Shown here: one piece after another, positions 1-24,161 of the stretch
Numbering within the stretch: position 1 is the stretch's first letter
Layout: the number at the start of each line of letters is the position of its first letter
Assembly: GCA_035561835.1 (NCBI GenBank)
Contig: DATMXF010000229.1
Coordinates: forward strand, 1-24,161
Direction of reading: 5' to 3'
From: Patescibacteria group bacterium
Lineage (GTDB): Bacteria; Methylomirabilota; Methylomirabilia; Methylomirabilales; Methylomirabilaceae
Length of the DNA: 24,161 bases
Notes under the pieces: generated by a model
What the model was told of the DNA's origin: nothing
The model's input: only the letters and a program-made list of their open reading frames with translations
The model's database searches: none
Made by a program: the position numbers and the translations under genes

Positions 1-1
1 G

Positions 2-295
2 CACGAGATCGGCGCACAGAAGGGGACGAGGATTGTGGTTGGTTTTGCGGCGGAAACCGGTGAACTTATGCAACGAGCTCGCCACAAGCTGTCAACCAAG
101 CACCTCGATCTGATCGTGGCGAACGACGTAACCCAGGAGGGCGCCGGTTTCGCCTGTGAGACCAATCGAGTGGTCATCCTCGATCCGGATGGAGGGGTCG
201 AAGAGCTCCCGCTGCTTCCCAAGCGGCTGGTGGCGCAACGGATCCTCGATCGCGTAGTTGGCCTGCGGCAACAAAAAATAGGGTGTAGGGGTTAG
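2..295 (+). CDS. coaBC: CoaBC (phosphopantothenoylcysteine decarboxylase / phosphopantothenate-cysteine ligase), C-terminal fragment; 5' end lies outside the window
   Basis: The frame is open from the window edge to TAG at 293-295. The tail HEIGAQKGTRIVVGFAAETGEL..KHLDLIVANDV..GAGF..ETNRVVILD matches the conserved CoaB C-terminal blocks (GFAAET, DxIVAN) as I remember the family. Confidence 0.8.
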   Translation, partial: HEIGAQKGTRIVVGFAAETGELMQRARHKLSTKHLDLIVANDVTQEGAGFACETNRVVILDPDGGVEELPLLPKRLVAQRILDRVVGLRQQKIGCRG

Positions 296-330
296 GGTAA
301 ACTTCAGAACTTTTCTAAACCCTAAACCCT
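287..330 (+). terminator. Imperfect hairpin overlapping the coaBC stop codon (possible terminator, no U-tract)
   Basis: AGGGGTTAGGGT (287-298) pairs with ACCCTAAACCCT (319-330) at 11 of 12 positions, with a 20-nt loop. It is followed by CTCCCCC rather than a T-run. Confidence 0.25.
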
Positions 331-364
331 CTCCCCCATACCCTACTTCTATGGGAGGCGCAGT

Positions 365-1099
365 ATGATTGAAATCACCGGTCCCGACATTGACAGCCTG
401 CGCGAGCTGATCAGCCAGACACGCGCCCACGTTCGCAGGCAGCAGCGCTTGGGAGTGGAACGTCTGTACGTCGCATGGCCTGAACACGCGGGGGACCTTC
501 CTGAACCATCCCTGACGCTTACCAAGGTGCGGGAAACGCTGGGGGAGTGCACGCGGTGCAAGCTGCACAAGGATCGGAGGCATATCGTGTTCGGGGTCGG
601 GAACCCGAAGGCCTGGCTGGTCTTCGTTGGGGAGGCGCCAGGGGCAGATGAAGACGATCAGGGCGAGCCGTTCGTCGGGCGCGCGGGACAACTGCTCACC
701 AGGATCATCGAAGCAATGAAGCTGACCCGCGAACAGGTGTATATCTGTAACATCGTGAAGTGCCGGCCCCCGGCCAATCGCAACCCGGAGCCGGATGAGA
801 TCGCCGCCTGCGAGCCGTTCCTGATCGCGCAGCTTCAGGCTATCCAGCCAAAATTGATCTGCGCGCTGGGCACCTTTGCGGCCCAGACGCTCCTGCGCAC
901 CAGGGAGCCGATCTCGAAACTACGCGGGCGATTTCACGACTATCATGGGATCCTGGTCCTGCCCACCTTCCATCCCGCCTATCTGCTGCGTAACCCACAC
1001 GAAAAGAAGACGGTCTGGGAGGACATGAAGCTTCTGATGCGGGAGTACGAGCAACTCGGCAACACCCAACCTCTCGCCTCGGCGCCAGAATTCTCTTGA
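365..1099 (+). CDS. Uracil-DNA glycosylase, family 4 (Fe-S type)
   Basis: GGGAGG lies 6 nt upstream of the ATG. The motifs GECTRCKLH..., VFGVGNPKAWLVFVGEAPGADEDDQGEPFVGRAGQLL, ICNIVKCRPPANRNP and HPAYLLRNP are typical of family-4 UDGs. Confidence 0.85.
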   Translation: MIEITGPDIDSLRELISQTRAHVRRQQRLGVERLYVAWPEHAGDLPEPSLTLTKVRETLGECTRCKLHKDRRHIVFGVGNPKAWLVFVGEAPGADEDDQGEPFVGRAGQLLTRIIEAMKLTREQVYICNIVKCRPPANRNPEPDEIAACEPFLIAQLQAIQPKLICALGTFAAQTLLRTREPISKLRGRFHDYHGILVLPTFHPAYLLRNPHEKKTVWEDMKLLMREYEQLGNTQPLASAPEFS

Positions 1100-1152
1100 C
1101 GATCCGATCGAGATAACACAATTTAATACACAACACTCGAAGGAGGTGTGAC

Positions 1153-1482
1153 ATGTTCAGGCCTGGATGGTACACGTGGTGGTGCGGCGGCGCGATGACC
1201 TGTCTTGTGATTGCCCTGTCTCTCTTCCTGTCAGCTTCGGCTGATGCCGGTCTGGTTTCCGGACGCGTCAATGATGCAAAAGGGACATTTCAGTCTGGAG
1301 GAAGTTTCCGCGTAAAAGATTCATCCGGTAAGGTGGTCAAAGATTCCGTCAAAATAGATGAGTCGAAAGGGTATAGTCTCTTCCTGCCTCCCGGTATCTA
1401 CACGGCGGAGTTCAGCGATGGCAGAAGCGCAGTCATTCAGAGCCATCCGGAGCCGATACGGCAGGACATTCAGTTGAAGTGA
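1153..1482 (+). CDS. Small secreted protein, carboxypeptidase-regulatory-like beta-sandwich (hypothetical)
   Basis: Strong SD (GAAGGAGGTG) before the ATG. There is an N-terminal hydrophobic signal (MTCLVIALSLFLSASADA). GRVNDAKG...FRVKD..GKVV...Y.L.LPPGIYTAEF resembles CarboxypepD_reg-type repeats. Confidence 0.5.
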   Translation: MFRPGWYTWWCGGAMTCLVIALSLFLSASADAGLVSGRVNDAKGTFQSGGSFRVKDSSGKVVKDSVKIDESKGYSLFLPPGIYTAEFSDGRSAVIQSHPEPIRQDIQLK

Positions 1483-1499
1483 ACGCAGAGAGGGGGGCC

Positions 1500-2474
1500 A
1501 TGTCACGCGATCATGAGGGGGGTTTCAGTCGCTTACTGCAGGCGATCGATACCATAGCCAAGCTTGCCACGCCAGTAGCGGTGATTATCGCGGCATGGGT
1601 AGGCGCTCGCCTTGCAAACTCTTTTCAGCAAAGAATGGCGGAAACCACATTACATAGTCAGCGTCAGATCGCGGGCACGACCCTGCTCAGTGAGCGGGAA
1701 AAAGCCGAGAGTGAGCTGCGGGCCTCCATGTTTAACAGTCTCATCAATCCGTTCGTCGGATCCCGGGGTGGCGAGCAGATTTCTGCCGACCGGGAACAAC
1801 TGCTGGTAGAGCTTCTGGCTCTCAACTTTCACGAACACTTTGAACTGAAGCCGTTATTCGAGCGCGTAGATCAGAGACTCGCCAGGGAAGGAAAGCTGGA
1901 GGCGCGTCATGCGTTAAGGTCGATTGCTGATCGAATTATCGATCGTCAGATGGCCGCGCTGAGCAAGGAGGGGAGTAGTAACAGCTCAACAGGGGATGGG
2001 GCGAGGATTGACATGTTGACCATTACCGAACCGCCGCAAGCCCCCGGCCAGAAGGCGGTGTTTGAATCGCTTGTAGCCAACGAGCAACGACCGTTTCAGG
2101 TTGTGGGAACATTGAAGGAACCGATCGAGGACCTGAAATCGCCCGATGGAGCCCAGAAAGTTACGATCGTCGTCGATGACGCCGATTGGGCAAACCAGAA
2201 GTTTAAGATCCAATTGCTTATGGTCGGCACCAAGTCCGGCTTGGTGAACTCCAATACGGCATTCACGCTCAGCAGGTTCGATTTTCCACTGACCGACAAC
2301 ACCCTCTTTTCAGATGGTAACCGCATCGCTTTGGCTGTCTCCAGCATTCGCGTTGATGGGGGACTCAAGAGTGCGGCTCTCAAGTTGATCTGGTTCCCAA
2401 AAAACTATTTTACGCCGCGGGAGCGGCCGCTGGATTCCGCCGAGTTTCTGAAACTGGTAGGAAAGAAAACATAG
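1500..2474 (+). CDS. Hypothetical membrane-anchored protein
   Basis: Long ORF. I prefer the ATG at 1500 (AGAGGGGGG upstream) over the GTG at 1479. It has one predicted TM helix (AKLATPVAVIIAAWVGARLA). I recognise no family. GC is lower than in its neighbours. Confidence 0.5.
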   Translation: MSRDHEGGFSRLLQAIDTIAKLATPVAVIIAAWVGARLANSFQQRMAETTLHSQRQIAGTTLLSEREKAESELRASMFNSLINPFVGSRGGEQISADREQLLVELLALNFHEHFELKPLFERVDQRLAREGKLEARHALRSIADRIIDRQMAALSKEGSSNSSTGDGARIDMLTITEPPQAPGQKAVFESLVANEQRPFQVVGTLKEPIEDLKSPDGAQKVTIVVDDADWANQKFKIQLLMVGTKSGLVNSNTAFTLSRFDFPLTDNTLFSDGNRIALAVSSIRVDGGLKSAALKLIWFPKNYFTPRERPLDSAEFLKLVGKKT

Positions 2475-2588
2475 GGTGTTCGATTGAGCAGGATTCGAGA
2501 AACCGTCGAACGCCTATGAGTCGATCGTCAAGAAGCAGATAAGCATATAATGCCCTGGCGTGACCATGAGAGAAAGGAGAAGTATAGG

Positions 2589-3287
2589 ATGACAAGAAGG
2601 GCACCACTCTTCATTGCTATAGCGCTGAGTTTGGCCCTCACTATGGGATGTCGGATGAAGAGCGATATGAATCTCAAGGCTGCCAAGGTGAGTTCCTCAG
2701 CCGTCTACTGCCTCTTCGATCCATCCTGTGCGGTAACCGTCATCGACAGTAGTACCACTCCCATCCCGATGCAGGCTGGGGGAACGGCTTTCCTTCAGTC
2801 CCGCACCTTCACCGGTAAGCCCGGTACACCGGCGAGCGGTCTGTACGGGTATGAGTACCGGATTGATCTGGAGAAGGCCGTTCAGACCAAGATTCAGGTC
2901 GAGGAGCTCGGTGAGGAGATCACGTACATGCCTTGTCTGCGGTCTATAACGTTTGAGTTCGGTCCTATCATCGATACCTTGGATTACGATAGCGATGGGA
3001 AGGCCGGAGATCTGGCCTATGTCGTGACGAGCGGCGGTCCTGGAAAGATAGGCCTGGGATCTATAGAGCGGTACCACGGCCTGCTTACGTTTATCTTCGA
3101 CTCTCCCCTCTGCGTCGGAAGTCTCCAGGGTCAGGGCGATAGCACCTTCTTCTTCGGCCTTGCCTCCACAAAGCCGCCGAGGTCCGTCGAGTCAACCATC
3201 AAGGAGACAGCCGGTTTGGGAGCGGCATCACCAAAGATGAAGAAAAATATCAAATACAAAGTGCAGCTCCATGCGCCTCAGATTTGA
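2589..3287 (+). CDS. Hypothetical lipoprotein
   Basis: The internal ATG at 2589 is preceded by AAGGAGAAG. The signal peptide has a lipobox (LSLALTMGC). I recognise no family. Confidence 0.55.
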   Translation: MTRRAPLFIAIALSLALTMGCRMKSDMNLKAAKVSSSAVYCLFDPSCAVTVIDSSTTPIPMQAGGTAFLQSRTFTGKPGTPASGLYGYEYRIDLEKAVQTKIQVEELGEEITYMPCLRSITFEFGPIIDTLDYDSDGKAGDLAYVVTSGGPGKIGLGSIERYHGLLTFIFDSPLCVGSLQGQGDSTFFFGLASTKPPRSVESTIKETAGLGAASPKMKKNIKYKVQLHAPQI

Positions 3288-3358
3288 GGCTGGCCCTCAG
3301 ATGGCAGAAGCGCCTGTAGCGATCAGGCGGACAATCTGATCTGGCGCAAGACACCAGG

Positions 3359-3404
3359 CCGACCGAGGACCGGTAGCGGATAACCGTCACCGGTCCTCGG
3401 TCGG
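3359..3404 (+). terminator. Perfect 16-bp stem hairpin downstream of the lipoprotein gene
   Basis: CCGACCGAGGACCGGT (3359-3374) pairs with ACCGGTCCTCGGTCGG (3389-3404), with a 14-nt loop. No clear T-tract follows (AAAGCC). Confidence 0.4.
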
Positions 3405-3443
3405 AAAGCCGTCTCCGGGCGGTGCTCGCCCTTACCACAGTTC

Positions 3444-3473
3444 TTTACAGATAAAGGCCGTCTCAGCTATAGT
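3444..3473 (+). promoter_or_regulatory. Sigma70-like promoter candidate for priA (TTTACA-N18-TATAGT)
   Basis: TTTACA lies at 3444-3449 and TATAGT at 3468-3473. The priA ATG (3480) begins 7 nt after the -10 hexamer, and no SD lies between them. Confidence 0.4.
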
Positions 3474-3479
3474 CCGTGT

Positions 3480-6083
3480 ATGGCCACCGAAGCCGATCAT
3501 CTTCTTGTTCTTGCCGACATCGTCCTGCCGGTTCCACCACGAAGAGTCCTGACGTATACTATCCCACCCTCCATGCAGCAACAGGCGGAGATCGGCAAGC
3601 GAGCACTCGTCCCGCTCGGCCCTCGCATGGTGACCGGATATATTGTCGGTCTCGACACGTTCAGCGACCGGCGTTCAGCGACCAACCGTCAGACTTCAGA
3701 GATCAAGCCGATCGACGCAATCCTGGATATCGAGCCGCTTCTGGATCGCCACATGTTGGACCTGACGCGCCTGGTCGCGGACTACTATATGACGTCGTGG
3801 GGGTCGGTGATTCGAACAGCCCTGCCGCCTGGGATCGATCGCAGTACGGTCCGTACTGTTCAGCTTGTCGAGCCGCCGGACCTGGCTCCGCGTGCTGTCA
3901 GCGGGGAACAGCTCACCCAAGAGATTGGATGGCTCGACCCCTCTCAGCAGCAGATACTGACTACACTGCACACGCAACGCCGGATGTCGCTGGCATCGCT
4001 CAAACGGCGATGGCCGAACGAACAGGTTGACCGGCTTATCCGGTTGCTTGTCAGGCACAACCTGGCGAGGATAGAATATCAGGAACGTCTACCCTCAGTT
4101 CGGCCTGTCTTCCGGCCCTTGCTCAGCCTGGCGGTCGACCGGGCCACAGCGGAGATCGAGTTGGCCGCGCTCCGACGCCGGGCGCCGCGACAAGCCTCGT
4201 TACTCGATCGTCTGTTGCAATCCGGTGTAACGCTCACGTCCGCAGAGGCTACCACCATTGCCGGCGCCTCCGGGATTCGCAGTCTTATCGCTAAAGGCGT
4301 CATCCGCCGCACTACGGAGGAGATCGAGCGATCGCCATGGGACGAGACGACTGTTGTCACAGGCGCCTGGCCGGAACCCAACTCAGCCCAACACACAGCA
4401 ATTCACGGACTCCTGGAGGGACTCTCGTCACGCGCATTTCTCCCGGCGCTGCTCTATGGCGCAACGGGGAGCGGGAAAACCGAGGTCTATCTCCGGGTCA
4501 TCGGCGAGGTGGTACGACAGGGAGGGCAGGCGCTGGTACTCGTTCCGGAAATCGCCCTGACTCCTGTCACTGCCGATCGATTCCGCTCCCGCTTCGGCAA
4601 TCGGGTTGCGCTGTTGCACAGCGCTCTCTCACCCGGCGAGCGGCTGGATCAATGGCGTCGCATCAAGCGCGGACTGGCCGACATTGTCGTAGGCACGCGG
4701 TCGGCGGTCTTCGCTCCCCTCTCCCGCCTTAGCCTCATCGTGGTCGATGAAGAGCACGACGCATCCTACAAGCAGCAGGATGAGCCGCGCTATCACGCAA
4801 GAGACGTGGCATTGACCAGAGGAGAGATGTTGGGAGTTACCGTCCTCCTCGGCTCCGCCACCCCAAGCTATGAAAGCATTCATCGCGCAAAGGAAGGGGC
4901 TTACCGACTGTTCCGACTTCCGGAGCGGGTGGAGGACAGGGCGCTGCCTCGGATGACACTGATCGATATGCGCGAAGAACGCCTGTCCCGGCATGTTTCA
5001 GGCCGGGATGCGCGGCGCGAGGCGCGAAATCCCTCCAGCCCCCCCTTACAAAAGGAGGGTACGGGAAGATCTGAGGCATGGCGAGCAGGCGAACCGCTTA
5101 TCTTCTCCAGGCGGCTGGCGGACGCGATCAAGGAGGCACTGACAAAAGGGGAGCAGGTCCTGCTGTTCATCAATCGCCGAGGCTACGCCAGGTTGTTACT
5201 CTGCCGCGAGTGTGGTTTCACCTTGCGGTGTCCGCATTGCAGTGTCTCGCTTATCTACCATGCGGTGGATTCCAGAATGCGCTGCCACTACTGCGATTAT
5301 CGAGAACGGCCGCCGGAACATTGTCCTCAGTGCGGCGGGATTGCGTGTGGATGGTTAGGATACGGGACGCAGCAGGTCGAAGCCGCTGCTCGACTCCTCG
5401 CCCCGAATGCATCCATCGTCAGGATGGATCGCGACACCACCAGGCAACGGCGCGCGCACCAGCAGATTCTCACGGGCGTCCAGCAGAGGCGCACACAGAT
5501 TCTTATCGGGACGCAGATGGTCGGGAAAGGACATGACTTTCCCGGCATCACGTTAGTCGGTATCCTCTCCGCGGACGCCTCTATGCAGATCCCGGATTTC
5601 AGAGCCGGAGAGCGGACCTATGCACTGCTCACACAGGTGGCCGGGCGGGCCGGCCGCGGGGACCGCCCCGGCCACGTCATCGTCCAGACCTACAACCCGG
5701 AGCACTATTGCATCCTCGCGGCTCGCAATCACGATTATGAAGCGTTATACGGACTTGAGCGGCCGCTCAGAGAGGAGCGCGGTCTTCCTCCCTTCGGCTT
5801 TCTTGTCCTGCTCCTGGTCACCTCTTCACACGAGGGGCAGGCACAAGAAAAAGCTGAGCAACTCGCCGGTCTGTTCCTGGAGCGGGCCGTTTCGCCCCTT
5901 ACCGTCGAGGGGCCGGCTCCGGCGCCGGTTTATCGATTAAAAGGACGCTATCGCTGGCAGATCCTCGCCAAAGGTCCTGACCCGAGCACGCTGCATGACT
6001 GGGTCAAAGAAACGATTGCGCTGCTTCCGCCGTCAGGACAGGCCAGCATCGACATCGATGTCGATCCGGTCGATCTGTGTTGA
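3480..6083 (+). CDS. priA: Primosomal protein N' (replication restart helicase PriA)
   Basis: 867 aa. Walker A is YGATGSGKTEVY and DEAH-type Walker B is VVDEEHD. The Cys-rich zinc region is CRECGFTLRCPHCSVSLIYH...RCHYCDY...CPQCGG. The N-terminal 3'-DNA-binding-like start is LADIVLPVP...LTYTIP. Confidence 0.9.
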   Translation: MATEADHLLVLADIVLPVPPRRVLTYTIPPSMQQQAEIGKRALVPLGPRMVTGYIVGLDTFSDRRSATNRQTSEIKPIDAILDIEPLLDRHMLDLTRLVADYYMTSWGSVIRTALPPGIDRSTVRTVQLVEPPDLAPRAVSGEQLTQEIGWLDPSQQQILTTLHTQRRMSLASLKRRWPNEQVDRLIRLLVRHNLARIEYQERLPSVRPVFRPLLSLAVDRATAEIELAALRRRAPRQASLLDRLLQSGVTLTSAEATTIAGASGIRSLIAKGVIRRTTEEIERSPWDETTVVTGAWPEPNSAQHTAIHGLLEGLSSRAFLPALLYGATGSGKTEVYLRVIGEVVRQGGQALVLVPEIALTPVTADRFRSRFGNRVALLHSALSPGERLDQWRRIKRGLADIVVGTRSAVFAPLSRLSLIVVDEEHDASYKQQDEPRYHARDVALTRGEMLGVTVLLGSATPSYESIHRAKEGAYRLFRLPERVEDRALPRMTLIDMREERLSRHVSGRDARREARNPSSPPLQKEGTGRSEAWRAGEPLIFSRRLADAIKEALTKGEQVLLFINRRGYARLLLCRECGFTLRCPHCSVSLIYHAVDSRMRCHYCDYRERPPEHCPQCGGIACGWLGYGTQQVEAAARLLAPNASIVRMDRDTTRQRRAHQQILTGVQQRRTQILIGTQMVGKGHDFPGITLVGILSADASMQIPDFRAGERTYALLTQVAGRAGRGDRPGHVIVQTYNPEHYCILAARNHDYEALYGLERPLREERGLPPFGFLVLLLVTSSHEGQAQEKAEQLAGLFLERAVSPLTVEGPAPAPVYRLKGRYRWQILAKGPDPSTLHDWVKETIALLPPSGQASIDIDVDPVDLC

Positions 6084-6088
6084 GCGAG

Positions 6089-6145
6089 CAGCGAACAGCG
6101 CTCAGCCATCAGCTTTCAGCTTCCTTTGCTGACCGCTGTTCGCTG
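6089..6145 (+). terminator. Hairpin after priA (12-bp perfect stem, large loop)
   Basis: CAGCGAACAGCG (6089-6100) pairs with CGCTGTTCGCTG (6134-6145), with a 33-nt loop. No T-tract follows directly. Confidence 0.3.
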
Positions 6146-6170
6146 ACGGCGATCATTTGTCTTTTAACCG

Positions 6171-6995
6171 GTGATGTATTACAGTAGCGGCATAATGACG
6201 AGAATAATGAGTCAGAGGGAGACTGAGTCGCCGCTTCATATGGGCGAATCTCTGGATGACCTCGGTATCTCTGGTCTCAAGGTGATCCGGAATTTAACGG
6301 GTTTCCGTCATTCGGTGGATGCGCTATTGCTGGCGCAGTGGGCTGCGCCGCGATCGACCGACCGGGTCCTTGATCTCGGCTGCGGCAACGGCGTGATCGC
6401 CTTCCTGCTGGCTCATCGACATCCGGATCTTCGCATAGCCGGGCTTGAGATCCAGCCCGCCTTGGCCGATCGGGCCAGGCGGGGAGTGCAACTCAACGGG
6501 CTACAGGGCCGCATCGAGATTATGGAAGGCGACCTCCGTCAGGTGAAAGGGCTGCTACCGGCCGCAGGTTTTGATATGGTTCTCTGTAACCCGCCATATC
6601 GAGAGTTGGCCAGTGGGCGGCTCAGTCCGGATCCGGAGATCCGACAAGCCAAGCATGAGCTGACCGCCACCCTTGAAGAGGCGATTGCGGCCGTCCGATA
6701 CCTGCTCGCACCCAAAGGACGAACGTGCCTGATCTACCATGCCTCGCGGCTCGTCGATCTGCTGAGCAGCCTCAGGGCGACACGGCTGGAACCAAAGAGA
6801 TTGCGGTTGGTCCACTCTTACCCCGGCGCCGAGGCGGAACTGAGCTTAGTGGAGGCGCGGCGGGACGGGCGACCGGGACTGCAGATCCTTGCCCCTCTGT
6901 TCGTCTATCAGGCACGAGGCGGCCCTTTATCGCCTGGCATGGAAGCCATCTATCGCAGTCTGACCTTGTCTGACATTCGGAGTACAGTCGCATGA
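6171..6995 (+). CDS. Class I SAM-dependent N6-adenine-type methyltransferase (YfiC/TrmN6-like tRNA m6A37 methyltransferase family)
   Basis: The SAM motif is VLDLGCGNGVIAFLLA and the catalytic motif is VLCNPPY. The start is uncertain: GTG 6171, ATG 6174 and ATG 6195 are all possible. The stop overlaps the next start (ATGA at 6992-6995). Confidence 0.65.
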   Translation: MMYYSSGIMTRIMSQRETESPLHMGESLDDLGISGLKVIRNLTGFRHSVDALLLAQWAAPRSTDRVLDLGCGNGVIAFLLAHRHPDLRIAGLEIQPALADRARRGVQLNGLQGRIEIMEGDLRQVKGLLPAAGFDMVLCNPPYRELASGRLSPDPEIRQAKHELTATLEEAIAAVRYLLAPKGRTCLIYHASRLVDLLSSLRATRLEPKRLRLVHSYPGAEAELSLVEARRDGRPGLQILAPLFVYQARGGPLSPGMEAIYRSLTLSDIRSTVA

Positions 6996-7849
6996 GTCGA
7001 TACATCATCGCTCTTGCCCAGATGAACCCCGCCCTCGGCGATCTGGAACGCAATCTTGCCCTGCATGAAAAGACGGCCGAGGAGGCGATCGGCCGCGGCG
7101 CCGGCCTGCTGATCTGTCCTGAATTGAGTCTGACCGGATACTTTCTCAAAGACATCGTCTCATCCGTGGCCCTGCCCTTGACCAGCCCCATTCTCAGCAG
7201 ACTCAGGGATTTGAGCCGTCGTATCGATCTTGTGGTCGGACTGGTTGAAGAGTCGCCAGAACATCTGTTCTACAATGCCGCCCTCTATCTCTCCAGGGGC
7301 GAGATCCGACACGTCCACCGGAAGGTCTACTTGCCCACGTACGGGATCTTCGATGAGCAACGATATCTCGCGGAGGGCAGTCGAATCAGAACATTTCAAG
7401 CGGACATCGGTCGATCTGCGATGTTGATCTGCGAGGATATGTGGCATCCCTCGGCCGCGTGTATTGCCTCCCTCGATGGGATGGAGATCATCATCTCGCC
7501 CTCTGCCAGTCCGGGTCGCGGGGGTTTGGAGGAAGGTCGCACGTTCGCGAACGCCAGAGCCTGGGAAACGATTAATCGGGCCTATGCTCAGCTCTTTACC
7601 TGCTATGTCCTGTACGCGAATCGGGTCGGTTACGAGGATGGGGCCTGCTTCTGGGGCGGCTCAGAGGTGATCGCCCCATCCGGCGAACCGATGGCCAAGG
7701 CGGAGTATCTCAGCGAGCAGATCCTGATAGCCGAAATCGACTCGGCAGAGGTTCGGCGGGCCAGAATAGCGAATCCTCTGCTTCGAGATGAGCGATTGGA
7801 TGTCACGCTTCGAGAACTTGAACGGGTGAAACGAGAGGTGGCCAGGTGA
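6992..7849 (+). CDS. Carbon-nitrogen hydrolase (nitrilase superfamily), likely glutaminase partner of NadE
   Basis: The Glu-Lys-Cys triad contexts are visible: [27 protein letters not shown]. It is coupled on both sides (ATGA at 6992-6995, GTGA at 7846-7849). Confidence 0.8.
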
Positions 7850-8667
7850 GCGCTCCCTCCCTACACTGCGAATTCGTCCAAAAGATCCTGACCGGGTTTA
7901 TTGTCAATGAAGTCCGAAAGGCCGGCTTCAGCCGTATCGTGGTCGGACTTTCCGGCGGGGTCGATTCGGCCCTATCCGCGTATCTCGGGGCGAAGGCCCT
8001 TGGGGCCGAGAATGTCTGGGCCCTCATGATGCCGTACAAAACCAGCAGTCCGGAGAGTCGGGAGCACGCTGAGCTGGTCGTGAAGCAACTCCGTATCCAA
8101 TCGGATGTCATCGACATCACACCGATGGTGGATGCCTATTACGAACGGTTTCCCGAGTCGGATCACGTTCGCCGGGGCAACAAGATGGCCCGCGAGCGGA
8201 TGACGATCCTCTTCGATCATTCGGCCAAGCTGAAGGCCCTGGTTCTCGGGACCAGCAACAAAACGGAACTGCTGCTGGGGTACGGCACACTGTATGGCGA
8301 TATGGCCAGCGCCATTAATCCCCTTGGCGATCTGTACAAGACCCAGGTCCGGCAACTGGCTTGCTACATGGGTATCCCGGAGGCTATCGTCCGAAAGGCG
8401 CCCAGCGGGGATCTCTGGGTTGGACAGACCGACGAGGCGGAGCTTGGCTTTAGTTACGAGGAGGTAGATCGGGTTCTCAATCTGATGGTAGACCGTCGTT
8501 ACGAAATCCCTGAGATTGTTGCTGCCGGCTTCGACGAGCGGTTCGTCCGGGCGGTTCTCGCCAAGGTCCAGGCATCCCAGTACAAGCGCCGCCCGCCCCT
8601 TATCGCCAAGATCTCTGCCCGCACGATTGATCGCGACTTCCGCTACCCCCGCGACTGGGGTAAGTAA
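7846..8667 (+). CDS. nadE: NAD+ synthetase, single-domain (NadE)
   Basis: The PP-loop is GLSGGVDSA, followed by [18 protein letters not shown] and LGDLYKTQV. The GTG start overlaps the upstream stop. Confidence 0.9.
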
Positions 8668-8800
8668 CGCTGCTATCACTCCGGATGTGGCGGGCACGGG
8701 AATTCCTCATGAAGGGTGCCCATTCCTTCTGCCCAATATCAACGGAGGAAAAACGCAGGACCTGCCGAGGCGATCTCCCGGACAGCAAGCCCTATCTCTA

Positions 8801-9328
8801 CTACTTAAAAGCATAGTTTATGTAGACGTGGTACGCCATGAGCAGCAACAACGCCATAGATAATCCGACATGGGCGCTGATCCACACCGGTCTGTACCAG
8901 GGCTTGTGGATTTTCACGATTTGAAAATTGAACAAGCCGGTGAGGAAGGCCAGCAACAACGTCAGGCTGAGGATTTCGAGATAGCCGTATCCCAAGGTTT
9001 GGGAATGGCCAAAGAAAAATAACAGAAGCAGAGCGCCGAAAAGTTTGTGGCGACCCATCATGGTTGCGGTATTGCGCTGCTCCCCCTGAGCGCGCTTCAC
9101 GGAAAAACGCCATTGATAAAGAACAAACGCAAACAATCCGAAGCCTGTGGCGAGTTTATACGTGCTGTCGCCTTGCAGTCCGGTCAATAAGGTCCACTGC
9201 CACCCAATCGATTGCTGGACAATCAAAGCCACCAGCAGGAACAGACCCAGCCAAAAATACCCTTTGGCGGGTACACCGGACTTCAGGCCGTCCGGAAGCA
9301 ACGATTTAAGTCGGTTGAAGCCTTGCAT
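8801..9328 (-). CDS. Integral membrane protein, candidate di-heme b-type cytochrome (two H-x13-H helices)
   Basis: I trimmed the track ORF (8801-9571) to the ATG at 9328 because the 5' extension overlaps the upstream gene. About 5 hydrophobic helices. HKLFGALLLLFFFGH and HVGLSMALLLLMAYH each place two His residues 14 positions apart. Confidence 0.55.
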   Translation of the reverse strand: MQGFNRLKSLLPDGLKSGVPAKGYFWLGLFLLVALIVQQSIGWQWTLLTGLQGDSTYKLATGFGLFAFVLYQWRFSVKRAQGEQRNTATMMGRHKLFGALLLLFFFGHSQTLGYGYLEILSLTLLLAFLTGLFNFQIVKIHKPWYRPVWISAHVGLSMALLLLMAYHVYINYAFK

Positions 9329-9341
9329 AAAGACCAAGCTT

Positions 9342-10211
9342 TTAACGGGCAATGACAAGGGCACCTCCTTCTTTGTTCGCTGCTGATCCAGGTCTTGGCT
9401 TGCTCGCCAGTGAGCTGAGCACCGCCAAGGTGTGCGGGGCTGTGCGCTTGGCGATTTCCCCCATGAACACCTCGGAGCTCGGTAAGAAATACCCCTCAGC
9501 CGGCCAGTGTTCGCCAATGGCGGGGGGATTGGCAAATTTCTGCGCCTTTTCAAGATAAGACTCGTAGGCATCCTTGAAGCCTTGGCGTAAGGCGGCGAGC
9601 GTGCGGAGTAACTCGTCCATGGACACGCTGCCGCTTGGATACATCCACGTGGTCGCGCCCATCACATCATTGAGCTTCCAGTCGTGCTTGGGTGATTGTT
9701 CGTGCTTGTTATGGCATTGGATGCAGCCCTCGACGACCGCCACATCGCTGAACATGGCGACCTGCATTTGAATGTCGGGCATGAAGAAGAATTGCGGCTT
9801 GAGGGTTTGCTTGACTACCTGGAATTTTTCCAATTGCAACCCCTCGAAGCGGTTCGCCGAGTTGACGGGATAGTCAGAACCCAGGAACAGACTGAGCGGC
9901 GTCGGATTCTTTTCCAGACTTTTCGCCGTCTCGCGCAGGAACAACGCCGGCAATGGGCCGGCCTCCACGTCCGCCTCGCGCCAACGCTCGTCGAACTTCA
10001 AACCGGTCTGCTTGCCCGCACCGACCACTTCCTTGGTCCACATCGCTCGAACTACGTCGTTTTCCGCCTTGAGAATCTCAAACATCCGCTCCACCGGGAT
10101 AGCCGCATCGGCAGCCTTCTTCTCTTCCAATGGCGGCGGGGCACTGACAAGCAGGTAGATGCTTAAGGCGCCCAGCGCCAGGCCGGCGATCCAGAAGTTT
10201 TGCTTAGCCAT
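9342..10211 (-). CDS. Membrane-anchored monoheme c protein, DUF3365 (Tll0287-like) domain plus C-terminal extension
   Basis: Start taken at MAKQNFWIAGLALGAL (ATG 10211; ATG 10220 is also possible), overlapping the upstream stop. There is a single CIQCH. The pattern GPLPALFLRE...VNSANRFEGLQLEKF...CIQCH...WKLNDVMGATTWMYP resembles DUF3365 heme-c sensor-like domains. Confidence 0.6.
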   Translation of the reverse strand: MAKQNFWIAGLALGALSIYLLVSAPPPLEEKKAADAAIPVERMFEILKAENDVVRAMWTKEVVGAGKQTGLKFDERWREADVEAGPLPALFLRETAKSLEKNPTPLSLFLGSDYPVNSANRFEGLQLEKFQVVKQTLKPQFFFMPDIQMQVAMFSDVAVVEGCIQCHNKHEQSPKHDWKLNDVMGATTWMYPSGSVSMDELLRTLAALRQGFKDAYESYLEKAQKFANPPAIGEHWPAEGYFLPSSEVFMGEIAKRTAPHTLAVLSSLASKPRPGSAANKEGGALVIAR

Positions 10212-10899
10212 CTTGACCATCCTGTTTTGCTTTGTAGTGGAGAGTTGTGCCGTAAGGAGAGGGCCCGCCATCAAAATAGGCGCGGATTTTCTCTGTCGGC
10301 GTTCGCTTGCCGACCGATTTCTCGGTCTGCATAATGTGGTTGCCGTGGAAGTCGTGGCAGCCCAGGCAGGAGTCCCATTGCTTGTGGGCTATCAAGTCCG
10401 CATGGGGCACATCGATGGGATCGTTCTTTAACCGGGTGTCCTTGTGGCAGTTCACGCAATAGTCTGTCTTCGCCAACGTGACACGCCTCCCCCGGTGTTC
10501 GGCGTGGCAGGAGACGCACTGATGGGGGCCCAACGTTTCCCGAACCTGGCTGAAACGGGGTTCGAGGAAGCGGTAGACCGGGTGGCGGTCGTTGGGCCGC
10601 TCGTGACAGGCCATGCAGTCCGTATTACCCACAGGGAGCCGTCCGAAGGCGGCGGGCGCTTCGCGCCACCCAAAGGCATAGCGCAGGTTGGCCTGAATCT
10701 GCTGGCGGAAGCTGCCCGGTGCGTTTTTGTGGCAAGCCACGCAGGCAAGCTTGCCGTGGCCTGTATTCATAGGTCCTTTAGCATGAAACCATTCCCCGAC
10801 TGGAAGCACGGTAAACACCAGGATCGCAAGTCCCAAACAGAAGCCGATCGCATAGGCGCGGTTTTGCCATTTCCTTGACCCTTCAGCTTTCGCTCTCAT
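10204..10899 (-). CDS. Membrane-anchored pentaheme c-type cytochrome (NapC/NirT/NrfH-like topology)
   Basis: It has five CxxCH motifs (CVACH, CMACH, CVSCH, CVNCH, CLGCH) and an N-terminal TM helix (AYAIGFCLGLAILVFTVLPV). The first ATG is at 10899; the track start at 10908 is a TTG. Confidence 0.75.
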   Translation of the reverse strand: MRAKAEGSRKWQNRAYAIGFCLGLAILVFTVLPVGEWFHAKGPMNTGHGKLACVACHKNAPGSFRQQIQANLRYAFGWREAPAAFGRLPVGNTDCMACHERPNDRHPVYRFLEPRFSQVRETLGPHQCVSCHAEHRGRRVTLAKTDYCVNCHKDTRLKNDPIDVPHADLIAHKQWDSCLGCHDFHGNHIMQTEKSVGKRTPTEKIRAYFDGGPSPYGTTLHYKAKQDGQDG

Positions 10900-11018
10900 A
10901 GCCACCAACTCAAGCTACGTGCCAAAAACTCACGCTGATGCATTAGGCCTTATTGTGTCTGCTGTGTAGCTTACCGGTGGCGAAAATGAAGCGTCTGCTT
11001 ATCCTCTGAATGGAGAGA

Positions 11019-11064
11019 GGGTGGGGGTGTGATCTGAAGACAACCACTTGGTTCACCCCCACCC
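11019..11064. repeat. G/C-run inverted repeat in the intergenic region
   Basis: GGGTGGGGGTG (11019-11029) pairs with CACCCCCACCC (11054-11064), 11 bp perfect, with a 24-nt loop holding a nested AACCA..TGGTT. No T-tract on either strand. Confidence 0.3.
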
Positions 11065-11201
11065 CATCCTTCCCCCCTCAAGAGGGAAAGGGGCTCATCG
11101 TCACCTCGCCACATATCGCTGATCCATGCGTCGCCTGAAGGCGGGTGACCACGCCCACGATCTCCCCTCTCTGGGGGCCGCTATTCTGTGGCTTCTGAGA
11201 G

Positions 11202-11489
11202 CTACTCGATGACCTCCATAATCCGACTCTGCACATTTGAGGCTAACATCATCAGCTCGCTGCGAAGCGCCTTACGCTCATCGAGGGCTAAAATTTTATC
11301 GAAGTTGCTGAAATCGCCCACCTCAATCGTAATGACTCGCTCCAACTTATTCGCCAAATGGTCGCCAAAGACGTGAAACCTCGAGACCCCTTGGTTGGCG
11401 AGCCAAAAAGTTTTCATTTTGCCGATTAAGAAGGCATCCAATGCCTGCTCTTGCCCTGGCTGAACTTCACACATGATGTGATAGATCAT
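11202..11489 (-). CDS. Small (95 aa) hypothetical protein with a beta-alpha-beta-beta-alpha-beta (ferredoxin-like / ABM-like) sequence pattern
   Basis: Strong SD (AGGAGGAG) before the ATG. The alternating hydrophobic pattern IYHIMCEV / helix / SRFHVFGD / RVITIEVGD / helix / SRIMEVIE suggests this fold. I am not confident of a family. Confidence 0.5.
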   Translation of the reverse strand: MIYHIMCEVQPGQEQALDAFLIGKMKTFWLANQGVSRFHVFGDHLANKLERVITIEVGDFSNFDKILALDERKALRSELMMLASNVQSRIMEVIE

Positions 11490-11725
11490 CGTTGCTCCTC
11501 CTTTGACATCGAGTGTACGTTATGGTTGGCCTCTCCCCTCATCCCTGCACGCTTCGTTGATTACCCCCTTCCCGGGATCAGTGCGCCGAACTACCGCATA
11601 CTCATCGATTGCTTCGAGTACTCTTAGGGGACACGATAGCTGTCGTTATCGAGTGCGATCCTGGCACACACGCCTGCTGTGACGCTTCGCCATCATTCAG
11701 CGCGCCGCTCCCGTCGGTCCTGGCA

Positions 11726-12106
11726 TTATGGGGTCTTGGTAAAGCTTCTGATGTAGACCACCAGCTCCTTGATCTCGGAATCGGTCAGTTTTAGCCCAAA
11801 CGAAGGCATCGATGCTTTACCTTGCTTAATAGTTCGAAAGAGAACGTCATCAGACCGTGTTTGCATATAGGCCGGATCGGCCATGTTGGGCACCTTAAAC
11901 ATAAAAAACAACGCCATCGCCTGCGGTCCATTGCCTTTGCCGCTTGCGCCATGGCATCGAGCACACCCAGTGTCATCGTACCTCGACTGCCCGCTTACTG
12001 CGCTTTTCGTCTCCGCGCCGAACGCGGAAGAGGTCCACACAACGACCAATATCACCATCACGTATAACCACCGGTAACGGAGTCGAGGCAAGAAACAACT
12101 GCGCAT
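11726..12106 (-). CDS. Periplasmic monoheme class-I cytochrome c
   Basis: The ATG at 12106 lies 8 nt after GAGGAGGA, which I prefer over the GTG at 12163. The signal peptide is WLYVMVILVVVWTSSAFGA. There is a single CARCH and a distal Met context (GKASMPSFG). Confidence 0.75.
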   Translation of the reverse strand: MRSCFLPRLRYRWLYVMVILVVVWTSSAFGAETKSAVSGQSRYDDTGCARCHGASGKGNGPQAMALFFMFKVPNMADPAYMQTRSDDVLFRTIKQGKASMPSFGLKLTDSEIKELVVYIRSFTKTP

Positions 12107-12192
12107 CGTAATCGTCCTCCTCTTGTCCACGGGGTAACCTGTGTCTGTAATGTTCGAGATCACGTCTTATGTTGAAGGGCCGTCCGCGCTTA

Positions 12193-12238
12193 CAAAACGA
12201 TACCTCCCAGCCAGCGCTACCACTGACTGGGAGGTATC
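12193..12238 (-). terminator. Rho-independent-type terminator after qNOR-like paralog 1
   Basis: On the minus strand, GATACCTCCCAG (12238-12227) pairs with CTGGGAGGTATC (12210-12199), 12 bp perfect with a 16-nt loop. GTTTTGT follows. Confidence 0.6.
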
Positions 12239-12274
12239 AGAACGAAGTGTGATGTGCCTACCTAGATCCTCAGA

Positions 12275-14701
12275 TTAGAAGGCCTCGTCGCCGGCAGCCC
12301 AAGTCTCCCGCTCCTTCGCCTTCTCCTTGTCGTAGATGGTCCATTCACCTTCCTCGACAACAGAGGCTTCGCGGACCATCCGCCCTGCTCTTGACAGAAT
12401 GAAATAGGCGAGAGGCAACACGCCGCCAAAGAGGAAGATCGCGCCGCCGATCGTGCGCATCCACGTCAAGGTGATCCACACGCTATCCGTGACGTGCGCC
12501 TGTGCTCGGGCAGCCCAAAGTCCTTGCTTGAAGACGGTCGAAACCTGGTACAGACCGACAGGGAACAGGTCCAACATCATCATCAGCACCAGGCCGACCT
12601 GCAACGACCAGAAGATCCCCTTGATCAGCTTCTCATTCCAGGCAGAGCGCTGGAACAGGTGCTGGCAGGCAAACAGCATACCGGCGATGGCGATGTTACC
12701 CTTGACGCCGAACATGGCGGCATGGGCATGGTTGCCGGTAAGATAGGTGCCGTGCTCATAGTAGTTGACGATGGGCAGGTTGATCAACGAGCCGAAGACG
12801 CCCGCGCCAAAGATGTTCCAGAAGTTGACGGCGAGGATGAACGTCCAGACGCCGTCCATCACGAAGCGCTGCTTGCCCTCGGCAATGTTTTCATGGGCCT
12901 TCGACCGCTCCGTCCGCATCTTCCAGGCGTCCAGGGTGATCAACAGCAGCGGCAGCACCTGCATGGTGGAGAAGACGCTACCCAGTGCGATGATTCCTGT
13001 CGGCTTGGCGATCCAGTAGAAGTTGTGGGAGATGCCGATCAGGGCGGTCACCAGGAACATCATGACGGCCAGGAAGATAACCCGCTCGGCCATCGCCCGG
13101 TTGACCAGACCCATCTGCACCAGCATGTACCCAACGATACAGGTGGTGAAGACCTCGAAGGTCACCTCAACCCACATATGAATGTTCATCCACCGCCAGT
13201 AGTCCGCGATGGCGAAGTTCTGCGACGGGGTCATGAACATCCCGAAGAACAGGAACAGCACCATGATCCCGCTGCCGTAGAACAGCCAAGCCGGCACCGA
13301 CCAGAGGTTCTGGCTGGTGATCCAGGGCTTTACGGCGCGGAAGATGATGTAGACCCACAGACAGAACGATGCCAGCATCAGGATGTGCCAGAAGCGGCCG
13401 AGCTCCAGGAACTCCCACCCTTGGCTGCCGAACCAGTAGGCCATGTCGTCGCTAAAGAACCCTGTGTGGCCGAGGTAAATGCCAAACAGCGCGCCGGCGC
13501 CTACGATAAGACACAGCGTAAAGAGCAGGTTGATCAGGAACCGCTGCCCGTTGGGCACCTTCGAAATGCGGGGCAGGAAGAAGAGGGTGTAGCCGACCCA
13601 CGCCATAAAGAACCAGTAAATCTGGACGATGGTATGCCAGCCCCGGGTGACGGTAAAGGGGATAGTAAACCCTAACACTGTTGTAGCGAGGGCGCTACCC
13701 GGTCCACCACCGACGAAATCTTCGGCGCTCAGGATACCTGCCAGGACCTGGACCAGGAACAGGATGACAGCGAAGGCAAAGAACTTATAGGTGGCACGCT
13801 GTGTCGGTCGCACGTAAGCGTCGCCCTTGTTTTCCAGGTCGACCGTGGTGAGCGACCAATCCCGCCCATTGAACGGCTCGCCGGGCAGGGCCTTCATTTC
13901 GCCGTACACGTACAGGACCAGCATGGTACCGCAGAACAGCACAAAGATCGAGATAAAGCTCCAGAGATAGGTCTCAAACGTCGGGGTATTCCCGACTATC
14001 GGGTCGGGCGGCCAGTTGTGAGTGTAGGTATAGTCGAAACCCGGCCGATTCGCCCCGGACACCCAGCCTCCCCAGAAGAAATAGCCTGCTAGGGCCTTGA
14101 GATCTGCTGTGTTGCTGATATGATTTTCGATCCTCCCTTTCATGAAGGCTTCTTCATAGGTGGCATCCGTAAACATCCGGGTGTAGTGCGTGATCAACTC
14201 CTGATACGCAAAGACCTGAGCCGGATTGATACGGATGATGTTGGCAGCCGCATCATACCCGTTCTCATGGATTTCGCGCCTGACCCTGACCGAGATCATA
14301 TCACGGTCGGCTTGAGTGACAGGACGCTCCTTCGCGATCTCATTTTCGTAGAACTTGCTCATCGATACATAGGTATGGTGTAGCGCTTCAGCGGTGAAAT
14401 CCGGTCCGCGCTCACCACCGTCGCCCCAGAAAGAGCCATACGTCATCAGGCCCTTCAAGTGAAAGATCTGTTTTCCACGCTGGATCTCCCATTCGGGGAT
14501 GACGGTTTCTCCAGTGGTTGACAACACATAATTGGTCAATGGCGGAGCTGAGGTATAAGTCCAGACGCCCAAGGCAACCAAACCAATAACGCTGATAACG
14601 GTAACGATCAGGGCATGAAGCCACCAATACTTCTTGATCAGCAATGCTTGCCCGAATGTCCTATTAGTTTTCCCCATACCGCCGCTTGCAGTAGATTTCA
14701 T
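12275..14701 (-). CDS. nod: qNOR-family heme-copper oxidase, paralog 1 (808 aa), with putative nitric oxide dismutase (Nod)-type substitutions
   Basis: GGAGGTAACAATG is the start context. The architecture is qNOR-like: one N-terminal TM helix, a heme-free periplasmic domain, then a NorB-like core. Retained motifs: RGWH, NIHMWVEV, NHAHAAMFG. Altered motifs: SHNFYW instead of an HH pair (AAC at 13022-13024), SVFSTMQVLPL with Q instead of E (CAG at 12959-12961), and AEDFVGGGPG where qNORs have AHYxxE. Confidence 0.9.
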   Translation of the reverse strand: MKSTASGGMGKTNRTFGQALLIKKYWWLHALIVTVISVIGLVALGVWTYTSAPPLTNYVLSTTGETVIPEWEIQRGKQIFHLKGLMTYGSFWGDGGERGPDFTAEALHHTYVSMSKFYENEIAKERPVTQADRDMISVRVRREIHENGYDAAANIIRINPAQVFAYQELITHYTRMFTDATYEEAFMKGRIENHISNTADLKALAGYFFWGGWVSGANRPGFDYTYTHNWPPDPIVGNTPTFETYLWSFISIFVLFCGTMLVLYVYGEMKALPGEPFNGRDWSLTTVDLENKGDAYVRPTQRATYKFFAFAVILFLVQVLAGILSAEDFVGGGPGSALATTVLGFTIPFTVTRGWHTIVQIYWFFMAWVGYTLFFLPRISKVPNGQRFLINLLFTLCLIVGAGALFGIYLGHTGFFSDDMAYWFGSQGWEFLELGRFWHILMLASFCLWVYIIFRAVKPWITSQNLWSVPAWLFYGSGIMVLFLFFGMFMTPSQNFAIADYWRWMNIHMWVEVTFEVFTTCIVGYMLVQMGLVNRAMAERVIFLAVMMFLVTALIGISHNFYWIAKPTGIIALGSVFSTMQVLPLLLITLDAWKMRTERSKAHENIAEGKQRFVMDGVWTFILAVNFWNIFGAGVFGSLINLPIVNYYEHGTYLTGNHAHAAMFGVKGNIAIAGMLFACQHLFQRSAWNEKLIKGIFWSLQVGLVLMMMLDLFPVGLYQVSTVFKQGLWAARAQAHVTDSVWITLTWMRTIGGAIFLFGGVLPLAYFILSRAGRMVREASVVEEGEWTIYDKEKAKERETWAAGDEAF

Positions 14702-14760
14702 TGTTACCTCCTATGGCCACACCCATGACTTGGGTCGCCACATGTTCCTTTCACTACTTA

Positions 14761-14925
14761 CTACTCCTTACAATCTTGCCATCTTGGTACCGTTATCGCC
14801 CAAGGCCTCGGGGGCGCACGCACTTCCTGGTCAGCAAAAGGCAGACCGCCGCTTTGCCACCGGAAGCCTGGCCGACCACACGGTAACCCTTTGCTCAGCT
14901 TATCGACCCACGTCATAAGTTTCAT
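14761..14925 (-). CDS. Candidate 54-codon upstream ORF / leader peptide of paralog 1 (low confidence)
   Basis: GGAGGA lies 9 nt upstream of the ATG at 14925, and the stop is TAG at 14761-14763. The peptide is MKLMTWVDKLSKGLPCGRPGFRWQSGGLPFADQEVRAPPRPWAITVPRWQDCKE. It is partly conserved, in frame, with a counterpart upstream of paralog 2. Confidence 0.25.
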   Translation of the reverse strand: MKLMTWVDKLSKGLPCGRPGFRWQSGGLPFADQEVRAPPRPWAITVPRWQDCKE

Positions 14926-14993
14926 GAGGCACGTTCCTCCTTGCTTTCAAGGTCATCAGCTTACAGTCAAAGCGTAGGCTCTCCAGCAGGGCC

Positions 14994-15036
14994 TGTAAAT
15001 CAGATGATCAACTTAATTTTCAATGCAAATGCATTA
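14994..15036 (-). promoter_or_regulatory. Conserved upstream element of paralog 1 (TTTACA -35-like hexamer plus ATGCA-AA-TGCAT dyad)
   Basis: The plus-strand sequence GTAAATCAGATGATCAACTTAATTTTCAATGCAAATGCATTAG is related to the two repeats upstream of paralog 2. It contains a 14-bp perfect palindrome, AATGCAAATGCATT (15022-15035). Confidence 0.35.
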
Positions 15037-15207
15037 GTCGTCCAGGAGGATTACCCGGCCGGTGAACATTTTTCACGCTTGCCGGCCTTAGAGACGGCTA
15101 CTCACTGCCAGAGACAGAACGCCCCGGGCGTCTGCCCGCGGGGCCGAAGTTCTTCTTCATCTTTTTGAGTAACCGATAAACTGCGCCAGAGCACCATCGT
15201 TCGTTAT

Positions 15208-15234
15208 TATTAGTAGAACCCTGTTCTACTAATA
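15208..15234. promoter_or_regulatory. Perfect 12-3-12 AT-rich palindrome (candidate operator or hairpin)
   Basis: TATTAGTAGAAC (15208-15219), CCT, GTTCTACTAATA (15223-15234). Confidence 0.4.
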
Positions 15235-15237
15235 TAC

Positions 15238-15266
15238 AATATAGCGCAAAGCTCCCCCTGAGGCAA
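15238..15266 (-). promoter_or_regulatory. Sigma70-like promoter candidate (TTGCCT-N17-TATATT, minus strand)
   Basis: The -35 is the complement of 15261-15266 and the -10 is the complement of 15238-15243. The predicted start falls at the edge of the 15208-15234 palindrome. Confidence 0.3.
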
Positions 15267-15408
15267 GCATGAATATGGAAGGACCTAGAAATGGGGTCGA
15301 TGGGGGGGACGCGTACACGTCAGAGATAGCAAAAGCAGTCGCGCTGATCGCGTCAGTCAGGTGGTTTGCGTGGGGGACGGCCAGCCTCAGAGGAACGGCT
15401 GGCCGCAC

Positions 15409-15458
15409 AAAAAACGACACCCCGCAGCATAACATCTCTGTTATGTCGCGGGGTGTCG
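15409..15458 (-). terminator. Strong Rho-independent terminator after qNOR-like paralog 2
   Basis: A 20-bp stem (15415-15434 pairs with 15439-15458; one mismatch, one G-U) with a 4-nt loop. Six T residues follow on the minus strand (A-run at 15409-15414). Confidence 0.85.
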
Positions 15459-15496
15459 AAGTGCGTGTTACTTAGGTACTGACCTAGATCGTTAGA

Positions 15497-17932
15497 CTAG
15501 AAGGCCTCATCAGAAGCGGCCCAAGCCTCTCGCTCCTTCGCCTTCTCTCTGTCGTAGATCGTCCACTCGCCCTCTTCAACAACGGCAGCTTCGCGGACCA
15601 TCCGTCCAGCCCTCGACAGAATGAACCAACACAGAGGCACAACACCACCGAAGAGGAAGATCGCGCCGCCGATTGACCGAAGCCAAGTCAGCGTGTGCCA
15701 TACCTCGTTGGTGACGAACGACTGCTGGCGGCCATACCAGAACCCATACTGGAAGATGTGGGCGAGCTGATACAGACCAACCGGGAACATATCCATGAGC
15801 ATCATCATCACGATGCCGGCCTGCAGGGACCAGAAGACAGTCTTGATCAGCTTCTCATTCCAGGCAGAGCGCTGGAACAGGTGCTGGCAGGCAAACAGCA
15901 TACCGGCGATGGCGATGTTACCCTTGACGCCGAACATGGCGCCATGGGCATGGTTGTTGGTGAGATAGGTGCCGTGCTCATAGTAGTTGACGATGGGCAG
16001 GTTGATCAACGAGCCCATGACGCCGGCACCGAAGATGTTCCAGAAGTTGACGGCGAGGATGAACGTCCAGACGCCGTCCATCACGAAGCGCTGCTTGCCC
16101 TCAGAAAGGTGCTCATGGGCCTTGGTCCGCTCCGTCCGCATCTTCCAGGCATCCAGGGTGATCAACAGCAGCGGCAGCACCTGCATGGTGGAGAAGACGC
16201 TACCCAGTGCGATGATTCCTGTCGGCTTGGCGATCCAGTAGAAGTTGTGGGAGATCCCGATCAGGGCGGTCACCAGGAACATCATGACGGCCAGGAAGAT
16301 AACCCGCTCGGCCATGGCCCGGTTGACCAGACCCATCTGCACCAGCATGTACCCAACGATACAGGTAGTGAAGACCTCGAAGGTGACCTCAACCCACATA
16401 TGGATGTTCATCCACCGCCAGTAGTCGGAGATGGCGAAGTTCTGTGACGGGGTCATGAACATCCCAAAGAACAGGAACAGCACCATGATCCCGCTGCCGT
16501 AGAACAGCCAAGCCGGTACCGACCAGAGGTTCTGGCTGGTGATCCAGGGCTTGACGGCGCGGAAGATGATGTAGACCCACAGACAGAACGAGGACAGCAT
16601 CAGGATGTGCCAGAAGCGGCCCAGCTCCAGGAACTCCCAGCCCTGGCTGCCGAACCAGTAGGCCATGTCGTCGGTCAGCATACCGGTGTGGCCGGCATAA
16701 ATCCCAAACAGCGCACCGGCGCCGACGAGCACGCACAGCGCAAAGAGCAGGTTGATCAGGAACCGCTGCCCGCTTGGTACCTTCGAAATTCGGGGCAGGA
16801 AGAAGAGGGTGTAGCCGACCCAGGCCATGAAGAACCAGTAGATCTGGACGATAGCATGATAGCTTCGGACGACGCTGAAGGGGATGACGAGTCCGAACGC
16901 GCCCAAGATCGTTTCACCAGGTCCACCGCCGACGAAATCCTCGGCGCCCAGGATACCGGCCAGTACCTGCACCAGGAACAGGATGACAGCGAAGGCAAAG
17001 AACTTATAGGTGGCGCGCTGGGTCGGTCGAACGTAGGCATCGCCCTTGTTTTCAAGGTCGACCGTGGTGAGCGACCAATCGCGCCCGTTGAACGGCTCGC
17101 CGGGCAGGGACTTCATTTCGCCGTAGACGTACAGGACCAGCATGGTGCCAGCGAACAGCACGAGGATCGAGAGGAAGCTCCAGATGTACGTCGCGTACGT
17201 CGGGAGGTTGCCGGCGTCAGGATCATACGGCCAGTTATGGGTATAGCTGTAGATCTCGCCCGGTCGATTCGCGCCGGCTACCCAGCCGCCCCAGAAGAAG
17301 TAACCCGCCAATCCCTTGATGTCCTCCGGGTTGCTGATGTAGCTCTTGATCCGACCCTTCTGGAATGCCTCTTCATAGGTGGGATCGGTGAACATCTTAG
17401 TGTAATGATCGACCAATTCATTATATGCAAAGATCTGGGCGTCGTTCAGGCGGATGACGCCTGCGGCTGCGTCATAACCGTTCTGATGAATCTCTCGCTT
17501 GACCTTTCCCGCGATCCCGTCCTTCTCGTCCTGGGTTGCGGGGCGGCCCTGCTCTTTCTCGATCTGCATCTCATAGTGCTTGCCCATGGAGACGAAGGTT
17601 CGATGCAGAGCTTCTGCGGTGAAATCCGGTCCGCGCTCTGCGCCGTCACCCCAGAAGGATCCGTAGAGCATCAGACCCTTCAGATGAAACACCTGCTTTC
17701 CACGATTCATGGAATACTCAGGAATAACGACTTCCCCGCTCTTCGCCGATACGAAATTAACCAGAGGGGGAGCGCCGGCGTAGGTCCAGACGCCAAGCGC
17801 AATCAATCCGATAACGCTGATTGCAGTGACGATCAAAGCATGAAGCCACCAATACTTCTTGATGAGTAGTACTTGTGCAAATGTCCTCTCGTTCTTGCCC
17901 TTTGCCGCAGTTCCGCTGGGATTCGGACTCAT
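15497..17932 (-). CDS. nod: qNOR-family heme-copper oxidase, paralog 2 (811 aa from ATG 17932), with putative nitric oxide dismutase (Nod)-type substitutions
   Basis: I moved the start from the track's 17971 to the ATG at 17932, which has the same GGAGGTAACAATG context as paralog 1. It has the same motif set: RSYH, NIHMWVEV, NHAHGAMFG, SHNFYW (AAC at 16244-16246), SVFSTMQVLPL (CAG at 16181-16183) and AEDFVGGGPG (16916-16948). Confidence 0.9.
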   Translation of the reverse strand: MSPNPSGTAAKGKNERTFAQVLLIKKYWWLHALIVTAISVIGLIALGVWTYAGAPPLVNFVSAKSGEVVIPEYSMNRGKQVFHLKGLMLYGSFWGDGAERGPDFTAEALHRTFVSMGKHYEMQIEKEQGRPATQDEKDGIAGKVKREIHQNGYDAAAGVIRLNDAQIFAYNELVDHYTKMFTDPTYEEAFQKGRIKSYISNPEDIKGLAGYFFWGGWVAGANRPGEIYSYTHNWPYDPDAGNLPTYATYIWSFLSILVLFAGTMLVLYVYGEMKSLPGEPFNGRDWSLTTVDLENKGDAYVRPTQRATYKFFAFAVILFLVQVLAGILGAEDFVGGGPGETILGAFGLVIPFSVVRSYHAIVQIYWFFMAWVGYTLFFLPRISKVPSGQRFLINLLFALCVLVGAGALFGIYAGHTGMLTDDMAYWFGSQGWEFLELGRFWHILMLSSFCLWVYIIFRAVKPWITSQNLWSVPAWLFYGSGIMVLFLFFGMFMTPSQNFAISDYWRWMNIHMWVEVTFEVFTTCIVGYMLVQMGLVNRAMAERVIFLAVMMFLVTALIGISHNFYWIAKPTGIIALGSVFSTMQVLPLLLITLDAWKMRTERTKAHEHLSEGKQRFVMDGVWTFILAVNFWNIFGAGVMGSLINLPIVNYYEHGTYLTNNHAHGAMFGVKGNIAIAGMLFACQHLFQRSAWNEKLIKTVFWSLQAGIVMMMLMDMFPVGLYQLAHIFQYGFWYGRQQSFVTNEVWHTLTWLRSIGGAIFLFGGVVPLCWFILSRAGRMVREAAVVEEGEWTIYDREKAKEREAWAASDEAF

Positions 17933-17954
17933 TGTTACCTCCCGTGGCTCGACC

Positions 17955-18134
17955 TCATTTGAGGTGACCACCTTGCATTGTTATTACCGTGCCGTCTTGA
18001 GTTGGGATGATCCCATCCACCGGGGGCGCACGCGCTTCGCGAACAGTCCGCAGAGCGCGGGTGAGACGGCAACCGCCTGTTCGAACAGGCGGTGCCCCGC
18101 TACACTGCTTATCGATTCTCATCATACGGTCCAT
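17955..18134 (-). CDS. Candidate 59-codon upstream ORF / leader peptide of paralog 2 (low confidence)
   Basis: GAGGAGG lies 8 nt upstream of the ATG at 18134, and the stop is TGA at 17955-17957. The peptide is MDRMMRIDKQCSGAPPVRTGGCRLTRALRTVREARAPPVDGIIPTQDGTVITMQGGHLK. It shares M1, M4, I/V7-D8-K9, G13, P15, R18, G20 and E-x-RAPP with the paralog 1 uORF. Confidence 0.25.
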   Translation of the reverse strand: MDRMMRIDKQCSGAPPVRTGGCRLTRALRTVREARAPPVDGIIPTQDGTVITMQGGHLK

Positions 18135-18180
18135 GGGGAACGCCTCCTCTGCGCCAATCTTGCGATCCCCTGTAGGCTTT

Positions 18181-18290
18181 GTAAATCCTGCGAATGAATC
18201 AATCCGCGATGCATATGTACTATACTATTTACTATGCTCTGTGAGACTCGTAAATCCTGCGATTGACTCAATATGGTGATGCATATGCAC
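18181..18290. promoter_or_regulatory. Two ~40-nt direct repeats (69-nt period) upstream of paralog 2, carrying short dyads
   Basis: Repeat 1 is 18181-18220, GTAAATCCTGCGAATGAATCAATCCGCGATGCATATGTAC. Repeat 2 is 18250-18290, GTAAATCCTGCGATTGACTCAATATGGTGATGCATATGCAC. Dyads: ATTGACTCAAT (18262-18272) and TGCATATGCA (18280-18289). Confidence 0.45.
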
Positions 18291-18502
18291 CACTCGCTGA
18301 GGTCTTAGCCAAGATCCGGAGACTCGATGAGGACAAAACATATCAAACAGTGTTTATTCGGTCACGCGGTAATCCAACGATCTGGTGGTCGGTCCATGGC
18401 ATGGCGCTTACCAAAACTACGTTCTCCAGAACAGCATTATGATCCACAGAAGAACTGATCCTTACTATACTATATTTGAATGAATCGTTTCGTCCGCGCC
18501 TA

Positions 18503-19399
18503 TCACGCTGCCTTGTGGGGCTCCTTCGTAGCCCCTGGCGCCTGTCCTGCCTCCGCGTGAGCCGCAGGCTCACGCCGCGCAATCTCGTTCACGTAGGCGA
18601 CAGCCTCCAGTCGTGTGTGGACCTTGAGCTTACTGAAGATGTTCTGGATGTGGTTTCTCACTGTAGTTTTACTGATGAAAAGCTGCTCCGCGATAGCCGC
18701 CGTCGTTGCGCCGGTCCGCATCAGGGTAACAACCTGCAACTCCCGCCGAGTTAAGTCACCGACAGGAGATACGGTCTTCTCACTCGCCGTAAGCTGAGTC
18801 TGAGCCAGTTGTTGGCGAACGAGCACCTCAAGCTGGTGCGCCGAGGTGACATCACGGAAGAGATGAACAACTGTCGGGGGCTGGTTATCCTCACAGGGAA
18901 GAGCAACACAGCTCACGTCGATCCACAGCGGTTTACCCGTCCTCGTCCGAGTAGCCATCTCGAAATGCTGGATCAGATCGCCGCGGCTCAACGTCATTTT
19001 CAGTGGGCAAGGCCACTGGCAAAGCTGATTGCCATTACTATCACGGCCGTTGAAGAACTCACGGCATTGCTGTCCGACCACTTGTTGCGCAGAAGCTTCC
19101 AGGATAGTTTCAGCGGCCCGGTTGCAGAACAGAATCTCTCCAGTCGGCGCACTGACAAACACACCGTCGGCCGTCTCCGCGAAAAGCTTGAAGGCAGCTT
19201 CGCGTGGTTCCGTAGGCTGTACGCTTTCCGGCTCGCTTCGCGAATCCTTTTCCTCAACTGCAGGTGTAAGCCGATGCTCGTTTTCCTCGTCGTCTATAAG
19301 GTAGTCCACTGCCTCGCCTGTCCGGACACCGCCATCACGCCGCAGGCCTGCCCCTGGGATTCGCACCGAACGTTTCGGCCCGTTGCCTGAATGCGCCAT
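18503..19399 (-). CDS. PAS-domain / LuxR-type HTH transcriptional regulator
   Basis: The C-terminal LuxR/GerE HTH is LTRRELQVVTLMRTGATTAAIAEQLFISKTTVRNHIQNIFSKLKV. The central PAS-like segment is FKLFAETADGVFVSAPTGEILFCNRAAETIL...VVHLFRDVT. There is no receiver or kinase domain. Confidence 0.8.
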   Translation of the reverse strand: MAHSGNGPKRSVRIPGAGLRRDGGVRTGEAVDYLIDDEENEHRLTPAVEEKDSRSEPESVQPTEPREAAFKLFAETADGVFVSAPTGEILFCNRAAETILEASAQQVVGQQCREFFNGRDSNGNQLCQWPCPLKMTLSRGDLIQHFEMATRTRTGKPLWIDVSCVALPCEDNQPPTVVHLFRDVTSAHQLEVLVRQQLAQTQLTASEKTVSPVGDLTRRELQVVTLMRTGATTAAIAEQLFISKTTVRNHIQNIFSKLKVHTRLEAVAYVNEIARREPAAHAEAGQAPGATKEPHKAA

Positions 19400-19405
19400 G
19401 GATTC

Positions 19406-19434
19406 AATATAAAGTCCTCATCGCGACCTGTCAA
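19406..19434 (-). promoter_or_regulatory. Near-consensus sigma70 promoter (TTGACA-N17-TATATT) for the PAS-LuxR gene
   Basis: The -35 is the complement of 19429-19434 and the -10 is the complement of 19406-19411. The ATG (19399) begins 7 nt after the -10, and there is no SD. Confidence 0.5.
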
Positions 19435-19639
19435 GTCGAAAAAAAGGGGCACAAATCCGCACGCATCTGCAAGGCTGACCCGATGCCTGGTACACTCGAT
19501 CCGATCAGCACGGGTAAGGCGGTCAGGCTTCTGACGGGTACGGTGTCGCCGCTCCGCGCGACCGTCACCTCCGGCAAGGCATATTCCATCTTGCTTGCCG
19601 GAGGCGCAGCCGCGAGCCCCGGCAGGCTGAAGAAAACGC

Positions 19640-19668
19640 TTGACAGTCGGAGCGGGCTGTGCGATATT
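19640..19668 (+). promoter_or_regulatory. Sigma70-like promoter candidate (TTGACA-N17-GATATT) for the porin gene
   Basis: TTGACA lies at 19640-19645 and GATATT at 19663-19668. It is about 170 nt upstream of the porin start. Confidence 0.45.
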
Positions 19669-19842
19669 GACGCCCATCCTAAGGTCTAAGGCCCCACTGC
19701 AAGTCCGCACGGAGGTTAGGAAGCCCGCGTACACCAAAGAGATGGTCTCATCGCGGCGGGGTTACGTCAGCGCCCCGCATCAGCAAAGCGCTCCGAATTC
19801 GGGAGCGCCGTGGTTAACCTAAAGAGCAGAGGGAGGGGGATC

Positions 19843-21366
19843 ATGGCTCAAAGAGGGTGGTGGATTCGTGGTGTCGTTGTGGGCAGTGCCTTGCTGCTCG
19901 CCCCGGTTGGAGCGTGGGCCGACAAGCTCACGGATCTCGAGCAGGCCTTTGACGCGCAGCAGAAGTCACTGCAGCAGTTGCAGCAGGAGATGCAACGGCT
20001 GCGGCAGGAGCGGTCCGCGCAACAGGAAGATGTAACCAGGCGCGTGATGGAGGTAGAAAAGAAGGCTGCAGAGGCCGCGGCATCCAATTGGCAAGTCGGG
20101 TTTGACCCCTGGCCAGGGAAGGGGTTCTACTTGAAGTCGGCCGATGGTCAGCACCGATTGAGCATCGGCGGGTACGTGCAGACCTTGGCGCAAGTCGAGG
20201 CATCGCGAAATGAAGAGGATGTCGAGGGCGCATCAGACAAGACAGCGGCCATCAATCGGCACAGGCCCAGCACGTTGAAGCTGCACCGCGTTCGGCTCCA
20301 CTTTGACGTTCAGCTCTTCAAGGACTTTGGTCTCCACATCAACCCGGAGTTCGTCGGCCCCACTGATACCAAGGGGAGCGGACCCTCCAGCACCACACGA
20401 ATCGAGGCGGCTTTTGGTCACTACACGTATGCCCCTTGGTTGAGGGTAAAGGTGGGGCAGTTCAGGGATCAGTACGCGCTCGAGAACGGCTCGGTCCCTC
20501 AGGACCTGTACTTCGCCGCTCAGCGGTCGTTTGTCACCAGGGCGCTGTCCCCGGACCTGCAGATGGGCCTCATGCTCTTCGGCAGTTCGAAACTGATCGA
20601 CATGCTGCCCATCTCCTATAGCGTGGGTGTCTATAACGGTTGCGGCCGGGTCGATCAGTGCACCACCGACAACGACGGCGATAAGGAGTATACCGGTCGA
20701 ATCACCATTGCGCCCCCGATGCCGATCGGAAATCTCACCGTCGGTGCGAATGCCGATTTCCGTACCTTTAATAATAAGAGGGGTGGCGCTCGCGACCTTG
20801 CGACGAATCCCGTCGCCGGCACCAACTACCACCGCTTCAACCCGACCAGCGTGTTGGGCGACCTCTTTGGGGGTGACGGTAACGGCACGAGCATGAACGG
20901 CTTCCGGATCAACGGCGACCGCACCACGACCGGCGCCGACTTTGTGTATGACCTCTACCCCATTATCCTCACGGGTGAGTTCCACTATGCCTCTCAGGAG
21001 CGCGACGGAGTGGGCGCAGGCGGCTCAAATCTCGAGGACCTCCGCATGATGGGTGGCTATGGGACGATCGGCTACTGGGTCTTCGGCAACAAGCTGAAGG
21101 GCCTGCTGGTCAACGGCCGCTACGAACACCTGCGAGTCGAGGACACCAAAGGCAAATTCACCCCGGCTGCCGGCACTACAGAGGACAACTTGAGGGTGCG
21201 TGTCGGCACCATGGGCGCAACCTGGTATGTCAACCCCAATATCTTCGTGCGTGCCAACTACGTTCTTACCGACGTCACGCCGGGGCGCAACTTCTTCGGG
21301 GTGAGCAACAATACGCAAGGCGAGTTGACCCATCAGGGGATCGCCGAGGCGGTATTCAAGTTCTAA
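19843..21366 (+). CDS. Outer-membrane porin, phosphate-selective porin O/P-like, with an N-terminal coiled-coil segment
   Basis: The ATG at 19843 follows GGAGGGGG. The signal peptide is VVVGSALLLAPVGAWA. A heptad-like segment follows (LTDLEQAFDAQQKSLQQLQQEMQRLRQE). The body has a beta-strand-rich alternating pattern and a C-terminal aromatic end (AVFKF). G.YLKSADG...L.IGGY.Q is typical of the Porin_O_P N-terminus. Confidence 0.7.
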   Translation: MAQRGWWIRGVVVGSALLLAPVGAWADKLTDLEQAFDAQQKSLQQLQQEMQRLRQERSAQQEDVTRRVMEVEKKAAEAAASNWQVGFDPWPGKGFYLKSADGQHRLSIGGYVQTLAQVEASRNEEDVEGASDKTAAINRHRPSTLKLHRVRLHFDVQLFKDFGLHINPEFVGPTDTKGSGPSSTTRIEAAFGHYTYAPWLRVKVGQFRDQYALENGSVPQDLYFAAQRSFVTRALSPDLQMGLMLFGSSKLIDMLPISYSVGVYNGCGRVDQCTTDNDGDKEYTGRITIAPPMPIGNLTVGANADFRTFNNKRGGARDLATNPVAGTNYHRFNPTSVLGDLFGGDGNGTSMNGFRINGDRTTTGADFVYDLYPIILTGEFHYASQERDGVGAGGSNLEDLRMMGGYGTIGYWVFGNKLKGLLVNGRYEHLRVEDTKGKFTPAAGTTEDNLRVRVGTMGATWYVNPNIFVRANYVLTDVTPGRNFFGVSNNTQGELTHQGIAEAVFKF

Positions 21367-21390
21367 TTTAGGGATTGACGGCAGGTTCTC

Positions 21391-21443
21391 CCGAAGCTCA
21401 CCAGGTGCTTTCCCATACGAACTATGCGCCTGGTGAGCTTCGG
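21391..21443 (+). terminator. Hairpin terminator candidate after the porin gene
   Basis: CCGAAGCTCACCAGG (21391-21405) pairs with CCTGGTGAGCTTCGG (21429-21443), 15 bp perfect and extendable by 2. The T-tract is weak (TAATCTG). Confidence 0.5.
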
Positions 21444-21497
21444 TAATCTGCCAACTAACATAACAGTCTTGAATCGAATAGGGGAGGAGATCTCATC

Positions 21498-21749
21498 ATG
21501 AAGTTCATCACGTTAGCCAAGGTGAGGCCGGGTGCATGGTCCAGATTGACAAGCGAGCTTCCTGCTACCTGCTATGAGGGGATGAAGTGGGCATACGTCA
21601 CCTACGGCCAATATGATGTGGCGTTCGAATGGGAAGCAAAGGACCTGGAAACAGCGAATAAGGTGATGAAGCATATGGCCGAATCCGACCTTCTGGCATC
21701 TGAGACCTTAGTCGTCGCTTCAAACCTGAAGGAATTCGGCCAGATCTAG
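21498..21749 (+). CDS. GYD-domain small protein (83 aa)
   Basis: GGGGAGGAG lies before the ATG. YVTYGQYDVAFEWEAKDLETANKVM...ETLVV matches the G-x-YD core and length of the GYD family as I recall it. Confidence 0.55.
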   Translation: MKFITLAKVRPGAWSRLTSELPATCYEGMKWAYVTYGQYDVAFEWEAKDLETANKVMKHMAESDLLASETLVVASNLKEFGQI

Positions 21750-21951
21750 GCGCCAGCTCCAGAACTTTGAGCTCCTCCACGCCCCTAAACGCGATCCGCG
21801 CGATACACGCAATCGACGCCTTAAGATTTTGATCGCCCACTGCACCGCACCGTACCCCTTTCTTCTCGATACCGAACGTATCGACCGGCCTCTTACGTCT
21901 TTCTGCAAGCTCCCAGAGCGTTGGACTGTCCTAAAACTGTAGAAGTTAGGC

Positions 21952-21980
21952 TTGACAAACTTGTGGGAGCGCTTTATTCT
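21952..21980 (+). promoter_or_regulatory. Sigma70-like promoter candidate (TTGACA-N17-TATTCT) about 255 nt upstream of ftsH
   Basis: TTGACA lies at 21952-21957 and TATTCT at 21975-21980. Confidence 0.4.
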
Positions 21981-22235
21981 GGCTACGTGGAGCGTAGTTC
22001 CTATAGGCAGATAATCGCCGGGAGTAAATCAGAGAGGTCGTAGAGTGTGGCCCTCTTGTCAGCTTCCGAATCAGAACGTGGATATACCGATGAGAAAGAA
22101 ACGGCGGGCTGGTCAGTGGGCTGGGATTAGTATGAGAGACTTTCAGCCACAAAGGTGTTATCCCTCTTGTATCACGTCCCGGATGTGTGATACGCGGTTT
22201 CGGTACGTCCGGATAACACAAAGGAGGTTATTGCC

Positions 22236-24161
22236 GTGAACAAGCGTTACCTAAAGGTTGCGGGTGTAGTCGCCCTGATCCTCGTGGTCACGGCCGTAGC
22301 CTTTCTCCCGTTCTATTGGAATCCTAAGAAAGCCTCCAGCCAAGTGATTTTCAGTGATTTTATTGACTTAGTAGACAATGGGCAGCTCGCCGGGACGGCG
22401 ATCTTCAACGAAAACAGCCACACCATTTACTTCCATATCGCTTCAGGACAGCACCTTCGGACTGTATACAGCAAAGAGGCCACCGGTTCTCTACAAGAGC
22501 TGTTGAAAAAGAAGGGTGTCCACTTTGCGGTTGAACCACAAAGCGGAGGGTCAATCTGGGTCAGCCTGTTATTCAATTTCCTGCCCTTCCTTCTGATTAT
22601 TGGCCTGTTTGTAATGATGAGCCGACGGTCGCAGATGGGGGGTGGCGGTGGTCCCATGGCGTTTGGAAAATCAAAGGCCAAGCTGCACGACGCAACCAAG
22701 CCCAAGGTGACGTTCGCGGACGTCGCCGGTGAAGAAGAGCCGAAGGAAGAGTTGTTGGAGGTCATTGAGTTTTTAAAACATCCTCAAAAGTATCAGGCGC
22801 TACACGCCAAGATCCCAAGAGGATTGCTGCTGGTAGGTCCCCCGGGCTGCGGGAAAACGCTCCTGGCCAAGGCCGTTGCCGGGGAGGCCGGAGTGCCCTT
22901 CTTCTCGCTTTCCGGCTCTGAGTTCGTGGAGGTCTTCGTAGGAGTCGGCGCCAGCCGCGTCCGCGACCTGTTTGAGCAGGCCAAGAAGAACGCCCCCTGC
23001 CTGGTCTTCATCGACGAGATCGATGCGGTGGGCCGCCACCGCGGGGCCGGCCTCGGCGGCGGCAACGATGAACGCGAGCAGACATTAAACCAACTGCTGG
23101 TGGCTATGGACGGATTTGAGGCCAATATCGGGATCATTGTGATCGCCGCCACCAACCGACCGGACATCCTGGATCCGGCACTGCTGCGCCCAGGGCGGTT
23201 TGACAGACGCATCATCGTAGATAACCCGGACAGCAAGGGCCGTAAGGCGATCTTGGAAGTACACCTGCGCGAGATACCGCTGGGGCCGGACGTCAACGTC
23301 GACGTACTCGCTAAGCAAACGCCTGGATTTTCAGGCGCGGATCTGGCCAGCGTGGTGAATGAAGGGGCGCTTTTGGCGGCCAGGCGTGATAAAGACCGCG
23401 TCAGCATGGTCGACTTTGATGAGGCTGTCGAGCGCGTCATTGCGGGTCCATTGCGGCGTAGTCGCGCCTTGAGTCCGAAGGAGCGCGAGATGGTGGCCTA
23501 CCATGAGGCCGGCCATGCCATCCTGCGCAGACTCCTGCCTAAGGCCGATCCACCCCATAAGGTGACGATTATCTCGCGCGGGATGGCGCTCGGCTACGTC
23601 ATGGGAGCTCCACCGGAGGACCGCTATACCCGAACGCGCTCCGAACTGCTTGCGGAGGTCAGCGTCGGCATGGGTGGCCGCGTCGCCGAGGATCTGATCT
23701 TCGGCGAGATCACTACCGGAGCCTCAAATGACTTTGAACAGGCAACCAACATGGTTCGCCGAATGGTGACCAGTTTCGGTATGTCGGATAAACTTGGTCC
23801 GGTTACCCTGGGCAGACAGGGCGGGCCGGTCTTTCTCGGTCGTGATATGATTGACAGCCGAAACTACAGTGAGGAGATTGCCTACCAGATCGACCAGGAG
23901 GTCCGCCGCATCATCGACGAGTGCTACCAGGTGGCTCGCGTGACGATTGAGGCAAACCGGGACAAGCTGCAGCGGGTGGCAAAGGCTCTGATCGAACGCG
24001 AAACCCTATTCGCTGAGGAGTTGGACGACGTGATGGCGGGCAAGGTCGTAGCGCTTGAGCCATCGCGAGCGGCCAGCAGTGAAGCGGCGGCCGTCGTCGA
24101 AGCCGGCGCTGAGAAACTATCGCCCATCGCGCCGTCGTCGCCCGCACCGCCACCGGCGTAA
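22236..24161 (+). CDS. ftsH: ATP-dependent zinc metalloprotease FtsH (complete, 640 aa)
   Basis: The GTG start lies 8 nt after AAGGAGG. There are two N-terminal TM helices. Walker A is GPPGCGKT and Walker B is VFIDEIDA. The SRH is [20 protein letters not shown] and the zinc motif is HEAGHA. It ends at TAA 24159-24161. Confidence 0.95.

Follow-up and report, generated by a model that had tools for sequence, protein, structure and literature searches.

A widespread three-gene haem cassette, found beside nod in Methylomirabilis, that probably carries electrons out of the cytoplasm into the periplasm

Here we present a cassette of three genes, A, B and C, which occurs in several bacterial phyla and appears to encode a membrane haem complex, probably one that takes electrons from inside the cell out to the periplasm. 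It was analysed in a 24,161-nucleotide stretch of DNA from a member of the Methylomirabilaceae, referred to here as the window, in which it lies near two genes for nitric oxide dismutase (NOD). As our leading interpretation, we consider it fairly likely that the three products form one self-contained redox complex, in which C moves electrons from the cytoplasmic to the periplasmic face. A sequence-only reading of this DNA had recognized three minus-strand genes, the first with five CxxCH motifs and the second with a CIQCH, all of which are present. Its view of the triad as a single unit, probably a haem-based electron-transfer module of the membrane, is supported, and we agree that no named complex in Pfam, NCBIfam or the literature matches it. 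Our literature search returned no paper describing the module, and none on DUF3365 in Methylomirabilis or on the locus tags DAMO_2429-2433 or MELA_02430; a comparative genomics paper (PMC6094997) covers the nod genes, not these neighbours.

Results

The c-type cytochromes A and B

Gene A (10204..10899, minus strand) encodes a signal-anchored pentahaem cytochrome c of 231 aa, in which a basic N-terminus is followed by a single hydrophobic helix and five CxxCH motifs (CVACH, CMACH, CVSCH, CVNCH and CLGCH). The protein exceeds the Pfam cut-offs for Cytochrome_C7, Cytochrom_c3_2 and Paired_CXXCH_1. Its five motifs, together with the one in B, are kept in 100% of about 60 dereplicated orthologues. 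Alignment of 58 sequences plus the window, with 56-59 sequences alignable per position, revealed that H48, H106, H135, H166, H185 and H188 are, like the five CxxCH motifs, kept in all orthologues alignable there; judged from the sequence, five CxxCH motifs and six invariant His would be enough for five bis-His haems. Matches of A to the NrfB equivalog models were weak and partial (TIGR03146 and NF008659, with 27.1 and 22.8 bits against cut-offs of 166.6 and 184), and HMM scans gave no NapC/NirT-type match.

Gene B (9342..10211, minus strand) encodes a signal-anchored single-haem c protein of 289 aa that belongs to the Tll0287/DUF3365 (sCache_heme) family; one TM helix lies at its N-terminus, and CIQCH occurs once. 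PF11845 (Tll0287-like) matches residues 87-189 (35.3 bits against a cut-off of 24.1, E = 1.8e-8), and the domain is followed by a conserved, two-helix C-terminal extension of roughly 90 aa, which bears out the earlier description of B as a DUF3365/Tll0287-like domain with an extension of that length. As a hallmark, sCache_heme proteins have a strictly conserved CXXCH, carried by a short helix that sits between strands beta3 and beta4 in the Cache fold (bioRxiv 10.64898/2026.02.01.703092). B displays this hallmark both in its AlphaFold2 model (pLDDT 84), where the CxxCH helix (161-169) lies between strands 149-157 and 183-191, and in the alignment, where the CxxCH motif and M184 are found in 66 of 66 sequences, H170 in 65/66 and M153 in 64/66. 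Both Cys residues of B are inside the CIQCH; the axial Cys that in the Tll0287 subgroup lies N-terminal to the CXXCH is absent, and no third Cys is conserved among the orthologues. Going by its sequence, B may thus be ligand-reactive, having no Cys ligand. A Foldseek comparison of the B model with the PDB yielded only weak, insignificant Cache/GAF matches (E of at least 0.03), and PDB sequence searches with B alone and with a B profile matched no chain. Relatives of B are numerous, with 359 in one metagenome scan.

A putative dihaem b membrane carrier

Gene C (8801..9358, minus strand) encodes a five-TM putative dihaem b transmembrane electron carrier of 185 aa if translation starts at TTG 9358, or 175 aa from ATG 9328. 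TTG 9358 has an AGGAGG 5 nt upstream, and 20 of the 29 close homologue clusters of C have a length of 185 aa. TTG is probably the true start, since in those homologues the 10 residues preceding the ATG are conserved in the frame of C. The B/C overlap would then be 17 nt, replacing the 13-nt gap at 9329-9341 that had been assumed; the 8-nt overlap of A and B described earlier (10204-10211, ATGGCTAA) is correct. The two overlaps indicate translational coupling.

Both helix sequences with His-x13-His were confirmed in C (HKLFGALLLLFFFGH and HVGLSMALLLLMAYH). Hydropathy and the AlphaFold2 model (pLDDT 80, five long helices) agree on five TM helices, and the model places H104/H118 on TM3 (helix 94-118) and H163/H177 on TM5 (helix 155-183). 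When the sequence is mapped onto the modelled helices, 14 K/R residues fall in predicted cytoplasmic segments and 1 in periplasmic ones. C would thus have its N-terminus in and its C-terminus out, a topology that agrees with this bias and with the N-terminal fusion of a cytoplasmic FNR module in the relatives described below.

The four His of C are kept in 54/54 to 58/59 dereplicated orthologues. Across the larger family, which comprises 381 clusters at 50% identity, G72, H104, H118, G123, H163 and H177 are the only invariant residues (105 representatives, 24-45% identity). Among these 105 members, weak Pfam matches were obtained to DUF4405 (38 members, best 4.3e-7), Ferric_reduct (21, best 1e-5) and Ni_hydr_CYTB (16, best 2e-6), and PepSY_TM and Sdh_cyt were also represented. 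As far as such profile scores can tell, the matches cluster on dihaem cytochrome b families, and C behaves like a bis-haem b subunit that presumably binds haem b. With these matches and the four invariant His, the earlier proposal of a di-haem b subunit stands, but not its likeness to the cytochrome b of bc1. The bc1/b6f protein does share two 13-spaced His pairs on two TM helices, suited to two stacked b-haems. However, its haem ligands sit on helices B and D of a four-helix bundle, whereas C has five TM helices with its ligands on TM3 and TM5, the pattern of ferric reductase domains (FRD). Neither Cytochrome_B nor Cytochrom_B_N matched the window's C or appeared among the 25 most frequent families of the 105 members, and C lacks a Rieske or cytochrome c1 partner as well as any Qo/Qi signatures.

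Searching each protein with HMMs, as the sequence-only reading had proposed, placed A and B above Pfam cut-offs, but the window's C remained below every one of them. Its score for DUF4405 (PF14358) was 14.9-15.1 bits against 26.7, so DUF4405 and the C family look like divergent sisters at most. Ferric_reduct (PF01794) did not match the window's C; 21/105 members match it, and its cut-off was reached by none of the 11 members with bit scores available. The label YedZ/MsrQ is carried by C family members in two JGI records; hhalign comparisons of the C family with single E. coli sequences, which as templates have limited power, found no similarity to MsrQ (probability 0.1-0.2) or to YodB. Compared with the PDB by Foldseek, the C model gave only insignificant helical-bundle matches (best E 0.45), with no cytochrome b fold and no FRD structure, and a PDB sequence search with the C profile gave nothing useful.

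Conservation of the cassette and fusion of C to reductase modules

A-B-C is a fixed cassette, seen at 77 loci after dereplication, in Methylomirabilota, Methylococcales, Gemmatimonadota and Myxococcota. Gene order was the same in all 20 loci found via C. In a second set of 80 loci, found via B, gene A is directly upstream of B in every one of the 67 locus groups with room for it, and a C domain is present in all 66 scorable groups: downstream and stand-alone in 52, upstream and fused in 12, and upstream but cut by the contig end in 2. Beyond lineage-level synteny, no neighbour is conserved across lineages in the 105 loci inspected, and the module is an autonomous cassette. Recurrent neighbours were seen in Methylococcales only (a HypX-like formyltransferase-ECH-hemerythrin, a DJ-1/AraC regulator and an AAA_26 protein). 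A methanotroph-specific function was suggested by the species-representative genome matches, 11 of 12 of which are MAGs of Methylococcales or other Gammaproteobacteria; the presence of fused relatives in Gemmatimonadota and Myxococcales led us to reject it. Separately, stress-type genes were noted inconsistently in some loci, with globins, a cytochrome c peroxidase and Rrf2 in L024 and CMD in L001.

In the 12 fused groups, C follows a cytoplasmic [cNMP]-[2Fe-2S]-FAD-NAD(P)H module with a [2Fe-2S] domain of the BFD type, and A and B come directly after the fusion; the window's C has no fused reductase module. Ten long members of the C family yielded FAD_binding_6 in nine, NAD_binding_1 in nine, the BFD-like [2Fe-2S] domain in seven and a cNMP-binding domain in five, with one giving no Pfam match. 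At the three fusion loci looked up (L021, L022 and L023), the fusion gene is followed at once by an A-like gene. A B-like gene comes next where the contig goes on (L021 and L022); in L023 a cut ORF overlaps the end of A. The fused cytoplasmic module with A and B next to it makes C most likely a transmembrane carrier loaded from the cytoplasmic face. Stand-alone and fused forms differ in gene order and could use different donors.

These fusions bear on the direction of flow. Multihaem c and membrane b modules are able to run both ways, and the sequence of the stand-alone form fixes no direction, so one can envisage a periplasmic donor oxidised at B or A with electrons passing inward to the quinone pool. 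We regard this as quite improbable: in the fused relatives, reduction of NAD(P)+ from c-type haems would be strongly uphill on thermodynamic grounds, and no periplasmic catalytic subunit of an oxidase type is conserved nearby.

The cyclic-nucleotide-binding domains on the fused relatives might instead point to signalling, with B binding NO or sensing redox state at its c-haem and acting through A and C in the absence of sustained flux. The sCache_heme family does include bona fide NO-binding sensor domains, and a P. azotoformans member that, like B, has no axial Cys binds NO tightly (bioRxiv 10.64898/2026.02.01.703092). A sensory role nevertheless seems improbable to us, since no HAMP, kinase, GGDEF or MCP domain occurs in A, B, C or any conserved neighbour. 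Moreover, B always comes with a wire of five haems and a dihaem membrane protein, joined in relatives by an NAD(P)H-flavin-FeS reductase, which is an enzyme-like arrangement, and stand-alone sCache_heme proteins have been given redox roles (bioRxiv 10.64898/2026.02.01.703092).

Relation to the nod locus

Upstream of A lies a 302-nt non-coding spacer (10900..11201, minus strand, no ORF), which probably bounds the triad at its 5' side and serves as its promoter region. Positions 10990-11200 form a G+C-rich structured RNA fold (z = -2.84); a search of the minus strand gave no sigma-70-like site, and Rfam gave no RNA family in the window. Next come a 95-aa ORF (11202..11489, minus strand) with no Pfam or NCBIfam match and a 145-aa monohaem class-I cytochrome c (11726..12163, minus strand; Pfam Cytochrome_CBB3, E = 7e-13). 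The ORF is 79-87% identical in L028, L030 and L031 and missing in other loci, and the cytochrome accompanies the triad only in the Methylomirabilis-type loci L009, L028, L030 and L031. We treat both as neighbours, not as established members of the module. Between the cytochrome gene and the stop codon of nod1 lies a terminator-like hairpin of 19 bp followed by TTTTG (12198..12239, minus strand), and another inverted repeat follows nod2.

The two nod paralogues (12275-14701 and 15497-17971) bear the hallmarks of NOD. The enzyme combines a qNOR fold with a His-to-Asn change at one FeB ligand and a Glu-to-Gln change near the active site (PMC3413370); aligned with 3AYF, nod1 reads GISHNFYW for GIGHHYYY and TMQVLPL for ALEVIPL, and the second paralogue has both hallmark motifs too.

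One option in the sequence-only reading was that the triad is a quinol:cytochrome c oxidoreductase, possibly serving N-oxide metabolism; on this view electrons would pass from quinol through C to A, B and the monohaem cytochrome c, and on to NirS, the qNOR-like NOD or another haem-copper enzyme. Several observations speak for it: C is free of a fused reductase in the window and in 52 locus groups, the quinone-reactive family Ni_hydr_CYTB is the one matched weakly by 16/105 C members, and the cassette adjoins nod and a monohaem cytochrome c gene in the window, L009, L028 and L030, and a COX2-COX1-COX3 operon in L027. Still, a quinol donor is not supported, for the 12/66 groups with a fused NAD(P)H/FAD/BFD-[2Fe-2S] module draw on NAD(P)H as the electron source. 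Service to nod fares no better. The flanks of the cassette are unrelated in Methylococcales, Gemmatimonadota, Myxococcota and others, and co-occurrence with nod-like genes is absent at the locus level outside Methylomirabilis. Of the 29 groups for which 10 kb or more of sequence was available, just 3 have nod next to the cassette, all of them close Methylomirabilis relatives (L009, L028 and L030); 25 of the 29, all outside the Methylomirabilis clade, have neither nod nor nir nor cox in their loci. Furthermore, the terminator-like hairpin separates nod1 from the downstream genes, an inverted repeat follows nod2 and the 302-nt spacer precedes A, and an FNR/Dnr box shared by nod and the triad was not found (8 matches against 7.6 expected, none upstream of A). 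Finally, dismutation of NO needs no external reductant (PMC3413370), a premise of the earlier reading itself, and the NOD hallmarks are present here. We therefore view the quinol and N-oxide reading as doubtful. The triad probably lies outside the nod transcripts, and its position beside nod is specific to Methylomirabilis, a lineage-specific synteny as judged from the 3/29 loci, all close relatives, and the hairpin. A lineage-specific functional link to haem-copper enzymes is possible in that clade, in all four informative groups of which an enzyme of the haem-copper oxidase family adjoins the cassette (nod in L009, L028 and L030, and COX2-COX1-COX3 in L027).

Discussion

On the interpretation we favour, that of a self-contained complex carrying electrons outward, two b-type haems are predicted to be stacked across the membrane in C, an inner one held by H104 and H163 and an outer one by H118 and H177, so that electrons would travel from the cytoplasmic to the periplasmic face. 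In the periplasm they would pass to the five bis-His haems of A and then to the single c-haem of B, or in the reverse order. B, which has no Cys axial ligand, would be the best candidate for a terminal or ligand-reactive site. In the sizeable minority of fused relatives the donor would be built in, as NAD(P)H-FAD-[2Fe-2S] domains on the N-terminus of C, often with two cyclic-nucleotide-binding domains. In the window, where C stands alone, the donor would be either a separately encoded flavin reductase, comparable to Fre for MsrQ, or the quinol pool.

The closest parallels for C are MsrQ (YedZ)/Fre and the FRD of the NOX type. Like the putative b-haem protein C, these are small and polytopic, N-terminus in, with a pair of His residues spaced by about 13 positions on each of TM3 and TM5, and the logic proposed for C is the same, namely that cytoplasmic flavin/NAD(P)H or quinol supplies electrons for an acceptor in the periplasm or outside the cell. 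They couple to FAD/NAD(P)H modules of the FNR type; in the C family such a module is fused to C in 12 of 66 locus groups of relatives, and the window's gene has none. Unlike them, C has five TM helices, not six; in the fused relatives the reductase is N-terminal, not C-terminal, with the BFD-type [2Fe-2S] domain in addition; and the proposed acceptors are two c-type cytochromes anchored in the membrane, in place of MsrP or O2. C matches the FRD superfamily in its ligand pattern (12-14 residue spacing), but its sequence does not demonstrate membership.

Multihaem c proteins are combined with a cytochrome b in the quinol dehydrogenase modules CbcL and CbcBA of Geobacter, and act alone in NrfH, NapC and CymA, while NrfB is a pentahaem wire. 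These modules share with the proposed complex a general logic, that of a membrane haem subunit feeding a periplasmic multihaem wire. In HMM scans, C has no above-threshold match to subunits of the FdnI/HydC type, and its fused relatives use NAD(P)H, not quinol.

Stand-alone sCache_heme proteins have been proposed to be redox-active (bioRxiv 10.64898/2026.02.01.703092). B shares with the Tll0287/sCache_heme family (PDB 5B82) the CXXCH helix between strands, and it has the extracytoplasmic, stand-alone form of that class. It differs from Tll0287 and from the stand-alone protein of P. putida in having no axial Cys, and from the sCache_heme class in its membrane anchor and its conserved two-helix C-terminal extension of about 90 aa. 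Also, B is always accompanied by a pentahaem cytochrome and by a membrane protein of dihaem-b-like type, and this setting is not given in bioRxiv 10.64898/2026.02.01.703092.

As a more speculative extension, which we think unlikely, the triad and its FNR-fused relatives could constitute an unrecognised NOX-like class, in which NAD(P)H or quinol reduces a small diffusible periplasmic oxidant at the Cys-less haem of B. NO would be the most plausible oxidant, with O2-derived species as the alternative. Recruitment of the module to a place beside nod in Methylomirabilis, and beside a cox operon in L027, would then serve for buffering periplasmic NO or O2 around the dismutase.

Conclusions

If the outward-carrying complex is real, the cassette would represent a widespread and unstudied bacterial route for moving reducing power across the inner membrane, spanning at least four phyla, with a recently defined haem-binding Cache domain placed in a new context at the end of that route. 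The stand-alone half of the sCache_heme family would gain concrete partners and a testable function, and the NOX/MsrQ principle would extend to a permuted architecture feeding c-type cytochromes. For Methylomirabilis, an apparent argument that NOD needs an electron donor is removed, and the module beside nod is better viewed as a mobile, autonomous cassette than as a conserved nod accessory.

Sequence features of the three gene products

The three minus-strand reading frames at 8801-10899 proved to be as the sequence-only reading had described them, save for the start of the third. Gene A (10204-10899, minus strand) encodes a 231-aa pentahaem cytochrome c with five CxxCH motifs, in which a basic N-terminal stretch is followed by one hydrophobic helix. 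The Pfam models Cytochrome_C7, Cytochrom_c3_2 and Paired_CXXCH_1 score above their cut-offs and place it among the small multihaem cytochromes. The NrfB equivalog models reached 27 bits, far below the cut-off of 167.

Gene B (9342-10211, minus strand, 289 aa) overlaps A by 8 nt and matches the Tll0287-like family PF11845 (35.3 bits, Pfam cut-off 24.1), with a single CIQCH and a conserved two-helix extension at its C-terminus. Its one N-terminal helix is followed by a conserved SAPPPL; a Pro occupies position +1 of the only signal-peptidase site that is plausible, which speaks for an anchor that is not cleaved. This family has recently been redefined as sCache_heme; stand-alone, Cys/His-ligated members behave as redox proteins, and a Cys-less, signalling-linked member binds NO tightly (bioRxiv 10.64898/2026.02.01.703092). 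B lacks the axial Cys and yet stands alone; M153, H170 and M184 are invariant and are candidate distal ligands. The haem of B could be either an element of a wire or a ligand-reactive terminal site. At two loci, L064 (7944-9845) and L065, the B frame runs on for more than 300 residues with no Pfam match; an extra small ORF comes next, and C follows at a distance of over 1 kb downstream.

For gene C, 20 of the 29 clusters of close homologues are 185 aa long, and the ten residues 5' of the ATG originally chosen are conserved in its frame, which points to TTG 9358, behind AGGAGG, as the probable start. The tight coupling to B is retained, with the supposed 13-nt gap replaced, probably, by a 17-nt overlap.

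C defines a family with four invariant histidines

A word-index search recovered only these 29 clusters, and an exhaustive profile search 381 at 50% identity, 268 of them at E 1e-10 or better. Across 105 stand-alone representatives, 24-45% identical to the C of the window, the only invariant columns were G72, H104, H118, G123, H163 and H177, which include all four histidines of the two His-x13-His helices; among about 59 dereplicated orthologues from the collected loci these were kept in 54/54 to 58/59. The AlphaFold2 model (pLDDT 80) shows five long helices, of which the third and fifth carry the His pairs. Since the loops hold 14 Lys/Arg on the predicted cytoplasmic side against one on the periplasmic side, the ligands would be H104 and H163 for an inner haem and H118 and H177 for an outer one.

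The window's C matched no Pfam family at cut-off. When all 105 members were scanned against Pfam one by one, weak matches recurred to DUF4405 (38 members, best E 4e-7), Ferric_reduct (21, 1e-5) and Ni_hydr_CYTB (16, 2e-6), as well as to PepSY_TM and Sdh_cyt. All five are transmembrane b-haem families, and together with the invariant histidines they speak clearly against a haem-free family for C. The suggested likeness to the bc1 cytochrome b found no support. Nor did the comparisons made place C directly among the ferric-reductase or b561 proteins: alignment of the family with E. coli MsrQ and YodB by hhalign was negative, and a Foldseek search of the model against the PDB returned no cytochrome b fold.

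Conservation of the cassette across lineages

Homologous loci were collected through C (including 12 species-representative genomes, one from Methylomirabilota and 11 MAGs of Methylococcales or other Gammaproteobacteria), through the fusions described below, and through B in metagenomes (359 relatives, 80 kept), giving 105 loci in 77 dereplicated groups. A lay directly upstream of B in all 67 groups with room for it, and a C domain was found in every group with room: stand-alone downstream in 52 (A-B-C), fused upstream in 12 (C-A-B), and upstream but cut in two. Apart from these three, the 105 loci shared no gene that was conserved across lineages.

The commonest neighbours were confined to Methylococcales synteny: a HypX/HoxX-like protein directly before the triad (nine groups), a DJ-1/AraC regulator (eight) and an AAA_26 protein (seven); the remaining flanks were unrelated between loci. 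The first of these, a 755-aa protein (L011, 6210-8477; orthologues in L012, L013, L015, L017 and others), has the N and C domains of a formyltransferase, followed in the list of its Pfam domains by enoyl-CoA hydratase (ECH) and, at the C-terminus, hemerythrin.

Two observations concern individual loci. In L024 (2718-10307) and L025 the genes around the triad encode two truncated globins, a dihaem cytochrome c peroxidase (CCP_MauG), an Rrf2-family regulator and a Fer2-FAD-NAD reductase. This setting recalls nitrosative or oxidative stress, and none of the other loci examined showed it. L010, labelled uncultured Methylococcaceae, is 82%, 76% and 62% identical to the window's B, A and C (about 60%, 60% and 45% in other Methylococcales), which suggests that the genes passed horizontally between NC10 and Methylococcales, or else that the contig was mis-binned.

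Relation to the nod genes

Both qNOR-like genes of the window, nod1 (12275-14701) and nod2 (15497-17971), carry the NO dismutase hallmarks HH to HN and E to Q (PMC3413370), judged against 3AYF. A strong inverted repeat lies behind each on the minus strand, a 19-bp hairpin with a T-run after nod1 (12198-12239) and 20-nt arms of 90% complementarity after nod2 (15415-15458), which suggests separate transcription units. A 302-nt structured spacer precedes A, and a shared FNR-type box showed no enrichment. Of the 29 groups spanning 10 kb or more, only three had a nod gene in the locus, and in each of these the identity of B to that of the window was 84% or higher. On this sequence evidence the triad is a unit in its own right, and its place beside nod is lineage-specific; the idea of a module serving nod is unsupported. 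At L027 (3531-9411), a Methylomirabilis-like locus with a 92% identical B, the cassette stands divergently beside COX2-COX1-COX3, with no nod there; L027 shares its metagenome (Ga0080064) with L028 and represents a second Methylomirabilis-like copy or species. That the cassette always adjoins a haem-copper-family enzyme in this clade (four groups) is suggestive at most.

Other features of the region were noted. A 95-aa minus-strand ORF (11202-11489), between a monohaem cytochrome c gene and the triad, matched nothing in Pfam or NCBIfam; the Methylomirabilis-type loci L028, L030 and L031 have it at 79-87% identity, and it is absent elsewhere. In the spacer between the nod paralogues (14702-15496, ~800 nt) no ORF was convincing, and Rfam gave no match. 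Between nod2 and a divergent PAS-LuxR regulator gene (18503-19399), two direct repeats about 70 nt apart (18160-18290), a 44-nt unit (75% identity) and one of 13 nt with the palindrome GATGCATATG, may be regulator-binding sites.

Fused relatives and a proposed mechanism

Some members of the C family are 410-930 aa long. Pfam places a BFD-like [2Fe-2S] domain, FAD_binding_6 and NAD_binding_1 at their N-terminus, often preceded by two cNMP-binding domains, with the C domain at the extreme C-terminus; where members of the fusion clusters are named, they belong to Gemmatimonadota, Myxococcales/Deltaproteobacteria and Methyloprofundus. In all three fusion loci looked up, an A-like gene of 224-230 aa directly follows, and in L021 and L022 a B-like gene of 275-280 aa comes next; in L023 the end of A is overlapped by an ORF that is cut. 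These organisms thus couple the three haem components to a cytoplasmic NAD(P)H-flavin-FeS reductase, a layout that is sensible only with the C domain passing electrons outward through the membrane. The logic is that of the NOX enzymes and of two-component MsrQ/Fre, from which these relatives differ in their N-terminal reductase and in having c-type cytochromes as acceptors.

The earlier suggestion of quinol:cytochrome c chemistry gains no support here, the donor module of the fused relatives being a reductase. That of an unnamed haem electron-transfer module was correct. Public annotations read only 'cytochrome c3 family protein', 'c-type heme family protein' or 'hypothetical', and our literature search found no paper describing A-B-C. 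We consider it rather probable that the three proteins assemble into a membrane complex, which would take up electrons on the cytoplasmic face and pass them to c-haems in the periplasm. In the fused relatives the donor would be NAD(P)H; for the window, quinol and a separate flavin reductase are the two candidates. NO or an O2-derived species, reacting at the haem of B, is a candidate terminal acceptor of low probability. The module would then represent NOX/MsrQ-like transmembrane electron transfer coupled to multihaem cytochrome c.

Follow-up and report, generated by a model that had tools for sequence, protein, structure and literature searches.

The 24,161-nt stretch analysed here (the window) carries two tandem minus-strand genes, nod1 and nod2, which we consider virtually certain to be Nod-family orthologues, namely the tandem paralogues of Ca. 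Methylomirabilis (phylum NC10), near M. oxyfera. The reading that we favour as a whole, with a probability of about 0.7, is that of a Methylomirabilis Nod pair encoding putative NO dismutases from independent, strongly expressed units that share a gene-converted catalytic core. Nod is the candidate enzyme of NO dismutation, a biological way of making O2 that needs no light, and underlies nitrite-dependent "intra-aerobic" methane oxidation; as a marker gene, nod is widely used for soils, for aquifers and for oxygen-deficient zones of the sea. As the chemistry of Nod is unproven, any Nod locus matters for this question. We note that the pair found here is a rediscovery of a published textbook case and that the finding as such is already known.

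The nod1 protein is 97.0% identical in amino acids to DAMO_2434 of M. oxyfera and the nod2 protein 98.3% identical to DAMO_2437 (the two proteins on which the class of "putative NO dismutases" was founded; Ettwig 2010/2012), and an exact-sequence and cluster look-up placed CBE69502.1 and the nod2 protein in one 90% cluster. Over 18.6 kb the window overlaps M. oxyfera FP565575.1 and runs collinear with it, at an overall nucleotide identity of ~91% (~90-93% in most of the overlap, 81% in the cytochrome c/ORF95 segment), and all examined Methylomirabilis loci that span both genes have the tandem pair. The public label of the source contig, "Patescibacteria group bacterium", looks like the result of mis-binning, with Methylomirabilis as the true source; because the locus differs by ~9% in nucleotides, this would be a strain or species other than M. 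oxyfera. NCBIfam profiles hold no model for either protein, the sole match being a meaningless 20-bit one to the cbb3 family, which accounts for uninformative public names such as "cbb3-type cytochrome c oxidase subunit I".

The original prediction, made from the sequence alone, had called two minus-strand ORFs of qNOR architecture, and ORF calls, translations and Pfam find both as it described them (Table 1). Formally the nod2 ORF reaches back to a GTG at 17971, and the conserved start is the ATG at 17932, after GGGAGG. The two proteins are identical at 662 of 809 residues (82%). On both, Pfam recognizes NorB_cytochrome_c-like (PF22085, ~59-232) and COX1 (PF00115, ~303-755), neither contains a CxxCH motif, and an AF2 model of nod1 (pTM 0.85) superposes on the G. 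stearothermophilus qNOR 3AYF with Foldseek TM values of 0.84/0.90, and on solved qNOR structures with 0.84-0.90. By these measures both have the qNOR-like architecture of the Nod class, in which a single TM helix at the N-terminus is followed by a periplasmic domain that resembles cytochrome c but lacks haem, and then by an HCO core of 12-13 helices. No solved structure of a Nod turned up in our search, and among solved chains canonical qNORs come nearest, at ~33% identity by BLASTP.

Table 1. Features of the nod locus in the window, with G. stearothermophilus numbering for the reference residues
Feature	Position	Strand	Details
nod1, downstream paralogue	12275-14701	-	DAMO_2434 orthologue, 808 aa; ORF, translation, Pfam, identity, residues
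nod2, upstream paralogue	15497-17932	-	DAMO_2437 orthologue, 811 aa from ATG; ORF, translation, Pfam, identity, residues
His560 (third non-haem-metal ligand) to Asn	13022-13024; 16244-16246	-	AAC; N560 (nod1), N563 (nod2)
Glu581 (near active site) to Gln	12959-12961; 16181-16183	-	CAG; Q581 (nod1), Q584 (nod2)
Altered quinol segment	13697-13729; 16916-16948	-	S/G-AEDFVGGGPG; covers His328 (E327 in nod1, E331 in nod2) and Glu332 (Gly in both)
Asp746 (quinol site) to Gly			G753 (nod1), G756 (nod2)
Gene-conversion tract, nod1 catalytic core	12542-13441	-	codons ~421-720; partner in nod2 ~15764-16663
nod1 intrinsic terminator	12198-12239	-	19-bp stem, U-run; -36.0 kcal/mol, z = -8.6
nod2 intrinsic terminator	15409-15457	-	-33.2 kcal/mol, z = -8.4, then UUUUUU
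Two-tier hairpin directly 5' of nod1 Shine-Dalgarno	14712-14742	-	fold; 13-leader comparison
Two-tier hairpin directly 5' of nod2 Shine-Dalgarno	17944-17971	-	fold; 13-leader comparison
nod1 leader uORF, 54 aa	14761-14925	-	RAPP codons 14809-14820, RAPP at aa 36; AGGAGG ~9 nt before ATG
nod2 leader uORF, 59 aa	17955-18134	-	RAPP codons 18021-18032, RAPP at aa 35; GGAGG 8 nt before ATG
Palindromic box TGCATTTGCAT, candidate regulator site	15023-15033	-	~330 nt upstream of nod1; aligned across species
Two box copies upstream of nod2 (within 18209-18289)	18279-18289; 18209-18219	-	TGCATATGCAT; TACATATGCAT
PAS-LuxR (GerE HTH) regulator gene	18503-19399	-	directly upstream of nod pair; Pfam PAS_9 + GerE
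Variable cytochrome cassette downstream of nod1	9342-12106	-	Pfam; five CxxCH motifs + one CARCH
Monohaem cytochrome c with signal peptide	11726-12106	-	cassette member directly downstream of nod1
ORF95	11202-11489	-	cassette member
Pentahaem cytochrome c	10204-10908	-	cassette member
Tll0287-like protein	9342-10274	-	cassette member

Residue equivalences were taken from a gap-free alignment to 3AYF (E = 6e-128) together with a 96-sequence MSA, and were rechecked on a separate MSA that included 20 canonical qNORs. Three changes had been proposed for both copies, an Asn in the FeB His pair, a Gln for a conserved Glu and a rewritten quinol segment; the codons and segments lie where they had been placed, and the alignments make the positions homologous to His560, Glu581 and the quinol-site residues, respectively. 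With all three quinol-site residues replaced (3/3) and with the three-His plus Glu iron site and Glu581 altered, neither protein belongs to the canonical qNOR class. By these alignments Nod has lost the quinol site (His328/Glu332/Asp746 to Glu/Gly/Gly), its metal site is remodelled and its catalytic and proton-relay glutamate is gone. His508, Glu512, Glu516 and His559 are kept in both proteins, as are the haem b ligands His355 and His653 and the haem b3 ligand His651 (in nod1 the retained ligands are H356, H658, H660, H508, H559 and E512, with equivalents in nod2 by MSA), and Nod is predicted still to bind low-spin haem b, high-spin haem b3 and a non-haem metal.

The signature extends to the whole family. 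N560 and Q581 occur together in 89/89 Nod-type sequences and H560 and E581 in 20/20 canonical qNORs; Asp746 has become Gly in 88/89 Nod-type sequences, and among the 20 canonical qNORs His328 is kept in 19, Asp746 in 19, and Glu or Asp stands at 332 in 18. A systematic column scan singled out H560N, E581Q, D746G, W505M and N234H as discriminating the Nod group from the qNOR group, and we present these as a systematic Nod-versus-qNOR residue list. An NJ tree of 109 sequences split the Nod-signature sequences from the canonical qNORs in 100/100 bootstraps and recovered a Methylomirabilis clade equally often (100/100), with the window proteins inside the Nod-signature clade. The three changes first noticed are the published definition of putative NODs (PMC3413370), and orthology to DAMO_2434/DAMO_2437, synteny, signature and tree together bear out the reading of a Nod-type pair as in NC10 organisms with two paralogues.

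The loss of the ancestral catalytic and quinol-binding residues might also mark decaying, non-functional qNOR pseudogenes, but the ORFs are intact in all species, and orthologues are 94-98% identical in amino acids and only 86-96% identical in nucleotides, an excess that points to purifying selection on the nod genes. In addition, 62 diverse homologues have 200+ invariant columns in common, and the genes have strong SDs, terminators and dedicated regulatory leaders, with high expression reported (PMC3413370). This conservation pattern effectively refutes the pseudogene explanation.

For a functional Nod pair, the putative reaction is NO dismutation, 2 NO -> N2 + O2, to which we attach moderate confidence. 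As originally stated, the activity falls short of biochemical proof: no Nod has been biochemically characterised (PMC6094997; bioRxiv 2023.11.21.568154), and our search of the literature turned up no study that characterises a Nod biochemically or structurally. In the proposed mechanism two NO would first be joined, as happens in NORs, at the centre formed by haem b3 and the non-haem metal; because no external electrons or protons would reach the site, the resulting N2O2 intermediate would escape reductive N-O cleavage and would rearrange to N2 + O2, the O2 then supplying pMMO and the terminal oxidases. Upstream of the nod pair, syntenic genomes have pmoCAB, whose end is ~7.5 kb away. As a separate observation that speaks against dismutation, Nod has kept Glu512, Glu516 and the residues that ligate the electron-transfer haem b, for which an enzyme without external electrons has no obvious need.

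Alternatively, both proteins might still be NO reductases (2 NO + 2e- + 2H+ -> N2O + H2O) in which the quinol site was exchanged for another electron entry, for instance a c-type cytochrome of the periplasm that docks on the cytochrome-c-like domain, or menaquinol bound at another site. The retained ligands of haem b and haem b3, with His508, His559, Glu512 and Glu516, would suit such an enzyme; foraminifera that express Nod make N2O, the abundance of nod in an oxygen-deficient zone correlates with the N2O production modelled there (both bioRxiv 2023.11.21.568154), and a 77%-identical nod-like gene (locus L092) has genes for a nosZ-like protein and a dihaem cytochrome c at a distance of 2 kb. 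We nevertheless consider this alternative unlikely. The N2O output of M. oxyfera is very low although Nod is among its most abundant proteins (PMC3413370), the same organism has a separate canonical qNOR, an sNOR and a gNOR (PMC3413370; PMC6094997), and Methylomirabilis genomes are without an N2O reductase (PMC6094997). Moreover, the His560 to Asn and Glu581 to Gln changes, universal in Nod-type sequences and found in 0/20 qNORs, argue for altered chemistry and not for an altered donor.

The cytochrome cassette bears on the same question, since its monohaem and pentahaem cytochrome c genes directly downstream of nod1 might favour a reductase with a cytochrome donor. The cassette is present in M. 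oxyfera, M. lanthanidiphila and the loci L090 and L091, and absent from M. limnetica, L087 and L089, the latter two being NC10 genomes with both nod genes; together with its place behind the nod1 terminator, this distribution counts against the NO-reductase alternative. The claim that Nod has no NorC partner stands in so far as there is no obligatory subunit, with the nuance that a monohaem cytochrome c gene does adjoin nod1. This cytochrome is not an obligatory subunit because its gene lies behind the terminator and because the cassette is missing from M. limnetica and other NC10 genomes. We therefore rejected the cassette as an obligatory NorC-like partner, given its absence from three NC10 genomes, and regard it as dispensable.

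A third explanation, which we hold to be improbable, gives the proteins some other role: they might bind NO as a buffer or for detoxification, handle O2 or N2O as relatives of the HCOs, or serve as structural or sensor proteins. Substrate changes are recurrent in the HCO superfamily (PMC11214002), and the AF2 model is least confident precisely at the remodelled metal-site helix (residues 551-600, pLDDT 56-71). Such roles fit poorly with the very high expression reported in a nitrite-respiring methanotroph (PMC3413370) and with a full binuclear-centre scaffold that is strictly conserved across many phyla, and two gene-converted, highly expressed 800-aa paralogues are more than a mere sensor or buffer is known to require. 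Dismutation remains the reaction that we favour for the Nod pair.

Turning to expression, the identical SD/start context that had been noticed is indeed there, GGAGGTAACAATG standing directly before both nod starts, and the private terminators are likewise real, a strong intrinsic one following each gene (z about -8.5). The SD-proximal hairpin is supported by the 13 leaders compared, with 94% and 90% of cells paired and compensatory changes in the inner stem. Further upstream, the palindromic box has 3 matches in the window against 0.28 expected and occurs only upstream of nod genes (7 sequences: the window and six further Methylomirabilis loci), and a TTTACA -35-like hexamer lies ~23 nt after the box TGCATTTGCAT. 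A scan for the sigma-70 consensus found no promoter upstream of nod1 or nod2; below the threshold of that scan, a TTTACA-17 nt-TAnnnT arrangement read from the alignment hints weakly at one. The PAS-LuxR gene has the same position in five other loci, and we infer its product to be a candidate regulator of the pair. Each nod gene is an independent, strongly expressed unit, with its own box, -35-like TTTACA, leader, hairpin, SD and terminator.

The nod leaders, 200-240 nt in length, also contain a small, presumably translated uORF with RAPP, an established ribosome-arrest motif (PMC10951233; PMC12992588) whose mechanism is known from ApdA and ApdP (PMC10951233). It is conserved in 13 Methylomirabilis-lineage leaders, whose RAPP codons vary only synonymously at third positions (CGT/G/C/A, GCG/A/C/T, CCC/T, CCG/C/T); ahead of the "up" copy in the M. 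limnetica lineage the uORF has degenerated. Fourteen of 93 upstream regions were positive, all of Methylomirabilis type, against a background of ~7% of random windows, and none of the 93 showed a RAPP uORF ahead of a nod-like gene in another phylum. The constraint is limited to start, frame and RAPP; a conserved protein was rejected on two counts, as the N-terminal 34 codons hold 6 non-synonymous versus 2 synonymous changes between window and M. oxyfera, and a frameshift after RAPP alters the whole tail with the DNA still conserved. We give even odds to the uORF being a functional arrest leader. Slightly less probable is a nascent-peptide sensor in which RAPP stalling and release would tune translation or stability of the nod mRNA via the conserved leader structure; NO, O2, haem or metal availability might be the signal, perceived through the conserved Cys-/Arg-rich N-terminal part. 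If true, this would be a RAPP arrest peptide without an export signal upstream of a respiratory-type enzyme.

Two readings of the leader RNA were considered and not adopted. A SecM-like switch in which the stall opens the SD gained no support from constrained folding, partition functions with and without a stalled-ribosome footprint giving no consistent change of SD accessibility over 13 leaders, and a long-range helix (TGCCGTC/GACGGCA) around the RAPP region is present in "up" leaders and not conserved in "dn" leaders. Rfam has no matches in the whole window, which places the leader outside the described RNA families. We found no paper tying Methylomirabilis to arrest peptides, and nitric-oxide enzymes go unmentioned in the main text of a 2025 survey of RAPP uORFs. 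The RAPP leader is the sole potentially novel element of the locus, the nod pair itself being published.

The paralogues have not evolved separately over their whole length. In the core tract nod1 and nod2 are 90-98% identical in nucleotides (83-95% at third positions), as opposed to 66-72% in the N- and C-terminal parts outside it, and within the core the paralogues cluster by genome and not by orthologue; a repeat search was uninformative for the bounds of the tract. The nod duplication is older than the sampled Methylomirabilis species, and the catalytic core is homogenised by gene conversion (concerted evolution).

With proteins 97-98% identical to the founding members, the window brings no new kind of evidence on Nod function. 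It contributes the transfer of a public Patescibacteria contig to Methylomirabilis, the residue list, evidence for gene conversion that keeps the catalytic cores of the paralogues identical, and a testable hypothesis for the expression of a very abundant enzyme (palindromic box, RAPP arrest leader and SD-proximal hairpin). The last could aid the design of heterologous constructs, the main bottleneck in proving Nod activity.

Compared with known RAPP arrest peptides (ApdA, ApdP, CruR; the SecM-like RAGP), the nod leaders share a small ORF directly upstream of a gene, and an invariant Arg-Ala-Pro-Pro under amino-acid-level selection with an unconserved tail beyond it (PMC10951233, PMC12992588). 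They differ in that the peptides, rich in Arg, Gly and Pro, have neither a hydrophobic stretch nor the N-terminal signal or TM segment that most known RAPP monitors possess but that does not strictly define them, in their length of only 40-66 aa with RAPP at residue 35-38, and in a downstream gene for a respiratory-type haem enzyme, not Sec/YidC/TonB; they are known from sequence, and folding shows no obvious SD-unmasking switch. Among the enzymes, NorB/NorC (P. aeruginosa 3O0R; R. denitrificans 4XYD) has the same core fold (TM to target 0.84-0.86; E = 1e-27 to 1e-29), but Nod is without a separate NorC, its fused cytochrome-c-like domain is without CxxCH, and the active-site His and Glu are replaced. 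Closer is qNOR/NorZ (G. stearothermophilus 3AYF; A. xylosoxidans 6QQ5/8BGW; N. meningitidis 6L3H), ~31-33% identical to the window proteins by BLASTP, with the same fold and domain order and with the haem b and b3 ligands, His508, His559, Glu512 and Glu516 in common; besides the quinol-site, His560 and Glu581 changes, Trp505 is Met and Asn234 is His in Nod. Closest of all are NOD1/NOD2 of M. oxyfera (DAMO_2434, DAMO_2437): no functional difference is apparent, the tandem order and signature residues are identical in the window, and the pair is flanked in both by PAS-LuxR, porin and FtsH genes on one side and by the cytochrome cassette, NAD synthase and PriA on the other.

The two long minus-strand tandem ORFs, described in the original prediction as having qNOR architecture and no CxxCH, were borne out by ORF calls, by Pfam matches common to both proteins (NorB_cytochrome_c-like, residues ~59-232; COX1, ~303-755) and by the match to their closest solved relative, the G. 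stearothermophilus qNOR 3AYF (E = 6e-128); a search of both proteins for CxxCH returned none in either. The two proteins are 82% identical (662/809). In 3AYF numbering, His560 is replaced by Asn in both (N560 in nod1, N563 in nod2), Glu581 by Gln (Q581 and Q584), and the quinol residues His328, Glu332 and Asp746 by Glu, Gly and Gly, while the haem b ligands His355 and His653, the haem b3 ligand His651, and His508, His559, Glu512 and Glu516 are all kept. The structure-based alignment is gap-free around the catalytic motifs and its residue calls were confirmed by a 96-sequence MSA, so the three substitutions first proposed as homologous to the FeB His, the Glu and the quinol site are indeed so, and every codon coordinate given for them was correct. 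The same SD/start context, GGAGGTAACAATG, stands 5' of both nod starts as predicted, and each gene has its own terminator, a very stable hairpin (-36.0 and -33.2 kcal/mol, z ~-8.5) with a U-run behind it.

Coordinates of features of the nod locus in the window
Feature	Position	Strand	Details
nod1 ORF	12275-14701	-	808 aa, ATG start
nod2 ORF	15497-17971	-	conserved ATG at 17932, giving 811 aa
Putative conversion tracts	~12542-13441 (nod1), ~15764-16663 (nod2)		codons ~421-720
nod1 leader uORF	14761-14925	-	RAPP codons 14809-14820
nod2 leader uORF	17955-18134	-	RAPP codons 18021-18032
Two-tier hairpin 5' of nod SD	14712-14742 and 17944-17971	-	GTGGCC..CCTC-loop-GAGG..GGCCAC
Palindromic box	15023-15033; 18209-18219 and 18279-18289		one copy before nod1; two copies before nod2
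Variable cytochrome cassette	9342-12106	-	monohaem cyt c, ORF95, pentahaem cyt c (5 CxxCH), Tll0287-like protein
Monohaem cyt c of cassette	11726-12106

Both proteins are already public, as HWQ70396.1 and HWQ70397.1 (exact-sequence match) on a 24,281-bp contig titled 'MAG TPA: Patescibacteria group bacterium', and their 90% clusters include Ca. M. limnetica, M. lanthanidiphila ('putative nitric oxide dismutase') and M. oxyfera CBE69502.1. Amino acid identity is 97.0% between nod1 and DAMO_2434 and 98.3% between nod2 and DAMO_2437. The window and the M. oxyfera locus (L081) have a common gene order, running PriA, methyltransferase, CN-hydrolase, NAD synthase, a 183-aa ORF, Tll0287-like, ORF95, cytochrome c, nod(2434), nod(2437), PAS-LuxR, porin, GYD and FtsH, followed in L081 by pmoCAB. 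The two are collinear over their 18.6 kb overlap, with ~90-93% nucleotide identity over most of it, falling to 81% across the cytochrome c/ORF95 segment. Because of this collinearity and the 97.0% and 98.3% orthologues, the Patescibacteria label is almost certainly a binning error, and the window a mis-binned NC10 contig. All of the fetched Methylomirabilis-lineage loci that cover both genes contain the tandem pair (M. oxyfera, M. limnetica, M. lanthanidiphila and three other MAGs). Orthology with M. oxyfera, synteny, the published signature and the tree described below thus all support the predicted Nod-type reading with two paralogues in NC10. The genes are the already-published Nod pair of Methylomirabilis, and since they are near-identical orthologues of the founding members there is no novelty in the pair itself.

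The substitutions were compared between 89 Nod-type sequences in the tree alignment (80 genome loci of many phyla, the other loci fetched, and representatives of two 50% clusters) and 20 canonical qNORs (18 cluster representatives and two solved qNORs). Asn560 and Gln581 occur together in 89/89 of the former, a sample biased to Nod-type sequences by its retrieval with a pattern containing HNFYWIAK, and His560 and Glu581 in 20/20 of the latter. A blind scan for group-discriminating columns returned H560N, E581Q, D746G, W505M and N234H, and no others. Positions 234 and 505, which separate all Nod-type sequences from the canonical qNORs, lie outside the signature originally described: Asn234 is His (YTHNWP; nod1 residue 228, codon 14018-14020) and Trp505 is Met (WRWMNIHMWVEV; nod1 residue 505, codon 13187-13189). 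In an NJ tree (109 sequences, 781 columns, 100 bootstraps) the Nod-signature set stands apart from canonical qNORs in 100/100 bootstraps, the Methylomirabilis clade is recovered in 100/100, and a '2437-type' group (78/100) and a '2434-type' group (82/100) are recovered as well. From the recovery of these two groups we infer that the nod duplication is older than the sampled Methylomirabilis species. One 44% identical representative, P0028 (781 aa), is an intermediate form that could be informative on the order of the qNOR-to-Nod substitutions: it has Asn560, Gln581 and Gly at both 332 and 746, but still His at the His328 quinol position.

The AF2 model (pLDDT 82, pTM 0.85) matches 3AYF with TM 0.84/0.90 and cNOR NorB with a TM to target of ~0.85. 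No solved Nod structure was found in the PDB copy used, where the nearest chains were canonical qNORs at ~31-33% identity. Confidence was lowest at nod1 residues 551-600 (window ~12902-13051; pLDDT 56-71, and <50 at 561-563), exactly the helix with His559 and Asn560 plus the next loop, and the remodelled metal-site geometry is therefore not readable from this model.

The sequences show that nod1 and nod2 have kept an intact scaffold for haem b, haem b3 and a non-haem metal but lost the quinol site, and that a metal ligand and an active-site glutamate have each been replaced. In the proposed chemistry, the binuclear centre would couple two NO molecules, the coupled pair, without electron and proton input, would rearrange to N2 and O2, and the O2 so formed would go to pMMO, encoded by pmoCAB, which in syntenic loci ends ~7.5 kb upstream of the two nod genes. 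M. oxyfera forms hardly any N2O and encodes a canonical qNOR, DAMO_1889, apart from Nod (PMC3413370), and N2O reductase is not encoded in Methylomirabilis genomes (PMC6094997). NO dismutation by Nod is nonetheless unproven, and a literature search for newer biochemical proof found nothing. The main rival is that Nod is an N2O-forming reductase using another electron donor. The retained ligands of the electron-transfer haem b, the cytochrome c genes adjoining nod1, N2O production by Nod-expressing foraminifera (bioRxiv 2023.11.21.568154) and a 77%-identical relative (L092) adjoining a nosZ-like gene would all suit such a reductase; the cytochrome cassette, however, sits behind the nod1 terminator, and M. 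limnetica and two other NC10 genomes lack it while keeping both nod genes. Among the loci compared, M. oxyfera, M. lanthanidiphila, L090 and L091 have the cassette, and M. limnetica, L087 and L089 lack it. M. oxyfera DNA carries an intact copy of its pentahaem cytochrome c gene (87.6% amino acid identity), though this is uncalled in the L081 gene list. The L092 relative (5001-11237 of a JGI 3300037479 contig) is a non-Methylomirabilis Nod-signature gene clustered with a molybdopterin oxidoreductase, a dihaem cytochrome c and the nosZ-like gene (nos_propeller and cupredoxin), an arrangement that would fit some Nod-like enzymes supplying N2O reductase.

Codon-aligned comparison of the paralogues in five species revealed two patterns along the genes. 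Across codons 1-360 and 721-817 the paralogues are ~72-76% identical in 4/5 genomes (81-83% in M. limnetica) and sequences cluster by orthologue type. Across core codons 421-720, above all 481-600, same-genome paralogues are 95-99.7% identical, third positions included, as close as orthologues or closer, and group by genome, not orthologue, in 5/5 species. The M. oxyfera pair is 99.7% identical here versus 97.5% to the window orthologue, and the pair of a further locus (L087) 98.1% versus 91.9-95.6% to orthologues; the window paralogues have 90-98% nucleotide identity in the core, again including third positions, against ~66-72% in the flanks. This pattern in the core indicates recurrent gene conversion between nod1 and nod2. 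The homogenised segment holds His508, Glu512, His559, Asn560 and Gln581.

Alignment across species of the regions upstream of both paralogues revealed a common layout of palindromic box, RAPP uORF and SD-adjacent hairpin. The box, TGCAT(A/T)TGCAT (TGCATNTGCAT boxes), is found 287-363 nt before each nod start and has three matches in the window against 0.28 expected; in a set of 7 sequences, the window plus six other Methylomirabilis loci, every occurrence is upstream of a nod gene. After it come a TTTACA -35-like hexamer and, 17 nt on, a weak TAnnnT, which we ourselves read as a putative promoter below the promoter scanner's threshold. The PAS-LuxR regulator gene (18503-19399) always adjoins the nod pair in the loci compared, and its product is a possible candidate binder of the box.

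The leader uORF begins with GGAGG and, 8-9 nt on, an invariant ATG, and extends for 40-66 codons; the 13 leaders compared, which come from 7 distinct genomes, all have Arg-Ala-Pro-Pro at residue 35-38. Its RAPP codons vary at third positions only, always synonymously (CGT/CGG/CGC/CGA, GCG/GCA/GCC/GCT, CCC/CCT, CCG/CCC/CCT), and neither the flanking residues nor the 2-28-residue tail is conserved; when the window is compared with M. oxyfera, the codons that precede RAPP have 6 non-synonymous versus 2 synonymous differences, and the tails differ through a frameshift. From this combination we infer that selection acts to keep the start, the reading frame and the RAPP motif. Ribosome arrest by RAPP is well established (PMC10951233); the motif is rarer in proteomes and commoner in small ORFs upstream of regulated genes, such as copper-responsive CruR (PMC12992588); the main text of the latter makes no mention of nitric-oxide enzymes or Methylomirabilis, and a literature search for a link between RAPP and nod or Methylomirabilis found none. 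We put the chance that the uORF is a functional arrest leader at just under one in two. The leader peptides lack a signal or TM segment, the nod SD was not consistently freed when a stalled-ribosome footprint was included in the folding, the M. limnetica lineage has a decayed element in front of its 'up' copy, and no RAPP uORF was present upstream of nod-like genes outside Methylomirabilis, including L092 and a 75%-identical relative (L093). The hairpin directly 5' of each nod SD is 94% and 90% paired across the 13 leaders, with compensatory changes (CCTC/GAGG, CCCA/TGGG, CCTA/TAGG); mRNA stability, processing or translational control are possible roles. The nod2 leader also contains CGGTAATAACAATGCA (window 17973-17990, minus strand), a motif ~45 nt upstream of the true start that resembles the nod start context GGAGGTAACAATGAG and is kept in all '2437-type' leaders.

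Three parts of the locus appear to be undescribed in the literature searched and are the ones worth following up: the RAPP leader, the palindromes specific to nod and the gene-converted core. The importance of the nod pair itself lies in a still-open biochemical question that the window alone does not advance. As defined by Ettwig et al. 2012, a 'putative NOD' has the qNOR fold without haem c, retains all ligand histidines but one, which is swapped for Asn, has Gln for the catalytic-site Glu and is without a proper quinol site, and these features were reported for DAMO_2434, DAMO_2437, strain HdN1 and Muricauda (PMC3413370); the three points of the original prediction coincide exactly with features in that definition.

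Follow-up and report, generated by a model that had tools for sequence, protein, structure and literature searches.

The cores of two tandem nod genes have very probably been homogenised by repeated, lineage-specific gene conversion, as judged from their mosaic identity and from the incongruent phylogenies of core and flanks. The genes lie on the window, i.e. the whole 24,161-nt stretch of DNA that was analysed, in a Methylomirabilis metagenome-assembled genome (MAG). The process is of a known kind and appears unreported for nod: a search for literature on gene conversion, concerted evolution or recombination with nod or Methylomirabilis returned no relevant paper. The two genes and their surroundings are as follows.

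12275-14701, minus strand: nod copy A, 808 aa, ortholog of NOD1/DAMO_2434 (open reading frame and translation, Pfam, match to 3AYF)
15497-17932, minus strand: nod copy B, 811 aa from the ATG at 17932, ortholog of NOD2/DAMO_2437 (open reading frame and translation, Pfam)
14702-15120, minus strand: leader/promoter region preceding copy A, duplicated along with the gene (conserved blocks; 73% of alignment columns identical to 17933-18351)
12198-12239, minus strand: terminator hairpin after copy A, where the A/B similarity stops

Rechecking of the gene coordinates gave the same offsets as the initial annotation, 3222 nt between stops and 3231 nt between starts, and the copy B start at ATG 17932 is backed by a ribosome-binding context, GGAGGTAACAATG, that is conserved and common to copy A. 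Both products match PF22085 (NorB_cytochrome_c-like; E 1e-43) and PF00115 (COX1; E 1e-48) and show the qNor architecture, a NorB/COX1 core to which an N-terminal TM helix and a periplasmic domain lacking haem c are fused. Copy A aligns over its full length with the qNOR structure 3AYF (E 5.7e-128), with H560N and E581Q: SHNFYW stands opposite GHHYYY (His to Asn) and TMQVLPL opposite SALEVIPL (Glu to Gln). In the same alignment the quinol-binding residues H328 and D746 of qNOR are not conserved, the corresponding residues of copy A being E327 and G753. Replacement of a non-haem-metal His ligand by Asn (HH to HN) and of a catalytic-site Glu by Gln are the hallmarks of Nod (Ettwig et al. 2012, PMC3413370), whose activity (2 NO to N2 + O2) is itself termed putative in the literature (PMC3413370, PMC6094997). 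The pair is thus best described as tandem NOD1/NOD2 (DAMO_2434/2437-type) qNor-like putative NO dismutases. Whole-gene aa identity between A and B is ~83–84%, and copy A is 97% aa identical to the downstream copy of G005, a single-contig genome of 2,752,854 bp.

Identity between the copies is distributed very unevenly. The initial annotation had pointed to 12620-13450 as a near-identical stretch, and the alignment with 15842-16672 bears this out, with 33 mismatches in 831 nt (96.0%; ~35 by the earlier hand count), exact runs of 104, 100, 71, 59, 53, 50 and 50 nt, and full identity (100/100) between 12620-12719 and 15842-15941. The interval encodes residues 418-694, including, as previously read, H508 (HMWVE), H559/N560 (SHNFYW), Q581 and N657-H658-A659-H660. 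The flanks are, as also noted at that stage, far more diverged, sliding pS being 0.6–0.9 in codons 1-260 and 0.5–0.7 in codons 700-808 compared with 0.03–0.25 in the core. Four-fold-site identity between A and B was 33% in the N-terminus (saturated), 71% in codons 263-445, 90% in codons 446-704 and 43% in the C-terminus (chi-square for heterogeneity among the four regions, p 1.5e-16). A two-breakpoint maximum chi-square of 72.9, as against ≤16.1 in 200 permutations, placed the breakpoints at alignment columns 244 and 707. Silent divergence is therefore strongly heterogeneous along the alignment; it was a uniform divergence that the initial annotation had named as speaking against conversion. 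Divergence is indeed lowest in the interval first described, but the low-pS zone is wider, spanning about codons 240-703. The resulting subdivision of the genes is given below.

12593-13984, minus strand: conversion-affected zone of copy A, about codons 240-703 (maximum chi-square, 0/200 permutations reaching the observed value; sliding pS)
15815-17203, minus strand: conversion-affected zone of copy B, partner of 12593-13984 by alignment with copy A
12620-13450, minus strand: part of the core with the strongest homogenisation, encoding residues 418-694 (96.0% identity with 15842-16672)
12620-12719, minus strand: 100-nt identical block, codons 661-694, partner 15842-15941, bounded at 12720 by A661G
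12930-13033, minus strand: 104-nt identical block, codons 557-591, with N560 and Q581, partner 16152-16255
12275-12592, minus strand: C-terminal codons 704-808 of copy A, diverged (pS 0.5–0.7; by-paralog tree split 100/99*)
13985-14701, minus strand: N-terminal portion of copy A with TM1 and the periplasmic domain, diverged (pS 0.6–0.9; by-paralog N-terminal tree)
13646-13696, minus strand: paralog-specific island within the conversion zone, codons 336-352, with a one-codon indel, partner ~16868-16915

The island is defined by a peak of pS and pN at columns 321-380 and by fixed A/B differences at 336-352, and codons 323-352 hold 174 by-paralog versus 35 by-genome quartet sites. About 20 fixed A/B replacements lie in codons 700-749. 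Beyond the stop codons the trailers are alike for ~20 nt, sharing GATCTAGGT (ACCTAGATC on the plus strand), before the similarity ends at two mutually unrelated hairpins; the shared motif had been recognised in the initial annotation, which put the length of similarity slightly too high at ~25 nt.

The separate core and flank trees proposed in the initial annotation were built for six Methylomirabilis genomes that carry both copies (G000, G001, G002, G005, G006 and G011), all but one of them metagenome assemblies, and here the flanks sorted by paralog and the core did not. The N- and C-terminal trees divide by paralog with support of 83/81 and 100/99*, both flanks of both copies forming paralog clades that contain all genomes and have a similar internal topology; because the flanks group in this way, the duplication is, on this phylogeny, older than the genus radiation. 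In the core tree, by contrast, the A/B pairs of G002, G005 and G006 cluster per genome with starred support, although those of G000, G001 and G011 are not recovered as sisters in the tree of codons 442-600. Monophyly of the A copies is rejected in the core (delta lnL 84, p-AU 0.003), and the AU test rejects by-genome pairing of G000 A and B in the flanks (p 2e-90 for the N-terminus, p 3e-5 for the C-terminus). Quartet-informative sites gave the same picture, with by-genome versus by-paralog counts of 136 vs 2 in codons 531-600, 249 vs 991 in the N-terminus and 76 vs 561 in the C-terminus. With 14 outgroup nod homologues as the root, each of the three trees (N-terminus, core and C-terminus) placed A and B together in one clade (99*, 99* and 92, respectively).

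The mosaic recurs in all six two-copy genomes, with tract positions differing per genome. Within genomes, A and B differ at 0, 0, 4, 0, 0 and 4 positions in codons 662-694, compared with a between-genome mean of ~6, and the core holds 1, 7, 3, 4, 9 and 13 private derived states per genome that are common to both copies; in the flanks of the four closest genomes such states are essentially missing. In the window's genome there is only one such site, at codon 569, and conversions in the ancestor that it shares with G005, not recent ones, may account for much of the identity in its core. A Sawyer-type run test on silent polymorphic sites gave P ≤0.001 in four of the six genomes, these being pairwise P values only, as the experiment-wide maximum was dominated by the near-identical orthologs G000_B and G005_B.

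These patterns are what would be expected if one tandem duplication of an entire nod transcription unit, from the leader through the gene to ~20 nt of trailer, had given rise to both genes in the Methylomirabilis stem lineage, ahead of the split of the sampled species. Interlocus gene conversion, i.e. non-reciprocal homologous recombination between direct repeats 3.2 kb apart, would then have overwritten parts of one copy, recurrently and independently in each lineage. Tracts would stay within the membrane core, whose protein sequence is conserved (about codons 240-703, with the strongest effect in 440-700) and whose remaining nucleotide identity may suffice to initiate recombination. The N-terminal periplasmic domain, the 17-codon island at 336-352 and the last ~105 codons would keep the ancient paralog split, being either too diverged to recombine or shielded by selection. 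The mosaic, the discordant trees, the lineage-specific silent changes common to both copies and the surviving replacements are observed, whereas a RecA-type mechanism, a role for selection and any functional difference between NOD1 and NOD2 are inferred.

The initial annotation had left open whether conversion or codon-level constraint accounts for the near-identical core. In the latter case there would be no conversion, and strong nucleotide or codon constraint (translational selection, RNA structure or an antisense element) would have kept the silent sites undiverged since an old duplication. Some figures lean this way: core GC3 of 0.87–0.93 falls in the top 0.4% of the genome's 159-codon windows, alongside EF-Tu-like genes, ortholog pS in the core (~0.05–0.35) is roughly half that of neighbouring genes (0.3–0.65) in matched genome pairs, and a GC3 hump, though a smaller one, is also present in this region of single-copy nod homologues and of the qNor paralog. 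The incongruent core and flank trees and the genome-specific silent changes common to both copies nevertheless favour conversion, since constraint alone cannot yield such changes in both copies. The 136:2 ratio of by-genome to by-paralog sites in codons 531-600, the private shared-derived sites found in every genome, the silent variation between genomes of blocks that are identical within them, and the differing tract positions all tell against constraint as the sole cause, which is hardly credible. No family was matched in an Rfam scan of the window, so a known structured RNA is not behind the silent-site identity. Judging from the halved ortholog pS and the high GC3 of the core, some silent-site constraint or biased conversion does act besides conversion itself.

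Collapsing or swapping of reads between copies or strains by short-read assemblers could also produce a spuriously homogeneous core, and the MAG that contains the window is 81% complete and in 267 contigs, with many related MAGs breaking within nod genes. However, exact repeats in the window reach no more than 104 nt, the contig spans both copies and 33 core differences are left, “cross” quartet sites of the swap type are nearly nil in the core (0–1 per G000 comparison), and the mosaic appears with genome-specific details in six independent assemblies, one of them a closed 2.75-Mb genome, with codons 499 and 661 showing their copy-specific replacements in all six; an assembly artefact is accordingly very unlikely. 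Nor is it readily tenable that the duplication is recent and that foreign N- and C-terminal parts were gained later by recombination with a distant nod allele, a scenario we regard as highly improbable. Mosaicism between lineages does exist, the first ~426 codons of copy A differing by ~10% between G000 and G005 as against ~3% in the remainder of the gene and in copy B. Yet the paralog clades of the flanks hold all genomes, so that the A/B split predates the species, whereas the by-genome grouping of the core requires events after speciation. This scenario was rejected by the rooted trees: because A and B stay together in every segment when set against the 14 outgroups, no part of the gene was imported.

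Under repeated gene conversion, the replacements retained within otherwise homogenised sequence become informative. Two of them are listed here.

12719-12721 (copy B 15941-15943), minus strand: codon 661, Ala (GCC) in A versus Gly (GGC) in B, paralog-diagnostic, adjoining the NHAH haem-ligand motif
13205-13207 (copy B 16427-16429), minus strand: codon 499, Ala in A and Ser in B, fixed in six genomes, nine residues before H508

Residue 661 is Ala in all A copies and in the 14 outgroup nod homologues, and Gly in 6/6 B copies; Gly661 of NOD2 falls in the NHAHAAMFG motif, which is otherwise invariant across the nod family. In G005, codon 499 is the sole A/B difference in 565 nt, the third base having been homogenised and the first base kept. 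Further replacements survive in every genome at codons 605-606 and 636, where nearby silent sites are erased. Across the converted zone, fixed A/B differences comprise 6 replacement to 1 silent, compared with 33:99 at non-fixed variable sites (p 0.002, in a test that counts related genomes as independent), and in codons 241-441 the corresponding ratios are 16:0 and 65:123. Persistence of replacement differences amid erased silent sites suggests selection against full homogenisation, keeping NOD1 and NOD2 different at these positions. Fixed A/B replacements do concentrate in the periphery, which the initial annotation had described as specialising; functional specialisation of these parts is plausible only.

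A more speculative joint reading, possible but on balance doubtful, is that the survivors of overwriting (Gly661, A499S, 605-606, 636 and the 336-352 island) mark functionally non-redundant active-site positions, such that NOD1 and NOD2 would not be redundant isoenzymes but would be set apart by their haem environment or partner site, or would form a heteromer, and that the excess GC3 of the tract is the footprint of GC-biased gene conversion. The difference in GC3 between core and N-terminus is 0.24 in the pair, 0.11 in the 14 single-copy homologues and ~0.08 in qNor; the excess in the pair is real, although translational selection could also raise GC3.

The tufA/tufB pair of enterobacteria is one example of concerted evolution by gene conversion among duplicated genes of bacteria and archaea. 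Others are the mtrA duplicates of methanogens (PMC4632066) and the rRNA operons of E. coli (PMC8022953). As in these systems, part of each nod gene is closer to its paralog in the same genome than to its orthologs, silent sites have become homogenised and tracts are lineage-specific. In contrast to them, homogenisation in nod is partial and sharply bounded inside one gene, the flanks keeping a pre-speciation split, and the tract preserves single replacement sites and a 17-codon island. Published accounts of M. oxyfera NOD1 and NOD2 (DAMO_2434/DAMO_2437) present them as paralogs of high similarity and high expression (PMC3413370; Versantvoort et al. 2018, PMC6094997), and the present pair resembles them in being tandem and qNor-like, with the His-to-Asn and Glu-to-Gln changes and ~83–84% aa identity between copies. 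Neither mosaic identity nor gene conversion figures in those accounts (PMC3413370, PMC6094997), and the genome that contains the window is closely related to that of M. oxyfera but distinct from it. Nod is a candidate enzyme for making oxygen from nitric oxide in the dark, and Methylomirabilis retains two highly expressed copies. Since the core would be continually homogenised, the whole-gene identity of ~84% says little on the age or function of the pair; the flanks and the few conversion-resistant residues are the informative NOD1/NOD2 differences and provide a short list for mutagenesis or structural work.

Conversion would also bear on the use of nod as a marker. Exact matches to published primers (PMC6636425) delimit the following amplicon.

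13002-14027 (copy B 16224-17246), minus strand: nod684Fv2/nod1706Rv2 amplicon of copy A

This standard nod amplicon lies almost wholly within the conversion zone. A published nod phylogeny distinguishes DAMO_2434 and DAMO_2437 subclades and has both M. limnetica copies clustering together (Zhu et al. 2019, PMC6636425), as do the two copies of G002 here; no cause for the co-clustering is stated in that study, and we attribute it to conversion inside the amplified region. In a tree of the marker amplicon a single B-copy clade was not rejected (p-AU 0.136), and the amplicon signal is blurred, not fully scrambled. Assignment to the DAMO_2434/DAMO_2437 subclades and amplicon diversity counts can be distorted by conversion. 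Short-read Methylomirabilis MAGs also tend to break here, which makes it easy to misjudge nod copy number and completeness: among seven fragmented MAGs, 13 contig ends lie inside nod genes, all of them at codons 286-597, as near-identical repeats would produce.

The window carries two nod genes, copy A and copy B (orthologs of NOD1/DAMO_2434 and NOD2/DAMO_2437), arranged as a direct tandem:

12275-14701, minus strand: nod copy A, 808 aa, from ORF and translation
15497-17932, minus strand: nod copy B, 811 aa, from the ATG with the GGAGGTAACAATG context common to copy A

Both contain a NorB cytochrome-c-like periplasmic domain and a COX1 core, and each aligns along its whole length with 3AYF, a structure of quinol-dependent NO reductase (E 5.7e-128). 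Compared with qNOR in this alignment, Asn (SHNFYW, N560) takes the place of the second His in the 'HH' pair and Gln (Q581) that of the catalytic-site Glu, with E327 and G753 occupying the positions of H328 and D746. The same signatures have been published for NOD1/NOD2 (DAMO_2434, DAMO_2437) of Candidatus Methylomirabilis oxyfera, and the window pair is, as judged from its sequence, of this putative NO dismutase type; publications already describe the two nod paralogs, the changes at their active sites and their high expression (PMC3413370; PMC6094997). The nod content of the window's genome (G000; 81% complete, 267 contigs) is limited to copies A and B, plus a canonical qNor at 35% identity. 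Copy A is 97% identical to the downstream copy of G005, the closest relative in the genome set and a single contig of 2,752,854 bp.

The initial annotation had described copies offset by 3222 nt at their stops and 3231 nt at their starts, a 100/100 identical block (12620-12719 versus 15842-15941) and about 95-96% identity over 12620-13450, a stretch said to encode the catalytic helices, within a more diverged periphery. Both offsets and the identical block hold; the interval differs from its partner (15842-16672) at 33 of 831 positions (96.0% identity) and encodes residues 418-694, including H508, H559/N560, Q581 and the NHAH motif. Sliding silent divergence, proposed as a check, was strongly non-uniform along the codon alignment and highest in the N-terminal and C-terminal regions, both as pS (proportion of silent differences) and at four-fold sites. 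Nei-Gojobori pS was 0.6-0.9 (saturated) over codons 1-260, 0.25-0.45 over codons 260-440, 0.03-0.25 over codons 420-700 and 0.5-0.7 over codons 700-808. Four-fold-site identity, calculated only from degenerate third positions in codons with the same amino acid in A and B, was 33%, 71%, 90% and 43% by region (chi-square p 1.5e-16). Partitioned at two breakpoints, the alignment gave its highest chi-square at columns 244 and 707 (72.9; the highest value among 200 permutations was 16.1), and the zone of low silent divergence is thus wider than first described:

about 12593-13984, minus strand: zone of reduced silent divergence in copy A, from the breakpoint partition
about 15815-17203, minus strand: the same zone in copy B

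A family search found the tandem pair with both copies full in six genomes (G000, G001, G002, G005, G006 and G011); G012 had a single full copy. No copy was found in the other genera among 201 sampled genomes of the phylum. Separate core and flank trees, as had been proposed, showed a split by paralog in the flanks and none in the mid and core segments. The copies formed one A and one B clade in the N-terminus (codons 15-240; support 83/81) and the C-terminus (712-808; support 100/99*), indicating that the duplication is older than the species. In the 442-600 tree, the copies of G002, of G005 and of G006 were sisters with starred support, and a tree constrained to keep the A copies together was 84 log-likelihood units worse (p-AU 0.003). 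The opposite constraint, with the two G000 copies kept together, was rejected for both flanks (N-terminus p 2e-90, C-terminus p 3e-5). Quartet-informative sites followed the same division.

Quartet-informative sites, totals across all pairs of genomes
N-terminus: by paralog 991, by genome 249
C-terminus: by paralog 561, by genome 76
Codons 442-530: by paralog 29, by genome 109
Codons 531-600: by paralog 2, by genome 136

The site table contained runs of silent changes common to both copies of one genome and absent from the orthologs. Private derived states common to both copies were present in the core at 1, 7, 3, 4, 9 and 13 sites in the six genomes, and almost absent from the flanks in the four closest genomes. 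Over codons 662-694, which make up the identical block of the initial annotation, the copies within a genome differed at 0, 0, 4, 0, 0 and 4 positions, versus a mean of about 6 between genomes. Applied to silent polymorphic sites, a run test gave pairwise P <= 0.001 in 4/6 genomes. Tract positions varied from genome to genome, with exact A/B runs of 160, 248, 316 and 100 nt in the M. oxyfera-like G005, a 230-nt run in G006 and homogenisation extending to the extreme C-terminus in G002.

Codon constraint alone is a most improbable explanation of core identity since it cannot produce genome-specific sharing of silent changes; these changes and the tract positions argue for repeated lineage-specific conversion instead. 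Foreign N- and C-terminal parts in one of the copies would also give a diverged periphery; when 14 nod homologues from other phyla were added as outgroups, however, A and B formed one clade in the N-terminus (99*), core (99*) and C-terminus (92), so that an imported periphery is equally hard to credit and was excluded. Only marginally less improbable is an assembly error: the contig spans both copies, with a longest exact repeat of 104 nt, swap-type quartet sites are nearly absent, and the same mosaic, with its copy-specific replacements, is reproduced in six independent assemblies, one of them a closed genome. The gene-conversion reading of the initial annotation is thereby supported by tree incongruence, quartet sites and private shared-derived sites, and the catalytic core has very probably been homogenised in this way. 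In seven more fragmented MAGs, 13 contig ends lie inside nod genes (L011-L016, L022-L025, L029 and L030, same genus), all at codons 286-597, as expected from near-identical repeats; short-read assemblies of Methylomirabilis thus systematically break in this zone.

G000 and G005 are closely related (pS of neighbouring genes 0.10-0.46). Conversion specific to the G000 lineage shows at just one site, codon 569, with a private derived state in both copies, and the G000 cores differ by 1-2%, about as much as G000 and G005 do there. It is therefore probable that much of the window's A/B identity goes back to conversions at about the time of the G000/G005 split or earlier. G005, with 1 difference in 525 nt over codons 427-601, had a more recent event. 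Between G000 and G005 (L005/L033), the A copies are about 10% divergent up to around codon 426 (window 13420-14701) and about 3% beyond it, versus about 3% throughout for the B copies except codons 25-75. This second layer of mosaicism suggests that Methylomirabilis lineages have exchanged alleles by recombination. Downstream of the pair, a three-gene haem module (8801-10908) is equally close to G011 (L036; pS 0.10-0.25) and G005 (L033), with the flanking NadE and PAS-LuxR regulator much further from G011 (pS 0.43-0.45), and may reflect recombination between species.

Fixed A/B amino-acid differences cluster in the N-terminal domain, codons 706-765 and a 17-codon island with an indel (336-352). 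Within the homogenised core, only codons 499 (Ala in A, Ser in B) and 661 (Ala in A, Gly in every B copy) are fixed across all six genomes, both as replacements. Ala661 lies immediately C-terminal to the haem-ligand motif, within NHAHAAMFG, which is invariant in all A copies and 14/14 outgroup homologues; the 100-nt identical block begins exactly at codon 661, position 12720 being its second base. In G005, codon 499 is the sole A/B difference within 565 nt, its third base homogenised (GCC versus TCC; GCG or GCA in other A copies) and its first base not. Across five genomes, fixed differences within the converted zone were 6 replacement to 1 silent versus 33:99 for variable non-fixed ones (Fisher p 0.002, such P values overstating independence as the genomes are related), and over codons 241-441 they were 16:0 versus 65:123. 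Such counts would follow from conversion wiping out neutral differences, together with an inferred selection against convertants that lose copy-specific residues. The analysis yields a short testable list of residues separating the two putative NO dismutases. The G012 copy (L009/L038; 2789-nt contig, Methylomirabilota MAG with 8% contamination) is A-type, A-like at both termini but with B-type states between codons ~325 and 661 (the 336-352 island, S499 and G661 among them), reflecting either a very long B-to-A conversion or a chimeric contig assembly.

GC3 of the pair tracks conversion intensity along the gene (N-terminus 0.55-0.75, middle 0.72-0.86, core 0.87-0.93, C-terminus 0.70-0.81), windows with GC3 >= 0.89 falling in the top 0.4% of the genome. 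From N-terminus to core, GC3 rises by 0.24 in the pair, a hump roughly twice that of the 14 single-copy nod homologues (0.11) and of the qNor paralog (about 0.08). Orthologs show a pS in the core that is about half the value for neighbouring genes. GC-biased gene conversion or translational/codon selection could account for the hump (12593-13984, 15815-17203). Antisense open frames of 250-420 aa (12494-13675, 15695-16447 and 16607-17869, plus strand) coincide with very high sense GC3 and are most likely composition by-products rather than genes.

The similarity noted beyond the stops is present for about 20 nt (common GATCTAGGT), followed by two unrelated hairpins. Upstream, about 430 nt of leader are alignable (73% column identity), indicating that the duplicated unit is the whole transcription unit:

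14702-15120, minus strand: leader of copy A, alignable, with conserved blocks
17933-18351, minus strand: leader of copy B, likewise

The conserved blocks include a TGCAT-N-TGCAT-like dyad and GATTTACA; the GGAGGTAACAATG start context is identical in both leaders, and a short upstream frame has a conserved GCGTGCGCCCCCG block encoding Arg-Ala-Pro-Pro.

NC10 nod sequences have been split into DAMO_2434 and DAMO_2437 subclades, and, as a published oddity, the two copies of M. limnetica group with each other (PMC6636425). Standard nod primers match copy A at 14010-14027/13002-13022 and copy B at 17229-17246/16224-16244, placing the amplicon inside the converted zone; in the amplicon tree the two G002 copies were sisters and the A copies were not resolved. 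In the literature searched, we found no report that connects gene conversion, concerted evolution or recombination of these genes with nod or Methylomirabilis. Duplicated genes of prokaryotes are well known to evolve in concert, as in mtrA of methanogens (PMC4632066) and rRNA operons (PMC8022953), and the nod pair is an added example, of textbook clarity. It matters in practice for MAG assembly and for studies that use nod as a marker. MAGs labelled Acidobacteria, Myxococcota, Gammaproteobacteria, Planctomycetota, Binatia and others carry full-length nod-like homologues (L039-L117; 58-73% aa identity); the His-Asn and NHAHAAMFG motifs are present in 14/14 aligned, and the Acidobacteria MAG MEKU01 carries two nod-like copies on different contigs (L040, L043).

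Follow-up and report, generated by a model that had tools for sequence, protein, structure and literature searches.

A conserved promoter module upstream of both nod genes of a Methylomirabilaceae genome, with a neighbouring PAS-LuxR protein as its likely regulator

How are nod genes, the candidates for the O2-producing NO dismutation step in nitrite-dependent methane oxidation, switched on? Our literature search found nothing specific on nod promoters or on a nod regulator; a 2024 preprint records LuxR-type neighbours of nod and terms the link "unclear" (10.1101/2023.11.21.568154). The locus analysed here is an entire 24-kb contig (C229; 24,161 nt, hereafter the window) from a 2.26-Mb MAG that is 81% complete. 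Its minus strand carries, in order, a PAS-LuxR regulator gene, a leader ORF, nod2, a second leader ORF, nod1 and a cytochrome c gene (Table 1). The ordinary qNor of the same genome is 35% identical to nod2. On sequence evidence, we conclude that the units repeated upstream of nod1 and nod2 are a real, strongly conserved promoter module, and that the neighbouring PAS-LuxR protein is likely the switch for the nod genes.

The minus strand of the window carries three copies of a unit of approximately 70 nt: nod1 is preceded by one copy and nod2 by a tandem pair. An independent repeat search of the window returned a 44-nt direct repeat (18160-18203 and 18229-18272) at a spacing of 69 nt, and the 23-mer GTAAATCCTGCGAWTGAMTCAAT occurs twice, against zero expected from shuffles. 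TGCATWTGCA has two copies in the window (15024-15033 and 18280-18289), where 0.07 would be expected, and just one further copy in the 2.26-Mb genome (three sites in total). Within the tandem pair, the distance is 70 nt between the palindromes and 69 nt between the -35 words. A sequence-only covariance model of 28 Methylomirabilis units (the unit model) gave exactly three strong matches in the window, all on the minus strand, at 18226-18293, 18155-18222 and 14973-15036 (E 1e-20 to 5e-15). A sequence-only reading of this DNA had earlier described a repeated, three-part element upstream of both nod genes; every word that it quoted was found in place, the repeated element is confirmed, and its three-part anatomy is correct. 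The same reading had counted as relatives some fragments at 18463-18487, right after the regulator's stop, and ATGCATTAG at 10937-10945. Neither is matched by the unit model, and the latter is a lone TGCATCA half-word. The stretch 18463-18487 has an 11-mer (ATAGTATAGTA) and a 9-mer in common with the units and may be a decayed third copy, its conservation being limited to the closest relatives.

Read along the minus strand, each unit consists of a palindrome, a second block, a -35 hexamer and then a -10 hexamer. Positions are given on the assumption that TTTACR occupies -35 to -30. The palindrome is 16-18 bp long, has the 7-2-7 form TGATGCA-NN-TGCATCA (symmetrised half-site TGATGCA) and is centred near -65, namely at -64.5 in the nod1 and proximal nod2 units and at -65.5 in the distal nod2 unit. 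A constant 2 bp separates its two self-complementary TGCA cores (42 instances). Counted from the first T of the palindrome core, the second block, AWTGAGnCnATCGnnGGA, follows after 18-19 nt; it spans about -51 to -36, and TTTACR directly abuts it.

Table 1. Features of the nod locus in the window; operators, promoter hexamers and gene control are predictions.
Feature	Coordinates	Strand	Remarks
PAS-LuxR (GerE HTH) one-component regulator, 298 aa	18503..19399	-	Pfam PAS + GerE; candidate binder of the palindromes
Distal nod2 palindrome, 18 bp, GTGGTGCATATGCATCAC	18276..18293	-	Core TGCA-TA-TGCA at 18280-18289; conserved in 11 species; putative operator
Distal nod2 second block, TGAGTCA-AT-CGCAGGA	18255..18270	-	Includes dyad ATTGAGTCAAT
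Distal nod2 -35-like hexamer, TTTACG	18249..18254	-	GATTTAC in 10/11 distal units; TATTTAC in G011
Distal nod2 -10-like hexamer, TAAATA	18226..18231	-	17 nt after -35; last position not conserved
Proximal nod2 palindrome, ATAGTACATATGCATCGC	18206..18223	-	Core 18210-18219; one mismatch in left half
Proximal nod2 second block, TGATTCA-TT-CGCAGGA	18186..18201	-	
Proximal nod2 -35 hexamer, TTTACA	18180..18185	-	Conserved
Proximal nod2 -10 hexamer, CAAGAT	18157..18162	-	17 nt after -35; CAnTAT in most orthologues
nod2, qNor-like, NO-dismutase type	15497..17971	-	Presumed controlled gene; preceded by leader ORF 17955-18134
nod1 palindrome, CTAATGCATTTGCATTGA	15020..15037	-	Core TGCA-TT-TGCA at 15024-15033
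nod1 second block, TAAGTTG-AT-CATCTGA	15000..15015	-	Degenerate; AAWTnAG conserved
nod1 -35 hexamer, TTTACA	14994..14999	-	Conserved
nod1 -10 hexamer, TACGCT	14971..14976	-	17 nt after -35; TAnnnT in 8/8 orthologues
nod1, paralogue of nod2	12275..14701	-	Presumed controlled gene; preceded by leader ORF 14761-14925

The second block had been described in the earlier reading as a short dyad. A true dyad is present in the distal nod2 unit, but elsewhere the family keeps its left part, AWTGAG, only. Boxes of the FNR/CRP type have the form TTGAT-N4-ATCAA and are centred near -41.5. The dyad ATTGAnTCAAT was rejected as such a box, its halves being 1 bp apart rather than 4 and its right half being unconserved outside the distal nod2 unit. 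The left part of the block, TGAGnCA, weakly resembles the half-site TGATGCA and lies 21-22 bp, or two turns, from the palindrome centre. A matrix of the half-site peaks exactly at the second block, with mean log-odds of -4.6 to -5.9 versus a random mean of -14. It is hypothesized that the block may be a second, weak dimer site beside the -35, with a matrix score that is still below zero; with so weak a half-site score, its reading as a second full operator is kept as no more than a hypothesis.

The upstream regions of nod1 and nod2 are paralogous (72% identity over approximately 400 columns), so words shared between them are insufficient by themselves; what really tests the units is whether other species conserve them. 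The genus set comprised our own genome and 19 relatives, with nod present in our own and 12 relatives; footprint alignments were made of nod2 upstream regions from 11 species and nod1 upstream regions from eight. Across the 11 species, mean column identity is 0.93 for the distal and 0.86 for the proximal nod2 unit, versus 0.61 and 0.74, respectively, in the 150 columns upstream. The nod1 unit is retained in eight species at a mean identity of 0.75 versus 0.51 in the flank, and within it ATGCATTTGCAT is identical in 7/8 species (TTCGCAT in G010) amid DNA that is poorly alignable. Two units upstream of nod2 are the rule, with three in one relative (G011) and four in another (G003).

Paralogy and the 7-bp hairpin into which the palindrome could fold would both be accommodated if the units were neutral leftovers of nod and local tandem duplication, or a leader RNA hairpin, with no protein bound to them. 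We find this barely credible. Conservation far exceeds that of the flanks and extends across phyla in which neutral DNA would be randomised, which rules out a neutral duplication relic. The right palindrome half, ATGCAT, is invariant in 28/28 units while the left half varies among TGCAT, TACAT, TGTAT and TGAAT, and covariation within the palindrome equals that of shuffled columns (0.223 versus a shuffled mean of 0.224; paired cells 77.6% versus 78.0%), so an RNA hairpin was rejected. A terminator was likewise discarded, because the minus-strand interval from the regulator gene to nod2 contains no terminator-like site.

Downstream of the second block, TTTACR, a spacer of 17 (rarely 18) nt and TAnnnT recur in nearly all of the 42 aligned instances, including those from other phyla, and all three window units have hexamers and spacing of the sigma-70 type. 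Conservation thus supports the earlier proposal of TTTACA as the -35 and of TACGCT and CAAGAT as -10 candidates 17 nt away. In the proximal nod2 -10, A2 and T6, the key sigma-70 positions, are kept in most of the 11 species. In the distal -10, TA is conserved whereas the last T is not, so the distal unit may be mainly an extra binding site, and its activity as a promoter is uncertain. By hand count, the core promoters match the consensus at 8/12 positions and were missed by a consensus scan with a threshold of 9/12, as expected of factor-dependent promoters; their weakness had been remarked upon before and is borne out by these figures. The same scan picked the regulator's own promoter, TTGACA-17-TATATT. 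Transcription is predicted to start near 18150 (proximal nod2) and near 14964 (nod1), and any distal nod2 transcript near 18218-18221, at the edge of the proximal palindrome. The ATG of the nod2 leader ORF (18134) lies 16 nt downstream of the predicted proximal start, and its SD-ATG segment (AGGAGGCGTTCCCCATG) is almost invariant across the aligned species.

We consider it probable that these are activator-dependent promoters of the sigma-70 type, with the palindrome as the operator of the PAS-LuxR regulator. The position of the predicted distal start, abutting the proximal palindrome, would also suit a PAS-LuxR protein that binds as a repressor or roadblock, for example with the proximal palindrome blocking distal transcripts until a signal derepresses nod. 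Many one-component sensors do repress, and NO control of the NsrR type is by repression (PMC5320621). However, the palindrome of nod1, like that of every single-unit locus in other phyla, precedes the -35 and leaves the core and the start free; the cores are weak, and such a layout is typical for activation. Repression at these promoters therefore seems unlikely to us, and activation is favoured because the palindrome is upstream in all single-unit loci and the cores are weak.

A motif scan of the whole genome, which the earlier reading had proposed, found units almost nowhere outside the nod loci: the unit model recovered the three nod units and one weak relative at C11:2900-2931. The bare words are not enriched genome-wide (TGCANNTGCA, 19 observed versus approximately 30 expected), and the remaining RTGCANNTGCAY sites of the genome lie within long ORFs or are without a second block. 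The C11 site, between the 3' end of a radical-SAM gene and a Usp gene, has a palindrome and second block without a -35 and is conserved in four species. Every strong model match in nod-bearing genomes of the genus is at nod loci, with three in most genomes. Full units were also found before a cytochrome c gene in one genome (G017), whose product is 47% identical to the one encoded downstream of nod1, and before a beta-propeller gene in another (G010). The module, nod and an orthologue of the regulator occur in the identical 13/20 genus genomes, the other seven being without all three, and the regulator orthologue adjoins nod2 in every genus genome with nod. We take this co-occurrence as consistency rather than as a test, because kin are not independent.

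Beyond the genus, the module was sought by way of the regulator. Orthologues of the regulator in public records carry the name Candidatus Methylomirabilis, and homologues with 50-70% identity occur in MAGs labelled Acidobacteria, Delta-, Alpha- and Gammaproteobacteria and Bdellovibrionota, in contexts that hold nod-type or nirS genes. Beside regulator homologues (37-67% identity), the module or its palindrome was found in MAGs labelled Acidobacteria, Alpha-, Delta- and Gammaproteobacteria and other Methylomirabilia. In the contexts of the homologues with 50-70% identity, the unit model, although derived solely from Methylomirabilis, matched an acidobacterial locus (E 5e-9) and, directly before nod, an alphaproteobacterial locus (E 2e-7) and, weakly, a deltaproteobacterial locus (E 0.7); the nod genes of the latter two are 72% identical to nod2. 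The model was also run on 80 regulator loci from reference genomes (896 kb). It matched four acidobacterial loci, at which the module precedes a small GlutR_dimer-like gene and the regulator itself, a Solibacteraceae locus, at which genes for a rubrerythrin-like protein and a ferredoxin follow, and a gammaproteobacterial locus. Three Methylomirabilia loci outside Methylomirabilis were matched too; there the module directly follows the regulator and precedes a TetR / 2-hydroxyacyl-CoA-dehydratase operon. Loci of Anaerolineales and Chloroflexota with regulators of 37-38% identity carry GATGCA-NN-TGCATC within approximately 60 nt of the gene end, one of them at approximately 830 nt. Throughout the 896 kb, 15/20 copies of RTGCANNTGCAY lie within 700 bp of a regulator gene, and 11.7% of the sequence falls in that zone. 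One alphaproteobacterial locus (L089) also has an Rrf2 gene adjacent.

Adjacency to the regulator is partly by construction in these data, because most of the cross-phylum loci were fetched via the regulator; two regulator-independent scans, both small, were therefore added. Among 151 genomes of the phylum, only two matches were obtained outside the genus (G081 and G093), each within approximately 150 nt of a regulator homologue. An exact-pattern scan of metagenome contigs gave seven loci, 7/7 of which are complete modules with correctly placed -35 and -10 hexamers; the regulator lies approximately 460 nt downstream in 3/7. Rubrerythrin-like genes with 55% mutual identity follow two of the metagenome modules, and an LVIVD beta-propeller gene follows one. 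No homology was found between the beta-propeller targets of G010 and L176.

The earlier reading had named the adjacent PAS-LuxR protein as the obvious candidate for the controlling factor, and its shared presence in the same 13/20 genus genomes and its neighbouring position in other phyla uphold that choice of putative binder. If the palindrome were instead bound by another transcription factor encoded elsewhere, with the PAS-LuxR protein acting on a different target, modules without a nearby regulator and regulator homologues without a module would fit. Such modules exist (L172 and L176), for which action in trans must otherwise be assumed, and several regulator homologues of 50-58% identity (L102-L104 and L111) are without a module within 8 kb. 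We nevertheless regard a separate factor as improbable. Within the genus, regulator and module are always present or absent together. Regulators with 37-67% protein identity neighbour the module again in at least five phylum-level lineages, and both unbiased phylum matches adjoin the regulator. The geometry of the operator is, moreover, as expected for a dimer with a GerE HTH (PMC9774167). The HTH of the PAS-LuxR protein matches domain structures of the NarL/GerE type, and family members with as little as 34% identity keep its recognition helix, S/A-T-V/A-R-N-H-x-Q-x-I, which was called invariant in the family alignment; this fits one shared DNA target.

The ATGCAT words had also prompted the suggestion of an NO-responsive operator of the NsrR/Rrf2 kind. 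The half-word GATGCAT is indeed common to the E. coli NsrR site AAGATGCATTT-A-AAATGCATCTT (PMC5320621), an NO-related physiological role is plausible in both cases, every complete genome of the genus encodes a single Rrf2 protein, and at L089, though at no other locus, an Rrf2 gene adjoins nod. Geometry speaks against the suggestion, which we did not retain and judge highly unlikely: the NsrR site is an 11-1-11 inverted repeat, AAGATGCATTT-n-AAATGCATCTT (e.g. AAGATGCATTTAAAATGCATCTT; PMC5320621), with ATGCAT hexamers 5 bp apart, whereas 2 bp separate the TGCA cores in 42/42 of our instances and the units contain no second AAATGCAT arm at the distance required by NsrR. In the complete genus genomes the Rrf2 gene is remote from nod, at a distance of more than 1 Mb in one of them, and it is represented in our own MAG only by a sub-threshold fragment, and no Rrf2 was found among the genes called at the acidobacterial or deltaproteobacterial module loci. 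NsrR also belongs to a different protein family and represses from sites over the core promoter (PMC5320621).

Returning to activation by the PAS-LuxR protein, we propose that a dimer would occupy the palindrome as a high-affinity operator approximately 65 bp upstream of the predicted start, while the second block, about two helical turns further downstream, would either take a weaker second dimer or position RNA polymerase. The bound regulator would then aid polymerase on the weak TTTACR-17-TAnnnT core, and nod1, nod2 and the leader ORF of each would be turned on together. The PAS domain is Cys-rich, with C112, C127 and C131 invariant in the family alignment, and would presumably adjust DNA binding to NO, O2 or redox state. 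Tandem units at nod2 (2-4 in relatives) would increase occupancy or output.

On balance, we incline to the view that these loci belong to an undescribed multi-phylum regulon in which a Cys-rich PAS-LuxR sensor, equipped with a 7-2-7 operator of its own (TGATGCA-NN-TGCATCA) and with promoters of fixed architecture, would travel with nod as a cassette and would also act on redox targets (rubrerythrin-like, cytochrome c, Usp and others). If so, its sensor would be the first identified nod regulator and possibly a new class of NO/O2 sensor. The candidate operator, sensor-regulator and predicted starts make nod regulation directly testable. The sequence model also finds putative co-regulated genes (rubrerythrin-like, cytochrome c, Usp and beta-propeller) that may work with Nod, and the module can serve as a marker for nod-type cassettes in metagenomes.

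Among known systems, the PimM-type regulators of Streptomyces, the only characterised PAS-LuxR proteins, bind a 16-bp 7-2-7 palindrome, CTVGGGAWWTCCCBAG, and share with the present protein an N-terminal PAS domain, a C-terminal LuxR/GerE HTH and the lack of a receiver domain (PMC9774167). In both systems the palindrome comprises two heptamers 2 bp apart and the regulator is encoded beside its known or presumed targets; PimM is an activator. The half-sites differ, however (CTVGGGA in PimM versus TGATGCA here), and no unit resembles the PimM consensus, which would place the present operator in a different specificity class. PimM-type sites lie on the -35 whereas the strong palindrome here is near -65, the targets of PimM are polyene clusters rather than the NO dismutase-like, rubrerythrin-like and other redox genes presumed here, and the PAS domain here is distinguished by its three invariant Cys residues.

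NarL/NarP sites are likewise built of 7-2-7 heptamers. The likeness extends to a GerE-type HTH, to inverted heptamers with a 2-bp spacer, to an association with genes of nitrogen-oxide respiration and to the frequent combination of several sites upstream of weak promoters, but NarL is a phosphorylated response regulator rather than a PAS one-component protein, and its heptamer, TACYYMT, is unrelated. Quorum-sensing boxes of the LuxR/TraR type are centred near -42.5. They too are palindromic and bind a dimer with a GerE HTH, which switches on a weak sigma-70 promoter, and their placement is comparable to that of our second block (-51 to -36); such boxes are, however, single, 18-20 bp long and overlap the -35, whereas our units have their best-conserved palindrome farther upstream by one to two turns. 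A weak sigma-70 promoter preceded by a LuxR-family operator is of a familiar kind. What appears to be new, as judged from sequence comparison, is the specific operator, the fixed architecture, the link to a Cys-rich PAS-LuxR protein and the spread of the module with nod across phyla.

The number of promoter units arrayed in tandem before nod2, counted as matches to the sequence model of these units, was found to differ among species, with four in G003, three in G011 and two in most others. A fourth member of the module family occurs elsewhere in the genome from which the window derives, where it retains the palindrome and the second block without the -35 element. This site, flanked on one side by the 3' end of a radical-SAM/SPASM gene and on the other by a Usp gene, is kept in three genus relatives (G004, G012 and G017), and in its inverted orientation it may control the Usp/phosphotransferase genes. 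By nhmmer, the contig carrying the window (C229) measures 24281 bases in the genome sequence, 120 more than the 24161-base window.

Coordinates of features in the window, its source genome, genus relatives and other lineages
Feature	Location	Strand	Remarks
Fourth module family member	own genome C11:2900-2931 (L086)	minus	palindrome and second block, no -35
Four-unit array before nod2	G003:C318:1888-2158 (L009)		model matches
Three-unit array before nod2	G011:C18:12100-12388 (L006)		model matches
Near-consensus promoter, then AT-rich palindrome around GTTCTAC	window 15208-15266		TTGCCT-17-TATATT; ~175 nt upstream of nod1 unit
nod2 leader ORF SD-ATG	window 18134-18150		AGGAGGCGTTCCCCATG
Regulator gene	window 18503-19399	minus	298-aa PAS-LuxR protein
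Paralogous PAS-LuxR protein	own genome C65:19844-20473		36% identity
Acidobacteria module locus	L096:772-1113		equivalents in L095, L097, L098
GTGCACGTGCACGTGCGT-like word	L095:9158, L097:6203, L098:9178, L099:8849		
Two GATGCA-NN-TGCATC palindromes	L154:8236-8276		22 bp apart

The promoter and AT-rich palindrome upstream of the nod1 unit are conserved across several species, with relatives displaying a TTGAC-type version of the promoter. This element may serve as a second nod1 promoter or as the source of a small transcript. Within the leaders, the nod2 leader ORF has an SD-ATG that is nearly invariant across 11 species, and the stretch GCGCGTGCGCCCCCG is common to the nod1 and nod2 leaders.

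Three cysteines in the PAS domain of the regulator (Cys 112, 127 and 131; C-x14-C-x3-C) are invariant throughout the family, down to 46% identity, a pattern suggestive of a cofactor (metal or Fe-S) or of a thiol switch. The recognition helix of the paralogue (T-A-R-N-H-T-Q) is similar to that of the regulator, and no palindrome was found within ~1.5 kb of the paralogue.

At four Acidobacteria loci, the module precedes a gene for a ~100-aa protein that is followed by the regulator gene, an arrangement in which it would be predicted to drive both the small protein gene and the regulator itself. At loci from Acidobacteria and Deltaproteobacteria, the GTGCACGTGCACGTGCGT-like word is conserved 170-290 nt past the regulator gene and probably sits within a small gene on the opposite strand. 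At an Anaerolineales locus, the paired palindromes directly follow the regulator homologue and precede a formate-tetrahydrofolate ligase gene. The ~100-aa protein bears a weak likeness to the dimerisation domain of glutamyl-tRNA reductase, and a full hemA adjoins nod at another regulator-homologue locus (L090); together, these observations hint at a connection with haem synthesis.
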